64,000 bases of DNA from Nemertoderma westbladi (Eukaryota; Animalia; Xenacoelomorpha). The position numbers and the translations under genes are program-made. Shown in pieces: positions 1-64,000 of the stretch. The notes beneath the pieces were generated by a model. It ran no database searches, was not told the DNA's origin, and saw only the letters and a list, made by a program, of their open reading frames with translations. Positions within the stretch are counted from its first letter, which is position 1. The number at the start of each line of letters is the position of its first letter. The stretch is taken from contig JAUCBJ010004470.1 of the NCBI GenBank assembly GCA_032718475.1, forward strand, positions 57,788 to 121,787. The letters are read 5' to 3'.

Positions 1-2
1 TT

Positions 3-488
3 TTAGAATATGGTAGTGCAATATGGAACCCTTTTTGTAATTCAAAACCTTTTCTTGGCCTAACAGACAAGCTTGAGTCGGTCCAAAGATATTTTACCCG
101 TAGGTTATTCCACCGGTGCTATTTAGATACTGATGCTTGTTACCTAAGAAGGCTAAAAATTTTGAATTTACAATCACTAGAACTTAGACGAGTTCATATT
201 GAAAAAATTACTGTTTTTAAAATACTCAATGGTTTTATTTCACTAGAATCTAATAATTTATTTGTAAATGTAAATTCATCTTGAATAAGACTGAGGGGGC
301 ATCCTTACAAATTGCAGCAGGGACATTGCAGAACTGTTGCGGTGCAGAACTCATTTACAAATCGTGTTGTGCCTGTTTGGAACAATCTACCTTACGTTGC
401 AGTGACTGCCCCCTCAGTTGAATTGTTCAAACGCCATATTTATGTGTGCGATTTTAACAATTGGATTAAATTTGACCGCAATTTGTAA
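3..488 (+). mobile_element. CR1-type LINE, 3' end of ORF2 (decayed, cut by window edge)
   Basis: Frame 3 reads LEYGSAIWNP...LESVQRYFTRRL...RLKILNLQSLELRR...RLRGHPYKL...FTNRVVPVWNNLP, the typical CR1 ORF2 C-terminus, with one in-frame TGA. Confidence 0.85.
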
Positions 489-789
489 CTATGCCAATTT
501 CTAATTATTTTCTATTTTTCATATCATTAGTTCTATCTGAGTTCAACTCTTTTTAGCCATCTACACTTTTATTTTAACATGTAATAATATTTTAGCGTAT
601 TTTAATTTCGTTTTTCACCTTATTTTAATATGGTGCCATAGTATAAGTCGTTTTGTTTTATACACTGTTCAACTTTCTCCTGTTTTATTTTATTATGTGC
701 AGTTTTATTTATACGCTTCTTACGCTAACATATACGTAAAAAATATATAATATATGTAAAAAATACGCTTCGACAGCGGTGTCTCCAAG

Positions 790-990
790 CAAATAATAAT
801 ATAATAATAATAATAATAATAACCCTACAGTATGTTTGAAGGACTCCAGTGATGGGGACTTTGTGATTTCGTTCGGGAGCGTGTTCCAAAGTTTTGGACG
901 TCTACGCCGTAGTCGTGATTGTGTTTGGGAGAACGTAAACAGGTCTTGTAAGTACATTGGTGCAATCCCAGTGTAAATTCGGCAGATAGT
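790..990 (-). mobile_element. L2/CR1-group LINE 3' tail fragment with (TTA)n tail
   Basis: Minus frame APMYLQDLF...PKLWNTLPNEITKSPSLESFK followed by a TTA microsatellite. Confidence 0.6.
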
Positions 991-1324
991 GGCGCAACTT
1001 GACCGCAAGTGAAAATAGTGATCTTCAGCGCAAATTGACCGCAAGTGAAATAATGTATAGTTTGTTGTTTTATGGTTAGAAAACACCGCCACTGTAACCT
1101 GTTCCATTCCCTTCATGTTTTTAATTAATTTAAACCAATTTTAAATTAAAAAAACTAGAATTTATTTTGTGTTTGCGTTCATTTCGCGCAATTGACTCAA
1201 ATTCGGTTATACAGTAAGTGTTATTTGCTGCACGCTTTCTCTGAGTGGTAGCCAGTTCGTTGCTACAAAGTCGTCGATGCGTATCTGACGTCGTGGGGAC
1301 ATTGGGTTGCTACTACTGTACTAC

Positions 1325-1677
1325 TACTTTGCAGGACATTGTTTTCGCCATGAGGACCAGCCTGTGCACAATCTTTGCTTTGGAAAGCCACATGGAGAAA
1401 ATAATCATGGTGGACAGCCCATGACTTTCATGAGACGCATCTTCAAGGACACTGGTCTTGAAGATGCGGATAATCTCGCGAAAGTCATGGGGGATAGGGT
1501 GTTGTGGCAGTGCAACTTTGTTGATAAGCCGGCAGAGCATTCTTAATGCACGCTGCATTGGGCTTGCCAATTTGAGATTGTATGGTGGTGGTGGCAAAAT
1601 TGTTTGTTACGCTGCGCGGCATAGCATGTGCGGAGTTTTCAATGCAGCAGGACGATTATAGTAGTAGTAGTAGTAGC
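1325..1677 (+). mobile_element. RTE-clade LINE 3' fragment (family B) with (TAG)n tail
   Basis: FAGHCFRHEDQPVHNL...HG..GGQP...L.....DR..W, an RTE C-terminal motif; ends in tagtagtag. Paralogous copies at about 4570-5070, 6655-6845 and 11090-11440. Confidence 0.75.
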
Positions 1678-2474
1678 GGTAAAAAATAAAAATTAATTCA
1701 TTGGCAAAGGTCAGCCACCGCAACGAAGTACTTATACCGAGAGCGTGTCTGCCCAACTAAACGATTAATATGGGGGCGAGCAACGAAGTTAGCGAGCCGT
1801 ATCGAATTGACATACTGTGGCATCAGGGGTGGGGTCGGTAATTTTTTGCAAATATGTACAGTAGTTGTTCTTGTCGTCGTTTGTAGAGTAGTTGTTGTTG
1901 TCGTCGTCGCTGCTGTAGTTACGATTTTGACATGCTAAATAAATTTGTTGTATTTTAAAAGCTGTCGATTTGAAAATTTGTAGGTATCAATAATAAGACA
2001 AAAATTTAGATTTTGAGTGACCTTCAGACACCATAAGTTCAACAGTTTCCCGGTTCGAGCCGAGAGGGTGTAATGTACATACCGTACTGTAATACTGTAA
2101 TACTGTATATCTGTACAGCTGTACTGCTGTATATCTATCCATCCATCCCATAACAGCATAAAGCAGTAAAGTCCTGAAGTCAGTAAGTACAGAACAGCAT
2201 AAGTAGGTTTAAAAACTCTGCAAACTACAAAACACACTGCACACTGTCACATGCAGACAGGACTGCAGGCAGGCAGGTGGCTTACCGGTAATTAATTATG
2301 TTCTGCTGTTCCAGTGTTCTATTACCCAGTTACCGGTATAATTCCACATTCTGTCTGCTGCTGTCCAGTTCACAGTCTGACAGTCCTACGCCTACAGCTC
2401 TGTCCACTGTCTGTCTGTCCAGCTGTCTGTTTGCTGTCCGGTCCGGCGAGTAAACCACATAAACGAACACAATT

Positions 2475-2774
2475 ATGAAATTAACCGTACCAAATTTGAG
2501 TGATGGGGGCGCCCACCGACTGGTTGGGTTGCAACTGGGCAACATTTGCACCGACATGAAACACGTCACCCAGTTCTGGTTGGATTCCACCCAGACTCGA
2601 AGCTTCCGACATTACTTCTCCAACTACATGGCAATGTCGGTCCGGAATTTAAAGTGGCACTTTCCGACAATGGGTCCGACTTTTATTTGTAGTTACTTCT
2701 TGTACCGTTACATTGATGGCGAACACAAGCGGTTGCAACGAAAGGATCCCAAGAAATATGAGAATGATGTCTAA
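2475..2774 (+). CDS. UQCRQ: Cytochrome b-c1 complex subunit 8 (QCR8), single-exon CDS
   Basis: G.QLGN..MKHV..F.L...Q.R.F.HYF...P.FI..YFLY.Y...EHKRLQRKDPKKYENDV matches the QCR8 family pattern (human ends RKNPAAYENDK). Confidence 0.9.
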   Translation: MKLTVPNLSDGGAHRLVGLQLGNICTDMKHVTQFWLDSTQTRSFRHYFSNYMAMSVRNLKWHFPTMGPTFICSYFLYRYIDGEHKRLQRKDPKKYENDV

Positions 2775-3789
2775 CTTTGAACTTTCTAACTAAACTGCTT
2801 AATACCTATCAGCCTATACTAGTACGTGGTACTGCTGTAGCCTACTGGAATAGAGATGTTTCTTGCTATATGTTAGTGTTTTTTTAGATGAAAAGTTAGG
2901 CTAAGACATGAAGCTGTGAAGAACTTATCTTATATCAGTAGGGCAGGTAGGGTAGGATTGATATCGGTATATTATGGCATTTATTTGTTTGTATAGACTG
3001 ACTGACTGATAGTGATAGACCTACCGGTATTCAGGTATTTGTCCGTCTGTAGCCTACTGCTGTACTGTGCTCTGCTAAGTATAGACAAGATTACATTAGG
3101 CCTATACAAATTTGTATACCGGCCCGGGTACCATACCACCATAGTGCCATATACAGATATACCTGTAGCGCGGTACAGCGGCAGGCCTACAGATATATAA
3201 CCTACCTGTGTATACCGGTACTGTTGGTTGGTAGTACACGATATAGAAAATACCTTGATAATTAGTTTATATTATTAGTTACACCATTTATTTTGTATAT
3301 ATTATTTATATTTGGACTGTAATGAAATAGTCGTAGCTTGTTGTTGTTGTTGTATAATTATTATTTAGTTGTAAAATTATATGAACAACGTATAAGATGC
3401 TGCAATTTATATCATTTTATTCATTGTGAGATTTGTGACCCACAACCTCGAACTATATTTCTCATTCCAGGATGCTTATTCCTGGATTACAAATCATTAC
3501 ATTACTCTTGGGCATAGACAATTTACTTTTTGCATTTTGTATTGGAGAACTTCCTTTGATAAATCCGCATCAATTGCAGCGTCCAGTCCAGTTATATGAT
3601 AGTTTATATTAATAAATTAATTGGAGTGAATTATATATATAAATCCTAATATATGGGGCTCGAACTTGGTACCTAGGGTTGAAACTTCTTGCGGTTATCT
3701 AGGGGACTATATACCGTGTTCGAGCCGTCCCGAGATCTCCTTTTTAACGAGCGAGTGGTGCTAATTTTGATGCATTTTTCCCTTACTTG

Positions 3790-4331
3790 TGAGATGGATA
3801 GAGAGCAGCAAAAAATACATAGAAGTTAGGAAAGCAAAGGCATTGGCCATGGTGTAGTTCTATCAAAAATGGATATCATCGGGAGATCAGACCTCTCAAG
3901 GCACCTGAAGACCAAGTTTTTTTTAGAGCCACAGTGGAAAGTGTATTTTTATACGGGGGTGAGACCAGGACACTGACGAAATCACCGGAGCAACAAATTA
4001 ATGGTTGTTACACTAGTCTACTAAGGGCAGCCCTAAACATCAGCTGACATCACATTTATGGTACGAGATTTATGGTACAATACCACCTGTATCAGCGGTC
4101 GAACGAACTTAGTTCCAATCAATCGCACATTTAGTAAGGACGATGTCATAACAGATCTACTTTTTGGCAACCAACACAAGCAAAGCGTAGCCGTAGACGA
4201 CCGGCTATAACATATAAACTTGAAAGGTATACTGCACTTAAGAGAAACGAAATTTCGACAACTATGGAAATAGTGGAAGTCAGGAAAGACCTCATTTCCA
4301 CTGTCCGTGCTCGCTCGACCTAGTAGTAGTA
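3790..4331 (+). mobile_element. RTE LINE 3' fragment (family A, same family as 17603-19647)
   Basis: Nucleotide similarity to 19095-19640 (atggatagagag...agacctctcaaggcacctgaagac...actgtccgtgctcgctcgacctagtagtagt). Confidence 0.85.
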
Positions 4332-4569
4332 ACTCAACTCCCTTTCCCGGTTATTTAACCCGAGGGCTAAGTGCATCTGTCAATAATTTTGAATGACGCT
4401 CCTAATACTGTAGTCAGTCGCCTTGCAACAATACTGTGTTGTAATTTAACTTGGTTTACACATTTTGGTGACTATTTTTAATGAAATGATCACGATATGA
4501 AATTGATTACATTGTAATCAAGGATATTAAATTTTATCTCCTACGCAATGAAGGTAGTGATTGTGACTT

Positions 4570-5070
4570 ACACATTTATAGGGAAGTACAAGGGAACCCC
4601 TTTCATCCAAGGCACAAATCGCCCCCTTTACTCTTATATGGGAGTCCATGCTGGGCTCTAACTGCTGAGGACACCAAATCTCTGGATGGCACATTCACAA
4701 GAATGCTGCCCCGGGTTCATTGCGTCAAGTAAAATGAACACATCTCCAATCAGACTCTAAACAACATTGGATGTGTTTCAATAATCCTCACAGGTTTGAC
4801 ACTGGAATGGGGCCGCCTCCGCTTAGCAGGACATGGCTTTCGCCTTGAGGATCAGCCAGTGCATAATCTTGTACTTTGGCATCCTCATGGAGTGAATAAG
4901 CATGGTGGACAGCTCATGGCTTTCTTGTGACGCATCTTTAAGGACAATGGCCTTGAAGATGCGGATGATCTGGCAAATGTCATGGGTGATAGGGAGTTGT
5001 GGCGGTGCAATTTTGTCGACAAGCCGGCACAGCATTATTAATATGTATGATATATTAATAATGCAGCTGC
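4570..5070 (+). mobile_element. RTE LINE 3' fragment (family B)
   Basis: LLYG-ESMLG, DGTFTRML, RLRLAGHGFRLEDQPVHNL motifs; shares gacaagccggcacagcattattaat with the other family B copies. Confidence 0.7.
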
Positions 5071-6654
5071 AATGCACAATGCCGATATTGGTAGTACAGT
5101 ACAGCATCAGGTAAGATTATTTTACTACCTACAGTGCCTACTGAAGCACTTACTGTATATGTATGTATACTTGCCGAAACCCATCTCTATAAGTTGTTGC
5201 TCCGCTACAATACGATTTGTGTTTCTTTTAACACGTAAATCCACAGAGCACATACATACACCTCACCTTGCTACCTTAAACCATATTGCTGGTAAAGGAT
5301 TAACTAGATTAATTCAAACTTTACGACTTACCTTCCCATGCTGCTGAAGTGTGTAGAACTGCCTGTAGAGTGTAGAGTGCCTGTATAATGCCATTAGGCC
5401 TTCAGAACAGCATTTCCGATATTGCGTTGATTGGTGATACCAATATCAAGTGTGCAGCTAATGAACGCGCGTTGAGTGTTTCAACGTAACAACACATTTT
5501 CAAATAGTATTTAAAATGACACTATCACAGGGGGGGGGGGGGGGTGAACATGAGTTTTATAGCCCCGTAAGAATCGGGAAAAAAACTGCAGATGCAGTAG
5601 AGATTCCCTAATAACGTTTACCTTCTAGGGGCAGACTGGGTAACAACTGTAGACCGTTTAACCCTATTTATTTGATTTACTAAAAATTGGCCCGGTTTTA
5701 GATTTTAGGTCATTTTAAAACCAATTCAACCATCACTTTTTGTGATATTTTGGTCACCCAGGACGAAACGTACAAGTACAAAAATGTCAAACTAAAAGAT
5801 TTTGTGTTTGGTTTGATAATTCGGAAGGTTTTTTACGGGATTCCGAGGTCGCTGATTACGAGTTAGTTATAAATCTTTCTGGTAATAAATAATTCTTAAT
5901 AAATTATAAATAAATATTTCTGAAGCTATACTGGTTTTAAGGTCGCTGATCAAGATACAACTGGTTACAAATCATTCGTGGTAACGCAACTATAGTTTTT
6001 ATTATTGATAGTAACAATGTGTTGGCAAGCTGTATTTTTCGAGGTGTTTGTTATTATATATTTATTATAGGAAGGGATCTAGGGGTCTTAACCTCGATTG
6101 ATAAGTTTATTTTACCGAAAATAACTTATCTTTTATTGGCGCAATTGTAGGACTAATCCCATCACATGCGTACTATCGTTTTTGGTGCTTATAAACAATA
6201 ATACGAAATGGCTGAAGGTGTTCATTTCATTTTAGCCCACTATCGGTAGACTGAGTAACTGCAGTACTGCAGATGGATTAGCGTCCCTACAAAGACGTAG
6301 CCTGTGGAGTTTAGATGGTCTAGCAAGTAGCCTACTGTATATCTGCCGCGTTTCAGGTTGAACTGATAACAAATAACGAAATGGAATTGAGACAAAGTTT
6401 CTATGATCTGATCATGAATTTCTCCCTCTAGCTGCAGACAGGAGAACTGCAGACCTATAAAAAAATCCCTCATAAAGACGTTGCATGCTCTCAAGTATAT
6501 AAATCAGCCTCCTAAATCGATTAAGGTTAGGAAATGGGGAAGGTTATATTTCACATACAGACAATTCGCCATTTAGTGACATACTGGAGAACTGAGGACC
6601 TACAGTATTTATATCTTCACAAAAGCGCCGGTTGTTTCTAGAACAAATCTGACA

Positions 6655-6845
6655 CTTTAGCAATGCACACATCTCCAACCAGACACTATATACGGTAACA
6701 TTGGAGGTGTCTCATTTGTTCCCCAAGCTTGACACTAGAAGCCGCCTCCGCTTTGCAGGACATTGTTTTCGCCGTAAGGAACAGCCAGTGCACAAATCTT
6801 GTGGTTTGGCTGCCTCATGGAATGAATAAGCATTGTGGACATTTC
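6655..6845 (+). mobile_element. RTE LINE internal fragment (family B)
   Basis: catctccaaccagacactata...cgcctccgctttgcaggacattgttttcgcc...ccagtgcacaaatct, homologous to the 1325 and 4740 copies. Confidence 0.7.
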
Positions 6846-7606
6846 GCATTCTAGGAGGCAAACTGAACAATTGCAGACAATTGCTAAATTTCATCTCGAT
6901 TCAAAGTTTAGACACGCAGCCCCCTAGCGAGAGACTATTGAATTGATTGTGTCTGTAAGTCTCACGAAAATATCATCTTTTGGTCTCATTGATGCCTACA
7001 AATCGACAATTAATTTTAAATCCGACAAAGTTATTAGCATGTCAAAATCAACGACGACAACTATTTGCAAACGTTGACCCACCCGAAACAGTGTCAGTTC
7101 GTTAAGGCTCCGCGAACTTCATGGCTCGCCTCACAATATATCATTACCTGATGTAGACAAACATGCCGTATTATTTGTTCGCCTGAAACAATGTTCGAGG
7201 TGATGGCACCATTTTATTTGACAATAAACAAAAACAATATACTGTAGTATTGGTGTCAATAAAGAAACTTTTAGATTAATTATTCTCCATATACGATATG
7301 AAAGCAATATTAGGCGAAAGTAGGTACTGAATAAAATGGCTAACAACAACCCCTCGATGGAATCCACTCTGCTGCAGCCAATAAATAAGCTGTCTAATTT
7401 TCAGATTAACCAATCAGGTTGCATCTGTGTCGAAGGTTAACCAGCAATTAAAAGCCATATAAATCTAAATTACTATCCGAACATTAGCATTGTTCCTTTT
7501 AAACAAAGTTCTGTCTAGTGTATTTTATTTTCTTTTATCACACCGTTATTAGTGTCCTTCTTCCACCTTTAAACCAGTAAAGCTGTTACGCCATTCAACT
7601 AAAAAG

Positions 7607-8030
7607 GTAAGTCTTCATTAATTTAGACAACTTTAGGCAAGTCAAATAATTACGAATCCTTTTATATTCCATCTCCAGTGTAATGTAATCGTGTGTAAGA
7701 ATAGCCTACCAGACGGCCAGAGACTATCTAATCTAACTTTTGGAATATAAATTGTTTTTATTTTTTATAGTCTTTCATGAAAAATGTATTATCAGAATTT
7801 TTATTTTTTATAGAAATAATTATTGTTTTTACTTACTTAGTTTGTTTTTACTTAATTTACAAATTTTCACTCCGGAAAAAGTGATTTTATTTATGGAGTT
7901 TGTTTTTACTTAATTTACAAATTTTCACTCCAGAAAAAGTGATCTTATTTATGGAAAGTTTTACTGCATAATCCAGAAATATTTTATATTCCTATTCACT
8001 TTACTTAATATAAGTTATTTTTATATTTAG
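7607..8030 (+). other. Putative 5'UTR intron of CPEB1
   Basis: Donor AAG|GTAAGT at 7607 and T-rich acceptor ttttttatatttag ending at 8030, one base before the ATG. CCAAT boxes lie upstream near 7378 and 7410. Confidence 0.65.
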
Positions 8031-8031
8031 C

Positions 8032-9822
8032 ATGGCGGCACATTTAAGTGGAGCTAAAGTTTATCCAGTCGCGGATACAAGATTGGCTACCCATTCCAGC
8101 CCCGACCAAACGAGGGCGCAACTCTATGCCAGTCCAGAGCCGCGCAATCGCAGCGACCACGGCGACAAACGCGCCCCCCAGTACCTCACCTCCACTCCTA
8201 TTGGGCCAACCAACCGCGGTAAGTCCCCCAAGCAACCAATAGCGAACAAGCAGCACATCTCGCCCCATCTGCTTTCCCAAGTGGAGCGCGCCCTGCAGAC
8301 ATTGCAGAAACGCGGATACAATGTCAGCCCCCCGATATCCTACTGGCAGGACTGGGAGAAGAGTGGCGGCATCTCAGCCAATAAGAAGGTCTCGTTCTCG
8401 ACTGCTGAGCGCGATCAGTGGCGACCAACCAACGACAGCGCGGTGGCCTACTGCTCGAGGATGAGTTACAGCCCGGTGTCCACGGACACCAGCGGGGTCT
8501 GCAGTTGCGCCGGGGATCTCGACGACTACCCCAGCTCGGACGACAGCGATCTGCTAAGTATCTCCGATCTCGCGCGCAACTGCGGCGCTTTGGCGCGCGG
8601 TAAGCAGCGCGCGACGCCGCCGCAACCGCGGCCAATCCGCGGCGTTATCGGAGAGGAGCGGGCCAACACCCCCCGGGCACCGCCCCCGACGCCCATCACC
8701 GCGCACCCCCCACCCCAGCGGTTATCCTACCCAACAACGTCGCCCGCCGCTCAAATACAGCAGATGCGTAACGTGTCGAACCTGCTGTCCGCGCTGTCGC
8801 TGAGCAACAGCCAATCGGGGAATGGGAGATGGGCTGACCAATCAGCGACCAGATGGGCTGACCAATCAGCGACAAGATGGGCTGACCAATCAGGGATGAG
8901 ATGGGCGGACACCTCTTGCCCAGAGGATCGCCCCTTGGAGGGATTCCCGCAGCCGACCTGGGCGGGCCGCTGCGGCGCCCAGATGAGCCCGGCGAGCTGC
9001 ACCTGGTCCGGCCAACTCGCCCGTCGCGAGTACAACAACAACCCGACCTACTCCTCCAAGATCTTCCTCGGCGGCGTCCCCTGGGACATCACGGAGTCGT
9101 CGTTGTCCGCCGCGTTGCAACCCTTCGGCAACCACTACGTGGAGTGGCCCGGCAAGGACCTCAAACACCCTAAGTACCCGCCCAAAGGCTACGTCTACAT
9201 CGTGTTCGAGAACGAGAAATCCGTAAAACTGCTCCTGTCTACCTGCACCCACGATTACTCGAACGGGACCTCGTTGGGTGAGTACTACTTCCAGCTGACC
9301 AGTAAGAAACACCCCCGCAAGGAGGTGCAAGTTATCCCGTGGGTTCTATCCGATTCGAACTTCATCAAGTATCCCTCGTTGCGTCTCGACCCCTCTAAGA
9401 CCGTGTTCGTTGGCGCTCTGCATGGGATGCTAAACGCCGAGAGTTTGTCGATAGTTATGAACGATTTGTTCGGGGGCGTCGTTTACGCCGGAATCGATAC
9501 GGATAAGTTCAAGTACCCTATCGGCTCGGGGCGAGTGACCTTCAGCAACCACGCGAGCTTCACCAAAGCCGTGACCGCGGCTTTCATCGAGATCAAGGCG
9601 CCCAAGTTCACCAAGAAGATCCAGGTGGACCCCTACCTCGAGGACGAGATGTGCTCGCTCTGCGGGGTCAACAACGGGCCCTATTTCTGTCGTGAGTTCT
9701 CCTGTTTCAAGTACTTCTGTCGGGTCTGCTGGCTGTGGCAGCACAGCAACGAGACCCAGGTCAAACACAGACCGCTGATGCGCAACCAGAAATCTAAACC
9801 AGTTCCTTTAATCTTCGATTGA
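8032..9822 (+). CDS. CPEB1: Cytoplasmic polyadenylation element-binding protein 1 (orb/CPEB1), single-exon CDS
   Basis: WSGQL, RRM1 ([32 protein letters not shown]), RRM2 ([33 protein letters not shown]), ZZ finger ([13 protein letters not shown]...CRE..CFKYFCR.CW.WQH...HRPLMRN). CPEB1-subfamily signatures. Confidence 0.97.
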
Positions 9823-10072
9823 TATGTTGTTATAACTGAAAGAAGCATTTTAATATTCCTATGAGACAATAATTTTACTAAACTGAATTCCTAATACTTG
9901 GAGAAGTTAATTGCTGTCATTCGATATTATAATTATTTTGGTGAAGGTTACCTCGTATTTTTGTGCTGTTCGTCTAATCTGTGCTAAGTTTTTAGTTACT
10001 TTATTTACTCGTTTATTGTCTTTGTATAATCTCGGTAAATTGTGCTGGAAGATTTAATTAGGTATATGATAA

Positions 10073-10141
10073 TTTTATAAGTAATTTAATTAAGTTTTAC
10101 ATCTTAAAAAAGATTTAGAGGTGAATAAAGTTGAATTTTAT
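10073..10141 (+). promoter_or_regulatory. Candidate CPEB1 3'UTR end: CPE (TTTTAT), AATAAA, CPE
   Basis: TTTTAT 10073-10078, AATAAA 10124-10129, TTTTAT 10136-10141. The AT-rich context makes chance matches possible. Confidence 0.4.
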
Positions 10142-11089
10142 GCGATCGTTAAATTAATCGGGGGTCATTTATGTATGACTATTATTTCCTTGCTAACAAA
10201 CTATTTTAATGAGAATATTGGAATTCTAACGATCTAAATGTCCTTCAATGAGTTTTTATCATACGTATCGTTTTTTCGTTATCATATTTCAATTTTAAAT
10301 TTGCAGTGGATAGGTCACATTTTATCTTATATTTATTAACAGATACCACATTTGATAAAGAAAGCTTTTATTACACATGTCGTTATTTATTTATTTATTT
10401 GCCAATATTAATTATTCTATAAGTATTTGTACGTATTATGAGTATAATAATAATTGTACTCAACGTATTATGAATTAACGTTCTATATCATCATCGTCTT
10501 TCGTATAGTAAGTTTTGAATAGCTATCATTTTGTTAATTAATTGTGTTATTCGTATAAGATTTGGATGAAATAATCACAACTTATTTAAGTGGTGGATAA
10601 TAGTCTTTATTGCCAAATTAAGCAAAAATAAATTACATTTTTGACTTTAATTTTATTTGATGGAAGTCCATTTTTGTCATCCAGTTGTATATATATTATC
10701 TTTTAGAACAATTAATAATTAGTCTGACGACGAACTGGTGGTCTCTTTACTTTTTGTTAAACTTGTTGCGTTTAAAAAAAGACTTCAAAATTTTAATATT
10801 AGGAGTTTTAGTTTCACTTTAGCAGAGTTGATAATCATTTCGGTGTAAATGAAATATTCTATTAACCGTTGTTTGTACTGTATTTGTTGATTTAATTAAT
10901 CAAGGTTTAATTAAATGAGAGTTTTATTAGTTAACTAACTTCAGTTAAATTATGTTTCGTTTAATCTGAAATTATGTAATATAGAATTATAACAAGTTCA
11001 TTATGTTAAATAAATCGATTTGAATTGTCATCTGTCTTGTCTTTTGGTATGGTGGTGGTGCATAGGAAAGGGGAGGGGGGGAATTGTTG

Positions 11090-11440
11090 GCTTCCAGTGT
11101 TGGAGGTGTCACATTGGTCCCCACAATCTTGGGACTTGAATGGAGCCGCCCCCTCTTTGCAGGACAATGTTTTCGGCGTGAGGACCAGCCTGTGTTTGAC
11201 AGACTGTTGGAGAAAGTAAGTACGGTGGACAGCCCAGGACTTTCTTGAGACGCCTCCTAAAGGACTCTCTAGCCTTGAAGATACGGATAATCTCGCGAAA
11301 GTCAAGGAGTTGTGGCAGCGCAATTTCGTTGACAAGCCGGCACAGCATTATTAATCCACGCTGCAACAAATTAAGGAAATTGTGGATTGCATGGTGGTGG
11401 CACAGGATGTGTAGGTACAATGCAGCAGTCAGATTATTAT
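11090..11440 (+). mobile_element. RTE LINE 3' fragment (family B)
   Basis: ctttgcaggacaatgttttcggcgtgaggaccagcctgtg...gacaagccggcacagcattatt...aatgcagcagtcagattat, homologous to 1325-1677. Confidence 0.75.
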
Positions 11441-11878
11441 AGGGAGACATTCTAGTGGTTGGCGACGATTTTGCTAAAAACGTAGTTTCTCAACCTCGTG
11501 AAAGAATTTATGTGAAACCAATTTTTTGGACTCAACTTATATAACCTATTCAGCAGTTGTGCAAAGACAATAATCTATTCAGAACCTGCAAAGACAAAGT
11601 CCAATTCTCAGTTACGAAAAGTTATAGTTCACAATTTGCATTACGGGTGTATTTCTAGGTTCAAAGGTTATGTTGCTAATTACTTTATAGTATAAAGTTA
11701 GATTAGTCACTGCGTGGGAACACTTATTGTTTATTCATTATTATAATTACCGCCAACCTAACCAATAAATTTATTGAATTTAATATTCCGTTGTTGTGTG
11801 TACCTGGAGTGCAACAGTTACATAATAAATTACAATAGTCTCTGTTTGTAATATATCATCAACTTCTACTACGTATTT

Positions 11879-12251
11879 ATAGGGAGGGGTGGGGTTAAAT
11901 GGGTCGTGGGGCTAAATGGGTCTATTCGATATTTTCTGTCATATTTCGAAAAATACTTACGATGACCACAATAATTTAATTGTTGCTAATATATAGCTAA
12001 TTTTGCCAAAGATTCAACATAGACCCATTTAACCCCACACTTGACCCATTTTTTCCCGACGTTCATTAGGAAAACTGAAATATCTTTCCATAGAATGGTA
12101 ATCTTCTGTCGATTCTTATAAATTCACAAACTAGAATAATACAATGTTATTACGTTAGATAATGTTTTTATTTCATAATGAATGATCAAAAGTAAAAAAA
12201 AAGTCATTAAAAAAATAGACCCATTCAACCCCACCCCCCCCCCCCCCTATA
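11879..12251. mobile_element. MITE with about 25-bp TIRs, TA-flanked
   Basis: tatagggaggggtggggttaaatgggtc ... gacccattcaaccccaccc(c)nctata. Confidence 0.7.
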
Positions 12252-12289
12252 TTGGTCTGAGGACTTTCAAAGTTAACTGTCAAAATTGT

Positions 12290-13295
12290 GGTCGTTTTGG
12301 AGTTAACAAAAAGACCAACAGTAGAAGCCGCATGTTCTAATGAGCTGATGAGCCGTTGGTCTCCCTCTAGTGATTCCGAGAGTATTCCAGATATATCAGA
12401 GAATTGGTGTCCTCAGCAGTTAGAGCCCAGCATGGACTCCCAAAGAGGAGTACTGGAACTACTGCTGCCCTGAATAATCGGACCTTAAGTTTCCGATTAA
12501 TTCTATGTGACTTTCCAAATCCTGGAAAGCCATTCAAGGCTGACATGCCTTTCAATTACGTATTCGAAGGTCCTCACCTGACTTTCCGGATCCAAGATCA
12601 CAGGTTACAGAAGAGGTCCACATGCTCAAGCATACTATCCTTTGAGCTTAAATGCTCATGCGATTAGACATTTATTTAAGGACTGTCGTAGTTATCTGTC
12701 AAAGAAAAAAATCCACTTCGAATGGATCTGTGTTACTTTCAGTGGTTGACACAAATGTCGACGAATCCCATATACAGTAATGTAAATATGTTTAACCTGT
12801 GAGCCAGAGACGAAATTGAAGGCCTTGAAGTAGTCAACAATGATAATAAAAGCCATACGTCTTTTTTATTACTCTTCAATTATCCTTCTATGTGCCAAAA
12901 TGGGCTCCATGGTCCCACGACCTTTACGAAACCCATTCTGATTTCCACGGAGCAGTCTCTCAATGGGATCCCTGATGCGATTTAATATAATTCTATTGTA
13001 TAGCTTTGCAGCCATCGAGATCAATGAGATTCCCCGAAAAGAACCATAGAGTGTTAGGTTGCCCTTCTTGGGAACTGGCACCAACTTATTTGTTTTCATT
13101 TCTTGTGAGACTCTTTTGGTTCTGTACATGTCTACTGTAGAACCATGATGGGAAAATGAGCTTCAAACACTGTTATTTTAAAGAGCTCAAGCCGTTATGG
13201 GGGGACACCATCTAATCCAAAGGAACGATTGGTCTTAATGCCCTTTTGCAGTTGCCTTTGTCAATGAGATGTCACCAATTGGAATATCTGGGAAT
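12290..13295 (-). mobile_element. Decayed RTE LINE RT fragment
   Basis: LVPVPKKGNLT..FRGISLISMAAKLYNRIILNRIR..LRGNQNGFRKGRGT; downstream KLKVRLFRAAVVPVLLFG..W; internal deletion. Confidence 0.85.
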
Positions 13296-14107
13296 ACACA
13301 CACAGTCATACATATATTTATATATTATCTAGGCCAACGCTACTTTATTATGGGGAAAGCAAAAACGCCGACGTCCCAACTCTTCCCTACAGTATAGTAA
13401 GTACTGTAGGCTTCCTGATTTGGGACTGGTAGGTCGACAAGACAAATGCATTGAGAGCGTTCACAACCCGCTGACAGTCTCCAAGGCACCTTTTGATATG
13501 CCGGACAAAAGTTTGTCACGAACCCAATAGTGTTGGTTGCATTTGTGACATATGTGGTAGAGCAGAGATAATCGATTCCTACCATTTGCTATATTGCCCC
13601 CCGAATACAGTAGCCTACACTCTTATATACTGGATAAATAAGAAACAAAACTTAGCGTTTGATATTCATTAGGCCGATGGGTGTTATGGTACCAATAATT
13701 ATTGTTGGAATTATTGTTGGCTAAAAAATTATAAGCGACTATATAGTAAATTGGTATTTTGTAGAGTTAAGCCTACAGTAGGTCTACCGTACCCAATACG
13801 GACTACAGCAGGCATGCGTGTTTCTAACGAAATTGTGTACAAAGATCGATATTAATTCAATAATGGAATTATGTTTCACATTTTGTTCCCATTAGATATT
13901 TGGGCGTTTTCAAAAATTAAATTTTAAATCAACAATTATTGCCGGAACATTCTAGGAAATTTCAGCATTTATTTTTCAATCATATTTCTTGTGTTTTCAA
14001 ATAAAATTTGGAAAACATTCCTTGAAATTTGGGAATTTTCCCGATAATTGCGGGAATATTCTCTTCTATTAAACTACTTCAAAATTTGATTAATACGGGA
14101 ATAAATT

Positions 14108-15009
14108 ATGCGGAAGCTTTTAATACTTATCGTCGCTCTACTATTTCTATCTGCATACATTTACATTCATTTCCCAAACTATTTCGAGGACCATTCCAAG
14201 GAAGTTCTCAAGGTGTTTGCTCGGGACGCTGAAAGGTTTGTTTGGGCGAGAAAATATCTATCGGAAATTACGGGCAATCTCAAAGCGCCACATCACCACA
14301 CCTACAACCAGTACGTAATTATTATTATAACTAAAAATCGTCGTTATTTTTCCAAAGCGAATAAACTATTCCTATTCCCCCAATATTTAACTCAAGTCAT
14401 TGCTGCTGTTCACAAGGAAACCAATGGGACTGTCCCAATAGTGGTGTGCAACACTGAAAGACAATACGAGACATCTCCAGAACATTTATATATAGCAACT
14501 AAATTTCCTACTTTGTACATGTGGAACTGCACGAAGGATTGTCCTTCATACTACGGAAACTTCCACAGGGATGAGACTTCCTCTTACTCTTATTGTTTGG
14601 ATAAAGCATCGCTGTTAAACAGCTCCTACACCTTAGTTCTACAAGATGACGCCCTGCCTGTTGATAACTTCTTTACTCATTTGCAATACATCGTCGACGA
14701 ACAGGTTGAACATCGAATGAGCAAAGGGGAGTTGATTGATGGCAATTCAAATTGGTTTTATATCAAGTTGAACTTTCCTCTACCACTAAGTGGCTTCATT
14801 AATAACTGGTTATTTTTCGTTGAATGGCTTGCATTGTGTTCCACAATCGCGTCTATTTTTACACTTCATCACATTTACTCAAACCAACAATGGAGGCTAA
14901 AAATCTTTAAGAAAGAATACCCATGTATTATATTCATTGTTGTATTCTGTTTATGTCTTCCTGCAACTCACATACTTTTAGGAAGGCAATTTTTTCTTAG
15001 TTTACAAAG
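14108..15009 (+). CDS. PGAP4: PGAP4/TMEM246 GPI-GalNAc transferase, exon 1
   Basis: N-terminal TM, QYLTQV, E..SYSYCL, YTLVLQDDALP, YIKL.FP..L.GF, LLGRQFFLSL. Strong donor AAG|GTAAGT at 15010 (phase 2). Confidence 0.85.
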
Positions 15010-16371
15010 GTAAGTAAATTAATAAGAAATATCAGAAACTCATTAAATATAATATTTCGGTGGTGGCAAAATTACTGTACAATCGAGTGGATTGGTCTTT
15101 TATAATAAATAAATAAATAATATATAAATTGTAAACAATTAATTCTTATATGAAATCTTCAAATTTTTTTTTGTAATTTAAACATCCGGCTTACTAGTCC
15201 GGCAGCCACATACCTCGTTTTGGCCCAACCGAAAATTTTTGTACGGATTACATTTTTTGGATGTTTTGAGGTCTAGAGGTCCCTCTGAACATAAAAAAGT
15301 AATTTATGGACTTTGACACCTTGGGCAATTTGAATTAATAACCCGTTTCTATTGACTACAGCAATTTCTATGAAAGCTTAGCAATCAGAATGGCGATTAA
15401 CTGTTGGATTTGAACTGGTTGTAATTTTGATCGAAAATATGAAAATTTTAGAGAAACTATTGAAGTGTTGCTATGGTAACGAAGGCACTACAGCTATCGC
15501 TCAATCTTTCCAAATGAAAAACTACTATGCCTACTGACACTCATGTGTTTTTTGTTTCGTTGGTGCACTTTATTAATAATATGTTCCCTAAATAATATGC
15601 ACCACATCAATTTTGTGTAGAAGTATGGTTAGCAACAAATACACGTATTCATGGAAACCACAGTAATTTATTGCGGACATAACATCTGAAGCATTTAAAA
15701 CCTTGTCAGAAAATTATTACCTTAAAATATATACAGTATATAAATAAATAATATGTCTCCTGCTTGTTTATAACACGTTTTTAATGCTAAATATACAAAA
15801 TTTAGTTAATGCATGGCGAATATGGAGACTATGCATTTTATATTAGGCCTATTCATTGTTTGATTACCGGTATATAATACAATATGACATTACGAAAAGT
15901 TTGCGCATGTATGTACCTTTATACGTCCCGGTGGCTATTATCGGTAAAATGGTCTAACACACAAATTAAGAGCAACAAGTTACAATGACAATACAAAACG
16001 GCCGGTTTTTGCATGTTGGGCCGAAAAGCAAATAGTATCATATCAGTTATAACAACACGTATCATTAGGAGTATTATTGATTAAGTATTATTTATTACAC
16101 TTATACTTTTATAGGTATTATTGATTAAGATTATAAAAGTCCAATACCATTGAGTGGCGACCTGCATGTGAGCCAGAGGTGCATCTCAAATAATTACACT
16201 TTATTAATAATAAAATTTTACAACCGGTTTTTCATCTGCAGCCGTTTCGTAATAAATCTTTTTAGTAAAACCATGTAAATGTACGAATATTAAGTATTAT
16301 TACTGTACTTAATATTATTATTATATCGGGTTTTGTGGATGATATATTTGCTTTATTCCATTCTCCCGCAG

Positions 16372-16717
16372 TTGGCATTCGCTCCGACCGGGAACTGATT
16401 GCTGCATAGTTTCCGCCCTGTACCAAAGCCGCAATCTCAGACACATCTCGAGACATATCCACGACGTTCCGAGAAACCCAACACGCCGTTCATTAGACTT
16501 CGCTCTCGATGACTACAGACGGTCCCTCGGAATGGAACAACATCTCGTGGTCCCCAATCTATTCTACCACATAGGGATGGTGTCTAACAGACTAACTAAC
16601 GGACTCGGGGGTATATCCTATAAATACTACGGAGATATCCCTTACCCGATGTACGAAAGCAGGTTTTATAATAGATACAATAGTTGGGAAAAGGTTTGGC
16701 AAATACTAGGGAGATAA
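16372..16717 (+). CDS. PGAP4: PGAP4/TMEM246, exon 2
   Basis: Acceptor ttctcccgcag ending at 16371 joins exon 1 in frame: (S)WHSLRPGTDCCIVSALY...LDFALD...VVPNLFYHIGMVS, matching PGAP4 C-terminal motifs (CCTPAML, D.AL, PNLV.HIG..S). Confidence 0.8.
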
Positions 16718-16959
16718 TTTATTTGAATTACTTTACTATAAATCGTGTATTTCGGTCGAGATAATTGATTTATGGAGGGGTAGCGAGGTGTTTATGGTTG
16801 CCACTCTATTTCAGTTTAAATTTTCTCCGACTTTTCCCTTACTATACTGGTATGCACGCGACATTTTTATAGAATAATATTAATTATATTGGCCATGTTA
16901 TCTTATTTATTCGCTTTTATTATATTCCAAAAAAGTTACACATAATTAAGTGAGTCTTT

Positions 16960-19900
16960 TAAATGACGGTTATCTCCAGTCTTTTTCTTCCGATATAAAA
17001 TTTTATAGTAATTCAGAATCTGAAATCAGTTTTTCGATAGGTTATTTCGTTCTAGAAGTTATGGAAACTTTTGTAATTTTCACCCAAAATTTGAAATTTT
17101 TTTTGGTGCAGCACCACATTTGACAACAAAAAGACAATCAAACACCCAAAATTTTTGAAACAATTTGCCATTTTCGGAATCAGCGCCCAAAATTCGCCTA
17201 TAGGTATCAAAACCGCAAAAGAAGATCATTTTTGAAAAAAATTTAAAATTGTTCACTTTTGATGCATGTTTGGTCAGTTGTAATCAGGAGGAAATTTAAC
17301 ATTTTTCTCGCGTTGCCTTTTTGAGACACTTTCTACTTTTTAACTATTCAACCGATTTTCGTTCTGTTTGCTGAATTATGTAGAGGAATATTCCGAGCAA
17401 AATCATGACATTTTTCGTTTCAAAAGTAACCAAAAATCAAAAAAAATCATTTCGCGATTTTTTTTACACAAACAATGTCATTCCCATTTTTTAAACAAAA
17501 TTGCAAAATTCTGTAAACACAATTTTTGCGCGTAATTTCCTCTACATAATTCTGCAAACAAAATGAAAACCGGTAGAGTAAGTTCAGTTCCGGTAGAGTA
17601 AGACACAGTAGAAGTTCAAAACCGCTTTGAAGCACTTCAGTCAATGGATGAAGACCAATCCACCGATTCAATATACCAGAATATAATAACAGCCCACAAG
17701 GAATCAGCTAAGAGGCATATCCCCCAGAAACCCAAACGAAAACAGTATGTGCCATGGCAAAACTCTGAGGTTACTTGTAAGAGAGAAGATCTTAAGATAG
17801 CCTACAAAGTTAAAACCGAACAACCAACAACCGAAAACATTAACAAGGTTGAGAAAGCTAAGGACGATCTTAAATTGGCCTACAACATCAACCAGGAAAA
17901 GTACATACAGGATAAAACTGAAGCAATTACAACTGCTCACATACAGCAACAATCAAGACTTACCTGGCAAACTGTAAATGAGGTATCTGGTCGGAAAAGT
18001 TGTGCAAAGGGGCGCCTCGAAGCCGATAGTCCTGAAGAACGTATTGGGAAGAGGAAAAATCACTTCAGCAACTTGCTTGGGCAGCCACCAAACATCGAGG
18101 TCAGCCCTACAAGGAAAATATATGACAAGACACTACCTATAGAAACAGGGGACTTTACACCTGCCGAACTCCAAAGAAGCATTAAAAGTATGTCCAATAA
18201 TAAAGCGAGTGGATTAGATGAAATCCCAGCGGAGGTACGGAGTGCTAAACAGACCATTATTGAATGTTTGCAACCGGATGTTAAAAGGGGAAAAGCCACC
18301 ACCAATTTGGACTAATGGTCAACTATAGCCTCTCCCCAAGAAAGGAGACCTTGGCATACCAACAAACTATCGTGGGATCTGTCTGCTTGTGGTAGCTGCC
18401 ACAATAACAATAACACAATAAAATGATTCTATATAGGATTAGGCCTCACATAGAGAAACTACTGCGTAAGAGCCAAAACGGATTTCGACCAAGTAGATGA
18501 ACAATAGCTCAGATACTTGCACTACGGAGACTGATTGAAGGAATTAAGTCAAAGAATCTCCCCGCAGTCATGACTTTTGTGGACTTCAAGAAGGCATTCG
18601 ACTCCATCCATAGAGGCAAAATGCTTGAAATCCTAAGAGCTTATGGAATACCAGAAGTAATTGTTGCTGGCATTGGATTGCTATATTGTGACACAGAAGC
18701 GCAGGTACTCTCACCAGATGGCGAAACTGAGTTTTTCTCAATCCTGGCTGGCGTACTGCAAGGTGACACATTAGCACCATTACTATTTGTAATTGTGCTG
18801 GATTACGCAATGAGGACGGCCACAAAGGGTGAAGATCTGGGATTCACACTTCAAGAACGCAGAAGTAGTATATATCCGGCAACTACAGTCACAGACACCC
18901 ACTTTGCGGATGACATCGCCCTGCTGCTAGCAGATGCACAGCTTCTACTAAATAAAGTGGAGAGGGCTGCTAGGGAAGTTGAATTGCATATAAATGCTAC
19001 CAAGACCAAATTCATGACCTTTAATGTTGATGGAAACTTGACAACCATTGATAATAATCAACCAAGGAAGGTTGACGACTTCCAGTACCTAGGATCATGG
19101 ATAGAGAGTAGCAAAAAGGACATAGAAGTTAGGAAAGCAAAGGCTTGGGTAGCTCTATCAAAAATGGATAACATCTGGAAATCAGATCTCTCCAGGCACC
19201 TGAAGACTAGTTCTTTCGAGCCACAGTGGAAAGTGTATTTTTATACGGGGATGAGACCTGGACACTGACTAAATCACTTGAACAACGAATTGATGGTTGC
19301 TACACAAGACTACTAAGGGCAGCCCTAAACATCAGCTGGAGACAACCATGACAAACGCCGAGCTTTATGGTACAATACCACCTGTATCAACCACCCTCCG
19401 TGAACGCAGATTAAGATTCAGTGGGCACTGCAGGCGAAGTAAAGACGAGGTCATACCAGATCTACTTCACTGGCAACCAACTCATGGAAGGCGTAGTCGT
19501 GGACGACCGGCCATAACATATATAGATCAACTTGAAAGGGATACTGAACTTGGGAGAAATGAAATTGCGACAACTATGGAGAATCGGGAAGCCTGGAAGG
19601 ATCTCATTTCCACTGTCCGAGTTCGTTCGACCTAGTAGTAGAGTAAGTTAAAAAGTAGATAGAGAAAGTATCCAAAAGAAGCCAAATGACGAAGAAAAAT
19701 GACATTATCTTTCCCAATGATTGATTACATCTCACCAAACATGCACTAAAAGTAAACAATAAAAAAAATGATCTTCTTTTGCGGTTTTGAAACCCATAGG
19801 CTAGTTTTCGGCGCTGATTCCGAAAATGGCAAATTATATTGAAATTTTTGAGTGTTTGATAGTTTTTTTTGGTGTCAAATGTGGTGCTGCACCAAAATTA

Positions 19901-20060
19901 AAAATTTTCAAATTTTGCGTAAAAATTACAAAAGTTGAATAACTCGACAACAAATGAAACAACTCGAAAAACTCATTTCAGATTCGGATTCACCATAAAA
20001 TTTTACTTTGGAAAACACATTAAAAATTCTGATGAAAAAAAGTCTGGGGGACCCCCCCAC
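16960..20060. mobile_element. Foldback / long-TIR non-autonomous DNA element interrupted by an RTE LINE
   Basis: About 300-bp imperfect inverted arms (ttggtgcagcaccacatttgac...ggaatcagcgcc...aaaccgcaaaagaagatcattt versus its reverse complement at 19765-19900). Ends approximate. Confidence 0.7.
17603..19647 (+). mobile_element. 5'-truncated RTE LINE with frameshifts, (TAG)n tail and TSD gtagagtaag
   Basis: VQNRFEAL, KASGLDEIPAE, FVDFKKAFDSIHR, GVLQGDTLAPLLF, FADDIALL, FQYLGS, RRLRFSGHC. gtagagtaag occurs at 17593-17602 and 19638-19647. Confidence 0.93.
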
Positions 20061-20431
20061 CCCTAAATATCAAGATATTGGCAATCTACCACAACAGACC
20101 AATGACTGGCAAAGTAGGTAGGTGGTAGGGCTACCGCAGTGCTGCTATTTTGTCAGTGGTTTAGTAGTAGTTTTAGTTTATTTTAGTTTTGTTTATTAGA
20201 CGTTTTTGATAAAGAGCGCTGAAGGCGCCCGAAAATTCAATTAAATAAATAAATATTATTGCTGATAATAACGTAGGATTTTTTTCATCTTGTTTATATA
20301 ATATACTGTTTATAATTTAAATGAAAACAAAAGATAAACCTTCTAGGTTATAAGGTAGGTAGTGCAATATGTAGCTGCAGCAGCACCCCGAGCATATTTT
20401 TTATCCTAGCTAGTTTTTGAATTTTTTTTAA

Positions 20432-21446
20432 AGGCGGCTAGTTATACTGTAGTCGAGTCCATCTAGCAAAAAACCCATAAGTATTTCGCAATCAATCCGA
20501 ACCACATATTTTGGATTCAATATTACCTTATTAATGACCAAAAAAAAGTCTATAAAAATATTTTTGCGGATCATATGCGGATTCATGGACATTCTGCGTA
20601 AATTTGCATAACACAAGCCAAACAAAAGGAACAGTAGGGAAAAGTAAGTAGCAAATTGGTGATGTTCCAGAATAATTTAATTAATTTCACAATAAGCTGT
20701 GATTCAATGGGATATTAGTAATATTTACACTGGCGTGTTACACATTAATTGCTATATCTCGGAAACTCGAAGTCCCATCAAATTTTTAAATATATCAAAA
20801 ACTTCACGATATTAAGGTAACCGTTGTAAAAAATTATACAATTCCACTGCAAGGAAATTTCATAATTTCCATAACTGTTAGTAAAGATTTTTCACATAAT
20901 TAAATTGTGATTGCTCTATTGATATTAGGTGTAATTTTTTATTTGTTTTAGTTTGAAAAACACAATAGTTTATCAAATAACAAATACATTTTTTGGGGAT
21001 AAGGGTTTTTGAGGTCGATAAATCCGATGGGCGAGGTTACATCCACCCGTTTACTAGAGAAGTTGTGTAAATAAGCTCCCTATATTGTACCAGCAAAATT
21101 GGTATTAAAAATGGTGAAATTATTAGACAAATTTCCGTTGCTCTGGAAACTAAATTGGTAACTATATAGAAGTGCATACTTCAGTCAATCGATAGTCATT
21201 CGAGTAAAGTTTGTCTGTACCAAATTTGGAGAAAATTCCACCAATTAGACCCCTTATTGCTATGTAAAATCCATGTTGCTAAGGAAAGAAACAGGAAATT
21301 GAAGGTGATCCACATAATATATTTTTATAGACTTTTTTGGGAGTATTAACAAGGTAATGTAGAATAAAAAAAAAATTGGTTTGGATGAATTGCGAATTTG
21401 TTATGGGTTGACCACCTTTTTCGGCTAGGCTAGATTGACTCGCCTA
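20432..21446. mobile_element. Kolobok-like non-autonomous element (TTAA-flanked, long imperfect TIRs)
   Basis: ttaa|aggcgg...cgccta|ttaa with inverted arms (aacccataa/ttatgggtt, aaaaagtctataaaaata/tatttttatagactttt). Confidence 0.6.
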
Positions 21447-22810
21447 TTAAGGACTGTCGAATAAACATAAAATGTATAAAATTTAATAACTTTCAAAACA
21501 AAATGTAATAACATCTATAATAATTTAATTTGAAGTGATTATTTTTCAGAGTTACTTACCCTAGGGTCAGAAATAATTTCCGAGGCGAAGCCGAGTCGAG
21601 GATAAAACTGTATTTTATTTAAAAAGCAAATAAGTGATTTCAATGATAGAGAATTATAATTTAACATTTGAATATTATTATGATTTCAGCCTACAGAGTA
21701 TTTATTTATACGATCTCGGTAGTGACGTCTTAATATAAAACCAAGTATCACCTTGCATGCACAATGGAAGTCATGCCGTCACTACTATGGATCAATCTAT
21801 GCATTATGTTGTCCTATAAGAGCCGGCTGACGGAAACCTTGTTGTCAGATATTGACATTCCTAAAATATCTGCTAAAAGACCCTGGGGGTCTTAAAAAGC
21901 AGCTACGAACTGGAGAGTTATAGGGCTGATAGCGAACTCTGTAGGTGTTGCGTTGCGGTGTGTCCGGTAGCAGATTGGAAATGATAATGGTTTGAATGAA
22001 TAAAGCGGTGTAAATCATGATATTGTGATAAATGTACTTTTAGATTATATTAACAATGCACAGTATGTAAACACAATATTACCAGCAGATAAACAAGGAG
22101 CACAAATAAACAGATCAGATTATTAATAAATTAAATATTCCAACCAACAACCCACACAACAGAATTTGTTAACAACACTTAATAGTTGGAAAAAAAACCA
22201 TCACCTAATTTATATACAAACACTAGAATAATAAAAGTATAAAATGTTAGCGCTAATATTCCGAACGTGATGCATCTTGTGTGGCCTATAATTTACATTT
22301 AAGTATACATTGTAAACAATACACAGCTAAATATAATAATTTAGCGGCAAAATAGTTACATGTTATAGAACTGATACTACTGTACCTGTATTACTGTAAA
22401 GATAAAGATTGTAAGTTTAGGTTCGATATAGGGATATAACAGTTTCAGTACAGTAAAACAATGGTATGTACAGTGTACACTGTACACCATGTCCAAAGGG
22501 GAATATAGTGTCGTTATTCAGGTACCAGCACCCCCCCCCCCCCCCCCCCCCCCTCAAAAAAATCTAGAACTCCGTTTTGTGTTACAAATTAGGAATCCTT
22601 GCATAGCCACCTTATTCCAGGACATGGTGTAAGAATGGACCGTGATTCTTACCAGCTCCTGAGCGCGACACTAAGTACCTTATAACCCATTCAGCTATGT
22701 CCCTTTTAATTTAATAATTTGAAATATAATTTACAAATGTAAGTGTAAAAATTATTTAAAGCAAATCACCACAAAGTATTATTATTTTCCATTTTAGCTT
22801 AATAAGTTCT

Positions 22811-23187
22811 TAGAGCTGTCCCGGAATACCGTAGTACAACTCCGCCAAATGTCAGTGTATACGGGATATAAGGTAAATCATATGAATTTATATTTTAGAC
22901 TTTACAACCCGCTGGGATAGAAAGAGCAATCTTATAATATCCGGAAACTTTCTTCGAATATTCGGTAAAAATGATGAAAACAATTTGAAAAAAGTATTTT
23001 AACCACCGGTAGAAAATATTTAAAAATAAATGTTAAACAGTAAATTGTACTTTATACTTTATCTGTTTTATCTTTCCACTAAACACAAAAAACTAAAATA
23101 TAAATAATGTTTAGTGCCCAAACTCCAGCCGGATTCGCTCAAAAATAGCTGGAATTCCGGCAGGTACTGAATTTCAGGACAGCCCTA
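22811..23187. mobile_element. hAT-like MITE
   Basis: TIRs tagagctgtcccggaat ... atttcaggacagcccta. TSD not convincing. Confidence 0.45.
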
Positions 23188-23226
23188 GTTCATAAACGTA
23201 GTAAAGCACTATTATATGAGAGTTAA

Positions 23227-23752
23227 GGGGCCGTGGGCAAATGATATCACGCCATTTTTTACGATTTTCGACCCCCTCAAATAAAAATAACAACCAACAA
23301 AAATAACCAATAGAGTTAATAAAAATGTTAAAATAGAAATTATTATGATAATACTAGTTCCGGTACCGGTATATTTAGTAATATTTTATTATAATATATA
23401 TTTATATACAGTATTCGTATTATAAATATTATATTATAAAATAATATTTTTATATTAGTTCTGGATGATTTTAAGCATAAAATGGATATTAAATAAATAT
23501 GAGTTAATCACAAAGACACTGATTTTTGAGTGTTGGAAAAAACCTGTTGGTAAAAAGTCACAGTGGCTCATTTGAAACCGGCTCGAATGAATATACTGTA
23601 CGAGAAGTATAATTTTATTAAGTGGAAAATTGTATTTGTTCACCAAACTGCTCTTGTGACGTCACAGCTACTCCCCCCTTCCCCATGTCATAAATTTTCA
23701 CAAAATTGCAACCCCTTCCCCTTCAACCGTGACATCATTTGTACCCGGCCCC
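23227..23752. mobile_element. PIF/Harbinger-like MITE
   Basis: TAA TSD on both sides; TIR ggggccgtgggcaaatgatatcac ... gtgacatcatttgtacccggcccc. Confidence 0.7.
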
Positions 23753-25177
23753 TAATGGTATCTCAATCTCAAACGCTCTATCGTCAAGTTTGAAATTAAC
23801 TTCGTGTATCACGTAATTGGAGTCAATGAATTATAAATTTATAATTACAATAAAAAAATTCAAAACTAAAAACATCAAATCTTTTTCAAGTTGTAAAACT
23901 TCCCGACTGTAGTGTCAATAGCTATTCAATCATTAGCTAATTAAGTGTTGTACATTAATAGTGAATCATGAGAGCGGTTGTTAACGATAAAATATTAAAC
24001 ACCCCGTTACAGCCGGCCAATATTATTGGTGAGAATGGGCCATTCTTTATATACGTAAACTTTTATCCCGCATAAAAAATATACATCTAATAACCTATTT
24101 TGTACCGAATTTCTAAATAAATTGTGTATCTGAATAAAATACCGTACCGTAGCCTCGGCATCACACAAGTGCGCTGTGCATTTCCATCGGCCAACTCAAA
24201 ACGAATTAGTATATTTTCCGTAGTAAAAACCCTAAATTGGCTGCTAAAGCAAATTAAATGGGTTAAACTTATCTTAATATAATTTCGCCACTCCATGTTG
24301 GCCAATTAATAGTAATGCACCTTTACTATCAATATAAATGATATCAACAATTACAATGCCTAATCTATCACACTTTCAGGGCGCGTCTCATTCCAACTGT
24401 TGTAAATTGAAATCAAATTAAGCTAATTGCAAGATTTAGGTACAAGGGGGTGGCCAATAACCCCTCCCTCTGAGGGTAGCAGCATTATGTTGATTACCCT
24501 GTTTTTTTTTTAAAGAATATTATAATTAAAAGAAAGAGAAGAAAGCCAATATGCTTCCTGTTTATCACTCAATCTAAGTCACATCCCTTAATTTTTTTTA
24601 TTTCGAGAATTTAGGTTTCAAACTGGTAAATATATTATTCGGCTCTTTCATCAACTCAATTTAGCATTGGTTTCATCGTTTACTCTTTATATATTGCGCG
24701 GCCAGTTACTGGGGATTTTACAATTACTAATTACGAGTCCAAGAACCGCGCCCTGGACCGTATAGAAGCCAAGGCACGCCTTATGATTGATTAACCAGTG
24801 CCTTATGAGATCTCCCGTATAGTTTATGCATTATTCATACCCCACAAACCTTATACCATTAAAATATAACGAAGCTAACTAGCAACCACACTGATGAACC
24901 ATAAATCTCAACTGTACAGCACAAAGGAATTGAACTTTGCTTTGTTTTTGCAATATAATGTATCGAAAACATTAGCATGCAATGAACGTATTATATTTTA
25001 TTACGCACCTGAAAGGTGAGCTATTAACTAACGGTCATTACAATAACATCAAAATGGTACTGAAATTACTAGAACTGCCGAATATTATAGAGTAACTAAC
25101 ATAAATCAACTTGTATTTTGGATGGATGAGTGGTTTCATATTCTGTTAACTTTCGTTAGCACAGCTTAGCAAAGTCG

Positions 25178-25300
25178 GCAATGACGTTCAGGTGGGATCG
25201 AACTGGTGACCTCTAGGTAGACGCTCTATCCATTCCGATAGCGGCTCAGGTAAAAGGTAGTCCTCTGGAATGCAGTTCAATCCCACCTGGACGTCATTGC
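25178..25300. repeat. Inverted pair of tRNA B-box-like segments (tRNA-derived foldback)
   Basis: gcaatgacgttcaggtgggatcgaactg ... cagttcaatcccacctggacgtcattgc: 28-bp arms containing GTTCRATCC-like boxes. Confidence 0.6.
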
Positions 25301-25802
25301 ATAATAATTCAACTGGTCATTATGAAAATAAAATAATTGAAAATGGTGGGTTCAAGATCTAACACTTAGGGTATTTCGCTACCTTCCAATACCCCCCCCC
25401 CCCCCCCCCGCCCCTCCTATTCGCGAACATATAAGGTAATTATTTACGACCGAGAGATAGAAAGTAGCTAAAAAAGCACCAAGAAAAAATAAATCACCAA
25501 CAAATAAAATAACCAACAGAAATAATTACATAAACTGGAAGCAGGAAATATAATAGGATAAAAAGAAACAGAAACTGCATAGGCCTAATAATAGATACAC
25601 CGGAATCGAATACATTAATATAAAACTAAAAAACGATAACATAAACTGTAAAAGTCAAAACCACTGCAAATTTAAACACCAAATGATAATGAAATGATAG
25701 TTTAAGTTCACAAAGGATCACTAATTTATATGGAAATAAATGGATAACCTGGATTAGTAAGTTCACGAGAATAATATGGTTAATTACTGTGTAAATGTAG
25801 CT

Positions 25803-27213
25803 AGTAAACGGAGCACTGCAGCAAGCAAAGGGTTCACTTGCAACAAGTAAACGGCGCACTTGCGGCAAGTAAACGGGGTACTGCAGCAAGCAAATGGTTC
25901 ACTTGCAGCAAGTAAACGGCGCACTTGCGGCAAGTAAACGGCGTACTGCAGCAAGCAAAGGGTTCACTTGCAGCAAGTAAACGGCGCACTTGCGGCAAGT
26001 AAACGGAGCACTGCAGCCTCAAGCAAAGGGTCCACTTGCAGCAAGTAAACGGCGCACTTGCGGCAAGTAAACGGCGTACTGCAGCAAGCAAAGGGTTCAC
26101 TTGCAGCAAGTAAACGACGTACTGCAGCAAGCAAAGGGTTCACTTGCAGCAAGTAAACGGCGTACTTGCGGCAAGTAAACGGCGTACTTGCAGCAAACAA
26201 ACGGCGCACTTACGGCAATTAAACGGCGTACTTGCAACAAGTAAACAGCGCACTTGCAGCAAGTAAACGGAGCACTGCAGCAAACAAAGGGTTCACTTGC
26301 AGCAAGTAAACGGCGTACTTTCAGCAAACAAACGGCGCACTTGCGGCAATTAAACGGCGTATTTGCTGCAAGTAAACAGCGTACTTGCAGCAAGTAAACG
26401 GCGTACTTGCAGCAAGTAAACGGCGTACTTGCAGCAAACAAACGGCGCACTTGCTGCAATTAAACGGCGCACTTGCAGCAAGTAAACGGCGTACTTGCAG
26501 CAAGTAAACGGCACACTTGCGGCAAGTAAACGGCGTACTTGCAGCAAGTAAACGGCGTACTTGCAGCAAACAAACGGCGCACTTTCGGCAATTAAACGGC
26601 GTACTTGCAACAAGTAAACAGCGCACTTGCAGCAAGTAAACGGAGCACTGCAGCAAACAAAGGGTTCACTTGCAGCAAGTAAACGGCGTACTTTCAGCAA
26701 ACAAACGGCGCACTTGCGGCAATTAAACGGCGTATTTGCTGCAAGTAAACAGCGTACTTGCAGCAAGTAAACGGCGTACTTGCAGCAAGTAAACGGCGTA
26801 CTTGCAGCAAGTAAACGGCGTACTTGCAGCAAGTAAACGGCGTACTTGCAGCAAACAAACGGCGCACTTTCGGCAATTAAACGGCGTACTTGCAACAAGT
26901 AAACAGCGCACTTGCAGCAAGTAAACGGAGCACTGCAGCAAACAAAGGGTTCACTTGCAGCAAGTAAACGGCGTACTTTCAGCAAACAAACGGCGCACTT
27001 GCGGCAATTAAACGGCGCACTTGCAGCAAGTAAACGGCGTACTTGCAGCAAGTAAACGGCACACTTGCGACAAGTAAACGGTGTACTTGCAGCAAGTAAA
27101 CGGCGTACTTGCAGCAAGTAAACGGCGTATTTGCGGCAAGTAAACGGCGTACTTGCAGCAAGTAAACGGCGTACTTGCAGCAAGTAAACGGCGCCCTCGC
27201 AGCAAGTAAACGA
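25803..27213. repeat. 22-bp minisatellite with higher-order structure
   Basis: Unit cttgcagcaagtaaacggcgta, with variants (caaacaaacggcgcac, gcaattaaacgg, caaagggttcac) recurring in blocks. Confidence 0.97.
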
Positions 27214-27339
27214 CTCATATTGAAGCTATTCAGTAAAATAAAAATATTCAACTTAAGTAAATTAAAATATGACAATATTGTAACAGAAATAAAATGAAAA
27301 ACATTGCGGGTTAAAAAATCCCTTTAAATGAAACCAGCG

Positions 27340-30300
27340 CTATTCGTAACGGATTTTGTCGCTGCGAGGAAAGGACGTATTTTCGGCGAATAATCGAGCG
27401 ATTGGGGACGGGACTTCGGGTAGGATTACCTCCGACGAGCGATCGAAGATAGAACTGCAATACAAGTAGCTGGCGTCGATATGTAGCAGTTGGTCGAGGC
27501 GGTCCGATACGGAGACCGTGCTGTTAGCTAAGACCCTCGTCTCCAGTGCACCAGGACGGTGGTGGTGGAGGGGTTCCCCGTGGTGCGGTGCGCTGGTGGA
27601 CTCCCGGTGGTGGTGGTGTGGTGCACCGGTGGACCCACCGTTAAGCATCCCGCAGGTAGAGCACTCCCCTTCCCGACCGAGTAGATTCTCTTGGAGTAAG
27701 TACAACTCGTCGGAGTGGTGGGAACGGGGGACTTCCCCCCAGAGGGGGGGCACCGGGTGGGGGGTGGACCAGGACGCCACCGGGGGGTTGGGACCGGACC
27801 AGTTACGCGGACTCGAACTGGCCGAGTTGGACGCGAAACCCTCGGAGTTGAGCGAGTTATCCGAACTGGAGCAGTCCACGGCGGCGTCTTCCTCCAGGGG
27901 CCAGGAGGGGTCCCGATAGCCGGCGTAGTACTGGTACCCGGGGTGGTAGTAGCTGACGCCGCCCTCCTCGGGCTCCGCGCCGCCGCACAACGCCTCGGTC
28001 CACAGCATCATGGACTCGAGATCCATCGAGTTGTCCGCGAGGTGCTCGAGGATGTCGTCCTCGACGCGCAACCGCTCATCGACGGCGGGATGGCACAGCG
28101 AGATGTTCCCGCCGATAGGGAGCCGTCGGGGGTCCGCTGCGGGGGGAGCGGGGAGCGAGGAACGCCGTGGAACGCGTTCCGACACGTTGAGTTTCTTTAT
28201 CCGCGCGTGGGAACAAACGTTGGAGGACTGAACGTCGCCGCTCGCCGTCAAACTGGCAGACCTGCCGCTCTTCTGTTTGGATTTCCGATGGTCTTTTATT
28301 TCCCGACGAATCGCCTTCATAAAATTCGACTTGGACTTCAAATCTTTGCTGCACAACTTGTAGACTTTATCGGTTCGACTTCGCTCTCTAACTTTCCCCG
28401 TGTGAATCAACTCCCAAAGAAACTTCTTCTCGATATCGACGTTGACGCCGTCCTGCGTTTGAACGTTGTTGATCGGGATGAGTCTACGAAACTTTATCGA
28501 TAAATTCTTATTATTTCCCGCGGATCCGGTTTTCTTCTTGCTTCTCTCCTCCTTGACGAGCAGCACGATGGCCTGCCGGAACACGAAGCAGTGGAGCAGC
28601 GGATACCGCGCGGGTTTGCTGCTCTTCCCCCCGCCGAGGTCCTCGTTCGAGTTGAGCCAATAAACCGAGCCGAACATGACGAGGTCGGCGCTCGCCAACC
28701 GCTCCACCACCATCTCGTCCTGCTCGCCGAGTAACTCCTCGAAGACGTCGGCGTAGTTGCTGTTGATGTACTGGATGTCGTTGATCCCGATGGCGACGCC
28801 CTCGAGGGCGGCGAGGGCCTCGAGGAGACTCCGTCGGGGTTCCGGGTTGCCGGCCGACTCCACGAGGTGGAGCAGTTGCCGGAGGAACAGCGGGTACTTG
28901 AGGAGCCGTTGGATCGGCTTGATGAGGTACGAATCCGGGGATACGTCGTGCTGCCCCGTGGGGTTGCAACTCAGCAGGAAGTCCTGCAACTTGGGGTTCT
29001 CCTTATAGGAATGGAAGACGACGGAGTTCTTTGTGTAAACGTCGCAGAACTTACTGTAGCAGGAAAGCATCGCCTCCCCGGTGCAAATCTCCTTGAACTG
29101 AATGGCGAGACGGAATAAAAGCTGATCGAACTGCGGCAATTCCGTGTAATTCGAACAGGAATCCTCTAAACCGATGATATCCGTTAAATTCTCGTGGAAA
29201 CTCGCGTGGAACGCGACCAACTCGTTGAGGGCGAGGGACAAACTCGCGAAATGTGCGGAGGGATCTCCGAGATCGAGTAGAGCCGCCCCGGGAAGGAGGT
29301 AGACCTCGAGGAAGCGGGAGAGGTCCTTCGTGTAGAGCGCCTCGGTGTCTCGCAGCTCGTAGAGGATGCGAGCCGCCTTACCGGCGCCGTTGAGTGGGGG
29401 TGGAGGAGGTTGCGCCGGCTCGGGGAGCTGCGCCGGTTCAGGGAGCTCCGCGAGGGGGCGCACGGACGACTCGAGGATATCCACGACGGCATCGATGTCC
29501 TCCAGTAAGACGTCGACCTCCTGGCTGGTAACGCCGACGGGGAAGTCGTCCTCGGCGCCGCACGCCACCCGCGCCACACCGCGCGCCACCGCGCTAAGTG
29601 GCAGCGACCCCCCGTCGTCGCCAACCAACGTCGACGTCTTCAGTATGAGTGTCAACGACTCCCGCTGCATGATCTCCTCGATGTAGAGGACGTCGAGGCC
29701 GGTGACCGGCTTGTCGCCAATCGCGAGAACTTCGTCCTCCACCGCCAACCCCAACCGCAACGCGACGCTGTTCGGTTTCACGTCGGTTATGTAAATACGC
29801 AGCCGGTTATCCGAGGTATTCGCATCCAACTCGAAGTGTGGCTGTATGGAGAACCCGTAGGCCTTGTCCGTCGGGGATTTCTTTAACGAAACCAACCGGA
29901 ACAACTTCTCCTTAACTTCGACTTCCCGGCATTTAAGATCCTCCAATAATGTCTGGGATCCCGGGATCGAATGGGTTCCGTCTTCTTCGCTGTTGTTAGA
30001 TACTTTTACCCGAAGGAAGAAGTTCTTGGAGTCCATCTGCCGCTTCGCGCAGCACTTCTCTAACAGCTGTTTGGAGGTCATCCCGCTGGCGACTTTCACC
30101 ACGGTCCACTGGTTGTGGGGCAGCTTTATCTTGGCGAGTTTGTTGGGGGAGAGGACGTGGTCCCACACGACCGGCGGCCGCTCCTGGGTGCCGCTCAGGG
30201 GCGCGGCGTGCCCGGCCGAGGGATCCGTCTCCAACGCGTCGTCGTACCCCCCGTGATCCCGGACGGAGGCGAGGGAATGCAGCGCGGTTACCGAGGAGGT

Positions 30301-31509
30301 CTCCAACCGGAGTAGCGCCTGCGTCGTCGAATCGGAGACGGTCGCCATGATGTCATCGGAGTCCGGGAGCGGCAGGTCGGGGTCGACGGCGGACAGATAG
30401 CAGAGCAAGGCGAACCGACGAACGCGAAGGCGTTCCAATACCTCAACGGAGTCTCGGAGGCGTTTATAGTGAAGCCGCTGGCCGTCGGCTGCGATGTTAC
30501 CAGATATCTTTACCTCCCTATCGATCTCTGTCTCGATCTCCTTGGAATACCTCTGGAGACTCGATACCAGCTCCTTCGAGGAGCTCCTCTTTGAATCCTC
30601 CTCTTTGAATCTCTCCTTCACGTAGATTAACCCGCTGCCTCGGTTGATTATCCCTACTAAGTTAACGGCGTCTTCCTCCGAGGCGGTTTGTATAAAGTAA
30701 AGATCGCCGGTAGCGGCGCTAATAGAGATGATATTGGGCCGCTTCTTATACTGAGCCTCGGGATATGATAAACAGCTGGAAATGTCGATGGATACCTTCG
30801 CTTTTCCGCCGCCAACCAGCACGGTATTGCTCGCAAACTCGCTATCAACTGCATAAAACAACAATTTAGTGCCACTCAGTATCGACCAATACTTTTTCCA
30901 CGACCTTCGAATTTTTGAGGCCATCTCAAGTTTTTGTTTGTTGTTATTTAACAACAACAACTTAATGTTTAACCACCCCAAGACAACGGTACTTGCTTCG
31001 CTTTGCTGTTCCTCGGGAATTTCGACGCAGTTACTTGAGAGAGAAGGCCCGTTTGAGTTTAATTCCGCTTGCGGGATACCCAACCCCGTTATTGAGCAGG
31101 AAGAAGTGCCGGTGTCGTCGCCACCACTAGCACTGAAATCCGACGATGTCGGTCGACTGCACGCGCTGTCGCTACTCCGAGAGTTTCTGTTTGAGGACAT
31201 CATGCTGTCGGTGTCTATATCGCGGAAGTGAACGTGTTGGCGTATCATGTGCTGGGATGGGTTGAGCTCGTTGTTACTCCCCCTTTCGGGTGCCCCTCCA
31301 TGTTGGACCGTGTCATCCCCAGTGCCGTCGAGTCCCTCGTCTGAAGGACTCGCGAGCACCTGCGACCGCTTTGGGTGGGCATTCTGTAGGAAACTATCCG
31401 ATGCGTGACGCGAGATGTGGGGGACTGACAGTTCACCCTGGTAAAATATTACGTCTTCAATTTCAGAGCCACAAACAGGAGAAGTACTGGTATGACGAAT
31501 TCGATTCAT
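27340..31509 (-). CDS. TIAM1: TIAM1/still life-family Rac guanine nucleotide exchange factor (PH-CC-Ex, RBD, PDZ, DH-PH), uninterrupted ORF
   Basis: PH (RRSWKKYWSILSGTKLLFY), coiled coil, RBD (KIKLPHNQW..V.V..GMT..QLLE..C.KRQMD), PDZ (YGFSI, IYITDVKPNSVA..LGL.VEDEVL.I), DH (ELRDTEALYTKDL, SYLIKPIQRLLKYPLFL), second PH (CFVFRQAIVLL, FLWELIH). The true start could lie further upstream. Confidence 0.92.
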   Translation of the reverse strand: MNRIRHTSTSPVCGSEIEDVIFYQGELSVPHISRHASDSFLQNAHPKRSQVLASPSDEGLDGTGDDTVQHGGAPERGSNNELNPSQHMIRQHVHFRDIDTDSMMSSNRNSRSSDSACSRPTSSDFSASGGDDTGTSSCSITGLGIPQAELNSNGPSLSSNCVEIPEEQQSEASTVVLGWLNIKLLLLNNNKQKLEMASKIRRSWKKYWSILSGTKLLFYAVDSEFASNTVLVGGGKAKVSIDISSCLSYPEAQYKKRPNIISISAATGDLYFIQTASEEDAVNLVGIINRGSGLIYVKERFKEEDSKRSSSKELVSSLQRYSKEIETEIDREVKISGNIAADGQRLHYKRLRDSVEVLERLRVRRFALLCYLSAVDPDLPLPDSDDIMATVSDSTTQALLRLETSSVTALHSLASVRDHGGYDDALETDPSAGHAAPLSGTQERPPVVWDHVLSPNKLAKIKLPHNQWTVVKVASGMTSKQLLEKCCAKRQMDSKNFFLRVKVSNNSEEDGTHSIPGSQTLLEDLKCREVEVKEKLFRLVSLKKSPTDKAYGFSIQPHFELDANTSDNRLRIYITDVKPNSVALRLGLAVEDEVLAIGDKPVTGLDVLYIEEIMQRESLTLILKTSTLVGDDGGSLPLSAVARGVARVACGAEDDFPVGVTSQEVDVLLEDIDAVVDILESSVRPLAELPEPAQLPEPAQPPPPPLNGAGKAARILYELRDTEALYTKDLSRFLEVYLLPGAALLDLGDPSAHFASLSLALNELVAFHASFHENLTDIIGLEDSCSNYTELPQFDQLLFRLAIQFKEICTGEAMLSCYSKFCDVYTKNSVVFHSYKENPKLQDFLLSCNPTGQHDVSPDSYLIKPIQRLLKYPLFLRQLLHLVESAGNPEPRRSLLEALAALEGVAIGINDIQYINSNYADVFEELLGEQDEMVVERLASADLVMFGSVYWLNSNEDLGGGKSSKPARYPLLHCFVFRQAIVLLVKEERSKKKTGSAGNNKNLSIKFRRLIPINNVQTQDGVNVDIEKKFLWELIHTGKVRERSRTDKVYKLCSKDLKSKSNFMKAIRREIKDHRKSKQKSGRSASLTASGDVQSSNVCSHARIKKLNVSERVPRRSSLPAPPAADPRRLPIGGNISLCHPAVDERLRVEDDILEHLADNSMDLESMMLWTEALCGGAEPEEGGVSYYHPGYQYYAGYRDPSWPLEEDAAVDCSSSDNSLNSEGFASNSASSSPRNWSGPNPPVASWSTPHPVPPLWGEVPRSHHSDELYLLQENLLGREGECSTCGMLNGGSTGAPHHHHRESTSAPHHGEPLHHHRPGALETRVLANSTVSVSDRLDQLLHIDASYLYCSSIFDRSSEVILPEVPSPIARLFAENTSFPRSDKIRYE

Positions 31510-32126
31510 TGCGTAAACACATCTAGACTACTGGACTAGCTGTACTCAGGTACTGGCGATATGATGGAAACGGCGATAGCTTACAATGTTGTTGACAGAT
31601 ATTACTGGATTATGGCTGTATGGTGGGTCTATCAGGGTGTCTATTGTACTGTCTGACTGTGGGCGTGGGGCAGGGCAGTGCAGCAGTGGACTGGTGGGGT
31701 AGTACGCCTATAATGTATAGTATAATTATATAAGGATGTGTGCAAGCAGATGTTGAAATATACAGATATAGGCTATATAACATTTAAGGCATAGGCAGAT
31801 AGGCAGTCGGGGAGAAGTTCAAATTTCAACTGAGTTGAAATTTAAAACTTTTTATTTTAATTCAACTTTTAAGTTGTAAATACAACTCTAAAATAGCAGA
31901 GGCTCAGAAGGGCCCCAAGAATTATTATTATTATTATTGTTTTTATGGATGTAACTCGAAAAATTAACCCTCATTACCGATGGAATAAAAACTTTCACCG
32001 TCGGGTATACTTTTTTTTTAAAACATTTTATTTAAGTGATTACATTTGCAAATTAGCTGAAATACTACGGGAATTTATTAGATGTATGAAATTACCGCTG
32101 TTTGTCATAATTATTATACAATGGAA

Positions 32127-35100
32127 TACCGTCGTCTGGGGTGAAGTGAAACAAAATTGTTGGTTTTTTTTAATTTTCTCAAATACATAATACTCCATAC
32201 AGCCGATTTTGAGGTGTTCAACAGGGAATATTACTTATAAGTAATATCAGAATGGTAATACAGATAAATCTGTTATTTCTATAGAAAAAGACAGCAAAAA
32301 GATGCTGTTTTCCAACTTTTTTTAAAAAAAGTATTGCTGTTCCACTTCACCTCATGGGATGGGGTGGGGTCAAGTGGAACAGGAGTGAAAGGCAGAAAGT
32401 TTGGCAATAATTATATATATTTTCCACTTATTACAGGTTATGTATGGGGTGGAGTAGAACAAAAATAAATATTTTTAAAAAACTCAAAATTCAAAAAAAT
32501 TACAAAAAAATCTAAATTTAGACAATTTAACTTTAATATTTAATATTGCTGGCCAACAGGCCCTATCTATAGTAAACACTAACTATTGACACTGTTAAAA
32601 CGATATCGATACAGTGCCCACTGGTTGCAGGGTTGTATTAATTGTAAACATGTATATTGCATATGGGACATTATTGCATAAAGTTAAAAATATTGCAAAA
32701 TTTACTAAAACTAAAATTAACAAAAGTAAAAGCAAATAATTAGGATTAACGTTTAACAATATTGCATATAGTACAGAACATTGCAAAATTTACTAAAACT
32801 AAAAGTAAGAAAAGTAAAAGCATATAATTAGGATTGATGTTTAACAATATTGCAGTTTATATTACAGCTATTAAGCAACTTTCATTGTTACAGTTACTTA
32901 TTGCGGGTTTGGCTGGGTCTGACTAAAGCATACCAATATTATGGGTGTAAGCTGAGTGAATTGCCTTTTCTGTGGCTGAATCTACTTTGTATGAGTTTCT
33001 ACTGATAGTTGGAATAAGGAGATCACCATACATAATTCCCAGGATATTATTTAGTGGCACTTTTGCCTTCTCAGCAATTGATGGCCAGAACCAAAACTTA
33101 TGATTATCCCGTAGCACTTGAGCCATAAAAGACACTTCTATGTCACCAGACTGCTCACAGATACGACAACTTCGCCAACATACCAATCTCTATCGTAAAC
33201 AACAGCCACAACTATGCCGACCTTGAAATCCTCCAATGAATTGAATTTCTGAAGAGCAATATTTTCATATCCTTTGTATGGTTCATTACATTCAAACTCC
33301 ACTGGATCAGTGCTACCACTGTCAGAGATACTAGATTGGTCTTCATCATGTGAATCTTTACTTCCATCAGTACTACTATCTTCTTCTGACTCTGCTATAT
33401 CTTGGCTGTGAAAGACAGGGGGGTGTTCAATCGTCCCTTGACTCGGACCCACGTCATCAGTATCATCCACGTGCTGGAGGTCCCTAAGACCAATGCGTCT
33501 TCCTGGCGGAACTGTAAGCTTCTTCTTGCGCTTGCGTCTTGGGTTTATCCCCTGCTAGCCTAAGTTCTTGGAGAACTTGAACAAATGCCTGGTCCATATT
33601 GCTTTCAATGCCCGCGTTCACAGTGTGGGGCAGTCTTGCTAACACCTGATTCCTATCGAGTGGAAATATTCCTGTCTTTCGAAATCCTGCTATTAGTGAA
33701 GAATTATTCACAATAGCCTCACCTGGCTCCTTTCCTGGTATAGGAATAAAACTTGAGTCTTCTTCTTGGAGCCAGATTATTAGTTTCTTTAATAATTTCG
33801 GAAATTGGTCCTTTGGCAGTGATGCTTGCCTCTTTCCTTCAGGGCTTTCTTTGAATGTAGTCAACATGGCCCGCCACTTACGTTTAAGAGGACCAAAGAA
33901 TGACACATCTAAAGGGTGCATCAGGTGTGTTGAATTTGGTATAAGGCAGATTAATTTTATATTGTATTCAACGCATTTGCTTATGACCTCAGGAACTAAA
34001 TGGCTCGATAAGTTATCTCCAATCAGGGCTTTGGGGACATTTTTCGGAAATCGCTTAAAGTAAGGCAGTGCAATCGATGTGAACCAGTCATTGAAGCAAC
34101 AAGCATCAAACCATCCTGATTTTGATCTATTATAACGTGTATTGCGTAACCCTCCCTCCATCCACTGGTCCCATAAGTTTTCTGACTTATATACAACATA
34201 AACAGGTAACAGTGTTCCTGTTGCACTTCCAGCCATCATAATGGAAATCGCTGACTTGGAAGAATTAATGACTCTTTCTGGGTATTTCACTCCTCTTTTC
34301 ACAACAACCTTCTTACGCCCAGGATCATCTGTTAGATGCTTTCATCATAGTTGACGATTCTTTCCGGAGCTATACCATCTAAGGCTTGAGTAAGGTTGTC
34401 GAAATACTCGTTTACAGGTTTATGGCTGGAGCATCAATAGCCGCCCTAACTCTTTTTATATTTTGACAAAGGCGATTACTCAGCACCATCTTGTGACGAT
34501 GAAGAAATGACCTTCCCCACTCCACACCAGGAACATTGTTGCAGAACTTTTGTATAACACGACCCTGTCTGTCTAAATAGGCCTTTGCCATATATCGTAT
34601 ATCAAATAGGGTCATAGGGAATCCCCACCCTGCACAAATCAGGTACAAACTGCCATAAGACCCCTGTTGTTGTTTGTGCACTTTTCTATATATCGTCGCC
34701 TTCGGTATATGGAACTCCTGCTCTATCTCCCTATACTGCTACCGGTATATGTTTTCCCAGCCAACTTGGCTCGAACAGCCCTCTCAACATCTTGATCACG
34801 GTAATTGCGAAAAGTCTTGGTACCAGGTATGTGCTTGTAAAATCTGACCATGCTTGGATGGAATAGGCTAAAATTCAAAGATATATATCAGATACCTGCA
34901 GTTGTCAGAGTCTTGTTTATTCAAATCCAGATTATCAAATAATGGAGGATAATCAAATAATAAAATAATAAGGATTTTACTTATCGTGCTTATAATTAAA
35001 TGATTAATTTTAATGTTTTACTGTACTGTTGCCACATCCGGCGTAATAAACAAATATACAGATATATAAATTATCAAATAAAGCAAAATTAGAAGCCTAC

Positions 35101-35290
35101 TCTAGTCTAGAACCAAAGCCTAGCCTACCTGTGTAGGCATACGGCATACCAAGACATTCATGCTACCGGTACATAAGGCCTATGACTTAAGAAAAACAAA
35201 AGTAAACAAACCAAAGGATTATTGACAATGATGTAATGTTCCACTTCACAGCTTCACCCCTTTTTCTGTTTCACTTGACCTCACTTTAGA
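32127..35290 (-). mobile_element. pogo/Tigger-type (Tc1/mariner superfamily) DNA transposon, decayed
   Basis: One TIR-like end TA-ccgtcgtctggggtgaagtgaaaca at 32127. Repeated gttccacttcacc/ggggtcaagtggaac motifs near 32340-32460 and 35240-35285. The other TIR is not visible. Confidence 0.75.
32923..34851 (-). pseudogene. pogo-type transposase (HTH_psq, CENP-B HTH, DDE_1), frameshifted
   Basis: MVRFYK...start, WGFPMT.FDIR, W.RSFL.RH, IVNYDE, SKSAISIMMAGSATG.LLP.YVVYK, SKSGWFD..F.DWF, LIGDNLSSH, NSTHLMHPLDVSFFGPLKRKW, GFRKTGIFP. Confidence 0.9.
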
Positions 35291-35453
35291 AAACATACAT
35301 TTTAATAGATTTTACTTGGTAATTAAAGGTTTCCACCAAGTAAAAATCAAAGCAGTATAACATATGGTCAAGTAAAAATACATAGCATTGCAGCATTGTC
35401 ATCAGGTTACATATTTGGTTGTACCAGATGTAATTTTCAGAACTAAAATTTTA

Positions 35454-36391
35454 ACGGTCCGACGAATCTGTACAAAAAAGTACAATATAGTACAAAAGAG
35501 TACAATAAAGTGCAAAAATAGTACAAAAAGAGTGCAAAAATAGTACAAAACAGTACAAACGAGTGATAAACGTGTATACCAGTGTAGTATACACTACACT
35601 TGTATATAAATATAATTAATTGTAAGCAAATGCAACAGGACCGAAATATGCGCCGCTACAGTGTCAATCACTAGCGGCCTTGGTTCTGTGGTCAGTACGA
35701 AATAATTGACAGAACTTTGATTCATGTCGATTTTGACTGGCTTACAAGTAGAGATAGGCTACAGTCTGACAGTTCGTATAATAATATAATGTGTAATACA
35801 ATATACCTAATGCAATATACTATGCAGAGGGTACCGGTAGATAAAACTCCTCCTATAACTGAGACTCAAAATTTAGGTCATAGTCTTAAAGTAGGCTAGC
35901 CCATATACTGAAGGATAGACTGTATGCTACATTATGTAGGCTAGGTATGTCTGTCTGTATGTACACCTCTATCTGCAACTTTATTGAGTTCTCCCTCTGC
36001 AATTTTGCGTGCTTGGGACTGTTTTTTGTGTGTTTTGAACACAAAAGGCTGCATTAAAACTCATAAGATTGTATTGTAATAGGGGCACTCTCTGACTGCT
36101 AGACAGCTAGATCAGCCCCCGCTCAATGCATGCCTCGCCACACAAATCAGACAATGCTTTGTTTTATTTTGCACATTCTGACATTGTGTGCGCCCCTCTA
36201 AACGATTTGAACTACACTTGGATACACGTTTTGCAAGCATTCCTCACTCGTTTGTACTCTTTTGTACTATTTTTGCACTCTTTTGTACTATTTTTGCAAC
36301 TTATTGTACTCTTTCAGTCTTTTGTACTATCCACTATATTGTACTATTTTGTATTTTTTTGTACTTTTTTGTACAAATTCGTCGGACCCGT
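35454..36391. mobile_element. MITE/foldback with long TIRs built of gtacaaaa subrepeats
   Basis: acggtccgacgaatctgtacaaaaaagtac...agtgtagt versus actacac...gtactttttgtacaaattcgtcggacccgt. Confidence 0.75.
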
Positions 36392-36929
36392 CTCACACAC
36401 ATGGAAATCCATCTTGCTAATGATTGTTGTTCACTAACTGACTAATGGTGAGCCAATCGCAGTGTCTCGCCCCACACACCACAATACAATAGTCTTAGCA
36501 AAATTGTCTGCTCAATGACTGGGAGTCTATGGCTGTAAGAGGATCGTGAGTTTTTCATCGACTTATTCGCCCTCGCCCTATGCTGATGTGTTTCTGTTTA
36601 TGTACAAAATTTTCTTCCCGCTACGCTCGAGGTTTTTCTTTTTACTAGAATTGATTCATTTAAGGCCTAATCAATTTGTCAATCGCCATACTGGCTTAAA
36701 TAAGAATAACTACTGGCAAAAACTATACAGTAATAATGACTGACAGACTGAATGAGCATACAGTACAGGCAAAGGATGTGGAGTGCAACGGGCACAGGCA
36801 GACAGGCACCAGGGCACCTTATAGTTTATACTTATATTGGGCAGTCAGGCTCTACAGTCAGACGAGACAGGAGGTACGGTAGGCATGCAGTTCAAAATTT
36901 TACACATGCATTTTTTGTTGGCCAATAAA

Positions 36930-38365
36930 TTTTTCAGGCGTGCACAACAAATTTTTAAGGCGTGTACTGGTCAACCGTGCGTGCATTCTGCTGTTCTGGC
37001 ATCTGGCGTTACCGCATACCGGTCCCGCCTCTATGGAATCCATCCAAAAAGTGCGCCGGATAGCGCGCCGACCAATTTTTATGCGCGCCGCGCGCCGATG
37101 CCATTTCGAAGAAAAACCCTGCGGCTGCGCCACTAAATTTTTAAGCACGCCGATGCAATTTTGAAAAAAACCCGCGCCAACTAAATTTTTAAGCGCGCCA
37201 CACATTGAAACAATTTTGAAGAGCGCCATGCCAATGCAAATTCAATTTTGAAGGAGTGTAACCAATCTGTCAATGTCAGTCAGTCAGTACTGCTGTACCA
37301 GTCTGCCAGTCCCTGCTGCCCTATATAACAGTTGCCTAACCAGTGGTTAGGCAACTGTTGTAAACTTTCTTTTTCTGTTGTATGGTTCAATGGTTAGTAA
37401 CCACTGAACCATACAACAGAAAAAGAAAGGCGAGCGAAGCGAGCCGAAATTTTTAAACAGCTAATGCAATTTTTAAGGCACTTCCATAGCCTAACTGCCT
37501 AATTGTTAAACCTGTAAACTAACAAATCGGCGCCGGTTTTTATTTTTGGGAGCGCCACGGGCAGACGGGCCAAAGCCGGCGCGCTTTACGATTTTCGAGC
37601 GCGCCACGCGCCAAAGTCGGCGCGCTTTACGATTTTCGAGCGCGCCACGCGCCACATTGGCGCGCTTTTATTGCAAAGTGCGCCGGATTAATCCGGCGCA
37701 AAGTGTATGGATTCCAGTCTGGCTGGTCATTCAGGTGTGTACAACAAATTTTTCAGGCGTGCACTGGTGCGTGCACTTGCCAAACTCTGCTACCTGGCTT
37801 GAAGGTCAAGATAAATTAGTCCCAACTACATCTGTACATGTAGCCGTTCAAATGTCAAACAGTCAAATGAATGACCTATATTTTTAACAGTTTAACTACA
37901 TTAGGCCTACTGTACTATTCCTGTATTCTTCTGTCTTCGGTGTAAATTTTTTTGTTAAATTTTTAAATATACTGATAGCTGATAGGCCTATAGCGCTATA
38001 GGCCTAGTTTTTTATGTTTAATTAATTGTTGTACTACCGGTACCTGACTAAAGGTACGGCCTGTACTGCTGTATGGAATCCATCCAAAAAGTGCGCCGGA
38101 TAGCGCGCTGCGCACCGATGCAATTTCGAAGCCTCAAACCCCGCACCAACGAAATTGTTAAGCGCGCCGCACATAGAAACAATTTCGAAGGAGCGCCACG
38201 CCAATGTAATATCAATTTAGAAGGATTGTAACCAGTCTGCCATCTGCCAATGTCAGTACTGCTGTCAGGCTGTACCTGTCCCTGTACAGCAGTAACCATA
38301 CAACAGAAAAAAGAAAGGGAGGGAAGCGAGCCGAAATTTTTAAACAGTTAATGCAATTTTTAAGG
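36930..38365. repeat. Cluster of rearranged GC-rich dispersed repeat modules (gcgcgcc-rich)
   Basis: tatggaatccatccaaaaagtgcgccggatagcgcg at about 37032 and 38072; gcgagccgaaatttttaaacag at about 37439 and 38326; internal palindromes. Confidence 0.6.
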
Positions 38366-38697
38366 TAACCTATAGTTACTCTCAGTATCTTTTACATCTT
38401 GTAAAATATTATGAAATATTAAAAATAGCTCATTATCTTATTACTTATCCCTGAGTTGATGTGTGAATTTCGTAAATCCCACCAATAATATTTAGTATAT
38501 AAACCATTTACTCTGCAAAGTTTCTGCACTCTACAAATAGGATAAAATTTAGAAGAAGAATTCTTAACTCATCAATACATGATAGACAAGTCCTACATAT
38601 ATGACAATCAAATGGTTTTAAATAAGAATAACAACAACAACAATTTGTATTTATTAAAATATTAATAATATTTTAAATTATATACGAATTACATAAC

Positions 38698-39213
38698 TTA
38701 TTCACAAAATAATTTATAAACAATAGCAAATACAAATGGTTGAGTCATCGATACTATCTTACCAGTATGAAAAATACTAAAATATGATTTGTTTATGAAG
38801 CATCCTATACCGCAAAATAGTTCAGGGTTATAATCCAAATGAAAACTATCATTATTTATTTTAAAATTTCCACATTTCTGTAGACATTTTCTAAAGTCTA
38901 TTTTGTGAATTATGATACGAGTTTCAGATTTAGTTTTAAATTCGCTATTTTCAACCTGGCTGCCTGGTAAGGCTTTTGATATAATCAATTTGTAGAGGTA
39001 TATAACTGCATACATAATTGTTATAGCACCACATTCAGAAAACATAAAAGTTGCCTCTTGTATACAAAAAATTAACATTTTAGGTTTTGTTACCAAATGA
39101 CCACCTATTTGTTTAGATAACTGTATTAAATCTAGTTTTGAAGAGAAATTTGCAGAATATTGTCTATTAACAATTTGAATTAGCGTACTAGAACTCGCTT
39201 GTTTTTTCTTTCT
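38698..39213 (-). pseudogene. Divergent TATA-binding-protein (TBP-fold)-like gene inside a Polinton-like remnant
   Basis: The open frame extends upstream of the ORF call: IQIVNRQYSANFSSKLDLIQLS...TFMFSECGAITI...KIDFRK...DYNPELFCGI...FSIFHTGKIV. It resembles both TBP repeats (QNIVSTVNLGCKLDL; SYEPELFPGL...LIFVSGKVV). Confidence 0.65.
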
Positions 39214-39489
39214 TTAATGTTGTATTATCTGTTTTTTGAGTTTTTCTGGAAATATAATAAGTAGATTAATAATAATAATAATATATACTTAGTCTATATT
39301 AGTGGTTATTTATATTATCATTATCACTATCATTGTCACTATCACTATAATGGTTATGGTCATTGTCACCGTCATTGTTAACTGTTAATGTTGCTATTGT
39401 CATTGCTAATAGTGGTAGAATTTCCTTGTTGCTGCCCAAAAAAACAGTTGAGGAGCAATGGTTTTAAGTAAAATCGGTCTATTTAACTG

Positions 39490-42330
39490 TGTGATATGAT
39501 GTCGATAAGGATAACTGATATTTTCATCTTGCCACCATATTTTTGTTTCCCATAGTTTTAATGATTTTTGTGTATTCGAGCTGTTTTTACTTGATGTTTA
39601 TCGGATCTAAATGCATTAGTAAACCGAAACAGCTTAGTTTCATTATATTAGCAATCCAAATAATCTTGATGTGATATTTGTTTTGCTACAACACTTTTTG
39701 AAACACCTTTGCATGTATTTTTCTTAGGAGCATCATATGCTTCGAATGAGTATACCTTTGGTTTAAAAAAACCCAAGATTTGTAGAGTGAGCGTTTTGAT
39801 TCATCTTTCAAATAACCTAATGATGCTTTATGTATATAGTACAGTATATACAGGATGTGAAGTATCATAATTTGATGTATCTAGAAACCCACCTTTAAAC
39901 ATTGCTGTTAAGAATTTATCATGTTAAGTATTTGTTACACTAAGCATAAGACTATCAGTATCTCCACCATAAAGCTTGATTTAAAGTGACAGCTTCCTTA
40001 CAAAATGTATGCCCAGATAAATTTGGTGAAAATACAATAAATGACTCGTGGTTTGATTTAGCGAGCAATTTATCGCATTCTTCACTCGATGTTGCTAACC
40101 TAAAATTTATTCTATTACGTACTTTTTGCAAACATTTTCCATAAAGAGCATTATTAAATAGCTTATAGAACAACACTTCGAACGGGTTTTTTTGCAGATT
40201 GTAGCTTATTTTGTGTTAAAGGATATATAATCACTAAATATTTTACCCCTAAAAATTATGGATTTTTGTACTTTTGGGTCCAATTTTTAGGTAAAATTGC
40301 AACAATTTAATGTAAACCCCATATTCATATTTAGGGAATTGATGGAGTAAAAGCTTAGTTGATACATCATTATATTTTTTTAAAGAAACATCGTCTCTGA
40401 TGTTATAATGCTCCCACTGATTTTTCATATGTGGACTGAGAAGAGAAGATGGTACACTCATCTTCTCAGGACCCATGGGAATAGATATTTGAATCATTCA
40501 ATAGTTTAGTAGAAATGCCTGTGAATTTTAGAGCAGCATCATATGTTAAACCAGATGCTGTATATAAGTGTAATTGTTCTAGACCATAGTTTTTAAGGCA
40601 GAGTTGACAAAATTCTTCAAATATGTCAGTTAAGAGAGTAATATCGAGACATAGATAGCACATTAGATAGTCATAAATTGTTTGACATTGAAGCTCATCC
40701 CACGTTGTTAGAGCATGTTGGTAATCCCCTGTGGTATAATCGTATAGTTTAAGATCATTATAAAAGTCAACAATTGGAGGTAGTTGGGTTTCATGAAGGT
40801 TAGAAATATTTTGAATATAGCTATAGTAAAAAATGCAGTGCGTTTGTGATACGTTTTTGGAGAAATTTAGGGTCTGATGTTCCAGAATAGTCTCTATATC
40901 AGAGTAGATGCAGAAAGGAGGAGAAATAATTTTATTGAGTCTATTAAATTTTAGAGTTAGTTTGTCATCTGTAGGCATCTGTTCAACTTGTCGTCTAGCA
41001 GAATAGCAAAGGTTACGATATGTTTGTACAGCATTTAATGAATAATAAGGTCGCGTGCAATGCTAGCAGAAAAACAAACGATTATATGACCCTGTACTTA
41101 TGTTAAATATATGACCTAAATTTGATACTGCTGAAAACTGGCTTTACAACTATTAGCATTATCAACAAAAAGTAGAGTTAATACAGTTTTATTTAAGTAA
41201 TGATATTTGTCAGGTTGGCACAATGTTGTAACCGATTTTGTGTTTTCATGCCAGAGGAATATGTTTATACTGTACAATACTTAATATTATCTTTTTCAAA
41301 TTGACTGATACTTGTTTTTATATCTATTGGGAATGTGAGAGATGAAAAATTTATTTCATTAAGATATATATATAATATGGTGTAAAGGTTGATATTCTAG
41401 TTATACTTATATTATGTCTATTCCTTATCAATTTTATGTTGGAAGGCTGTAGCTAATACTGCATACTTAAAACATTGACCTAATGGACACTCGACATTTA
41501 TAGTATATGTTTTATTAGCTAAATATTTTGGAATGTTGCAGCCATGATCTTTAAAATATGCATTGCGATTAGAGGCAGAAATTTGAATATTTATCCTATC
41601 TATATGTACTATCCGCCAACCAGAACCCATATTAACAAAACTCACAACAAGCTCAACAAACTATCCTACTGACAGCCTTTTGGTAACAACGATCAAAGTC
41701 ATATTCTGATGAAATTTCATTAGTTTCCCCAGACGATTTGAAACAAAATGTTTCCATTTGAAGCCCTTCAATTTGTTCCCATTCTAAAATTAAAAAAATT
41801 GATATTCAAACTTTAATAAAAAAAAACCTAAAACTGGTCATATGTTGACTTACCCTCCCACCCTCCCACATGTGGCATTTTATCGTTTAATGTGTCTTCT
41901 ATATATAGATGAGTTGTTGTTAGTTTGTTTGAATATTCAAACAACCTGTTGTGTGCAGAGTTGCAATTTCCTCAAACTGGTTTGAGGTAGTAGAAGAAGG
42001 TCCAGCTCCAATTTGATTAGATGGTATTGATATATGGATTGAAGATGGAGATGCAGGTTGAAGAGTGTCTTTATTTTTAAGTTTGTGTGAGAACAATTGA
42101 GTATAACAAGAATGGTGTTTAAAGGCAGAGAGTGAAAGCCTCTCCACATTTACAGTCTGGTGTTTCATTAACAAACGTAAAGCCAGTTCCCCCTTCTTGG
42201 CAAACAGATAGATGATTCATGGCCCTTTTCTTTTCGGATGTGAAGATGTTGCAGTTGTCGCATTGATATTGTTTGAAGTGAGATCGGAGATTGGAGATGG
42301 CGATTGAGATTGTCAGATCTCATTTTCACA
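39490..42330 (-). pseudogene. Protein-primed family B DNA polymerase (Polinton/Maverick/adintovirus type), heavily decayed and internally deleted
   Basis: In order on the minus strand: Cys/His finger-like N-terminus, GSGW, N.....CFKYAVLA, PFCIYSDIET (Exo I), LPP...FYN.L, YL.LD..LL.DIFE.F...C...YGL, YTASGLTYDAALK, KLFNNALYGK, TDSL, GYLKDE. Ends approximate. Confidence 0.85.
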
Positions 42331-42649
42331 ACTAGGAAAAGCGATAATTTTTTAAGACATAGGTATTGTGGCTTTTTTAAGAGTTGAATTTTCGGTGTAA
42401 TAACTTTTCAGTAAACAGTGACAAATAATAATAAATTTGTAGTTGAGGTTTGAGTTTAGTTATTGATGCAGAATAACTTGGTTGAGATTGAAGTAAAGAC
42501 TTGAAAGTTATGAATATTTGAGTGTGAGTTGTTGATGAATAATTCAAGTATGATCATATTAAATTATGTAAAATAAATTAATGCACACGATTTCTACTGA
42601 AGTTAAGTTGAATGCAAAAAGTTGTGGTGATGTTTTATTATTATAGTAT

Positions 42650-44210
42650 ATGGTCCCATATGTCCCATATAGGGTGTTTATGTCCCATACAGGGAGTTTT
42701 TGTCCCAAATAGCATGTAACATTCTCAAAATGATTTTACATAGTTTATAAATATAATGAAATACTCTAAGAAAATAGAATCCACTATCATAGCTTTAATT
42801 TAAATTTGTCCCGTTGTTTCTGTCCCATATAGGGTGTTTGTGTGCCAAATAGCGCATGACTTTCTCAAAATGATTTCACATAGTTTATAAATATAATGGA
42901 ATACTCAAAATAAAATATAATTCACTATCATAGCTTTAATTTAAATTTGTCCCAAATAGGTTGTTTGTGTCCCATATAGGCTGTTTGTGTCCCGTATAGG
43001 GTGTGAAGTGCTTATAATGATTTCAAATAGTTTCGAAATGTAATGGAATACTCAAAAGAATATAGAATTCATTCACTATCATAGCTTTCATTTAAATCTG
43101 TCCCAAATAGGTTGTTTGTGTCCCATATAGGGTGTTTGTGTCCCATATAGGGTGTTTGTGTCCCAAATAGCGTGTGACTTTCTCAAAATGATTTTAAATA
43201 TTTCTAAATCTCATGGAATACTCAAAAGAATATAGAATTCACTACCATAGCTTTAATTTTAATTTGTCCCAAATAGGTTGTTTTTGTCCCATATAGGGTG
43301 TTTGAGTCCCGTATAGGGTGTGAATTGCTTATAATGATTTTAAATAGTTTCGAAATGTAATGGAATACTCAAAAGAATATAGAATTCACTACCATAGCTT
43401 TATGTTCAATTTGTCCCAAATAGGTTGTTTTTGTCCCATATAGGTTGATTTTTGTGCCAAATAGCGTATGACTTTCTCAAAATGATTTTAAATAGTTTCT
43501 AAATATAATGGAATACTCAAAAGAAAATATAATTCACTATCACAACTTTAATTTAAATTTGTCCCAAATAGGTTGTTTGTGTCCCATATAGGTTGTTTGT
43601 GTCCCATATAGGGTGTGAAGTGCTTATAATGATTTCAAATAGTTTCGAAATGTAATGGAATACTCAAAAGAATATAGAATTCACTATCATAGCTTTCATT
43701 TAAATCTGTCCCAAATAGGTTGTTTTGTGTCCCATATAGGTGTTTTTGTTCCATATAGAGTGTTTGTGTCCCAAATAGCGTGTGACTTTCTCAAAATGAT
43801 TTTAAATACTTTCTAAATCTCATGGAATATTCAAAAGAATATAGAATTCACTACCATAGCTTTAATTTCAATTTGTCACAAATAGGTTGTTTTTGTCCAA
43901 TATAGGGTGTTTGAGTCCCGTATAGGGTTAAATAGTTTCTAAATGTAATGGAATACTCAAAAGAATATAGAATTCACTATCATAGCTTTCATTTAAATCT
44001 GTCCCAAATAGGTTGTTTGTGTCCCATATAGGGTGTTTGTGTTCTTATATAGAGTGTTTGTGTCCCAAATAGCGTGTGACTTTCTCAAAATGATTTTAAA
44101 TAGTTTCTAAATCTCATGGAATACTCAAAAGAATATAGATTCACTACCATAGCTTTAATTTTAATTTGTCCCAAATAGGTTGTTTTTGTCCCATATAGGG
44201 TGTTTGACTG
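42650..44210. repeat. Satellite of about 140-167-bp units, each with 20-bp subrepeats (tgtcccatatagggtgtttg)
   Basis: About 10 units of tgtcccaaataggttg...ggaatactcaaaagaatatagaattcactatcatagcttt; two subtypes are interspersed. Confidence 0.95.
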
Positions 44211-44211
44211 T

Positions 44212-45050
44212 ACCTTGACGAACTCCGTTCGTTAACATAAATGACTAGGAGTGGAAGCTGTTCCAGCGGACGCAACATGTTTGATTACTATAGATCCATA
44301 GCAGGGTTCGTAAGAAAAAAGGAGAAAACCCCTTCTTAATAAGTTCCAGAAATAGCTTGCACCATTCAACCATATCGAAGGCTTTCGATAGATCGAGAAG
44401 ACATCCAAATACAGGAGTTGCGTTTCTCGAATAGAAACCGAGAACCTCTGTAGCCGCCCAGGTACATTGGGACGTACTGGAACCACTTTGGAACCCGAAT
44501 TGCAACTCATCCAAATGTAAGCACTCAGCCTGCGAGATCTGCATGACCCACTCAAACAACTTAATCAGGAGGGAGGATAAAGCAATAGCCCTGTAATTAC
44601 TGGAAAGGGAATCGTCACCTAATTTATATTTTATCAAAGGAATAATGACACACGTCAGTAAGAACTGTGCAACAAAGCCATGAATGAGAAAACTGTTGAA
44701 CAAAACACTTAAATGTGAACATAATTCTCGAGGACCATTGATCAGGCAATCAGAATCAAAAGTTACGTCTGTTTTAGAGCTTTTTAGCCTACAGTATGTA
44801 GACCTTCACTGACCAAATCCCGAGTGATATTGCGGGAAATCAGCTGAATCACATCCTTCAAGTTTATCGGAAATCTGCGATCTTAAGAATTCTAAATCGG
44901 AATCATACGGTTGATTATATAGGTCTGAATATATACTGGCGAATCGGTCGGCTATCGATTGTGGGTCTGTACAACCATCAATGGTCGAAGTCACAGTGTT
45001 CGGTGTGGATCTAAGTTTCTTTATTTCTTTAAATATATCACTATTATTCC
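44212..45050 (-). mobile_element. CR1/L2-group LINE RT fragment
   Basis: IIPLIK...SSNYRAIALSS...LQFGFQ...ST...CLLDLSKAFDMV...C.VRWN...NGVRQG. Confidence 0.85.
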
Positions 45051-46779
45051 TTAATTTTCTTCCTTAACGAACGCAACGAGGCACAAGAAGAGGACGAGTA
45101 TTGTGTTGAAGACTTCTGACTAACGGCAGACAACTCGTTAATGGTAGCCATATGCTAAAGGCTTTGCTCACTTCGTGCTGTGCGAAGACCCCACGAACGT
45201 GTTTATTGGTGTATACGTTATTCGCATCGTACTTGGAATGACCCTACTGTATTGGTGAGATAGTACAATTGTACTAGTGAATATCAGAACAATATACTGT
45301 ACATTGTAAGTTAAACCAATCATTCTTATTCATGACACTACCTCTGGGGTCTTCTACATACGGTATCCTCGACTGGTAAAATCCGACGGCAGGTTCCCTG
45401 AACGAAACCGGAGGTCTAGTGGGAAGGGAGGTCGATATTCAGCTAGCGGAACACTCAGGAATCGGATACGACATTCTCACCACACATGACGGAATTCCCT
45501 TACAAGTATGAACGGTATGTTCTTACGTAAACGTACAGTATACTCACAACTAATCTATTGCGTGCATTCAGAAACACATTGTTCATTCCTCATTATAGCT
45601 CTGTAACAACAAATAGCAGAACATACAGTAATTAAGTACTGTATAATGCACGGTAGGCTAATTAAGCTACAGTATTACACGCATAATTAGCGTTGTTATG
45701 TTGTTTTATATTAAAGCAATGATGATAATTGTAATTGTAATGTAATGAGTGTAATTGTTGCATGTTATTTATCAACGTGTCTACAATGATTACCCATAAT
45801 GCGTGGAACAAAACCAATGTAACATTACGAATGCAGCTGTGGATTGCGCAACAGTCTAATTCCTCTTTATATATACGTACTGCAATAGAATGCTAGACTT
45901 TACTGTTAAGTTAAGTAAAGTTTTAAAAGTTAAGTTATATAAAATTAAAGTTATAGGTGGACCAAGGACGTGAGACGCGAAAACAGGAGACAAATTGAAG
46001 GGCTCTTTTCTCATGGCTGTTATTTGCAAGGCATCAGACCGCCACAATAACTCCCAAGGTTGAACACCCCATAACTATCCAACCCTTTCTTTACTCCCCC
46101 AGCAGAAGCCAGGTTCCCATTGTCCGGCAGATATATCTTTATTACTGTACACCATGCATGACCCATAATATACTGTAGCGTCACTTTCTGATAATACGGA
46201 CCCCCCCCCCCCCCCCCCCCTCCACCCCCCAATTTCTACAAATCGTATCACATTCCGTGAAATTTGCCGTCGAGGATCCCTTGAAGCTGGAATTTTCAAT
46301 TTTGTTTTGAAATTTTTTTTTAAGCATTCAAGCTAAATAGAAAAGTGTCTTTTGCGAAATCACAACATTCGTATCACTGCCATGCAAATTATATTTATAT
46401 TCATTATTCAATTTAATAAAATTATAACTGTATGTATAAACGTATTTAATAATTCTATACTAGGTGTTGGGGAAATTTTGAGCAGTCCAGTACCTTTAAT
46501 AGGGCTAAACTTAAGTTACTGTAGGTCCGTTTCCGGTACACCACACAGTACAGTAGGTATCCATCACTTATTTTACAGAGTTGTTACCGTAGCGTAGCGA
46601 ATAAAGAATTTAGCAATAAACAAAGCGGCCCACGGAGGGAAAACAACCCAGATTGGCAACCCAAGAACAACAATGGTTGATTTGGTCGGTACCAAATGTA
46701 AAGGAATTAATATCACCCATTAAACCACACGGGAAGCTTAGGTGCAATGTACCGTAGGATCCCCGTGTAACATACAGAG

Positions 46780-46975
46780 AAAGGCCAGGTTTGGCAGCTG
46801 TACATTAATCAGCTGACTCAGACCCTGAGCCAATCAGAGCCTCAGCTGTGGAGCCCAGTAATGTAGATATTGGATAGATACAATCATAAATAAGAATGGT
46901 GCAAGTCTGACTCCCAGGAGGGCTCCCAATAACACTTTGAATGGTTCTGTTTCACCATCAACAGTAGACAAAAAT
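46780..46975 (-). mobile_element. RTE LINE fragment, downstream half of the copy split by the BEL element
   Basis: STVDGETEPFKVLLGALLGVRLAPFLFMIV continues the RTE sequence at 58806-59320 across the insertion. Confidence 0.75.
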
Positions 46976-47639
46976 TGAGATGGGATCGGAGATCCTGACC
47001 GGGTTAGAAATGTACGCGTCACCGTTCTGCTGGGCAGTCGTGCTAGTTGCTTTGGCCGAAGGCCGTTGGGGAAAACAATAAGAGTTTCTGTTGTTTCTCA
47101 ATATTGATTAACGTAAACGATAATAGCATGTCGGTAGTGATACAGTTGTAATAGCAGAAAAATACAGATTAATTGCTCTTACTGGCGGTGACGGTCATTA
47201 ACTATGACCGGTCTGCACTGACTGGATAACTGAATCAACTGACCGGTAAATCAGTAATGTAGGATAATATATGGTTAACACACATGGATATTGATTTCAC
47301 CTCTTACTGTACTTTGGCCCTCTGTACCCAATGGATGCTTTCCTATCTCTAATCACGTGCTTCCCTCCCCACTATTGGCTAATATACTAATTGTCACTTT
47401 GGCACTCCCTGTGAGTGTTTCCCCCTGCTGCTAGCCTCTACTAGCTGTATTCCCTCCGAGGTGGTTTAACCTCTCACCTCTCTCTGTGGCTTTGGGACTT
47501 GTGTCGCCCCCCCCCCCTCCCCCAAATGTTGGTTATGAGACGAGATTAATATTGGTAATCTCATATCCCCAACATATTGCTAAAATGCCACTGGTCCCAT
47601 TTTGTGGTGGGTAATGAAGCAGAATTGAATCCGCTTACA
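46976..47639 (-). repeat. 3' LTR of the BEL/Pao element
   Basis: Direct repeat of 58145-58805; element sense TGTAA...TCTCA. Confidence 0.93.
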
Positions 47640-47650
47640 CTCCCCCCCAT
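47640..47650 (-). promoter_or_regulatory. Polypurine tract
   Basis: Minus strand ATGGGGGGGAG directly abutting the LTR TG. Confidence 0.85.
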
Positions 47651-47682
47651 GCTATCTTCCCGGTGAGAAGATAGCATTAACC

Positions 47683-48860
47683 TTAAGTGCCGTAATCCTC
47701 CCCCCTTATGTCCGCCTCTCTCTCGTCTGCTTCCCTCCTTTCTCGCCTGGCAACTTCTTCCAGATGCTTGTCCTCGACTCTATCTGCTTCTAGCTTCTCC
47801 CATCTCTTGTATGGTGTATCCACCTCTCTGTCTACTAGGTGCCGGCTGTTGTAGTACACCGACTCACCCTTCAGCTCCAGGTGGTCTACCAGACCTTTGA
47901 AGGCCACCTTAAATGCTCTTCTGTAGTTTAGAGGTGCTCCTGATAGCAGAATCGCCGTTGGCTCTCTTCTGATAACCACGGCCATGAATAGGTTTAGTAA
48001 ACCTATCATTATCCATCCTCCTGTAGAATATATCTCTTCTGATATATCTTTATCGCTCCTCTTCGGAACTGATACACCTCCGGTTTCCCTGGCCTCGCTC
48101 CCCACTTCAGCGAGTTCGCCAGCTCCACTCTGTACTCCTCCCGGAATTTACCCCAGTCCATTGGCTTGTGGCAGACGAGCCCCATGAGCTGACCCATCGC
48201 CACTGCTCTGCAATGTCCTGTGTTCTCTACCAATCCCAACCTGTCTGGCCCTGTCATTGCCATGTAGACCGCTTACATGTCCAGGATGTTGGGGGTCTCC
48301 AGTCCGACGATCCTCTCCGCATCGTCGCGGATCACCAATCCCACCTTTACCGTAGTCTTCTCCCTTACTAGGTCCTGCACCGCCCTTGGCAACCGGTTTA
48401 AATTAGGCCCGCTCTTCTTCCCGTAGTTTCCTAGATTGAATAGAAAGATTTCTCCATTTGGCGCTGCCAAAAGCAGTAGTATGGTTCTAGCCGATCCCGC
48501 CGACCCTCTTCTCGAGCCCTCGTCATCCTCCACAGTCCCCTCGTCATCTAGGACCACGTATCCGCCCCTATTCACAGACTCTACAAACCTCCTCCAGTCC
48601 TTTCTCGGTGGTTCCCTCGGATACTTCGGTATCCCAAACTTCGCTTCGTCTCCCTTCACTACATAGCGAAAATGGTCGAGGATCGCGTTATCCAGCAACG
48701 GTGTCCCGTAGGTCCCGACCAGTCATCTCTCGTGCATCTCCCTTAAGTGGTCCTGCAGCGCTCGCGCTTTGTGACCCTTTGCTAGTGGCTTGTAGTATCC
48801 CCTTGTCTTCTCTTCCGGATGCCTAGTATCTCCTTTCCACTCCTCTCCGTCTTTCTCATC
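47683..48860 (-). pseudogene. Extra ORF of the BEL element: DEDDy 3'-5' exonuclease (WRN/EXD/mut-7/RNase D-like), with in-frame stops and a 1-nt deletion
   Basis: Exo I YVVLDDEG; ILLLLAAPNGEIFLFNL; LPRAVQDLVREKTTVKVGLVIRDDAERI (Exo II); NILDM. Exo III YQKRYILQ(D) is restored by one T insertion near 48018, which also joins the frame ending at 47683. Start position approximate. Confidence 0.8.
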
Positions 48861-49522
48861 TTAACTAGTCTCTCCGCCATTACGAACTTCCTCGCTCGCT
48901 CACCTTCTTGGTGGTGCCTTACCAAAGGCTCAAGTAGATGAGTGACGTTTAGTAAGATGGTCTGTGTTAGTTCAGTAATGGCCTATCCCTTATGAATCCT
49001 AATTTGTACTATATTTTTACCTATATGTACCCCAAAGTGCCAACTTTTCCTAAATTTCCAAAATCTGTCCATTACTTTAGTTATAATTCTAGAATCCTCT
49101 ACCTACTGTTACAATAATTTGTCAGATTTTACTTCTAATACTATTTTATTCTCTGCTAGTGTGCTATTATCGGTTATGGCGGGTTATTTTTACTTAGATA
49201 ACCCCTATAGTTTGTATACAGGGAAAACTAGCTATTCTCTACTGTGCTACTTTCGTACCAGGCAACCTCCTGGCCCTGTATCAAACACCCTAAACTTACT
49301 CTATGGGACGTGCAGTACAGTAGTCTGTCTCGTGCGGCCTACATGTTCTATCCTGCTGTACCCACGTGCCCCCCTCTCCCTTTCGTGGTGCTCTCAATGT
49401 CCACAACCTCTACGGTACTACGTACCCTACTATTACTCTTATGGTATATCTATATACCATACTCTCTACTCTCTTACTACTAACTTTTACTAACTCTACG
49501 AACTCTAACTTCTAACTCTAAT

Positions 49523-49995
49523 GGTACTATGTACCCTGCCACTACTCTCGTGGTATGTTTATATACCACACTCCCTAACATCTAACTGCCTACGGTACTA
49601 TGTACCCTACTACTCTCGTGGTATGTCAATATACCACACTCCCTAACTTCTAACTGCCTACGGTACTATGTACCCTGCTACTCTCATGGTATGTCAATAT
49701 ACCACACTCCCTAACTTCTAACTGCCTACGGTACTATGTACCCTACTACTCTCGTGGTATGTCAATATACCACACTCCCTAACTTCTAACTGCCTACGGT
49801 ACTATGTACCCTGCTACTCTCATGGTATGTCAATATACCACACTCCCTAACTTCTAACTGCCTACGGTACTATGTACCCTACTACTCTCATGGTATGTCA
49901 ATATACCACACTCCCAAACTTCTAACTGCCTATGGTACTATGTACCCTACTACTCTCATGGTACGACAATGTACCACACTCCCTAACTTCTAACT
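49523..49995. repeat. 68-bp tandem array (about 7 copies), two hairpins per unit, inside the BEL element
   Basis: Unit ggtactatgtaccctactactctcgtggtatgtcaatataccacactccctaacttctaactgcctac; starts at 49594, 49662 and 49730 give the 68-bp period. Confidence 0.95.
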
Positions 49996-50076
49996 ACTTA
50001 CTTAGTGCTACATACTATCTATTACTAATACTTTCTAACTTTCTACTAACTCACTTCTTATTTTATTATTTGTTTA

Positions 50077-53000
50077 TTATTTTTTATATTTTGTGTGGGA
50101 AGGGCATCTCGCCCTCATTCCCACCCCCCTCAGTCCAACATTTTGGACGACTAAACTCAAAGGTGCCCCTTCCAAAAGGCAGCACTTTCCTACAGCCCTC
50201 CTGTAGGTCTTCCTATCTTTTGCTCCTATCTTGCCTCCTATTCTCACTTCCACCGACCGGACTCTTCCGTCCTCGTTGGGGTAAGTATCTACCACTCTCG
50301 CTAGTCTCCACTGGTTATTGATAATTGTGTCGTCAGTGATGATTACCAAGTCACCTTTCTTCATCTCCCTAATGGTGTTTCTCCACTTACTTCTCCTATG
50401 TAACGTCGGAAGATATTCCTCTACCCATCTCCTCCAATACTCAGCACTTATTGCCTTGGCGACTTTCCAACTTTGACGGGAGTGTATGTCATCTGGGTCT
50501 ACACCCCGCATGTCGATGGTCGCCGGCCTCTCCATCAGAAAGTGTCCCGGTGTTAGCACGTCCAGTGATTCCCGGTCGTCATTCTCTGGATATAGCGGTC
50601 TGCTATTAATGATCCCCTCGCACTTGGCTAGTACCGTTCTTAATATGTCCTCTGTGACCATGTGGGTGTTCATCAGCTTGGTCATTAAACGCTTAGAACT
50701 TCCAACAAGTCTCTCTACACATCCTATCGTATGTGGCGCATACAGCGTCCTCCTTTCCTACTTTAATTGCCGTCTCCTCATAGCCGCCCTGACATCGTCT
50801 CCCTCTTGGATGTCGAAGGCCTCGGCCAACTCGTTCTCAGCTCCCACGAAGTTGGTCCCGTTATCTGAATATATCACCGTGATCGTTCCCCCTTTGTGGT
50901 TTACAAATCTTTCTAAGGCATTAATGAATGCCGATGCCGTGGCATCCTGCGCAAGTTCTATCCCCACCGCTCTTGTGTTGTTGCATACGAAGATAATGCC
51001 GTAGCGTTTCTCCGTGTGCTGCATCACCTTTATCTTAATCGGCCCGAACATGTCCACGCCACAGTGCGTGAATGGTGGGTCGTGTTGTCTCACTCTATTG
51101 GCCGGTATTGGTGCCATCTCCTGTACGGCCCTCTCCTTTCTCGTCCGTCGGCAGGTCTGGCACTGCCCCACTACGACCTTCACCTTCTTCCTAAGTTGCA
51201 TGATCCAGAATGTCCTTCGTATCTCTGTGAGGATCTGATTCGTGCCTCTGTGTAGTATCGACTTATGCGAATCCCAAATGATCTGGTGGACTATCTGTGA
51301 TTTGTTAGGGATTATTATGGGTTTTGGTGGGATAACTAGGCTGTTGTTGTTCACCACTCTGGAATTCATCACCAGAATCCCGTCATCGTTCAACTACAGA
51401 TTGAGTTCACTGTCTCGACGAAGGTGTTGTTGCTTGCTAACTCTGTCCACTTCGTCGGCGTAGTTCTTTCTCTGCTCGTATTGTATTACGGCTCTAGCCG
51501 CTCCTTCCAGATTGATGGTTGGTTTCCTTTTGGCATCCTTGCCAACTCCCCTAAGGAAATCCCCGTAGGCCCTCCAATACGCTACCAACTTCTTAGTCTT
51601 ATACCAGCTGAAGCTCTCACTGAGCAACCTATCCGTCGGGTTATTGCATGGTTCTTCTGATTTTGGTGGCATCTCCTTGACCTCCCCCACCATCTGGCAG
51701 TATATCTCTTCCCCTTCTGAATCCCCCCCCCCCTCTTCTGCTACTACTTCCTCTGAGCCCGGGTCCACCTTCCTCATTTGTGGCCAGGCTGATCTATCAT
51801 TCAGGAAGTGTGGTCCGTGCTGCCACAACCCTTCCTTCTTTAAGAAAGTGTGGCCTGCCACGCCCCTCGATAACAGATCTGCTGGGTTGTCGTCGGTAGG
51901 GCAGTAATGCCACCTTTCTAGGTCAGTCGTCACCCTTATCTCATCTACCCTATTTGTGACGAATATAGGGTATCTCGTCTTCTCGTTATGTAGCCACCCT
52001 AGCACTACCATGGAGTCCGTCCATTTGTGTGTCTCCACTATATTGGGTATAGTCTCCATCAAGTAGGCTGTGGCCCTTACTCCTAACCTCGCAGATGTCA
52101 GTTCGAGTTTTGGGACTGATGCTGAATCTGGTGGCGTCGACTTTGCTTTACTAAATGCAAGTCTGGGCTTATGAGCCCCCTTTCGCTGTACCAGATAAAG
52201 TGCCGCTCCATATGCTTCCAAGGATGCATCGGAAAACATGTGTAGATCCAGGTCCGTCATGTCTCCATCCGGGAAATACACGCATGGCATGGTGTACGTC
52301 CCCCATCTGCTCCAGACTCCTCCGTATCCCACTCATCCTTTAACTTGTATATTTTCTTTAGTATCTGTTTCCCCATGACTAACAATGGGGATGCTAGGCC
52401 TAGGGGATCGTAAATCCTTGCTATGTACGATACATAGCCCAGCTTGGTGTGGATCTCTGCACCCTCTTGGCTCAGTGGATACTCCAACTCATCCGTCTCA
52501 CGGTTCCACCCGATCCCTAGCGCCTTCTGCTGAGACTCCACTCTCTTATTCACAATATCCTGCCCCTTTGCTGTTGTGGGGTTGTCCATGGTCGACTCTG
52601 GTCGCCTGTCTTCTATGGCTTTCATGAATTCCTCTGAGCTGGACTGGAACTTAGTGAGGTTGAACCCGGATCCTTTTAGGATGTCGCAAACCTCGCTCCC
52701 TATTTCCAGTATTTCTTCAATCGTGTTTCCAGATCCCATCCCATCGTCTACATAGAAACCGCATCAAATCATGTCAATCACCTTCGCACGATACTCTCCT
52801 TCTTTGCCCTCCACCGTATCTCTCACAGCCATAGCTGTCGTAAATGAGGACGACTTGGCCCCCATGTTCTGCACCACCATTTTGTACATCGGTATCTCAG
52901 ATAGTTCTTCGTCGCCGTTGTACCATAGGAAGCGCTAACTGTCGCTGTCCTCTTCCGCCTGCCTTCAATGTTGCATGTGAAGCACGTGCCTCCCATTTCT

Positions 53001-56000
53001 AAATCTCAACAAGACCTCTATCCCCGAGTTGTAAATGTTGGGGCCCTCCAGCAGATAGTCGTTCAGGCTCTTGCCATTCGTTTTGGCCGATGCATCGACC
53101 ACCATCCGCTGTTTACCCTTCTTTGGGTGTAAAGCCACATGGAGTGGCACATAGTAGGTCCTGTCCGTGTTTGGTTTGTCGACCGGTAACTCCATGGCCC
53201 ATCCCTTCTCGACGTATTTCTTAATTGTCTTGTGGATGTACTCATCCTTCTCTGGGCTCCGCCTGAGCGTCTGCTTCAGCTTGCGAAGCCTCGTGAGTAC
53301 CATCGCTTTATTATCTGGCAACGGTAGCTTAGGTTGTTTCCACACCATCCCTATGGTGTACCGTCCCCCTTCACACTTCATCGACTCCTTTACACTTTCT
53401 ATCGCTTGTTTATCCTCTACCGAGGTTCCGACCCCGGCCTCCTTCAATCCTGCGAAGTCCTGCTTCAGCAGCCTCTTAAGCTGCTCCTCTGCTCCTTTAT
53501 CCTCCATCTCCCTCATTGTCCCTGCGAACATGCACCCTGATGTCTCCGACATCCTGAATGGAATCTTGGTTTTGATTGGGCCGCTAAGCATCCATCCGAA
53601 CGGCGTGAGAATCGCCATTGGATCGTGCTGCCTGTTCTCTCTGAAAATGGTCCGTACTCTCTCGTGGGCCATCGGACAGTCCATTTCCACTATGATGGAT
53701 ACCTTTGGGACATCCACTTCCGGTATCGAGAAATCGATATCGTCCAGGAATCAGTATTGATCGAGCTCGATCTTAGTGGGTCGCCTGGCATTTAGGTTAA
53801 TCGATTCTATTATTTGTATGGGGTCGATGATCACCCCATAATCACATCCTGGTGCTATTGCTGATATCTCGCACTGTCCCGTCCTCATCTGCAGGACCTC
53901 ATCCTTGCTCGAGATAGTAGTTACCGCCATCCTACTCGGCCTCGTTTGTAACCTTATCTCCTCGGCCACCCAATTCTCCACCAGCGTGAAAGCTGCTCCG
54001 CTGTCGACCAGCATCAATGTTGTGACTGATCGACCGCTTTCTCCCATCACCCTGACCGGTACCACCCCGAGTAGTGCCGTTCCCCTTCTCTTCATTCCTA
54101 TGGTGCTTGTCGGCATCGTTTGGCCTCTGCCTTGACCGAATTTAATTGGTGTCTCCTTACATTGTTCAGCCTTGTGTCCGCCGATGACAGATTGATGACA
54201 GATTTCACTTTTGTTCACATATTCTACCTGGTCTTGTTTGGGTAACGCTTGCCAATACTTGCAGTTCATGGTCTGATGGAGTGCGTTAGAGTGTAGTTAG
54301 CATTTGTTTCTCGGATTATAGCCTTCCCTATACAGCGCGCTGCGTATCGCACATATATTCAAACTTAGCTCTCTGGTGTTCTTATTATTTGGGTTTGGCC
54401 TACTGGGCGTGTTGGGGTTATATTTATTTGTGTTATTATTTTGTCCTTGTCCATGCCACGGTGTGGCCCTACCCCCGGCTATCTGTGGACTAGCAGTTCC
54501 CTGCGTCGTCGCATATGGAAGCGATTGTCTCAGCTTTGGTAACGCATTTGCCGCCCTCCCCAGACTATCCTCACTGTAGACTGGGTCCGTGATTAGCTCC
54601 GCTTTGTAATTGAGGAAATTCAACATTTCCTCTAGGCCCGGTTCCGCACCTTTCTTCTCCCGGGTGGAGAAGGCGATCTTCCTCCACTTGTTTCTTAGCC
54701 AGATTGTGGTGATGTTATTCGATGCGTTGAGTTCGTAAGGCGCATCCAAGGTCTTCAGCACAATCAGTGCCTTTTCGACCTTATTCGCGAAAGTCTTGAT
54801 ACTGACAGGGTTATCCTGTAGGCCAACTGATGTTATTCCCCTCAAGGTTTGCCGAATGATCTTGGCAGGGTGTCCATATTCCCTGTCTAGGGCCCGCCAT
54901 GCAGTCGTGAATCCACCCTCGATACCTTGATACTGCCTTACGATATGCCTTAAGCGCATCAATGAGTGTTGCCATTCCCATCGCCTGTGCTTCTAGTAGG
55001 CTCGATTGATGCTGTACAGACTCTCCCATTGCTGGGTGCGGTTTGCCCGTCGGGCCTGTCGACCTCTTTTGTGTCGGATATATCATTGGGGGTAATGGTC
55101 CCCTCCATATCTCTGTATCGCATGATTTATTTTGGTCCAAGGGGTTCGGGGTTTTTGTTTTGGGTATATGTTATATCCCTGCATATTATAGTCATACTGG
55201 TGTGCAGGTACCAGTATAGGCCTATCCACTTCTTGCCTACCTACCGGTATGTATGCCGCGACTTCCGGGTCTAATCCCGTTGTCCGCGCACCCTATCGCC
55301 TACACTATCTCTTCCAGCATGGCCTATAGTATGTGCAGTAAGGCATACAGTATGTCCTACAGTCTGCCTGTGTCCTTCCGGACCGAAGTTTAATCTTCTC
55401 GAATATTCCAAGAAGTCCTCCCCGCGACTACTGTACTCTCGATTTGCAGCTATGTCCCTCCGGGAAGTTTATCTTCGATCCCCCCTTCTGTCCTCGTCTT
55501 CGTACTGGTACATCCTGTACCCTTCTCCCGGTGTATGGTATATCTCACCAGGCTGCGTCTTTCCAGGATGACGGCAATCTCCCGGAGTTCGACCCCACTG
55601 ACTCTCTAACTCCATTTCTACTGCCGACGGTTCACTGTCCGTCCTTGCTCTCCGGTTGCTCGTAGCAACGCTTCTTCTATTCTCTTCACTTCTTCTCTCT
55701 TCAGCGTAGTGATCCCCTTCGTGAGATCTCTCTTTGACCTCCCGGATAAACTCCACTGTTCTTCTTCCGTCTTCCGACTGGGATCGACGTCTTGTTGCTT
55801 GCCCGCTCACGGCGCCAACCTCTCTATCCCTACCCAGTTGGACGCTCCTGGGGATACTCGCAATCCCCCTACTATACTCTGTCGTCGGGTACCGCGGTTC
55901 ACCTAACTCGCCCCGCGCATTATCTGCCGACGCTTGTGGGACATTCTCTGCCCCCCCCCTCTCGCCACTGATCTCTCGTGGTGGGGTGCCCGTAGCCCCC

Positions 56001-58085
56001 CCCCCCCCCATCCGCCACCTCTTACTTCGCTACCTCCTACTTCGCTTCTAAGCCCCTCTCTAGTCGACGCACTATCTCTACTCCGACTGGGTCTACTCAC
56101 CCCCGCCTCTTCCTGTGTGACTGCATGGCCTTGCAGGCTCACGTCGGGTTGACTCACCCCCGCTACTCCCTGCCTAACTACGTGGCCTTGCAGGTTCCCG
56201 TCGGGTTCACTCACCCCCACTACTCCCTGCGTAACTATGTGGCCTTGCAGGCTCTCGCTGGTCGGACCACCTGTCTCCCCTACGTTCATATTAATTGCAC
56301 CGTTATTCATAATGTTATTTTGATTAATTTCTCCGGGGTTATTATCTGACGCAACATTATTATCTAAGTTATTTAAATTGCTTAAATTATTTTGTTCAGA
56401 ATTAGGGCTATTATTTGGAATATTCTGCACATTTAAATTAGAATTATTTGGATTATTTTGCACGTTTAAATGAGTATTATTTGGATTATTTTGTACGTTT
56501 AAATTAGTATTATTTGGATTATTTTGCACATTTAAATCAAAATTATTATTACCGGGTAAAATATTATTTCCTGCAACAAAGGTCTGATTAGGGTTGTCTA
56601 CTACGGTACTATTAATATTAATTCCTTCTAACGTATTATTATTACCCCCACCCCCCAGTCCTTTGGTATTTTACACCAAGTAAAACCCAAGTTTACACCA
56701 GTCCTGGGTCTGTTGTCCGGTGCCTGTAAGTGGGGTGTTAACAAACGTTTCCATTACTTCTGGCTCCTCGTAAACACTACCCGAACGAGCCTCACTCTCC
56801 GATAATCCCAACTTCGCCAGTTCCAACCGGCGCTTTTGCTTCGCCTGGTATTGCATAAGCCCTGGGTATGCATATCATCCCGCATACGCTTTCCCGCTCT
56901 CTCTCTCCCTCTATCCTCTCTCAAACTTTGGTCGGCCAACTCTGCCTCTCTTGCAATCCTCTCAACCCTCCTCGCCTCACGATCCTTGCGCTCATTCGTT
57001 TCCCTCTCAATTATTTCAGCCTCTCGCATCTTATGCTCGCTTTCCAGTCTTGCCTACCGCTCCTCGCGCTCTTTGCAATCGCTTGTCTCTCTCGACTCTC
57101 GCTCTCTGCCCTCCCTCATTTCTCTCTCCTCACCCTCTCTAAAGTTTAGCGCCACCCTCTCGGCTCCCTCTTTACACTCTCTCACTAAATCTCTCTTTCT
57201 CTAATAACGCGGTTCCCTTGTCCAGTTGCCTCTCCAGCTCCTTCTGATCTAGCGCCACAAGGTCTAATTGACACACCAGATATATCTCTAACACCCTTCT
57301 TGCTTCTGCGGTTTATGTAGCGGACTTATCGGTCGCAACGGACTCCCATCGCTTCTCTGTCCTACTGATTTTCCCCCACTTTCTGGGGTTCTCACTGACC
57401 GACGACACCGAATCCTTGGGGTTAACCTCGGGTTCACCGTCGTGCGGGTCCGCCAAACCCACTAACTTAATTCCCCTAGCATCCACTAAGTAAGGCCCTA
57501 CGTACACTACCTCTGGCTCCATTACCCCAGATCGCCACAATTCAAACAGTTCCGTGGCGACCCCCTCGCTCTCTCACTCGCCAGTTCTCCCTGTCCAAAA
57601 CGGACTAAATAGCAAAAGTGTTTATTTGACTCACCTAGCCTCAGGTATAGTTTAGGCTGGTCTACCTTTTTCCCTTCCTTGGCCTCCTTAAGTAGTTTCT
57701 TGGTGGTGTTGTAGGCCCGTCGTAGCCGATCACTCGTCCCGACATCCTCTTCGCTGACTCCGCCTCCTCTCCTCATCCAGCGTCGTACCGGCGGCCTCAC
57801 CATCGCCGTTCCGGTGTGCCGTCCGTCGCCCTCAGCCTGTGTCAGGCCGGCGACTTCGGTATTCCGACCGCCGTCGTCGTCGCGCGTCGACTTGTCTCCC
57901 TCTCTCCTTCGTAGTTGACGGCCGCCCTCCGCTTGGGCTACCGGATCGTCCCTCGTCGGCGAATCTGGCATGGCTGGCCAATACCATCGCGTTGCGGCCT
58001 CACGGATCATTTGGTTGGTGTCGCCCGGGGTCCGCGGCGGCGTCCTCTCTCCCTCTGATAATCGGGGCGTTCTTTCTTCTGCCAT
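50077..58085 (-). pseudogene. BEL/Pao gag-pol polyprotein, disrupted
   Basis: Long charged/Asn-rich gag; AWRAL..EYG.P; protease LVDSGA; P.AILTPFGWMLSGP; RT YYVPLH, R.VVDASAK..G.SLND.L..GP, FYVDD; YDPLGLASP; RNase H LHMFSDAS..AYGA, LELTS, WTDS.VVL.W, NPADLLSRG; integrase HHCC, GVDMFGP, IYSDNGTNFVGA, INSRPL, LTPGHFL, W..W..EYL..L..R.KW. Confidence 0.95.
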
Positions 58086-58144
58086 CTTTCTGTCTCCTTG
58101 CAGTCACAGTTTTTAGTTGGCAGTTAGACTCGGTAGTTAATGAC

Positions 58145-58805
58145 TGTGACGGGATCGGAGATCCCGACTGGGTTAGAAATGTACGCATCACCGTTCTGCT
58201 GGGCAGTCGTGCTAGTTGCTTTGGCCGAAGGCCGTTGGGGAAAACAATAAGAGTTTCTGTTGTTTCTCAATATTGATTAACGTAAACGATAATAGCACGT
58301 CGGTAGTGATAAAGATGTAATAGCAGAAAAATACAGATTAATTGCTTTTACTGGCGGTGGTCATTAACTATGACCAGTCTGCACTGACTGGATAACTGAA
58401 TCAACTGACAGGTAAATCAGTAATGTAGGATAATATATGGTTAACACACATGGATATTGATTTCACCTCTTACTGTATTTTGGCCCTCTGTACCCAATGG
58501 ATGCTTTCCTATCTCTAATCACGTGCTTCCCTCCCCACTATTGGCTAATATACTAATTATCACTTTGGCACTCCCTGTGAGTGTTTCCCCCCACTGCTAG
58601 CCTCTACTAGCTGTATTCCCTCAGAGGTGGTTTGACCTCTCACCTCTCTCTGTGGCTTTGGGGCTTGTGTCCCCCCCCCCCCCCCCCCCCAATGTTGGTT
58701 ATGAGACGAGATTAATATTGGTAATCTCGTATCCCCAACATATTGCTAAAATGCCACTGGTCCCATTTTCTGGTGGGTAATGAAGCGGAATTGAATCCAC
58801 TTACA
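58145..58805 (-). repeat. 5' LTR of the BEL/Pao element
   Basis: Element sense TGTAA...TCACA; direct repeat of 46976-47639 with scattered substitutions and small indels. Confidence 0.93.
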
Positions 58806-59320
58806 AAAATGTTGTCGAACCATCGTATACTGATTTGATTGCTGCAACAATTTCACCAGGAATCCCATATAATGAAAGTATGCTGAACATACGTGAGCGA
58901 GAGACTCAATCAACCAAAGATGACATCCATATCTGAATCTGTCTTTCTGTTTTGATAACTCTTCAATTATCCTTCTATGTGCCAAAATGGGCTCCATGGT
59001 CCCACGACCTTTACGGAACCCATTCTGATTTCCACGGAGCAGTCTCTCAATGGGATCCCTGATGCGATTTAATATAATTATAGTGTATAGCTTTGCAGCA
59101 ATCGAGATCAATGAGATTCCCTGAAAAGAACCATAGAGTGTTCGGTTGCCTTTCTTGGGAACTGGCACCAACTTATTTGTTTTCATTTCTTGTCGAACTT
59201 ATTGTCATTCTGTACATTTCTACTATGATGGGATAAATAATCTGCAAACACTCAGGTATTTTAATGACCTCAGGGGGGACACCATATACTCTACTGGTAC
59301 AATTGGCCTTAATGCTCTTT
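58806..59320 (-). mobile_element. RTE LINE fragment, upstream half of the BEL target
   Basis: MKTNKLVPVPKKGN...LRGNQNGFRKGRGTMEPILAHRRIIEEL, close to the 12869-13129 copy. Confidence 0.85.
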
Positions 59321-59579
59321 TATGAATTTATGACCCAGAATAGACGTCATAAACATGAAACACGGAGATATGTTTATTGTACTTGACTTGGTGACCCGAC
59401 GTAGAATAGTTTCTTAATATGACACACCATCTGTCAAAAGATTACCGAGATATCGTGACTTATCCCTCAGTTTGCTGTTCACTATCCATGACATAAGGTA
59501 CAGTACATGGATATTGGATAAGTAATTATGCAAGTCGACAACGTTCTTTAGTTGATTATGGTGGTCAGGATTCCATTAA

Positions 59580-61163
59580 CCTTATTAAACCCGGGAGGGG
59601 GTCAATATGACCCCACCCCCTTGGCTTTTTTTGTTATAACTCTGAAACAAACGCAGTGGCGAATCTGAAATTTTATGACTTATCCTAAAAATTTATTGTC
59701 TTCCTATTAATGAAAACTGTTTTCAAAAATATTGGGAAGTTTTCGAGTTATAGCCCCATTTTTTAACCCTACTTTTGGCACTTTTTTTGAGGAGTTGTTT
59801 GGAAATTTTATATTTCATGAAATATGATTTGCAAACATCTCTATTTTTTATTTACACTGATTTTTTGGAGTTTACAATTAGATGGAATTTATATAAATAA
59901 ATTTAGAAATTCCAAACTCGTTTTTTTCGGTGGGTGCCAATTTTGGTGGCAGCACCAAATTTTGAAATATGTCAATTTTTGTAAATTGATTATTTGAACC
60001 TGTTTTTTTGCGCAATAGGGGTTTTTGGTTTCGTTGGAATATTTGCGAGTTGCACCAGGCGTAACAATCTTGTATTTTTCGGCGTTGTGTGCAAAATTTG
60101 GTGCCAGCTCGAAATTTTGAAAATCCATTCAATAATTCAATTGCTTGTGACGGCGACAACTTATTTCTCGCGTTTTAGAGGTTTATAGCGGTTCGTATTC
60201 AATGGAATATATAATTATCTAACTAGACATCTCAAACTTGTATTTTTCGGAAGTGGGTGCAAAATTTGGTGCTATCAGTACCAAATTTTGAAAACCATCA
60301 AATATATCAATTGATTGTGTCATCATTGTTTCTTGCGTTATACGGGTTTGTGAGGGTTCTGAATTCAATGGAATAAGTAAAAATTGCATAAGAGTTTTCA
60401 AACTTGTATTTTTCGCGGTGAGGTGAAAATTTTTGTGCCAGCACCAAATTTTTGAAAATAAGCAAATTGATCAATAGATAGTATCATCCTGTTTCTTGCG
60501 TTATCCGGGTTTATGAGGGTCCTGAATCCGATGGAATCAATAAAAACCGCACTGGACATCTCAAACTTGTACTTTTTGGTGATGGGTCCGAAATTTGGTG
60601 CTAGCACCAAAATTTGCCATATTACGCCATAAAATACGATTAGCAATGATCTGGCAAATTAGAAATGTATTCCATTAGAATCAGCGCCCCAGAAAATCCT
60701 GAACAATGTGAATTTATGGCATCGTATATGAGTGAATTAAAAATTTTGTGTTCAAACTGAAAAGTGCTGGTTACTTGTTTTTTTTCATTTTTTGCCTACG
60801 TAGAGGACTAAAACAGCCATTTATAGTAATCAGATTATTTTTAAATATTTTCCAATGGATTTTACGCACCAGAAAACCTGTATTGAAAAACAATTAGCCG
60901 AAAATTGTAACTTTCAAATTTTATGAAAATTTCATCAGCTACTTGTAATTTTGGTGCTGAAAAATAACCACCCCAGTACTTTTTTTCGAAATTTTTTTTC
61001 GGTCGGATTCAGACTGGTGAAATCTACGTACAAACAAAAAATCAGACGTTTTCATTAAAATTTGTAGATTTTAGAGGGGGGGGGGGGGGGGGGGGGGGGT
61101 CAATATGACCCCCTCCCTGATATTTGTACATATACAACATTTTATAGCCCGGTACTAATAGGG
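59580..61163. mobile_element. piggyBac-like non-autonomous element with internal tandem repeats
   Basis: ttaa|ccttattaaacccggg ... cccggtactaataggg|ttag; subterminal ggggtcaatatgacccc palindromes at both ends; internal repeats with aaatttggtg...caccaaattt. Confidence 0.7.
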
Positions 61164-61568
61164 TTAGTGCAGTAATATATCATGAATTCGTTTTTGCTAG
61201 CACTATTTGTATGCAATCTGGCCTCATTAGCAGCCCTTTTCACTTTATTCAGTACAGTAGAGTTGTGCATCTGCTAGCATATTATATTCCTCTATTTGGA
61301 GCCAATGTGTCTCCTTGCAGTACACCAGCCACGTTATTTCACTATCTGATGAGAGTTAGGCCTACCTGACCTTTTGTCATACAGTAAAAACAATCCCATA
61401 CAAGTCACGATTACGTGGCTTCTTTAGCTGAATCTTCTGATATCATACAGTACCTAGCAGTTTATATTGTAAAAATTTATATATATTTTTTTATCACCTT
61501 TCACCAGTTATATCATAACCTTAATAACAACATAGAATAATCTTTGAAGCACTCTGTATTCCTGCAAA

Positions 61569-61934
61569 ATGAATAAGTTGATAGTTTTAGTTGTGGTTTG
61601 TATGCTGGTTGTTATCATTCACGGAGTTGAACTTGAAGAGTCATTGTTTGAAAAAGTTTACTTCAGATGTTGCCGTCTCGCGCACAGGAAAAGGCGATCT
61701 GCCGAAATCACCAATGAAGATTCTGATTCCTTTCTTAAACAACTTAGTCGAAGAGCTCTCCATGAAGAAATATGCTGCGAGATCGATATCGATGAACCTG
61801 ACTTAGATCGAGAGGAAGCTCGCGAAGTCGTCGAATCGGAATGTATCGAGGAAAGGTGTAATACACACGAAATCGACGAAAATTGCTTTGAAATTCCTCC
61901 TTCCTGGTCCAGTACTTTTACAGGATGTTATTAA
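61569..61934 (+). CDS. Secreted cysteine-rich prepropeptide, atypical insulin-like with Gla-like acidic motifs
   Basis: Signal peptide, CC-containing B-like chain, RKRR and SRR cleavage sites, acidic region EEICCE...EEAREVVE.ECIEERC-x8-C. Confidence 0.65.
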   Translation: MNKLIVLVVVCMLVVIIHGVELEESLFEKVYFRCCRLAHRKRRSAEITNEDSDSFLKQLSRRALHEEICCEIDIDEPDLDREEAREVVESECIEERCNTHEIDENCFEIPPSWSSTFTGCY

Positions 61935-62429
61935 GTGTCGCGATATCGTCATAACGAATTGAATGAGAACTGGAGTAAAAATAATTCAGTTATTTTTATG
62001 TATTTATTGATGGTCTAATAGTTCATTATTGTAATTTCTCTACTGATACAGTATAAAGTTTTTACAGTAGAAAATTGACATACGTTTAGAAATGCCGCCT
62101 CCTTGTATCTCCATTGTAGTTGCACCTCTGACAGAGAAACAGCTATTTTTTCTAGAAGCCTATGTACTATGTACTAACTAAATGGCTAATAAGTACGTAC
62201 AACTGCTTACTTCGTCACTCGCTCCATACCTAGCTTAACTATTGGTAAATAGATAAAAATAAATGATATTTGATTTTGTTTTCATCATCACCACCACGCT
62301 GTACACTCAGCCATGGTTACGGGTTGTAGCATTGGTGGAGGATTCATGTAGGGCCTACTGTATACAGTTATATATTATTATTAGAGATTTTGAATCCGTT
62401 AATAAACACGATTATATCCAATCTAAATT

Positions 62430-63256
62430 ATATGTGGCTGGCCACGAGAAAAGGGACCTTATGTCGCAAAACCTGATTCTGAGATAATCGCGTTTAAAGT
62501 TTCCCTCTATTTTTGAACAAATTTAATTGGATTATCGATTTAGAAATGTATAAAACGATGAGGGAAATTCAAATTGGTTCTGATATTCAATATACCTAGG
62601 AAATAACTAATTATAGGAAGCAATATAAGATGTTGCAGTGTTGTATATAACACTGTCTTAGGGTTTTCATGTCTGAATTTAGGACTGTAATAAATTGTAA
62701 TTGTACTACTGTAATATGTAGGTACTGTAGGCTTTCATTTTTTCCTTCAATTTGTCTGTTATTTTTTAAATGCAATATGGCTGTCATTTTTTGTAAAATT
62801 TTGTAATCCCAATAAAGAATTCAAAATACAAATAATTTTAAATTTTGTTAAAAAAATTTATCTTTTTGAAAAAATGTTAAATAAAAAAAATTTTTTTTGG
62901 TTGCATGTTTTTTTGAAATTTTTTTAAAATAGTTCATTAACAATATTAATAGTTTCAAAGTGTTAAAAGTTTTATAAAAAGCCGAATAACATTGAGTTGC
63001 CTAACTATATAGTAAGAATTGCTATCATATTATTAATATTTTCCATTTTTTCGCTTATTATAACCGCTATTAATAAAATTTTTTTTGCTACCCGATCCAC
63101 CTTCACATAAATCGCTATAACTTTCTTTTGGAAATAGATATTGAGACACCGTTTTTTTTGTTAAAATCTCTGGAAAATTCTGCATCTCATAGGCCTAATA
63201 ACTCAAAATCGACCTCCGGTGACATAAGGTCCCTTTTCTCGTGGCCAGCCACATAT
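62430..63256. mobile_element. MITE with perfect TIRs of about 36 bp
   Basis: atatgtggctggccacgagaaaagggaccttatgtc ... gacataaggtcccttttctcgtggccagccacatat. Confidence 0.9.
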
Positions 63257-63374
63257 TATTATAATCATGATACGATAGCAGAACCATTACAGATTAATTA
63301 CTATGTTAATATTGTACAGTAAATTATTACATTATACACTGTAGTACATTATAACAAAAGATTAACAATATTTG

Positions 63375-63930
63375 TTACATAGTAGAGCAAACGGTTGTCA
63401 GTAGGTTAGTGGGACACGTAAAGGACGTGGGTACATCGTAGAGAAAACGGTTGTCACATAAGTAGGCTAGAAGTAGGACACGTAGGGGACGTAGGTACAG
63501 CACATCGTAGAGGAAACGGTTGTCACATAAGTAGGCTAGAGGGACACGTAGGAGACGTGGGTACATCGTAGAGGAAACGGTTGTCACATAAGTAGGCTAG
63601 TAGGACACGTAGGGGATGTGGGCACATCGTAGAGGAAACGGTTGTCACATAAGTAGGCTAGTGGGACACGTAGGGGACGTGGGTACATCGTAGAAGAAAC
63701 GGTTGTCACATAAAGTAGGCTAGTGGGACACGTAGGGGACGTGGGTACATCGTAGAAGAAACGGTTGTCACATAAGTAGGCTACACCCCCCTAGAAGTGG
63801 GACACGTAGGGGACGTGGGTACAGTACATCGCAGAGGAAATGGGCCTAGTTGTTACATAAGTAGTGGGACACGTAAGGGACAGTGTTACACCATAGAATG
63901 AATGGTTCTTACATAAATAGTGGGACATCT
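63375..63930. repeat. Tandem repeat, unit about 60 bp
   Basis: gggacacgtaggggacgtgggtacatcgtagaggaaacggttgtcacataagtaggctagt repeated about 8-9 times with small indels. Confidence 0.95.
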
Positions 63931-64000
63931 AGAGAACTGTGGGTGTAAAAGCTTTTGTGGGATAACTGATACGTTTGCCTTTGCTGGCCAGTTCCCCCCC

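Follow-up and report, generated by a model that had tools for sequence, protein, structure and literature searches.

The locus studied here raises the question whether a Polinton-type element once carried a TBP gene of its own. On the minus strand of the window (the whole stretch of DNA that was analysed, 64 kb in length) lie the remains of a protein-primed family B polymerase (pPolB) and, behind it, an open frame with likeness to TBP. According to our best reading, the locus is a genuine, though dead and partial, example of a Polinton-type element whose cargo included a divergent TBP-like gene. The evidence for the polymerase, for the TBP-like frame and for their belonging together differs in strength and is given separately below.

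The polymerase remnant

The minus strand carries a decayed pPolB at 41666-39561; it is broken into five pieces, contains 16 stops and is interrupted by two sizeable internal gaps. The motifs on which a previous, sequence-only reading of this DNA was based are all present in minus-strand translations: GSGW at about 41620, YSDIET at about 40900, KLFNNALYGK at about 40150, DTDS at about 39970 and GYLKDE at about 39810. A motif scan of viral contigs yielded 25 pPolB loci, 13 of which were used to build a polymerase profile. The five profile matches in the window (30-105 bits) were collinear with related polymerases of 1160-1380 residues, in agreement with the decayed Polinton-type pPolB that had been proposed.

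The N-terminal piece with GSGW (41250..41666, minus strand) corresponds to profile positions 216-342 with 30 bits and contains five stops. It is followed on the same strand by a piece with a Cys/His motif and YSDIET (40856..41131; profile 375-466, 33 bits, one stop) and by the exonuclease-III region (40478..40837; profile 680-799, 105 bits), which is stop-free and shows 30-47% identity to the relatives. The KLFNNALYGK piece (39970..40479, minus strand; profile 902-1066, 79 bits) and the C-terminal piece with DTDS and GYLKDE (39561..39995, minus strand; profile 1091-1232, 57 bits) contain five stops each, and by eye the C-terminal motif extends to about 39490. One missing block comprises about 210 residues after the YSDIET piece. 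The other, of about 100 residues before the KLFNNALYGK piece, spans the site in the closest relative that we take to be polymerase motif A. The polymerase gene is dead.

Single pPolB pieces used as queries found nothing and a motif pattern combined with alignment then found the relatives, which shows that word-based searches are insensitive to decayed queries. Out of about 2500 matching stretches 600 were examined and the best 80 kept; among these relatives the best identity was 47% over a 110-residue piece, and no close relative was found. One of four relatives matched PF03175, and two of the four carry an endonuclease VII-like domain. Among 111 related pPolB loci, a cluster of rve integrases was represented in 47 and a cluster of A32/IVa2-type ATPases in 29. 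The relatives are Polinton (Maverick)-like in their gene context, and the assignment of the remnant to pPolB, with its five collinear profile matches, is regarded as firm.

The other genes of such elements were searched for in the window. An integrase profile made from the related loci had no match there, and 31 profiles of genes that recur beside the related polymerases, among them integrase, ATPase and putative capsids, likewise gave no match in the window, although divergent capsids could escape them. With the same 31 profiles, no remnants of a protease, a packaging ATPase or a capsid were found in the window. Terminal inverted repeats were absent around the remnant in an inverted-pair search of 30000-50000 and in a self-BLAST. 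Since integrase, ATPase, capsid and terminal repeats are lacking, the element is called a Polinton-type remnant and not a full member. Of the endogenous DNA virus or Polinton lineage suggested earlier, the Polinton-type polymerase and a TBP-like stretch present in several variants were recovered; capsid and integrase were not (0/31 profiles).

On the upstream side, a Cys/His zinc-finger-like, Ser/Pro-rich remnant was recognised by eye at 41945..42330 (minus strand). It scored weakly in profile searches (E 0.03-0.4, iE 0.43 and E 0.036) and not at all in a further search, and it probably represents the N-terminus of the polymerase or a small gene upstream of it. A tandem array at 42661..44207 (no strand; period 147, 10.3 copies, 20-base subunits, 31% GC) bounds the remnant on one side and is a candidate subterminal repeat of the element. 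A fragment of a non-LTR retroelement reverse transcriptase (44245..44805, minus strand; PF00078, E 2.5e-6) is cut off where the 147-base array begins, and belongs to the flank, outside the element. The window as a whole is rich in unrelated mobile-element remnants, as seen by eye and with Pfam among open frames of at least 140 aa.

A TBP-like frame behind the polymerase

The TBP-like frame occupies 38698..39213 of the minus strand, with 171 codons from stop to stop and its first Met at residue 46. At the local base composition, the chance of an open frame of 171 codons is about 2e-7. PF00352 was the sole Pfam family found at E up to 1 (21.6 bits, E 1.9e-4); because this score is below the gathering cut-off of 22.9, the frame is filed as TBP-like and not as a member of the TBP family. 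NCBIfam gave a weak TBP match (E 0.054), and a PDB sequence search at E up to 10 returned three matches only, all of them TBPs (E 0.3-0.4). In the ESM Atlas, 28 of 30 matches of the whole frame were TBP clusters (best 0.94), with Nucleocytoviricota clusters among the neighbours and a recognition value of 1811, below the known-family level. With residues 6-85 alone, TBP accounted for 22 of 30 matches (best 0.91).

Separate TBP profiles were built by us from TBP-like genes of viral contigs. The frame reached 16.5 bits compared with a maximum of 9.9 in shuffled sequences (1725 scored of 2000), and the alignment covered positions 5-166 of 193, which points to two tandem repeats with a weaker N half. 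The score of the C half was reached by none of 3000 shuffles and that of the N half by 20 of 3000. When 31,022 chunks from the 111 related loci and the window were scored, the top TBP-profile match was the TBP-like frame. The likeness to TBP thus appears modest but above chance, and it extends to both halves, as had been proposed and as Pfam, the shuffles and the Atlas search of each half indicate.

A structure comparison with Foldseek, which had been suggested as a check, contributed little. TBP came out on top for a model guided by a TBP alignment (pLDDT 69.5), but this result is circular and no independent support, and the single-sequence fold failed (pLDDT 40, all-helical, unreliable). That all-helical model, the score below the Pfam cut-off and the Atlas recognition value below the known-family level would suit a chance motif match in an unrelated gene of the element, with no homology to TBP. 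We consider this very improbable, as each half separately points to TBP and, in an alignment of 13 sequences, seven of the eight invariant columns are classic TBP positions.

The first TBP-like repeat (about residues 11-80; 38974..39183, minus strand) was recognised with our own profile, the shuffles and the Atlas; by itself it had no Pfam TBP match. Its Asn of strand 1 (N16) and the pattern of helix 1 are preserved, and in this damaged copy it has no clear Y-x-P-E-x-F stirrup and no canonical Phe pair at the expected columns. The second repeat (about residues 97-171; 38701..38925, minus strand) was supported by Pfam, PDB, alignment and shuffles, and contains Y128 N P E131 L F133 C G135 and I F148 H T G151 K152. 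The kept TBP columns are N16, Y128, P130, E131, F133, G135, F148, G151 and K152. A Cys replaces the Pro after the first Phe (position 134), an Asn replaces the first acidic stirrup residue, and the Asn of the second repeat is absent from the frame, in a stretch where the variants described below differ by indels. The middle third of the frame fits TBP poorly. The roles of the four Phe, the two Asn, the Pro and the acidic residues in TBP are described in the accessible text of PMC12529657. A start of the second repeat in the neighbouring frame near 38.95 kb, noticed by eye, was rejected: in a sliding-window scan of three frames, only the called frame scored above 1 bit.

In the alignment, identity to 12 TBPs was 14-25%, and no human, yeast or plant TBP was matched in the PDB at E up to 10. 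The earlier statement that the sequence is too divergent for a host TBP or TRF2 is thereby upheld. The best pairwise match, at 43% over 54 residues, was with a viral-contig TBP of eukaryote-like character, which could be taken as a sign of a decayed processed pseudogene of a host TBP or TBP-related factor. Such an origin is highly unlikely given the low identities and the missing PDB matches, and neutral decay that deep would not leave a 171-codon frame or variants only 8-13% apart.

A close relative of the TBP-like protein was not found among 5.8 billion proteins, which were also queried with residues 118-160. Among 1.84 billion representatives only one repetitive protein was returned, and it was rejected as a homologue, being a chance match. 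Viral and metagenome contigs contained no close relative either, by word-based searches that are insensitive to decayed queries, and the Pfam TBP family was found in none of nine virus records.

Decay and sequence variants

The stretch is contained wholly or in part in four sequencing runs of one organism, from three studies. RNA is recorded for none of the four, and two of them, whose contigs were almost identical, may not count as independent data. In one run, contigs over 38700-39240 resolved the 5' part into three or more variants, one of them exact. Two 5'-part variants differ from the window copy at 13 of 161 and 15 of 113 letters (8-13%), and variants of the 3' end at 10 of 80 and 4 of 70 letters. 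The variants also differ by indels that change the frame; these lie close to the 5' end, within the middle third and close to the 3' end. Since the divergence is high for alleles, the variants are suggestive of paralogous repeat copies, with the reservation that depth gives no copy number and that the animals may have been pooled. At 39229, a short way upstream of the frame, the likeness of one variant contig to the window drops below 80%, and this contig continues for about 1 kb more on the polymerase side; the other variant contigs stay similar to the window as far as the compared stretch extends.

Forty listed substitutions were classed; 13 more exist beyond those listed. In the motif part, five of the six listed substitutions were silent third-position changes (binomial p 0.018, for a segment chosen after seeing the data), which may represent a faint mark of selection before the copy died. 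The third-position excess was absent in the other three segments. Five of the seven substitutions in the middle part fell at third positions of another frame, two being silent, and the middle of the frame may be out of register.

The frame of about 170 residues that had been reported was therefore confirmed in length, with 171 codons stop to stop, but not as an intact gene: there is no Met before residue 46, the middle is poor and the variants bear indels. The frame is a damaged copy and is best seen as a pseudogene.

Linkage of the two genes

The TBP-like frame lies about 0.3 kb behind the pPolB remnant, and both are on the minus strand, as was noted before. The GC content of the pPolB and TBP-like stretch is 27-31% throughout, compared with 45% and 41% in the two flanks. 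The DNA of both is thus similarly AT-rich, as had been remarked, but this is not distinctive, as 14 of the 64 one-kb bins of the window have 33% GC or less. From the shared strand, the spacing of 0.3 kb, the even composition and the like decay we infer that both genes were carried by one element, and we hold this to be probable.

The 111 related pPolB loci were searched with two profiles and the window as positive control. They amount to 874 kb; the sequence that follows the end of the polymerase measures 900 bases or more in 56 of them and at least 5 kb in 30. A TBP-like stretch was found in none of them, and none of 126 neighbour proteins matched Pfam TBP (126 of 224 cluster representatives tested). 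TBP is therefore no general companion of polymerases of this class and at most a cargo of some lineages. As the relatives are distant, the result does not refute the linkage at the window locus.

The two genes could also be chance neighbours, the TBP-like gene coming from another multi-copy element or from a large DNA virus of the nimavirus, NCLDV or mirusvirus type. The abundance of unrelated mobile remnants and of low GC in the window fits this possibility, as do the lack of TBP at the related loci and the variant whose likeness is lost a short way upstream of the frame. Large DNA viruses, moreover, commonly carry TBP genes, as the Atlas and fold searches and the accessible text of PMC10132985 indicate. 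We nevertheless judge it unlikely. The two genes are tightly spaced and co-oriented without an evident junction, with even composition and similar decay; no other large-virus gene was seen among frames of at least 140 aa (by eye, and with Pfam for those scanned); and the bare two-repeat size stands against viral TBP-domain frames of 570 and 950 residues.

Comparison with known systems

The window element resembles Polintons/Mavericks (adintoviruses) in that its pPolB is collinear with polymerases of about 1250-1380 residues whose loci contain an rve integrase and a packaging ATPase. It is unlike them in that the remnant is without integrase, ATPase, protease, capsid and terminal repeat. Degraded endogenous adintovirus copies in animals are described by Starrett et al. 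(2021) in the accessible part of PMC8502044. In that part, TBP is not among the readable gene labels of the animal adintovirus maps (Fig. S2), and the label occurs only in the legend of Fig. 5, for mid-size DNA viruses; that figure concerns viruses and kindred elements which the paper treats with its non-animal datasets. The combination of a TBP and a mid-size DNA virus is not wholly unrecorded. A full-text search, with most subscription journals and Repbase outside its scope, found no published description of TBP in animal Polintons. Two classes of pPolB are described in PMC10748475, in whose accessible text the word 'transcription' is absent.

With the cellular TBP family (PF00352; eukaryotic TBP/TRF and archaeal), the frame shares the two-repeat layout, the size, N16, Y128-x-P130-E131-x-F133-x-G135 and F148-x-x-G151-K152. 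It differs in its identity of only 14-25%, its score below the cut-off, the first repeat without stirrup or Phe pair, the missing second-repeat Asn, the Cys in place of Pro and the absence of an extension at either end.

The TBP mimics of beta- and gamma-herpesviruses (KSHV ORF24, EBV BcRF1 and HCMV UL87) may serve, by analogy, as a working model: they too are divergent viral TBP domains and act on late promoters through host Pol II. In the fold search BcRF1 appeared at rank 42, with a model that was biased by the guiding TBP alignment. As described in the accessible text of PMC12529657, the mimics are large multi-domain proteins that act as part of a complex of six proteins, bind directly to Pol II and are without acidic TFIIB contacts. 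The window frame, in contrast, is a bare core of 171 codons that keeps one acidic stirrup residue, and no partner genes are present in the window.

Large DNA viruses (NCLDV, mirusviruses, nimavirus-type and archaeal viruses) likewise carry divergent TBPs. NCLDV and mirusviruses encode their own RNA polymerase and have genomes of hundreds of kb. Unlike these, a Polinton-type element is without RNA polymerase, so that a TBP encoded by it would depend on host Pol II. TBP is listed as a mirusvirus core gene in the accessible text of PMC10132985.

A possible role in late transcription

The explanation we prefer, and consider rather likely, is that the dead Polinton-type polymerase and the damaged TBP-like gene belong to the same multi-copy element, the living form of which would use the TBP for its late genes. 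The predicted protein would form a two-repeat saddle, the second repeat of which keeps both DNA-kinking phenylalanines (F133 and F148) together with one acidic residue of the stirrup (E131). With this repeat the protein could bend AT-rich DNA, and E131 might provide a contact to host TFIIB. The state of the first repeat and the change of Pro to Cys at 134 would be expected to alter its sequence preference. In the living element, the protein would bind a TATA-like box of the element's own and recruit host RNA polymerase II to the late genes. To our knowledge, Polinton-type elements have no RNA polymerase, and marking their own promoters for host Pol II would therefore be the simplest use of such a protein. 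Polintons/Mavericks had not been regarded as carriers of basal transcription factors. By analogy, the TBP-like protein might act in an early-to-late switch, a role to which we give an even chance. The motifs TATAAAC (19 times), TATAAGA (14 times) and ATAAAC (65 times) occur in the window; none is tied to a surviving gene start, and the counts are uninformative.

Alternatively, the TBP-like gene of the element may have encoded a decoy or modulator of host transcription, directed at TFIIB, TAFs, NC2, Mot1 or the terminal repeats, and not a late-promoter factor. The first repeat without a canonical Phe pair and the second-repeat stirrup as the best-kept part would agree with such a role, and adintoviruses carry host-control cargo in the form of Bcl2, IAP and Rb-binding proteins, as described in the accessible part of PMC8502044. 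The DNA-facing Phe pair of the second repeat and the Asn of the first repeat are kept, however, and the losses in the first repeat may be due to decay, as the variants differ there. We regard a decoy as rather unlikely.

Our preferred reading of a late-gene factor can be extended to a lineage, as a tentative proposal that we find somewhat doubtful. The locus would be the fossil of an animal Polinton lineage of 15-20 kb with the smallest known self-encoded transcription switch, in which a bare TBP and a private TATA-like box would bring late genes to Pol II via TFIIB, independently of the herpesvirus mimics. If this were true, the strong divergence of the TBP, without a detectable close relative, would suggest fast co-evolution of the protein and its promoter box. 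The window copy itself does nothing today, since its polymerase is without motif A and no start codon lies ahead of the first repeat.

If Polintons did have a TBP of their own, this would imply a testable early/late switch and offer a natural collection of TBPs whose sequence preference is altered; it might also represent an intermediate step towards the transcription machinery of larger DNA viruses. Unbroken copies would be better objects of study than the window copy, which is dead and partial; its main value lies in extending the range of hosts and in documenting the degree to which the protein has diverged. Among the other genes of the window, CPEB-like and Tiam-like genes were recognised with Pfam, which points to an animal-type genome.

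Transcription factors and other cargo of the comparison loci

Some Polinton-type elements bear a different viral transcription factor, as is shown by the VLTF3-like late transcription factor carried as cargo at one of the other Polinton-type loci used for comparison (L118:5426-6085). Other cargo of such loci included a PC4-like protein (L146:13550-13933) and a matrixin protease (L131:948-1592). A two-repeat, eukaryote-like TBP was located on the minus strand of a 29.5-kb viral contig (L066:9841-10446); no polymerase of the Polinton-type pPolB class was found in the 20 kb fetched from this contig.

Borders and interior of the remnant

Between the end of the pPolB and the TBP-like frame, a short Asp/Asn-rich, coding-like stretch is present on the minus strand (39300-39410), perhaps the acidic tail of the polymerase or the relic of a tiny gene. 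The left border of the remnant is formed by a GC-richer, partly duplicated repeat of about 0.9-1.0 kb (36900-38370), containing a palindrome with 32-base arms (37365-37429) and a 41-base tandem. On the other side, a tandem array with a period of 147 bases and 20-base subunits was observed (42661-44207), the start of which coincides exactly with the cut in a reverse-transcriptase fragment (44245-44805). This array could be the terminal region of the element, or else an independent satellite.

Other mobile elements and genes in the window

Further mobile-element sequences are a MITE- or foldback-like element of about 930 bases (35456-36388), its long inverted arms composed of 10-base subrepeats, a DDE_1 (pogo-like) transposase fragment identified with Pfam (33484-34341, minus strand) and a broken LTR retrotransposon (50077-56670, minus strand), presumably BEL/Pao-like as judged by eye, accompanied by a 68-base tandem array (49432-50000).

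A 302-codon frame on the plus strand (14105-15013) resembles a protein of membrane glycosyltransferase type by eye; a Pfam scan of this frame gave no noteworthy match. The minus strand encodes a Tiam/Still-life-type Rho GEF (27340-31527) with PH, CC-Ex, RBD, PDZ, DH and PH domains (Pfam). Its frame of 1395 codons is unbroken throughout, whereas such genes are typically intron-rich; this suggests either that the genome has few introns or that the gene arose by retroposition. A CPEB-type protein with two RRMs and a ZZ domain (Pfam; 8014-9822, plus strand) is likewise encoded in one frame, of 602 codons.

What the first reader, a model, noticed from the sequence alone, without database searches (positions are those of the whole stretch)
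47683..48860. BEL/Pao retrotransposon carries a WRN/RNase D-like DEDDy 3'-5' exonuclease in the env slot
Seen: between integrase (ends 50077) and the PPT/3' LTR there is a sense-strand extra gene that stops about 30 nt before the PPT. It reads YVVLDDEG (Exo I DxE), ILLLLAAPNGEIFLFNL, LPRAVQDLVREKTTVKVGLVIRDDAERI (Exo II) and YQKRYILQ. Inserting one T (cag ga[t] gga tgg) restores YxxxD (Exo III) and fuses the ORF fragments 48009-48263 and 47683-48105. Known: this motif series characterises DEDDy exonucleases of the WRN/EXD2/mut-7(Nibbler) group, and extra ORFs in this position of BEL/Pao elements are usually env-like. Inference: a captured nuclease that retained its catalytic residues. It may act in RT proofreading, primer or RNA end trimming, or interference with piRNA 3' trimming. 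I am not aware of this cargo being described for BEL/Pao, but I cannot check the literature here.
Basis: partly seen in the sequence, partly recalled or inferred. Interest (0 to 1): 0.88.

Follow-up and report, generated by a model that had tools for sequence, protein, structure and literature searches.

The report
BEL/Pao retrotransposon carrying WRN-like exonuclease gene
A jumping gene of the BEL/Pao type carries an extra gene where some relatives have an envelope gene; it is broken in this copy, kept under selection in other copies, and likely encodes a WRN/EXD2-like enzyme that would trim nucleic-acid ends, a cargo we found described only for unrelated rotifer retroelements.

Summary
The window holds a complete but decayed BEL/Pao element on the minus strand (LTRs 46976-47639 and 58145-58805, 5-bp target duplication). 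An extra sense gene ends 32 nt before the polypurine tract. It is family cargo: 717-1127 contigs of other copies lie on its core in each of three runs. Those copies differ from this one at both core breaks, and 18 of 24 variable sites are synonymous (neutral expectation 29%). DEDDy homology is weak but repeats across tests. A bacterial WRN-like profile scores P about 1e-4 (0 of 3000 shuffles; top of 852 window tiles). EXD2 is one of only two PDB hits (E 1.4), aligned across Exo II. Pfam, a 1.84-billion-protein search and two low-confidence folds gave nothing. DEDDy ORF3s are published for rotifer Juno/Vesta and Terminon elements, and the scan has noted Rrp6-like ones in other genomes; I found no BEL/Pao case. 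Verdict: a new variant of a known kind.

The parts
58145..58805 (-). 5' LTR (begins TG, ends CA)
   Evidence: blastn 95.8% over 664 nt to the 3' LTR; ends and target duplication
46976..47639 (-). 3' LTR; 5-bp target duplication AAAAT on both flanks
   Evidence: contigs that run from the left flank straight into the right flank (empty site) in X1 and X5 (table 7 compared)
53751..54992 (-). gag-like DUF1759 and aspartyl protease, broken by stops
   Evidence: Pfam DUF1759 E 6e-5 (just under its cut-off), Asp_protease_2 E 1e-5
50077..53750 (-). pol in several broken pieces: RT region, Pao A17/RNase H, integrase H2C2 + rve, DUF5641
   Evidence: Pfam; the 120 best listed relatives (of 417) are 34-47% identical, and all but one carry Pao A17 and/or integrase H2C2 and/or DUF5641 domains
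49505..49995 (.). 68-bp tandem array, 7.2 copies, between pol and the extra gene
   Evidence: TRF, 94% matches
48723..48982 (-). uncertain N-terminal part of the extra gene: two overlapping frames, stops at 48861-48863 and 48723-48725
   Evidence: start not resolved
48273..48722 (-). extra gene, core piece 1: putative Exo I (D59 48546-48548, E61 48540-48542), beta2, beta3, alphaA, beta4, Exo II (D134 48321-48323); ends in a stop private to this copy
   Evidence: aligns to EXD2 47-119 and to the bacterial WRN-like profile; Exo I placement best of 75 with two RNase D profiles; stop differs in other copies
48012..48272 (-). extra gene, core piece 2: W-x-ARP element and putative Exo III (Y231 48030-48032, E235 48018-48020, D236 48015-48017); frame break near 48014
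   Evidence: BLASTP to E. coli RNase D E 0.002, single comparison; Exo III placement best of 55; break
47683..48012 (-). extra gene, C-terminal piece in a second frame (109 aa, charged tail), stop at 47683-47685
   Evidence: no Pfam match
47649..47677 (-). 13-pair hairpin between the stop codon and the polypurine tract
   Evidence: -24.5 kcal/mol for 47636-47690, z -4.8, 0 of 200 shuffles
47640..47650 (-). polypurine tract
   Evidence: sequence, directly before the 3' LTR

Best explanation
This is a decayed copy of a BEL/Pao retrotransposon family whose members carry, between integrase and the polypurine tract, a third gene kept under purifying selection that likely encodes a highly diverged DEDDy 3'-5' exonuclease of the WRN/EXD2 branch, predicted to trim 3' ends of nucleic acids that matter to the element. 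Shown: position inside the LTRs, presence in many copies, selection on the reading frame, breaks private to this copy. Inferred: the fold; capture long ago from a host or another mobile element; expression from a separate, probably spliced message (as stated for ORF3s in PMC5408684; no RNA data here). The mechanism I think most likely: a two-metal site of D59, E61, D134 and E235, with Y231, acts on RNA 3' ends, either the element's own RNA (primer or template ends in the particle) or host small RNAs that silence it. My odds, given the fold: active enzyme about 55%, binding without cutting about 45%.
For: Family-wide: 1127, 749, 717 and 5 contigs lie on 47990-48600 in runs X1, X2, X3 and X5 (X1 and X3 are one sample). 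The stop codon differs in 96-100% of summed depth (15, 8, 8 and 1 contigs). A length difference near 48014 is carried by 82-96% of depth in X1-X3. Selection: of 39 classified sites, the 24 variable among copies are 19 third-position and 18 synonymous (neutral 0.29, p 4e-6), while the 15 near-fixed differences from this copy are 2 synonymous (p 0.26 against neutral; Fisher p 2e-4). Homology: an HMM of 17 bacterial WRN-like proteins (best PDB matches WRN, NrnC, Pol I, EXD2) gives 7.8 bits, P 1.2e-4, 0 of 3000 shuffles. It ranks this frame first of 852 window tiles and gives at most 0.7 bits per domain on 480 frames of other BEL loci. Block chain 76.5 against shuffles 28.5 +/- 7.8 and real DEDDy controls with median about 90. 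Blind PDB search: two hits at E <= 10 among 177,635 sequences, one of them EXD2, aligned over residues 81-156. The RNase D pre-Exo III element matches at E 0.002.
Against: No database-level significant hit: Pfam none; no protein at E <= 0.001 among 1.84 billion for the first core piece; no homologue at near or longer lengths. The EXD2 hit has E 1.4 and ranks behind an unrelated protein. RNase D profiles do not score the whole protein: the short-RNase-D profile gave -2.1 bits with 672 of 3000 shuffles higher, the RNase D profile reported no score, and hhalign probabilities were 0.1-2.8%. The block chain did not pick the proposed Exo I or Exo III by itself, and with the WRN-like profile Exo I ranks 2nd to 4th of 75. 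I chose the blocks after seeing the query. Exo III has Glu for Asp. The selection test uses 39 of the 40 rows shown, out of 127, ranked by support, and contig depth is no copy number. No contig links this gene to pol in another copy.
Confidence: 0.72

Rival explanations
1. The gene has the DEDDy fold but is a pseudo-enzyme, like EXD1 or Maelstrom: it would bind RNA or partner proteins and act as a decoy or adaptor against piRNA silencing without cutting.
For: Glu replaces the Exo III Asp in the best placement, and Exo I scores weakly on the WRN-like profile. PMC5408684 (discussion read) notes that Maelstrom and EXD1 are inactive DEDD derivatives in piRNA biogenesis.
Against: Acidic residues stand at all four positions and the Tyr is present. 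None of the 40 listed differences falls in those codons (87 rows not shown, so this is weak). Rotifer ORF3s also change the motif (DEED) and are still considered possibly active.
Confidence: 0.35
2. The gene is real and selected but unrelated to DEDDy nucleases; the motifs are a chance likeness of an alpha/beta protein.
For: No Pfam, representative-library or fold hit; hhalign probability under 3%.
Against: Three separate comparisons land in the same register: the WRN-like HMM, EXD2 in a blind search and RNase D. 0 of 545 real protein tiles reach the chain score.
Confidence: 0.15
3. The segment is a one-off insertion, or a passenger decaying neutrally.
For: This copy is broken in three or more places. 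None of 80 related BEL loci shows such a gene (24 have 2.5 kb or more downstream). Many contigs leave the element at 47690 (29 in X1, 16 in X3, 4 in X5), so some relatives have another 3' region.
Against: Hundreds of contigs cover it, the breaks are private, and variation is mostly synonymous.
Confidence: 0.04
4. It is an env-like gene.
For: Position only; few BEL/Pao elements have env (PMC3118150, passages read).
Against: No clear transmembrane stretch, 2 Cys, no sequons; no env family in Pfam.
Confidence: 0.02

Closest known systems
DEDDy ORF3 of bdelloid rotifer LTR retrotransposons Juno and Vesta, and of Athena/Terminon elements (PMC5408684; abstract, methods, results, discussion and figure legends read)
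   Same: Extra gene after pol in the env position; DEDDy-type exonuclease; altered catalytic motif; no transmembrane domain; activity not shown.
   Different: That paper covers Juno, Vesta, TelKA and Mag and does not mention BEL or Pao; that these are Ty3/gypsy-type lineages is recalled. Its motif is DEED, here apparently D-E-D-E. Its ORF3 variation within the genome looked neutral where tested (env and GDSL), whereas this gene shows purifying selection.
WRN exonuclease domain / EXD2 (PDB 6k17) and bacterial WRN-like 3'-5' exonucleases
   Same: Collinear beta2-beta3-alphaA-beta4-Exo II-beta5 core.
   Different: Very low similarity (E 1.4 in PDB), insertions between the motifs, Glu at the Exo III Asp column, extra N- and C-terminal parts, and encoded by a mobile element.
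RNase D (E. coli rnd)
   Same: Best Exo I placement and the W-x-ARP element before Exo III.
   Different: Whole-domain RNase D profiles do not score the protein; no HRDC domain in Pfam.
env-carrying BEL/Pao elements (PMC3118150; passages read)
   Same: Extra gene between pol and the 3' LTR.
   Different: No envelope features here; that survey does not contain the word exonuclease.

Membership tests
BEL/Pao LTR retrotransposon | Two LTRs with TG...CA ends and a 5-bp target duplication | tested here: met
BEL/Pao LTR retrotransposon | gag-PR-RT-RH-IN order with Pao-specific domains (DUF1759, Peptidase_A17, DUF5641) | tested here: met
   (RT itself gave no Pfam hit in the broken pieces); relatives
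BEL/Pao LTR retrotransposon | Polypurine tract next to the 3' LTR | tested here: met
   47640-47650
BEL/Pao LTR retrotransposon | tRNA primer-binding site after the 5' LTR | tested here: inconclusive
   No TGG start after the LTR end; host tRNAs not available
DEDDy 3'-5' exonuclease (PF01612; WRN/EXD2/RNase D) | Pfam PF01612 score over the curated cut-off | tested here: not met
   no hit on the pieces or on the X read-through; this copy is decayed
DEDDy 3'-5' exonuclease (PF01612; WRN/EXD2/RNase D) | Collinear sequence similarity to family members beyond chance | tested here: met
   significant in targeted tests only
DEDDy 3'-5' exonuclease (PF01612; WRN/EXD2/RNase D) | Exo I D-x-E after a beta strand | tested here: met
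   D59, E61; best of 75 placements with two RNase D profiles, 2nd to 4th with the WRN-like profile
DEDDy 3'-5' exonuclease (PF01612; WRN/EXD2/RNase D) | Exo II Asp | tested here: met
   D134 aligns with the Asp after the VGVG strand in EXD2 and in the bacterial set
DEDDy 3'-5' exonuclease (PF01612; WRN/EXD2/RNase D) | Exo III Y-x-x-x-D | tested here: not met
   Y231 is followed by E at +4 and D at +5; the break lies downstream
DEDDy 3'-5' exonuclease (PF01612; WRN/EXD2/RNase D) | RNase H-like (DnaQ) fold | tested here: inconclusive
   single-sequence models with pLDDT 39-40; no Foldseek hit at E <= 0.001, VIA best Z 4.6
DEDDy 3'-5' exonuclease (PF01612; WRN/EXD2/RNase D) | Metal-dependent 3'-5' exonuclease activity | not testable with these tools
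   needs an assay
Rotifer Juno/Vesta/Terminon DEDDy ORF3 group | Clusters with those ORF3s rather than with cellular enzymes | not tested
   their sequences were not obtained
env (ORF3 fusion glycoprotein) | Transmembrane anchor, cysteine set, glycosylation sites | tested here: not met
   (on 48722-47683; the unresolved N-terminal part was not included)

The most novel reading that the evidence does not exclude
A high-copy BEL/Pao family independently captured a WRN/EXD2-branch exonuclease and keeps it as an active enzyme with a D-E-D-E site that trims host piRNAs or their precursors. That would be a retrotransposon-encoded enzymatic counter-defence, and one of several independent captures of DEDD nucleases in the env slot across LTR superfamilies.
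Probability: 0.15. Interest if true: 0.85.

Novelty: new variant of a known kind. Interest (0 to 1): 0.55.

Why it matters
Exonuclease ORF3s were a rotifer curiosity with no evidence of benefit to the element: PMC5408684 found no clear link to copy number. Here a different LTR superfamily appears to carry one from the WRN/EXD2 branch, and its reading frame is under purifying selection in a family with many copies. That argues the cargo helps the element and that such capture is convergent. It also makes the question of what these nucleases do (RNA-end processing or anti-piRNA action) testable in a family with many natural variants.

Tried and rejected
No genome is held for the window, so copies could be seen only as short contigs laid on it. 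No RNA holder was listed. Pfam on the pieces and on the X read-through: no DEDD family. PDB sequence search with the first piece alone: three unrelated weak hits. Homologue searches near and longer: none. Representative library, first core piece only: none. Metagenome contigs: 434 pattern matches, none confirmed. Plasmids: no match. The language-model look-alike search gave no result and stays open. Two single-sequence folds had pLDDT 39-40; Foldseek and VIA listed no DEDD structure, which excludes nothing; the wide VIA search ran only on the second model. My first bacterial profiles were spoiled by wrong-strand ORFs and gave no signal (138 and 111 of 2000 shuffles higher); I rebuilt them from correctly picked frames and count only the rebuilt ones. 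One search timed out. 80 related BEL loci: no DEDDy-like frame, and 10 downstream ORFs gave only CUB, SAP, gag/pol or nothing. Splice signals: two weak acceptor-like sites (49301, 49205) and two donor-like sites, none convincing. The bacterial promoter scan is at chance level and not relevant. Literature: 7 searches (listings seen) and term look-ups in PMC3118150, PMC6338049, PMC7998251, PMC6431247, PMC8556966, PMC8220671 and PMC5718144 (passages only) showed no BEL/Pao exonuclease. Repbase, Dfam, subscription journals and all supplements were not seen.

Full report
The element. The finding lies inside an 11.8-kb element on the minus strand. Its LTRs are 58145-58805 and 46976-47639, 95.8% identical over 664 nt, flanked by the duplication AAAAT. 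Contigs that join the two flanks show the empty site. Pfam finds DUF1759, an aspartyl protease, Peptidase_A17, integrase H2C2/rve and DUF5641 in order. The 120 best listed integrase relatives (of 417) are 34-47% identical, and all but one carry Pao A17, integrase H2C2 or DUF5641 domains; none lists PF01612. The element is BEL/Pao, and this copy is decayed: pol is in several pieces. The host is an animal by its neighbouring genes; no genome is held.

The extra gene. After the integrase stop (50077) come a 68-bp array, about 500 nt of mostly non-coding sequence, and the extra gene. One frame runs from 48722 to 48012 with a stop at 48273-48275 and holds all the motifs quoted. A second frame continues to a stop at 47683, 32 nt before the polypurine tract. 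The start is unresolved.

Is it family cargo? Three runs of one species hold the stretch. On 47990-48600, 1127, 749, 717 and 5 contigs were laid in X1, X2, X3 and X5, most of them under 95% alike (X1 and X3 are one sample). At the internal stop, 96-100% of summed depth differs from this copy. Near 48014, 82-96% of depth in X1-X3 carries a length difference. Both breaks are therefore private to this copy. I classed 39 of the 40 listed sites (127 exist; the stop site was left out). The 24 that vary among copies are 19 third-position and 18 synonymous, against a neutral expectation of 0.29 (p 4e-6). The 15 near-fixed differences are 2 synonymous, as expected for decay after insertion (the result holds at thresholds 0.85 and 0.95). 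The frame is thus coding and selected in the family. Caveats: the rows are ranked by support, depth is no copy number, and no contig links the gene to pol in another copy.

Is it a DEDDy nuclease? Against: Pfam, the 1.84-billion-protein library (first piece), two word-based searches and metagenome contigs found nothing. Two single-sequence folds were unusable (pLDDT 39-40). For: I collected natural PF01612 proteins from bacterial genomes. A set of 17, whose representative matches WRN, NrnC, Pol I and EXD2 best, scores the X read-through at 7.8 bits, P 1.2e-4, with 0 of 3000 shuffles as high, and ranks this frame first of 852 window tiles. The same profile gives at most 0.7 bits per domain on 80 other BEL loci. 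RNase D sets do not score it, and hhalign probabilities are under 3%. A first round with contaminated alignments gave no signal. An ordered-block score gives 76.5 (shuffles 28.5 +/- 7.8, 0 of 1500; 0 of 545 BEL polyprotein tiles; true DEDDy controls median about 90), driven by beta2, beta3, alphaA-beta4-Exo II and beta5; I chose those blocks after seeing the query. A blind search of all PDB sequences returns two hits at E <= 10, one of them EXD2 (E 1.4), aligned over residues 81-156 with D134 on its Exo II Asp. BLASTP against E. coli RNase D hits the W-x-ARP element before Exo III (E 0.002, one comparison). No single test is decisive, but they agree in register; I put the fold at about 85%.

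Catalytic residues. D59 and E61 are the best Exo I placement with two RNase D profiles (13.1 against 5.2, and 10.6 against 3.7) but rank only 2nd to 4th with the WRN-like one. For Exo III the best 8-residue placement starts at Q228 (8.2 against 3.7) and puts Y231 on the Tyr column and E235 on the Asp column; the longer 17-residue block prefers a place ten residues earlier. The site would be D-E-D-E, which may or may not be active. The protein shows no envelope features.

How it most likely works. Inferred: the family makes this protein from a separate message, and it trims or binds RNA 3' ends, either of the element's own RNA during replication or of the small RNAs that silence it. RT proofreading seems less likely, because the protein is not fused to pol and the WRN/EXD2/mut-7 group acts mostly as stand-alone end-processing domains (recalled). 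None of this was tested. No RNA run was listed.

What is known. PMC5408684 (abstract through discussion and figure legends read) reports DEDDy ORF3s in rotifer Juno and Vesta LTR elements and in Terminons, with DEDD changed to DEED, activity not shown, and roles in 3'-end processing or silencing proposed; it does not mention BEL or Pao. Reviews repeat this (passages of PMC5718144, PMC6431247 and PMC6338049). The BEL/Pao survey PMC3118150 mentions only rare env (passages). Seven searches showed no BEL/Pao exonuclease; Repbase, Dfam and supplements were not seen. Unchecked notes of this scan report Rrp6-like or DEDDh ORF3s in other genomes, mostly in gypsy elements, and none like this sequence. 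None of 80 related BEL loci shows such a gene, though only 24 have enough downstream DNA, so the cargo appears restricted to this lineage.

Verdict. A real, selected accessory gene of a BEL/Pao family, likely a diverged WRN/EXD2-type DEDDy nuclease with a non-canonical Exo III. It is a new variant of a known kind; interest 0.55.

Noticed in passing
window 47649-47677 (-): A 13-pair hairpin sits between the extra gene's stop and the polypurine tract and overlaps the start of the tract (z -4.8, 0 of 200 shuffles).
   Followed up: partly
window 47690: Many contigs share the LTR, PPT and last codons but leave the window's sequence here (29 in X1, 16 in X3, 4 in X5): a sister subfamily with another 3' region or another gene end.
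   Followed up: no
window 48565-48636: A 72-nt, frame-keeping skip just before Exo I occurs in one contig each of X1, X3 and X5, so this stretch is dispensable in some copies.
   Followed up: no
window 58095-58150 (-): No TGG primer-binding site follows the 5' LTR. The LTR end can pair with a stretch about 35 nt downstream (8 pairs, z -2.2, 6 of 200 shuffles), a weak hint of fold-back priming.
   Followed up: partly
window 46975 and 58806: Contigs join the two flanks directly (14 in X1, 1 in X5): the empty site exists, and the target may itself be a repeat.
   Followed up: partly
window 54992-58103 (-): About 3 kb of broken frames upstream of DUF1759, with 57-bp and 33-bp tandem arrays and an Asn-rich repeat; the three pieces scanned with a cut-off of 0.01 and one with a cut-off of 1 have no Pfam family.
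   Followed up: no
window 27343-31527 (-) and 8014-9819 (+): Long uninterrupted host frames: a Tiam1/SIF-like RhoGEF (1395 aa) and a CPEB-like RNA-binding protein (602 aa), genes that usually have introns (recalled).
   Followed up: no
window 18501-19265, 44248-44805, 33487-34341: Other mobile elements: two reverse-transcriptase remnants and a DDE_1 transposase.
   Followed up: no
window 42633-44223 and 63370-63920: Complex satellite-like arrays (about 147-bp and 61-bp units).
   Followed up: no

Follow-up and report, generated by a model that had tools for sequence, protein, structure and literature searches.

A BEL/Pao retrotransposon of Nemertoderma westbladi with a predicted self-priming site next to its 5' LTR

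We found that a BEL/Pao LTR retrotransposon of 11.8 kb, lying on the minus strand of a 64,000-nucleotide stretch of Nemertoderma westbladi DNA (the window), carries directly after its 5' LTR a segment whose exact complement lies inside both of its LTRs, and we consider it probable that its family uses part of its own RNA to prime minus-strand synthesis, in the manner of Tf1. The segment, GTCATTAACTA, occupies 58144-58134 at offset 0 from the end of the 5' LTR (terminal CA at 58146-58145), and its complement stands at 58370-58360 and again at 47204-47194, the perfect complementarity spanning exactly 11 bases. The transcript would fold back such that the LTR segment ending at 58360 pairs with the 10-11 bases that follow the 5' LTR; cleavage just 3' of 58360 would leave a free 3' hydroxyl, and the first templated base would be the last base of the LTR. 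The cutting enzyme would likely be the RNase H of the element, which we assume by analogy with Tf1, where, according to passages of PMC7175516, the first 11 bases pair with the PBS (primer-binding site), and the RNase H cut falls between bases 11 and 12. All features are collected in Table 1.

Table 1. Features of the element, listed in the direction of its transcription; positions are those of the window.
Feature	Positions	Strand	Description
Target-site duplication ATTTT, 5' side	58806..58810	-	5 bp
5' LTR	58145..58805	-	661 nt, TG...CA; flank break points of other copies confirm the end
TATA-like box (the LTR has two)	58430..58437	-	motif scan
Initiator-like TCAGTT, candidate start 1	58403..58408	-	predicted; A at 58406, 31 nt from TATA-like box
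Initiator-like YAGTY, candidate start 2	58366..58370	-	predicted; A at 58369, where the 10-base core begins
Predicted self-primer	58360..58370	-	exact complement of primer-binding position; in 5' LTR, 3' end at 58360
U5 hairpin adjoining LTR end	58151..58165	-	stem 58165-58160 with 58156-58151; loop TCC in element sense
Primer-binding position	58134..58144	-	offset 0 from LTR end; core 58135-58144 largely kept, 58134 variable
Indel-rich leader spacer	58113..58133	-	11 of 12 listed indel rows, 7 substitution sites
Distal leader block	58097..58112	-	no listed substitution
First open frame	57522..58085	-	starts at first ATG past leader; without Pfam family
gag fragment, DUF1759	54297..54992	-	Pfam E 5.9e-5, under curated cut-off
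Degenerate Cys-His boxes and aspartic protease (DSG)	53751..54296	-	frames and Pfam
Reverse transcriptase region, fragmented, with YVDD	52257..53750	-	translation; Peptidase_A17 N-terminal match
RNase H region (DAS)	51394..52332	-	Pfam Peptidase_A17, E 9.7e-19
Integrase, stop inside	50077..51393	-	H2C2, D-62-D-49-E, DUF5641; Pfam and motifs
Extra 3' reading frame, stop inside	48012..48722	-	candidate DEDDy-type 3'-5' exonuclease; motif by eye
Polypurine tract	47640..47648	-	9-base purine run, abuts 3' LTR
3' LTR	46976..47639	-	664 nt, TG...CA, 95.8% identity with 5' LTR
Identical 11-mer in 3' LTR	47194..47204	-	sequence match
Target-site duplication ATTTT, 3' side	46971..46975	-	5 bp

The class assignment is carried by the proteins and not by the primer site. 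Pol runs in the order protease, reverse transcriptase, RNase H and integrase, and the Pfam domains along the element follow the BEL/Pao order (DUF1759, aspartic protease, Peptidase_A17, Integrase_H2C2, rve and DUF5641, the last with E 1.6e-25), the Pao-type domains being Peptidase_A17, DUF5641 and, under its cut-off, DUF1759. The DSG, YVDD, DAS and DD(49)E motifs, a set given for Sinbad in passages of PMC554778, are all present, and together with the domain order they uphold the sequence-only reading, which had called this a BEL element. A chromovirus-type Pol as in the Ty3/gypsy Tf1/sushi lineage was not found, the Pol of the element being of BEL/Pao type. Judged by its translated sequence, the element is a divergent BEL/Pao: its RNase H region is 28-46% identical to the best 150 representatives listed, none of these exceeding 46%, and in a small RNase H tree of weak support its branch is long. 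No relative turned up when viral contigs were scanned with the integrase or with an RNase H alignment. The copy is decayed, with frames disrupted by stops and frameshifts and with two degenerate Gag Cys-His boxes recognized by eye near 54296, against the triple box expected; the LTRs differ in 28 alignment columns, none of them within the 11-mer. The regions around these domains hold a Cys-x2-Cys knuckle-like motif that closes the first frame (57522-57560, minus strand), an Asn-rich stretch with 33-bp repeats ~3 kb ahead of DUF1759 (55903-56670, minus strand), and, in the interval from the integrase to the extra 3' frame, tandem repeats with a 68-bp unit (49473-50084).

The element adjoins a LINE-like RVT_1 fragment (58806-59198), of which a 96% identical copy lies at 12863-13106, and the window further contains a DDE_1 transposase fragment (33484-34341, minus strand), inverted-repeat pairs resembling DNA transposon ends (35456-36388, 62426-63260 and 17128-19869) and satellite-like arrays at 25756-27200, 42633-44223 and 63370-63920, with periods of ~22, 147 and 61 bases, respectively. 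A Tiam1-like GEF (27340-31527, minus strand, 1395 codons) and CPEB1 (8014-9822, plus strand, 602 codons), genes that usually have introns, each occupy one uninterrupted frame; among 120 proteins listed for CPEB1, none is more than 70% identical to it.

The LTR end, on which the pairing register depends, was placed at 58145 by the ungapped alignment with the 3' LTR, by the ATTTT duplication and by the flank break points of other copies, with 7, 11 and 8 contigs in three runs entering unrelated flanks there. The register abuts the LTR terminus just as had been proposed from the sequence alone. An alternative LTR end 4 bases inward (CA at 58142-58141) was excluded by the LTR alignment and the flank break points. 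The tRNA PBS that had been reported missing after the 5' LTR is indeed missing: the first 60 leader bases contain no TGG, the first one lying 60 bases in, and no 18-nt PBS for tRNA-Arg or tRNA-Gly is present there. The exact 11-nt complement, likewise described before, recurs in the 3' LTR, and the 11-mer was matched 3 times within the window against an expected 0.07. From base composition, an 11-base complement is expected by chance at ~2.5e-4 per LTR, while 2 of the 10,494 other internal 11-mers (one overlapping site) have an LTR complement. The feature is real and non-random, it sits in the exact priming register, and, as in Tf1-type elements, the bases adjoining the 5' LTR can pair with a stretch of the LTR itself.

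The core of this site is largely retained by other copies of the host species. The family is abundant, with 817, 1179 and 906 contigs on 701 bases in the three runs (two samples), and we aligned contigs from these runs to 58085-58205; the contigs are unphased and include dead copies, rare variants drop out of them, and their depth does not equal copy number. Eleven of the 12 listed indel rows (41 in total) fall at 58113-58133 and none of the 12 within 58135-58144. The 15 substitution rows cover seven spacer sites (58125-58133), position 58134 with two changes (the commonest of which retains a U-G pair), four LTR-side sites (58151, 58157, 58165 and 58169) and, inside the core, 58138 in one contig and 58139 recurrently, leaving 8 of 10 core positions without a listed substitution. 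As summed contig depth falls 3- to 4-fold from the bin 58135-58139 to 58130-58134 in all three runs, and four contigs of run X2 diverge just behind 58135, the kept unit is the 10-base core 58135-58144. The conservation claimed for the 11-mer thus holds in full between the two LTRs, which are identical there, but across copies it extends to 10 bases. Position 58139 is changed in 6, 8 and 5 contigs, amounting to 141/1260, 180/1660 and 198/903 of the depth (11-22%). This change counts against self-priming, as it breaks the sixth, central pair of the helix unless 58365 changes too; on the LTR side, none of the 40 variant rows listed (of 293) falls within 58352-58390. Also counting against it, a few X2 and X3 contigs join gag-proximal sequence to 58142-58143 across ~74 unaligned bases, and because these contigs stop aligning in the leader at that point, other versions of the primer site are probable, with some subfamilies probably differing within it. 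In favour of self-priming, one contig of a more divergent sample follows the LTR from 58575 down to 58359, where it has a loose end.

For comparison, 90 loci were fetched by RNase H searches and 57 examined, of which 33 were left out for having no LTR pair or no clean 5' LTR end; the other 24 loci, in nine LTR families, serve as controls, these being distant relatives, many from one assembly. TGG occurs within 5 bases of the LTR end in seven of the nine families and at +18 in one, while one has none. In none of the nine families does a perfect complement to the own LTR exceed 7 bases, the longest found, and the 11-base self-complement signature is therefore not found in ordinary BEL elements. 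A scan of 12 loci, among them the closest ones in the tree, found no self-complementary site at a verified LTR end; the nearest element in the tree (L034; support 0.77, in a weak tree) has a TGG motif after CA, upstream of its first long ORF, at a candidate LTR end. A DNA-pattern search matched 4 stretches, none of them LTR-like by blastn. Within the control set, the TGG primer site 18 bases past the LTR end was seen in L065 (6471-6500) and L066 (6475-6500), which belong to one family, and two complete BEL elements with target duplications, L082 (6487-12359) and L083 (6250-12444), stand in records titled as bacterial MAG contigs and are likely host DNA inside a MAG assembly.

A non-TGG site could also be served by a host small RNA, with the LTR match being secondary; the most plausible such RNA would be a half-tRNA produced by cleavage within the anticodon stem, a reading that we regard as unlikely. 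Such half-tRNA priming occurs in Ty1/copia lineages, where wobble inosine pairs with A, U or C, and the plant Ty1/copia element Bianca uses a half tRNA-Ile with inosine (passages of PMC6317226). Our element resembles Bianca in having a non-TGG primer site and in tolerating a change at a possible wobble position, but Bianca needs no LTR-internal complement, and half-tRNA priming would leave the perfect copy inside both LTRs unexplained. No Rfam match was found in 57900-58900, no tRNA gene in the 64-kb window, and no tRNA-Ile in 44 control loci (4 tRNA predictions, none of them Ile). Read as an anticodon arm, the complement does present an Ile anticodon: the variable 58139 then falls on the wobble base, and the loop is closed by a G-C pair. 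This register presumably needs a G at position 37 and departs from eukaryotic tRNA-Ile at positions 30 and 32, and registers other than Ile would break the pyrimidine-U loop rule, both of which count against a half-tRNA; by such tRNA rules, the rest of the Ile register fits poorly.

RNA folding is consistent with the proposed helix. In the fold from 58370, the primer helix closes the minimum-energy structure (z -2.95), and none of 200 shuffles was equally stable. Its mean pair probability was 0.93-0.99 for starts at 58369-58371 and 0.87-0.96 for a start at 58406, the pair probabilities across starts 58369-58371 and 58399-58440 ranged over 0.83-0.99, and the helix was weaker for a start at 58500 (0.61-0.76). 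With starts at 58376-58390 it was unstable, varying from 0.07 to 0.96 with the end point as a local hairpin or other folds competed (0.08-0.41 at 58376, with the local hairpin as competitor); the LTR 11-mer also lies within a local hairpin that pairs 58375-58370 with 58364-58359. An imperfect duplex of 58407-58360 with the first 44 leader bases reaches -32 kcal/mol. Its part beyond the 11-mer (58407-58371 with 58133-58101) outdoes 990 of 1000 sequences shuffled by single bases. When dinucleotides are shuffled it outdoes 892 of 1000, with 108 as good, so that by this measure the longer duplex is not significant, and its middle falls in the indel-rich spacer.

Two further structures had been read from the sequence at the junction. 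The gggatc-gga-gatccc hairpin was recovered, with its stem formed by 58165-58160 and 58156-58151; its inner five pairs carry no listed substitution, whereas 16-36 contigs differ within its loop. The most frequent variant (58157) and a listed insertion (58156) fall inside this loop or border on it. Tf1 shares with this element a U5 stem-loop next to the primer site, reportedly the subject of a 1998 paper by Lin and Levin. The 8-bp stem of 58103-58110 with 58143-58150 is real too, but it would form in place of the primer helix, not alongside it, because 58143-58144 are common to the stem and the 11-mer. The distal leader block (58097-58112) has as possible partners the LTR end (58150-58143), the 58385-58364 region and the CAGTT repeats at 58407-58394, and this block and the U5 hairpin may position or gate the primer helix.

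These alternatives make it conceivable, if improbable, that the pairing is a functional RNA structure (serving packaging or dimerisation, or switching translation together with the distal leader block) and not a primer. Two of the three possible partners of the block overlap the primer helix, which is switch-like, and part of the family has the central mismatch at 58139 unless it is compensated. Yet the helix stops precisely where the LTR does, in the one register required for priming, and a non-priming structure has to be squared with a leader that offers no TGG in its first 60 bases.

The length of a self-primer would depend on where transcription starts. The LTR contains 2 TATA-like boxes and 5 YAGTY motifs, and the spacing 58437-58406 has an estimated chance of a few percent. 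On these motifs, a start at 58406 appears slightly favoured over 58369; the primer would measure 47 nt from 58406 and 10 nt from 58369, and with the former its geometry would not be that of Tf1. The start at ~58370 implied by the sequence-only reading is thus only one of two candidates. Splicing need not be invoked to make the primer, since its core is uninterrupted in both LTRs. As AATAAA was not found in either LTR, the R region is undefined.

The same primer might obtain its 3' end by trimming of a short capped or full-length transcript, possibly by the product of the extra 3' frame and not by RNase H, which seems to us very unlikely; similarly unlikely is a 47-nt capped RNA from 58406 that would zip along the whole leader and have its 3' end set at the LTR terminus by a 3'-5' exonuclease of the element (the extra 3' frame) in place of RNase H, which would be a tRNA-free route different from that of Tf1. 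The presence of the 11-mer in both LTRs, neither of which has an AATAAA, fits trimming, and the extra frame shows a pattern that we take to be of DEDDy type and is weakly EXD2-like, its best structural lead being EXD2 chain 6k17 (E 1.4), so that a DEDDy-type 3'-5' exonuclease is a weak lead for its identity. Against trimming, the frame gave no Pfam match and no homologue in the protein search, and use of the 3' LTR copy as primer would be expected to complicate strand transfer. DEDDy-type ORF3s are present in bdelloid LTR elements, where they are suggested to process the 3' ends of element RNA (passages of PMC5408684).

That the pairing is a chance match or an old inverted duplication without function is the least probable reading, for which the two other internal 11-mers with an LTR complement, the many elements covered by a genome scan and the decay of this copy can be cited, but against which stand the offset-0 register, the missing TGG site and the finding that other copies keep the core next to a spacer full of indels. 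The element class, the missing tRNA 3'-end site and the non-random complement in priming register are shown; self-priming, as proposed by the sequence-only reading, is favoured by the controls and by the conservation within the family, and is overall partly supported. Transcription across the segment, formation of the helix, the cut and the enzyme that makes it are predictions.

With Tf1 and Tf2 of Schizosaccharomyces pombe and Tj1 of S. japonicus, the element shares ~11 LTR-derived bases complementary to the PBS and the absence of a tRNA, but those elements belong to the Tf1/sushi group of Ty3/gypsy whereas this one is a BEL/Pao and not a chromovirus, and self-priming is experimental in Tf1 and a prediction here. 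Passages of PMC4600332, PMC7175516, PMC6317226, PMC3601003 and PMC5443660 describe self-priming for Tf1, Tj1 and the Tf1/sushi group and predict it for plant Tcn1 and TAR. For TAR (Houba, Osr-1; Ty1/copia) and Tcn1 (Ty3/gypsy), lineages of other superfamilies and another kingdom than our element, it was likewise predicted from PBS-LTR complementarity, a signature that occurs in more than one superfamily (passages of PMC6317226).

Compared with the Belpaoviridae (Tas, Sinbad, BEL, Pao), the element has the same domain order, the DSG, YVDD, DAS and D-49-E motifs and TG...CA LTRs; it also has the short polypurine tract of canonical members and a 5-bp target duplication as in the control loci, and differs from them in the absence of a tRNA PBS, in its size of 11.8 kb and in the long extra regions on its 5' and 3' sides. 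Another BEL element, Cer7 of nematodes, reportedly encodes its own tRNA-like primer. According to the ICTV profile, Belpaoviridae have an 18-nt PBS for tRNA-Arg or tRNA-Gly and genomes of 4.2-10 kb, BEL/Pao being described as host-tRNA primed and their replication as poorly understood (PMC8742986). PMC3118150 mentions primer, PBS and tRNA nowhere, and a literature search that had most subscription journals outside its reach returned no published self-priming BEL element. If true, our reading would place self-priming in a third LTR superfamily, pointing to its repeated origin or deep ancestry. It would presumably let the family escape control exerted via tRNAs and their fragments, and it would account for BEL copies that annotation tools list as PBS-less.
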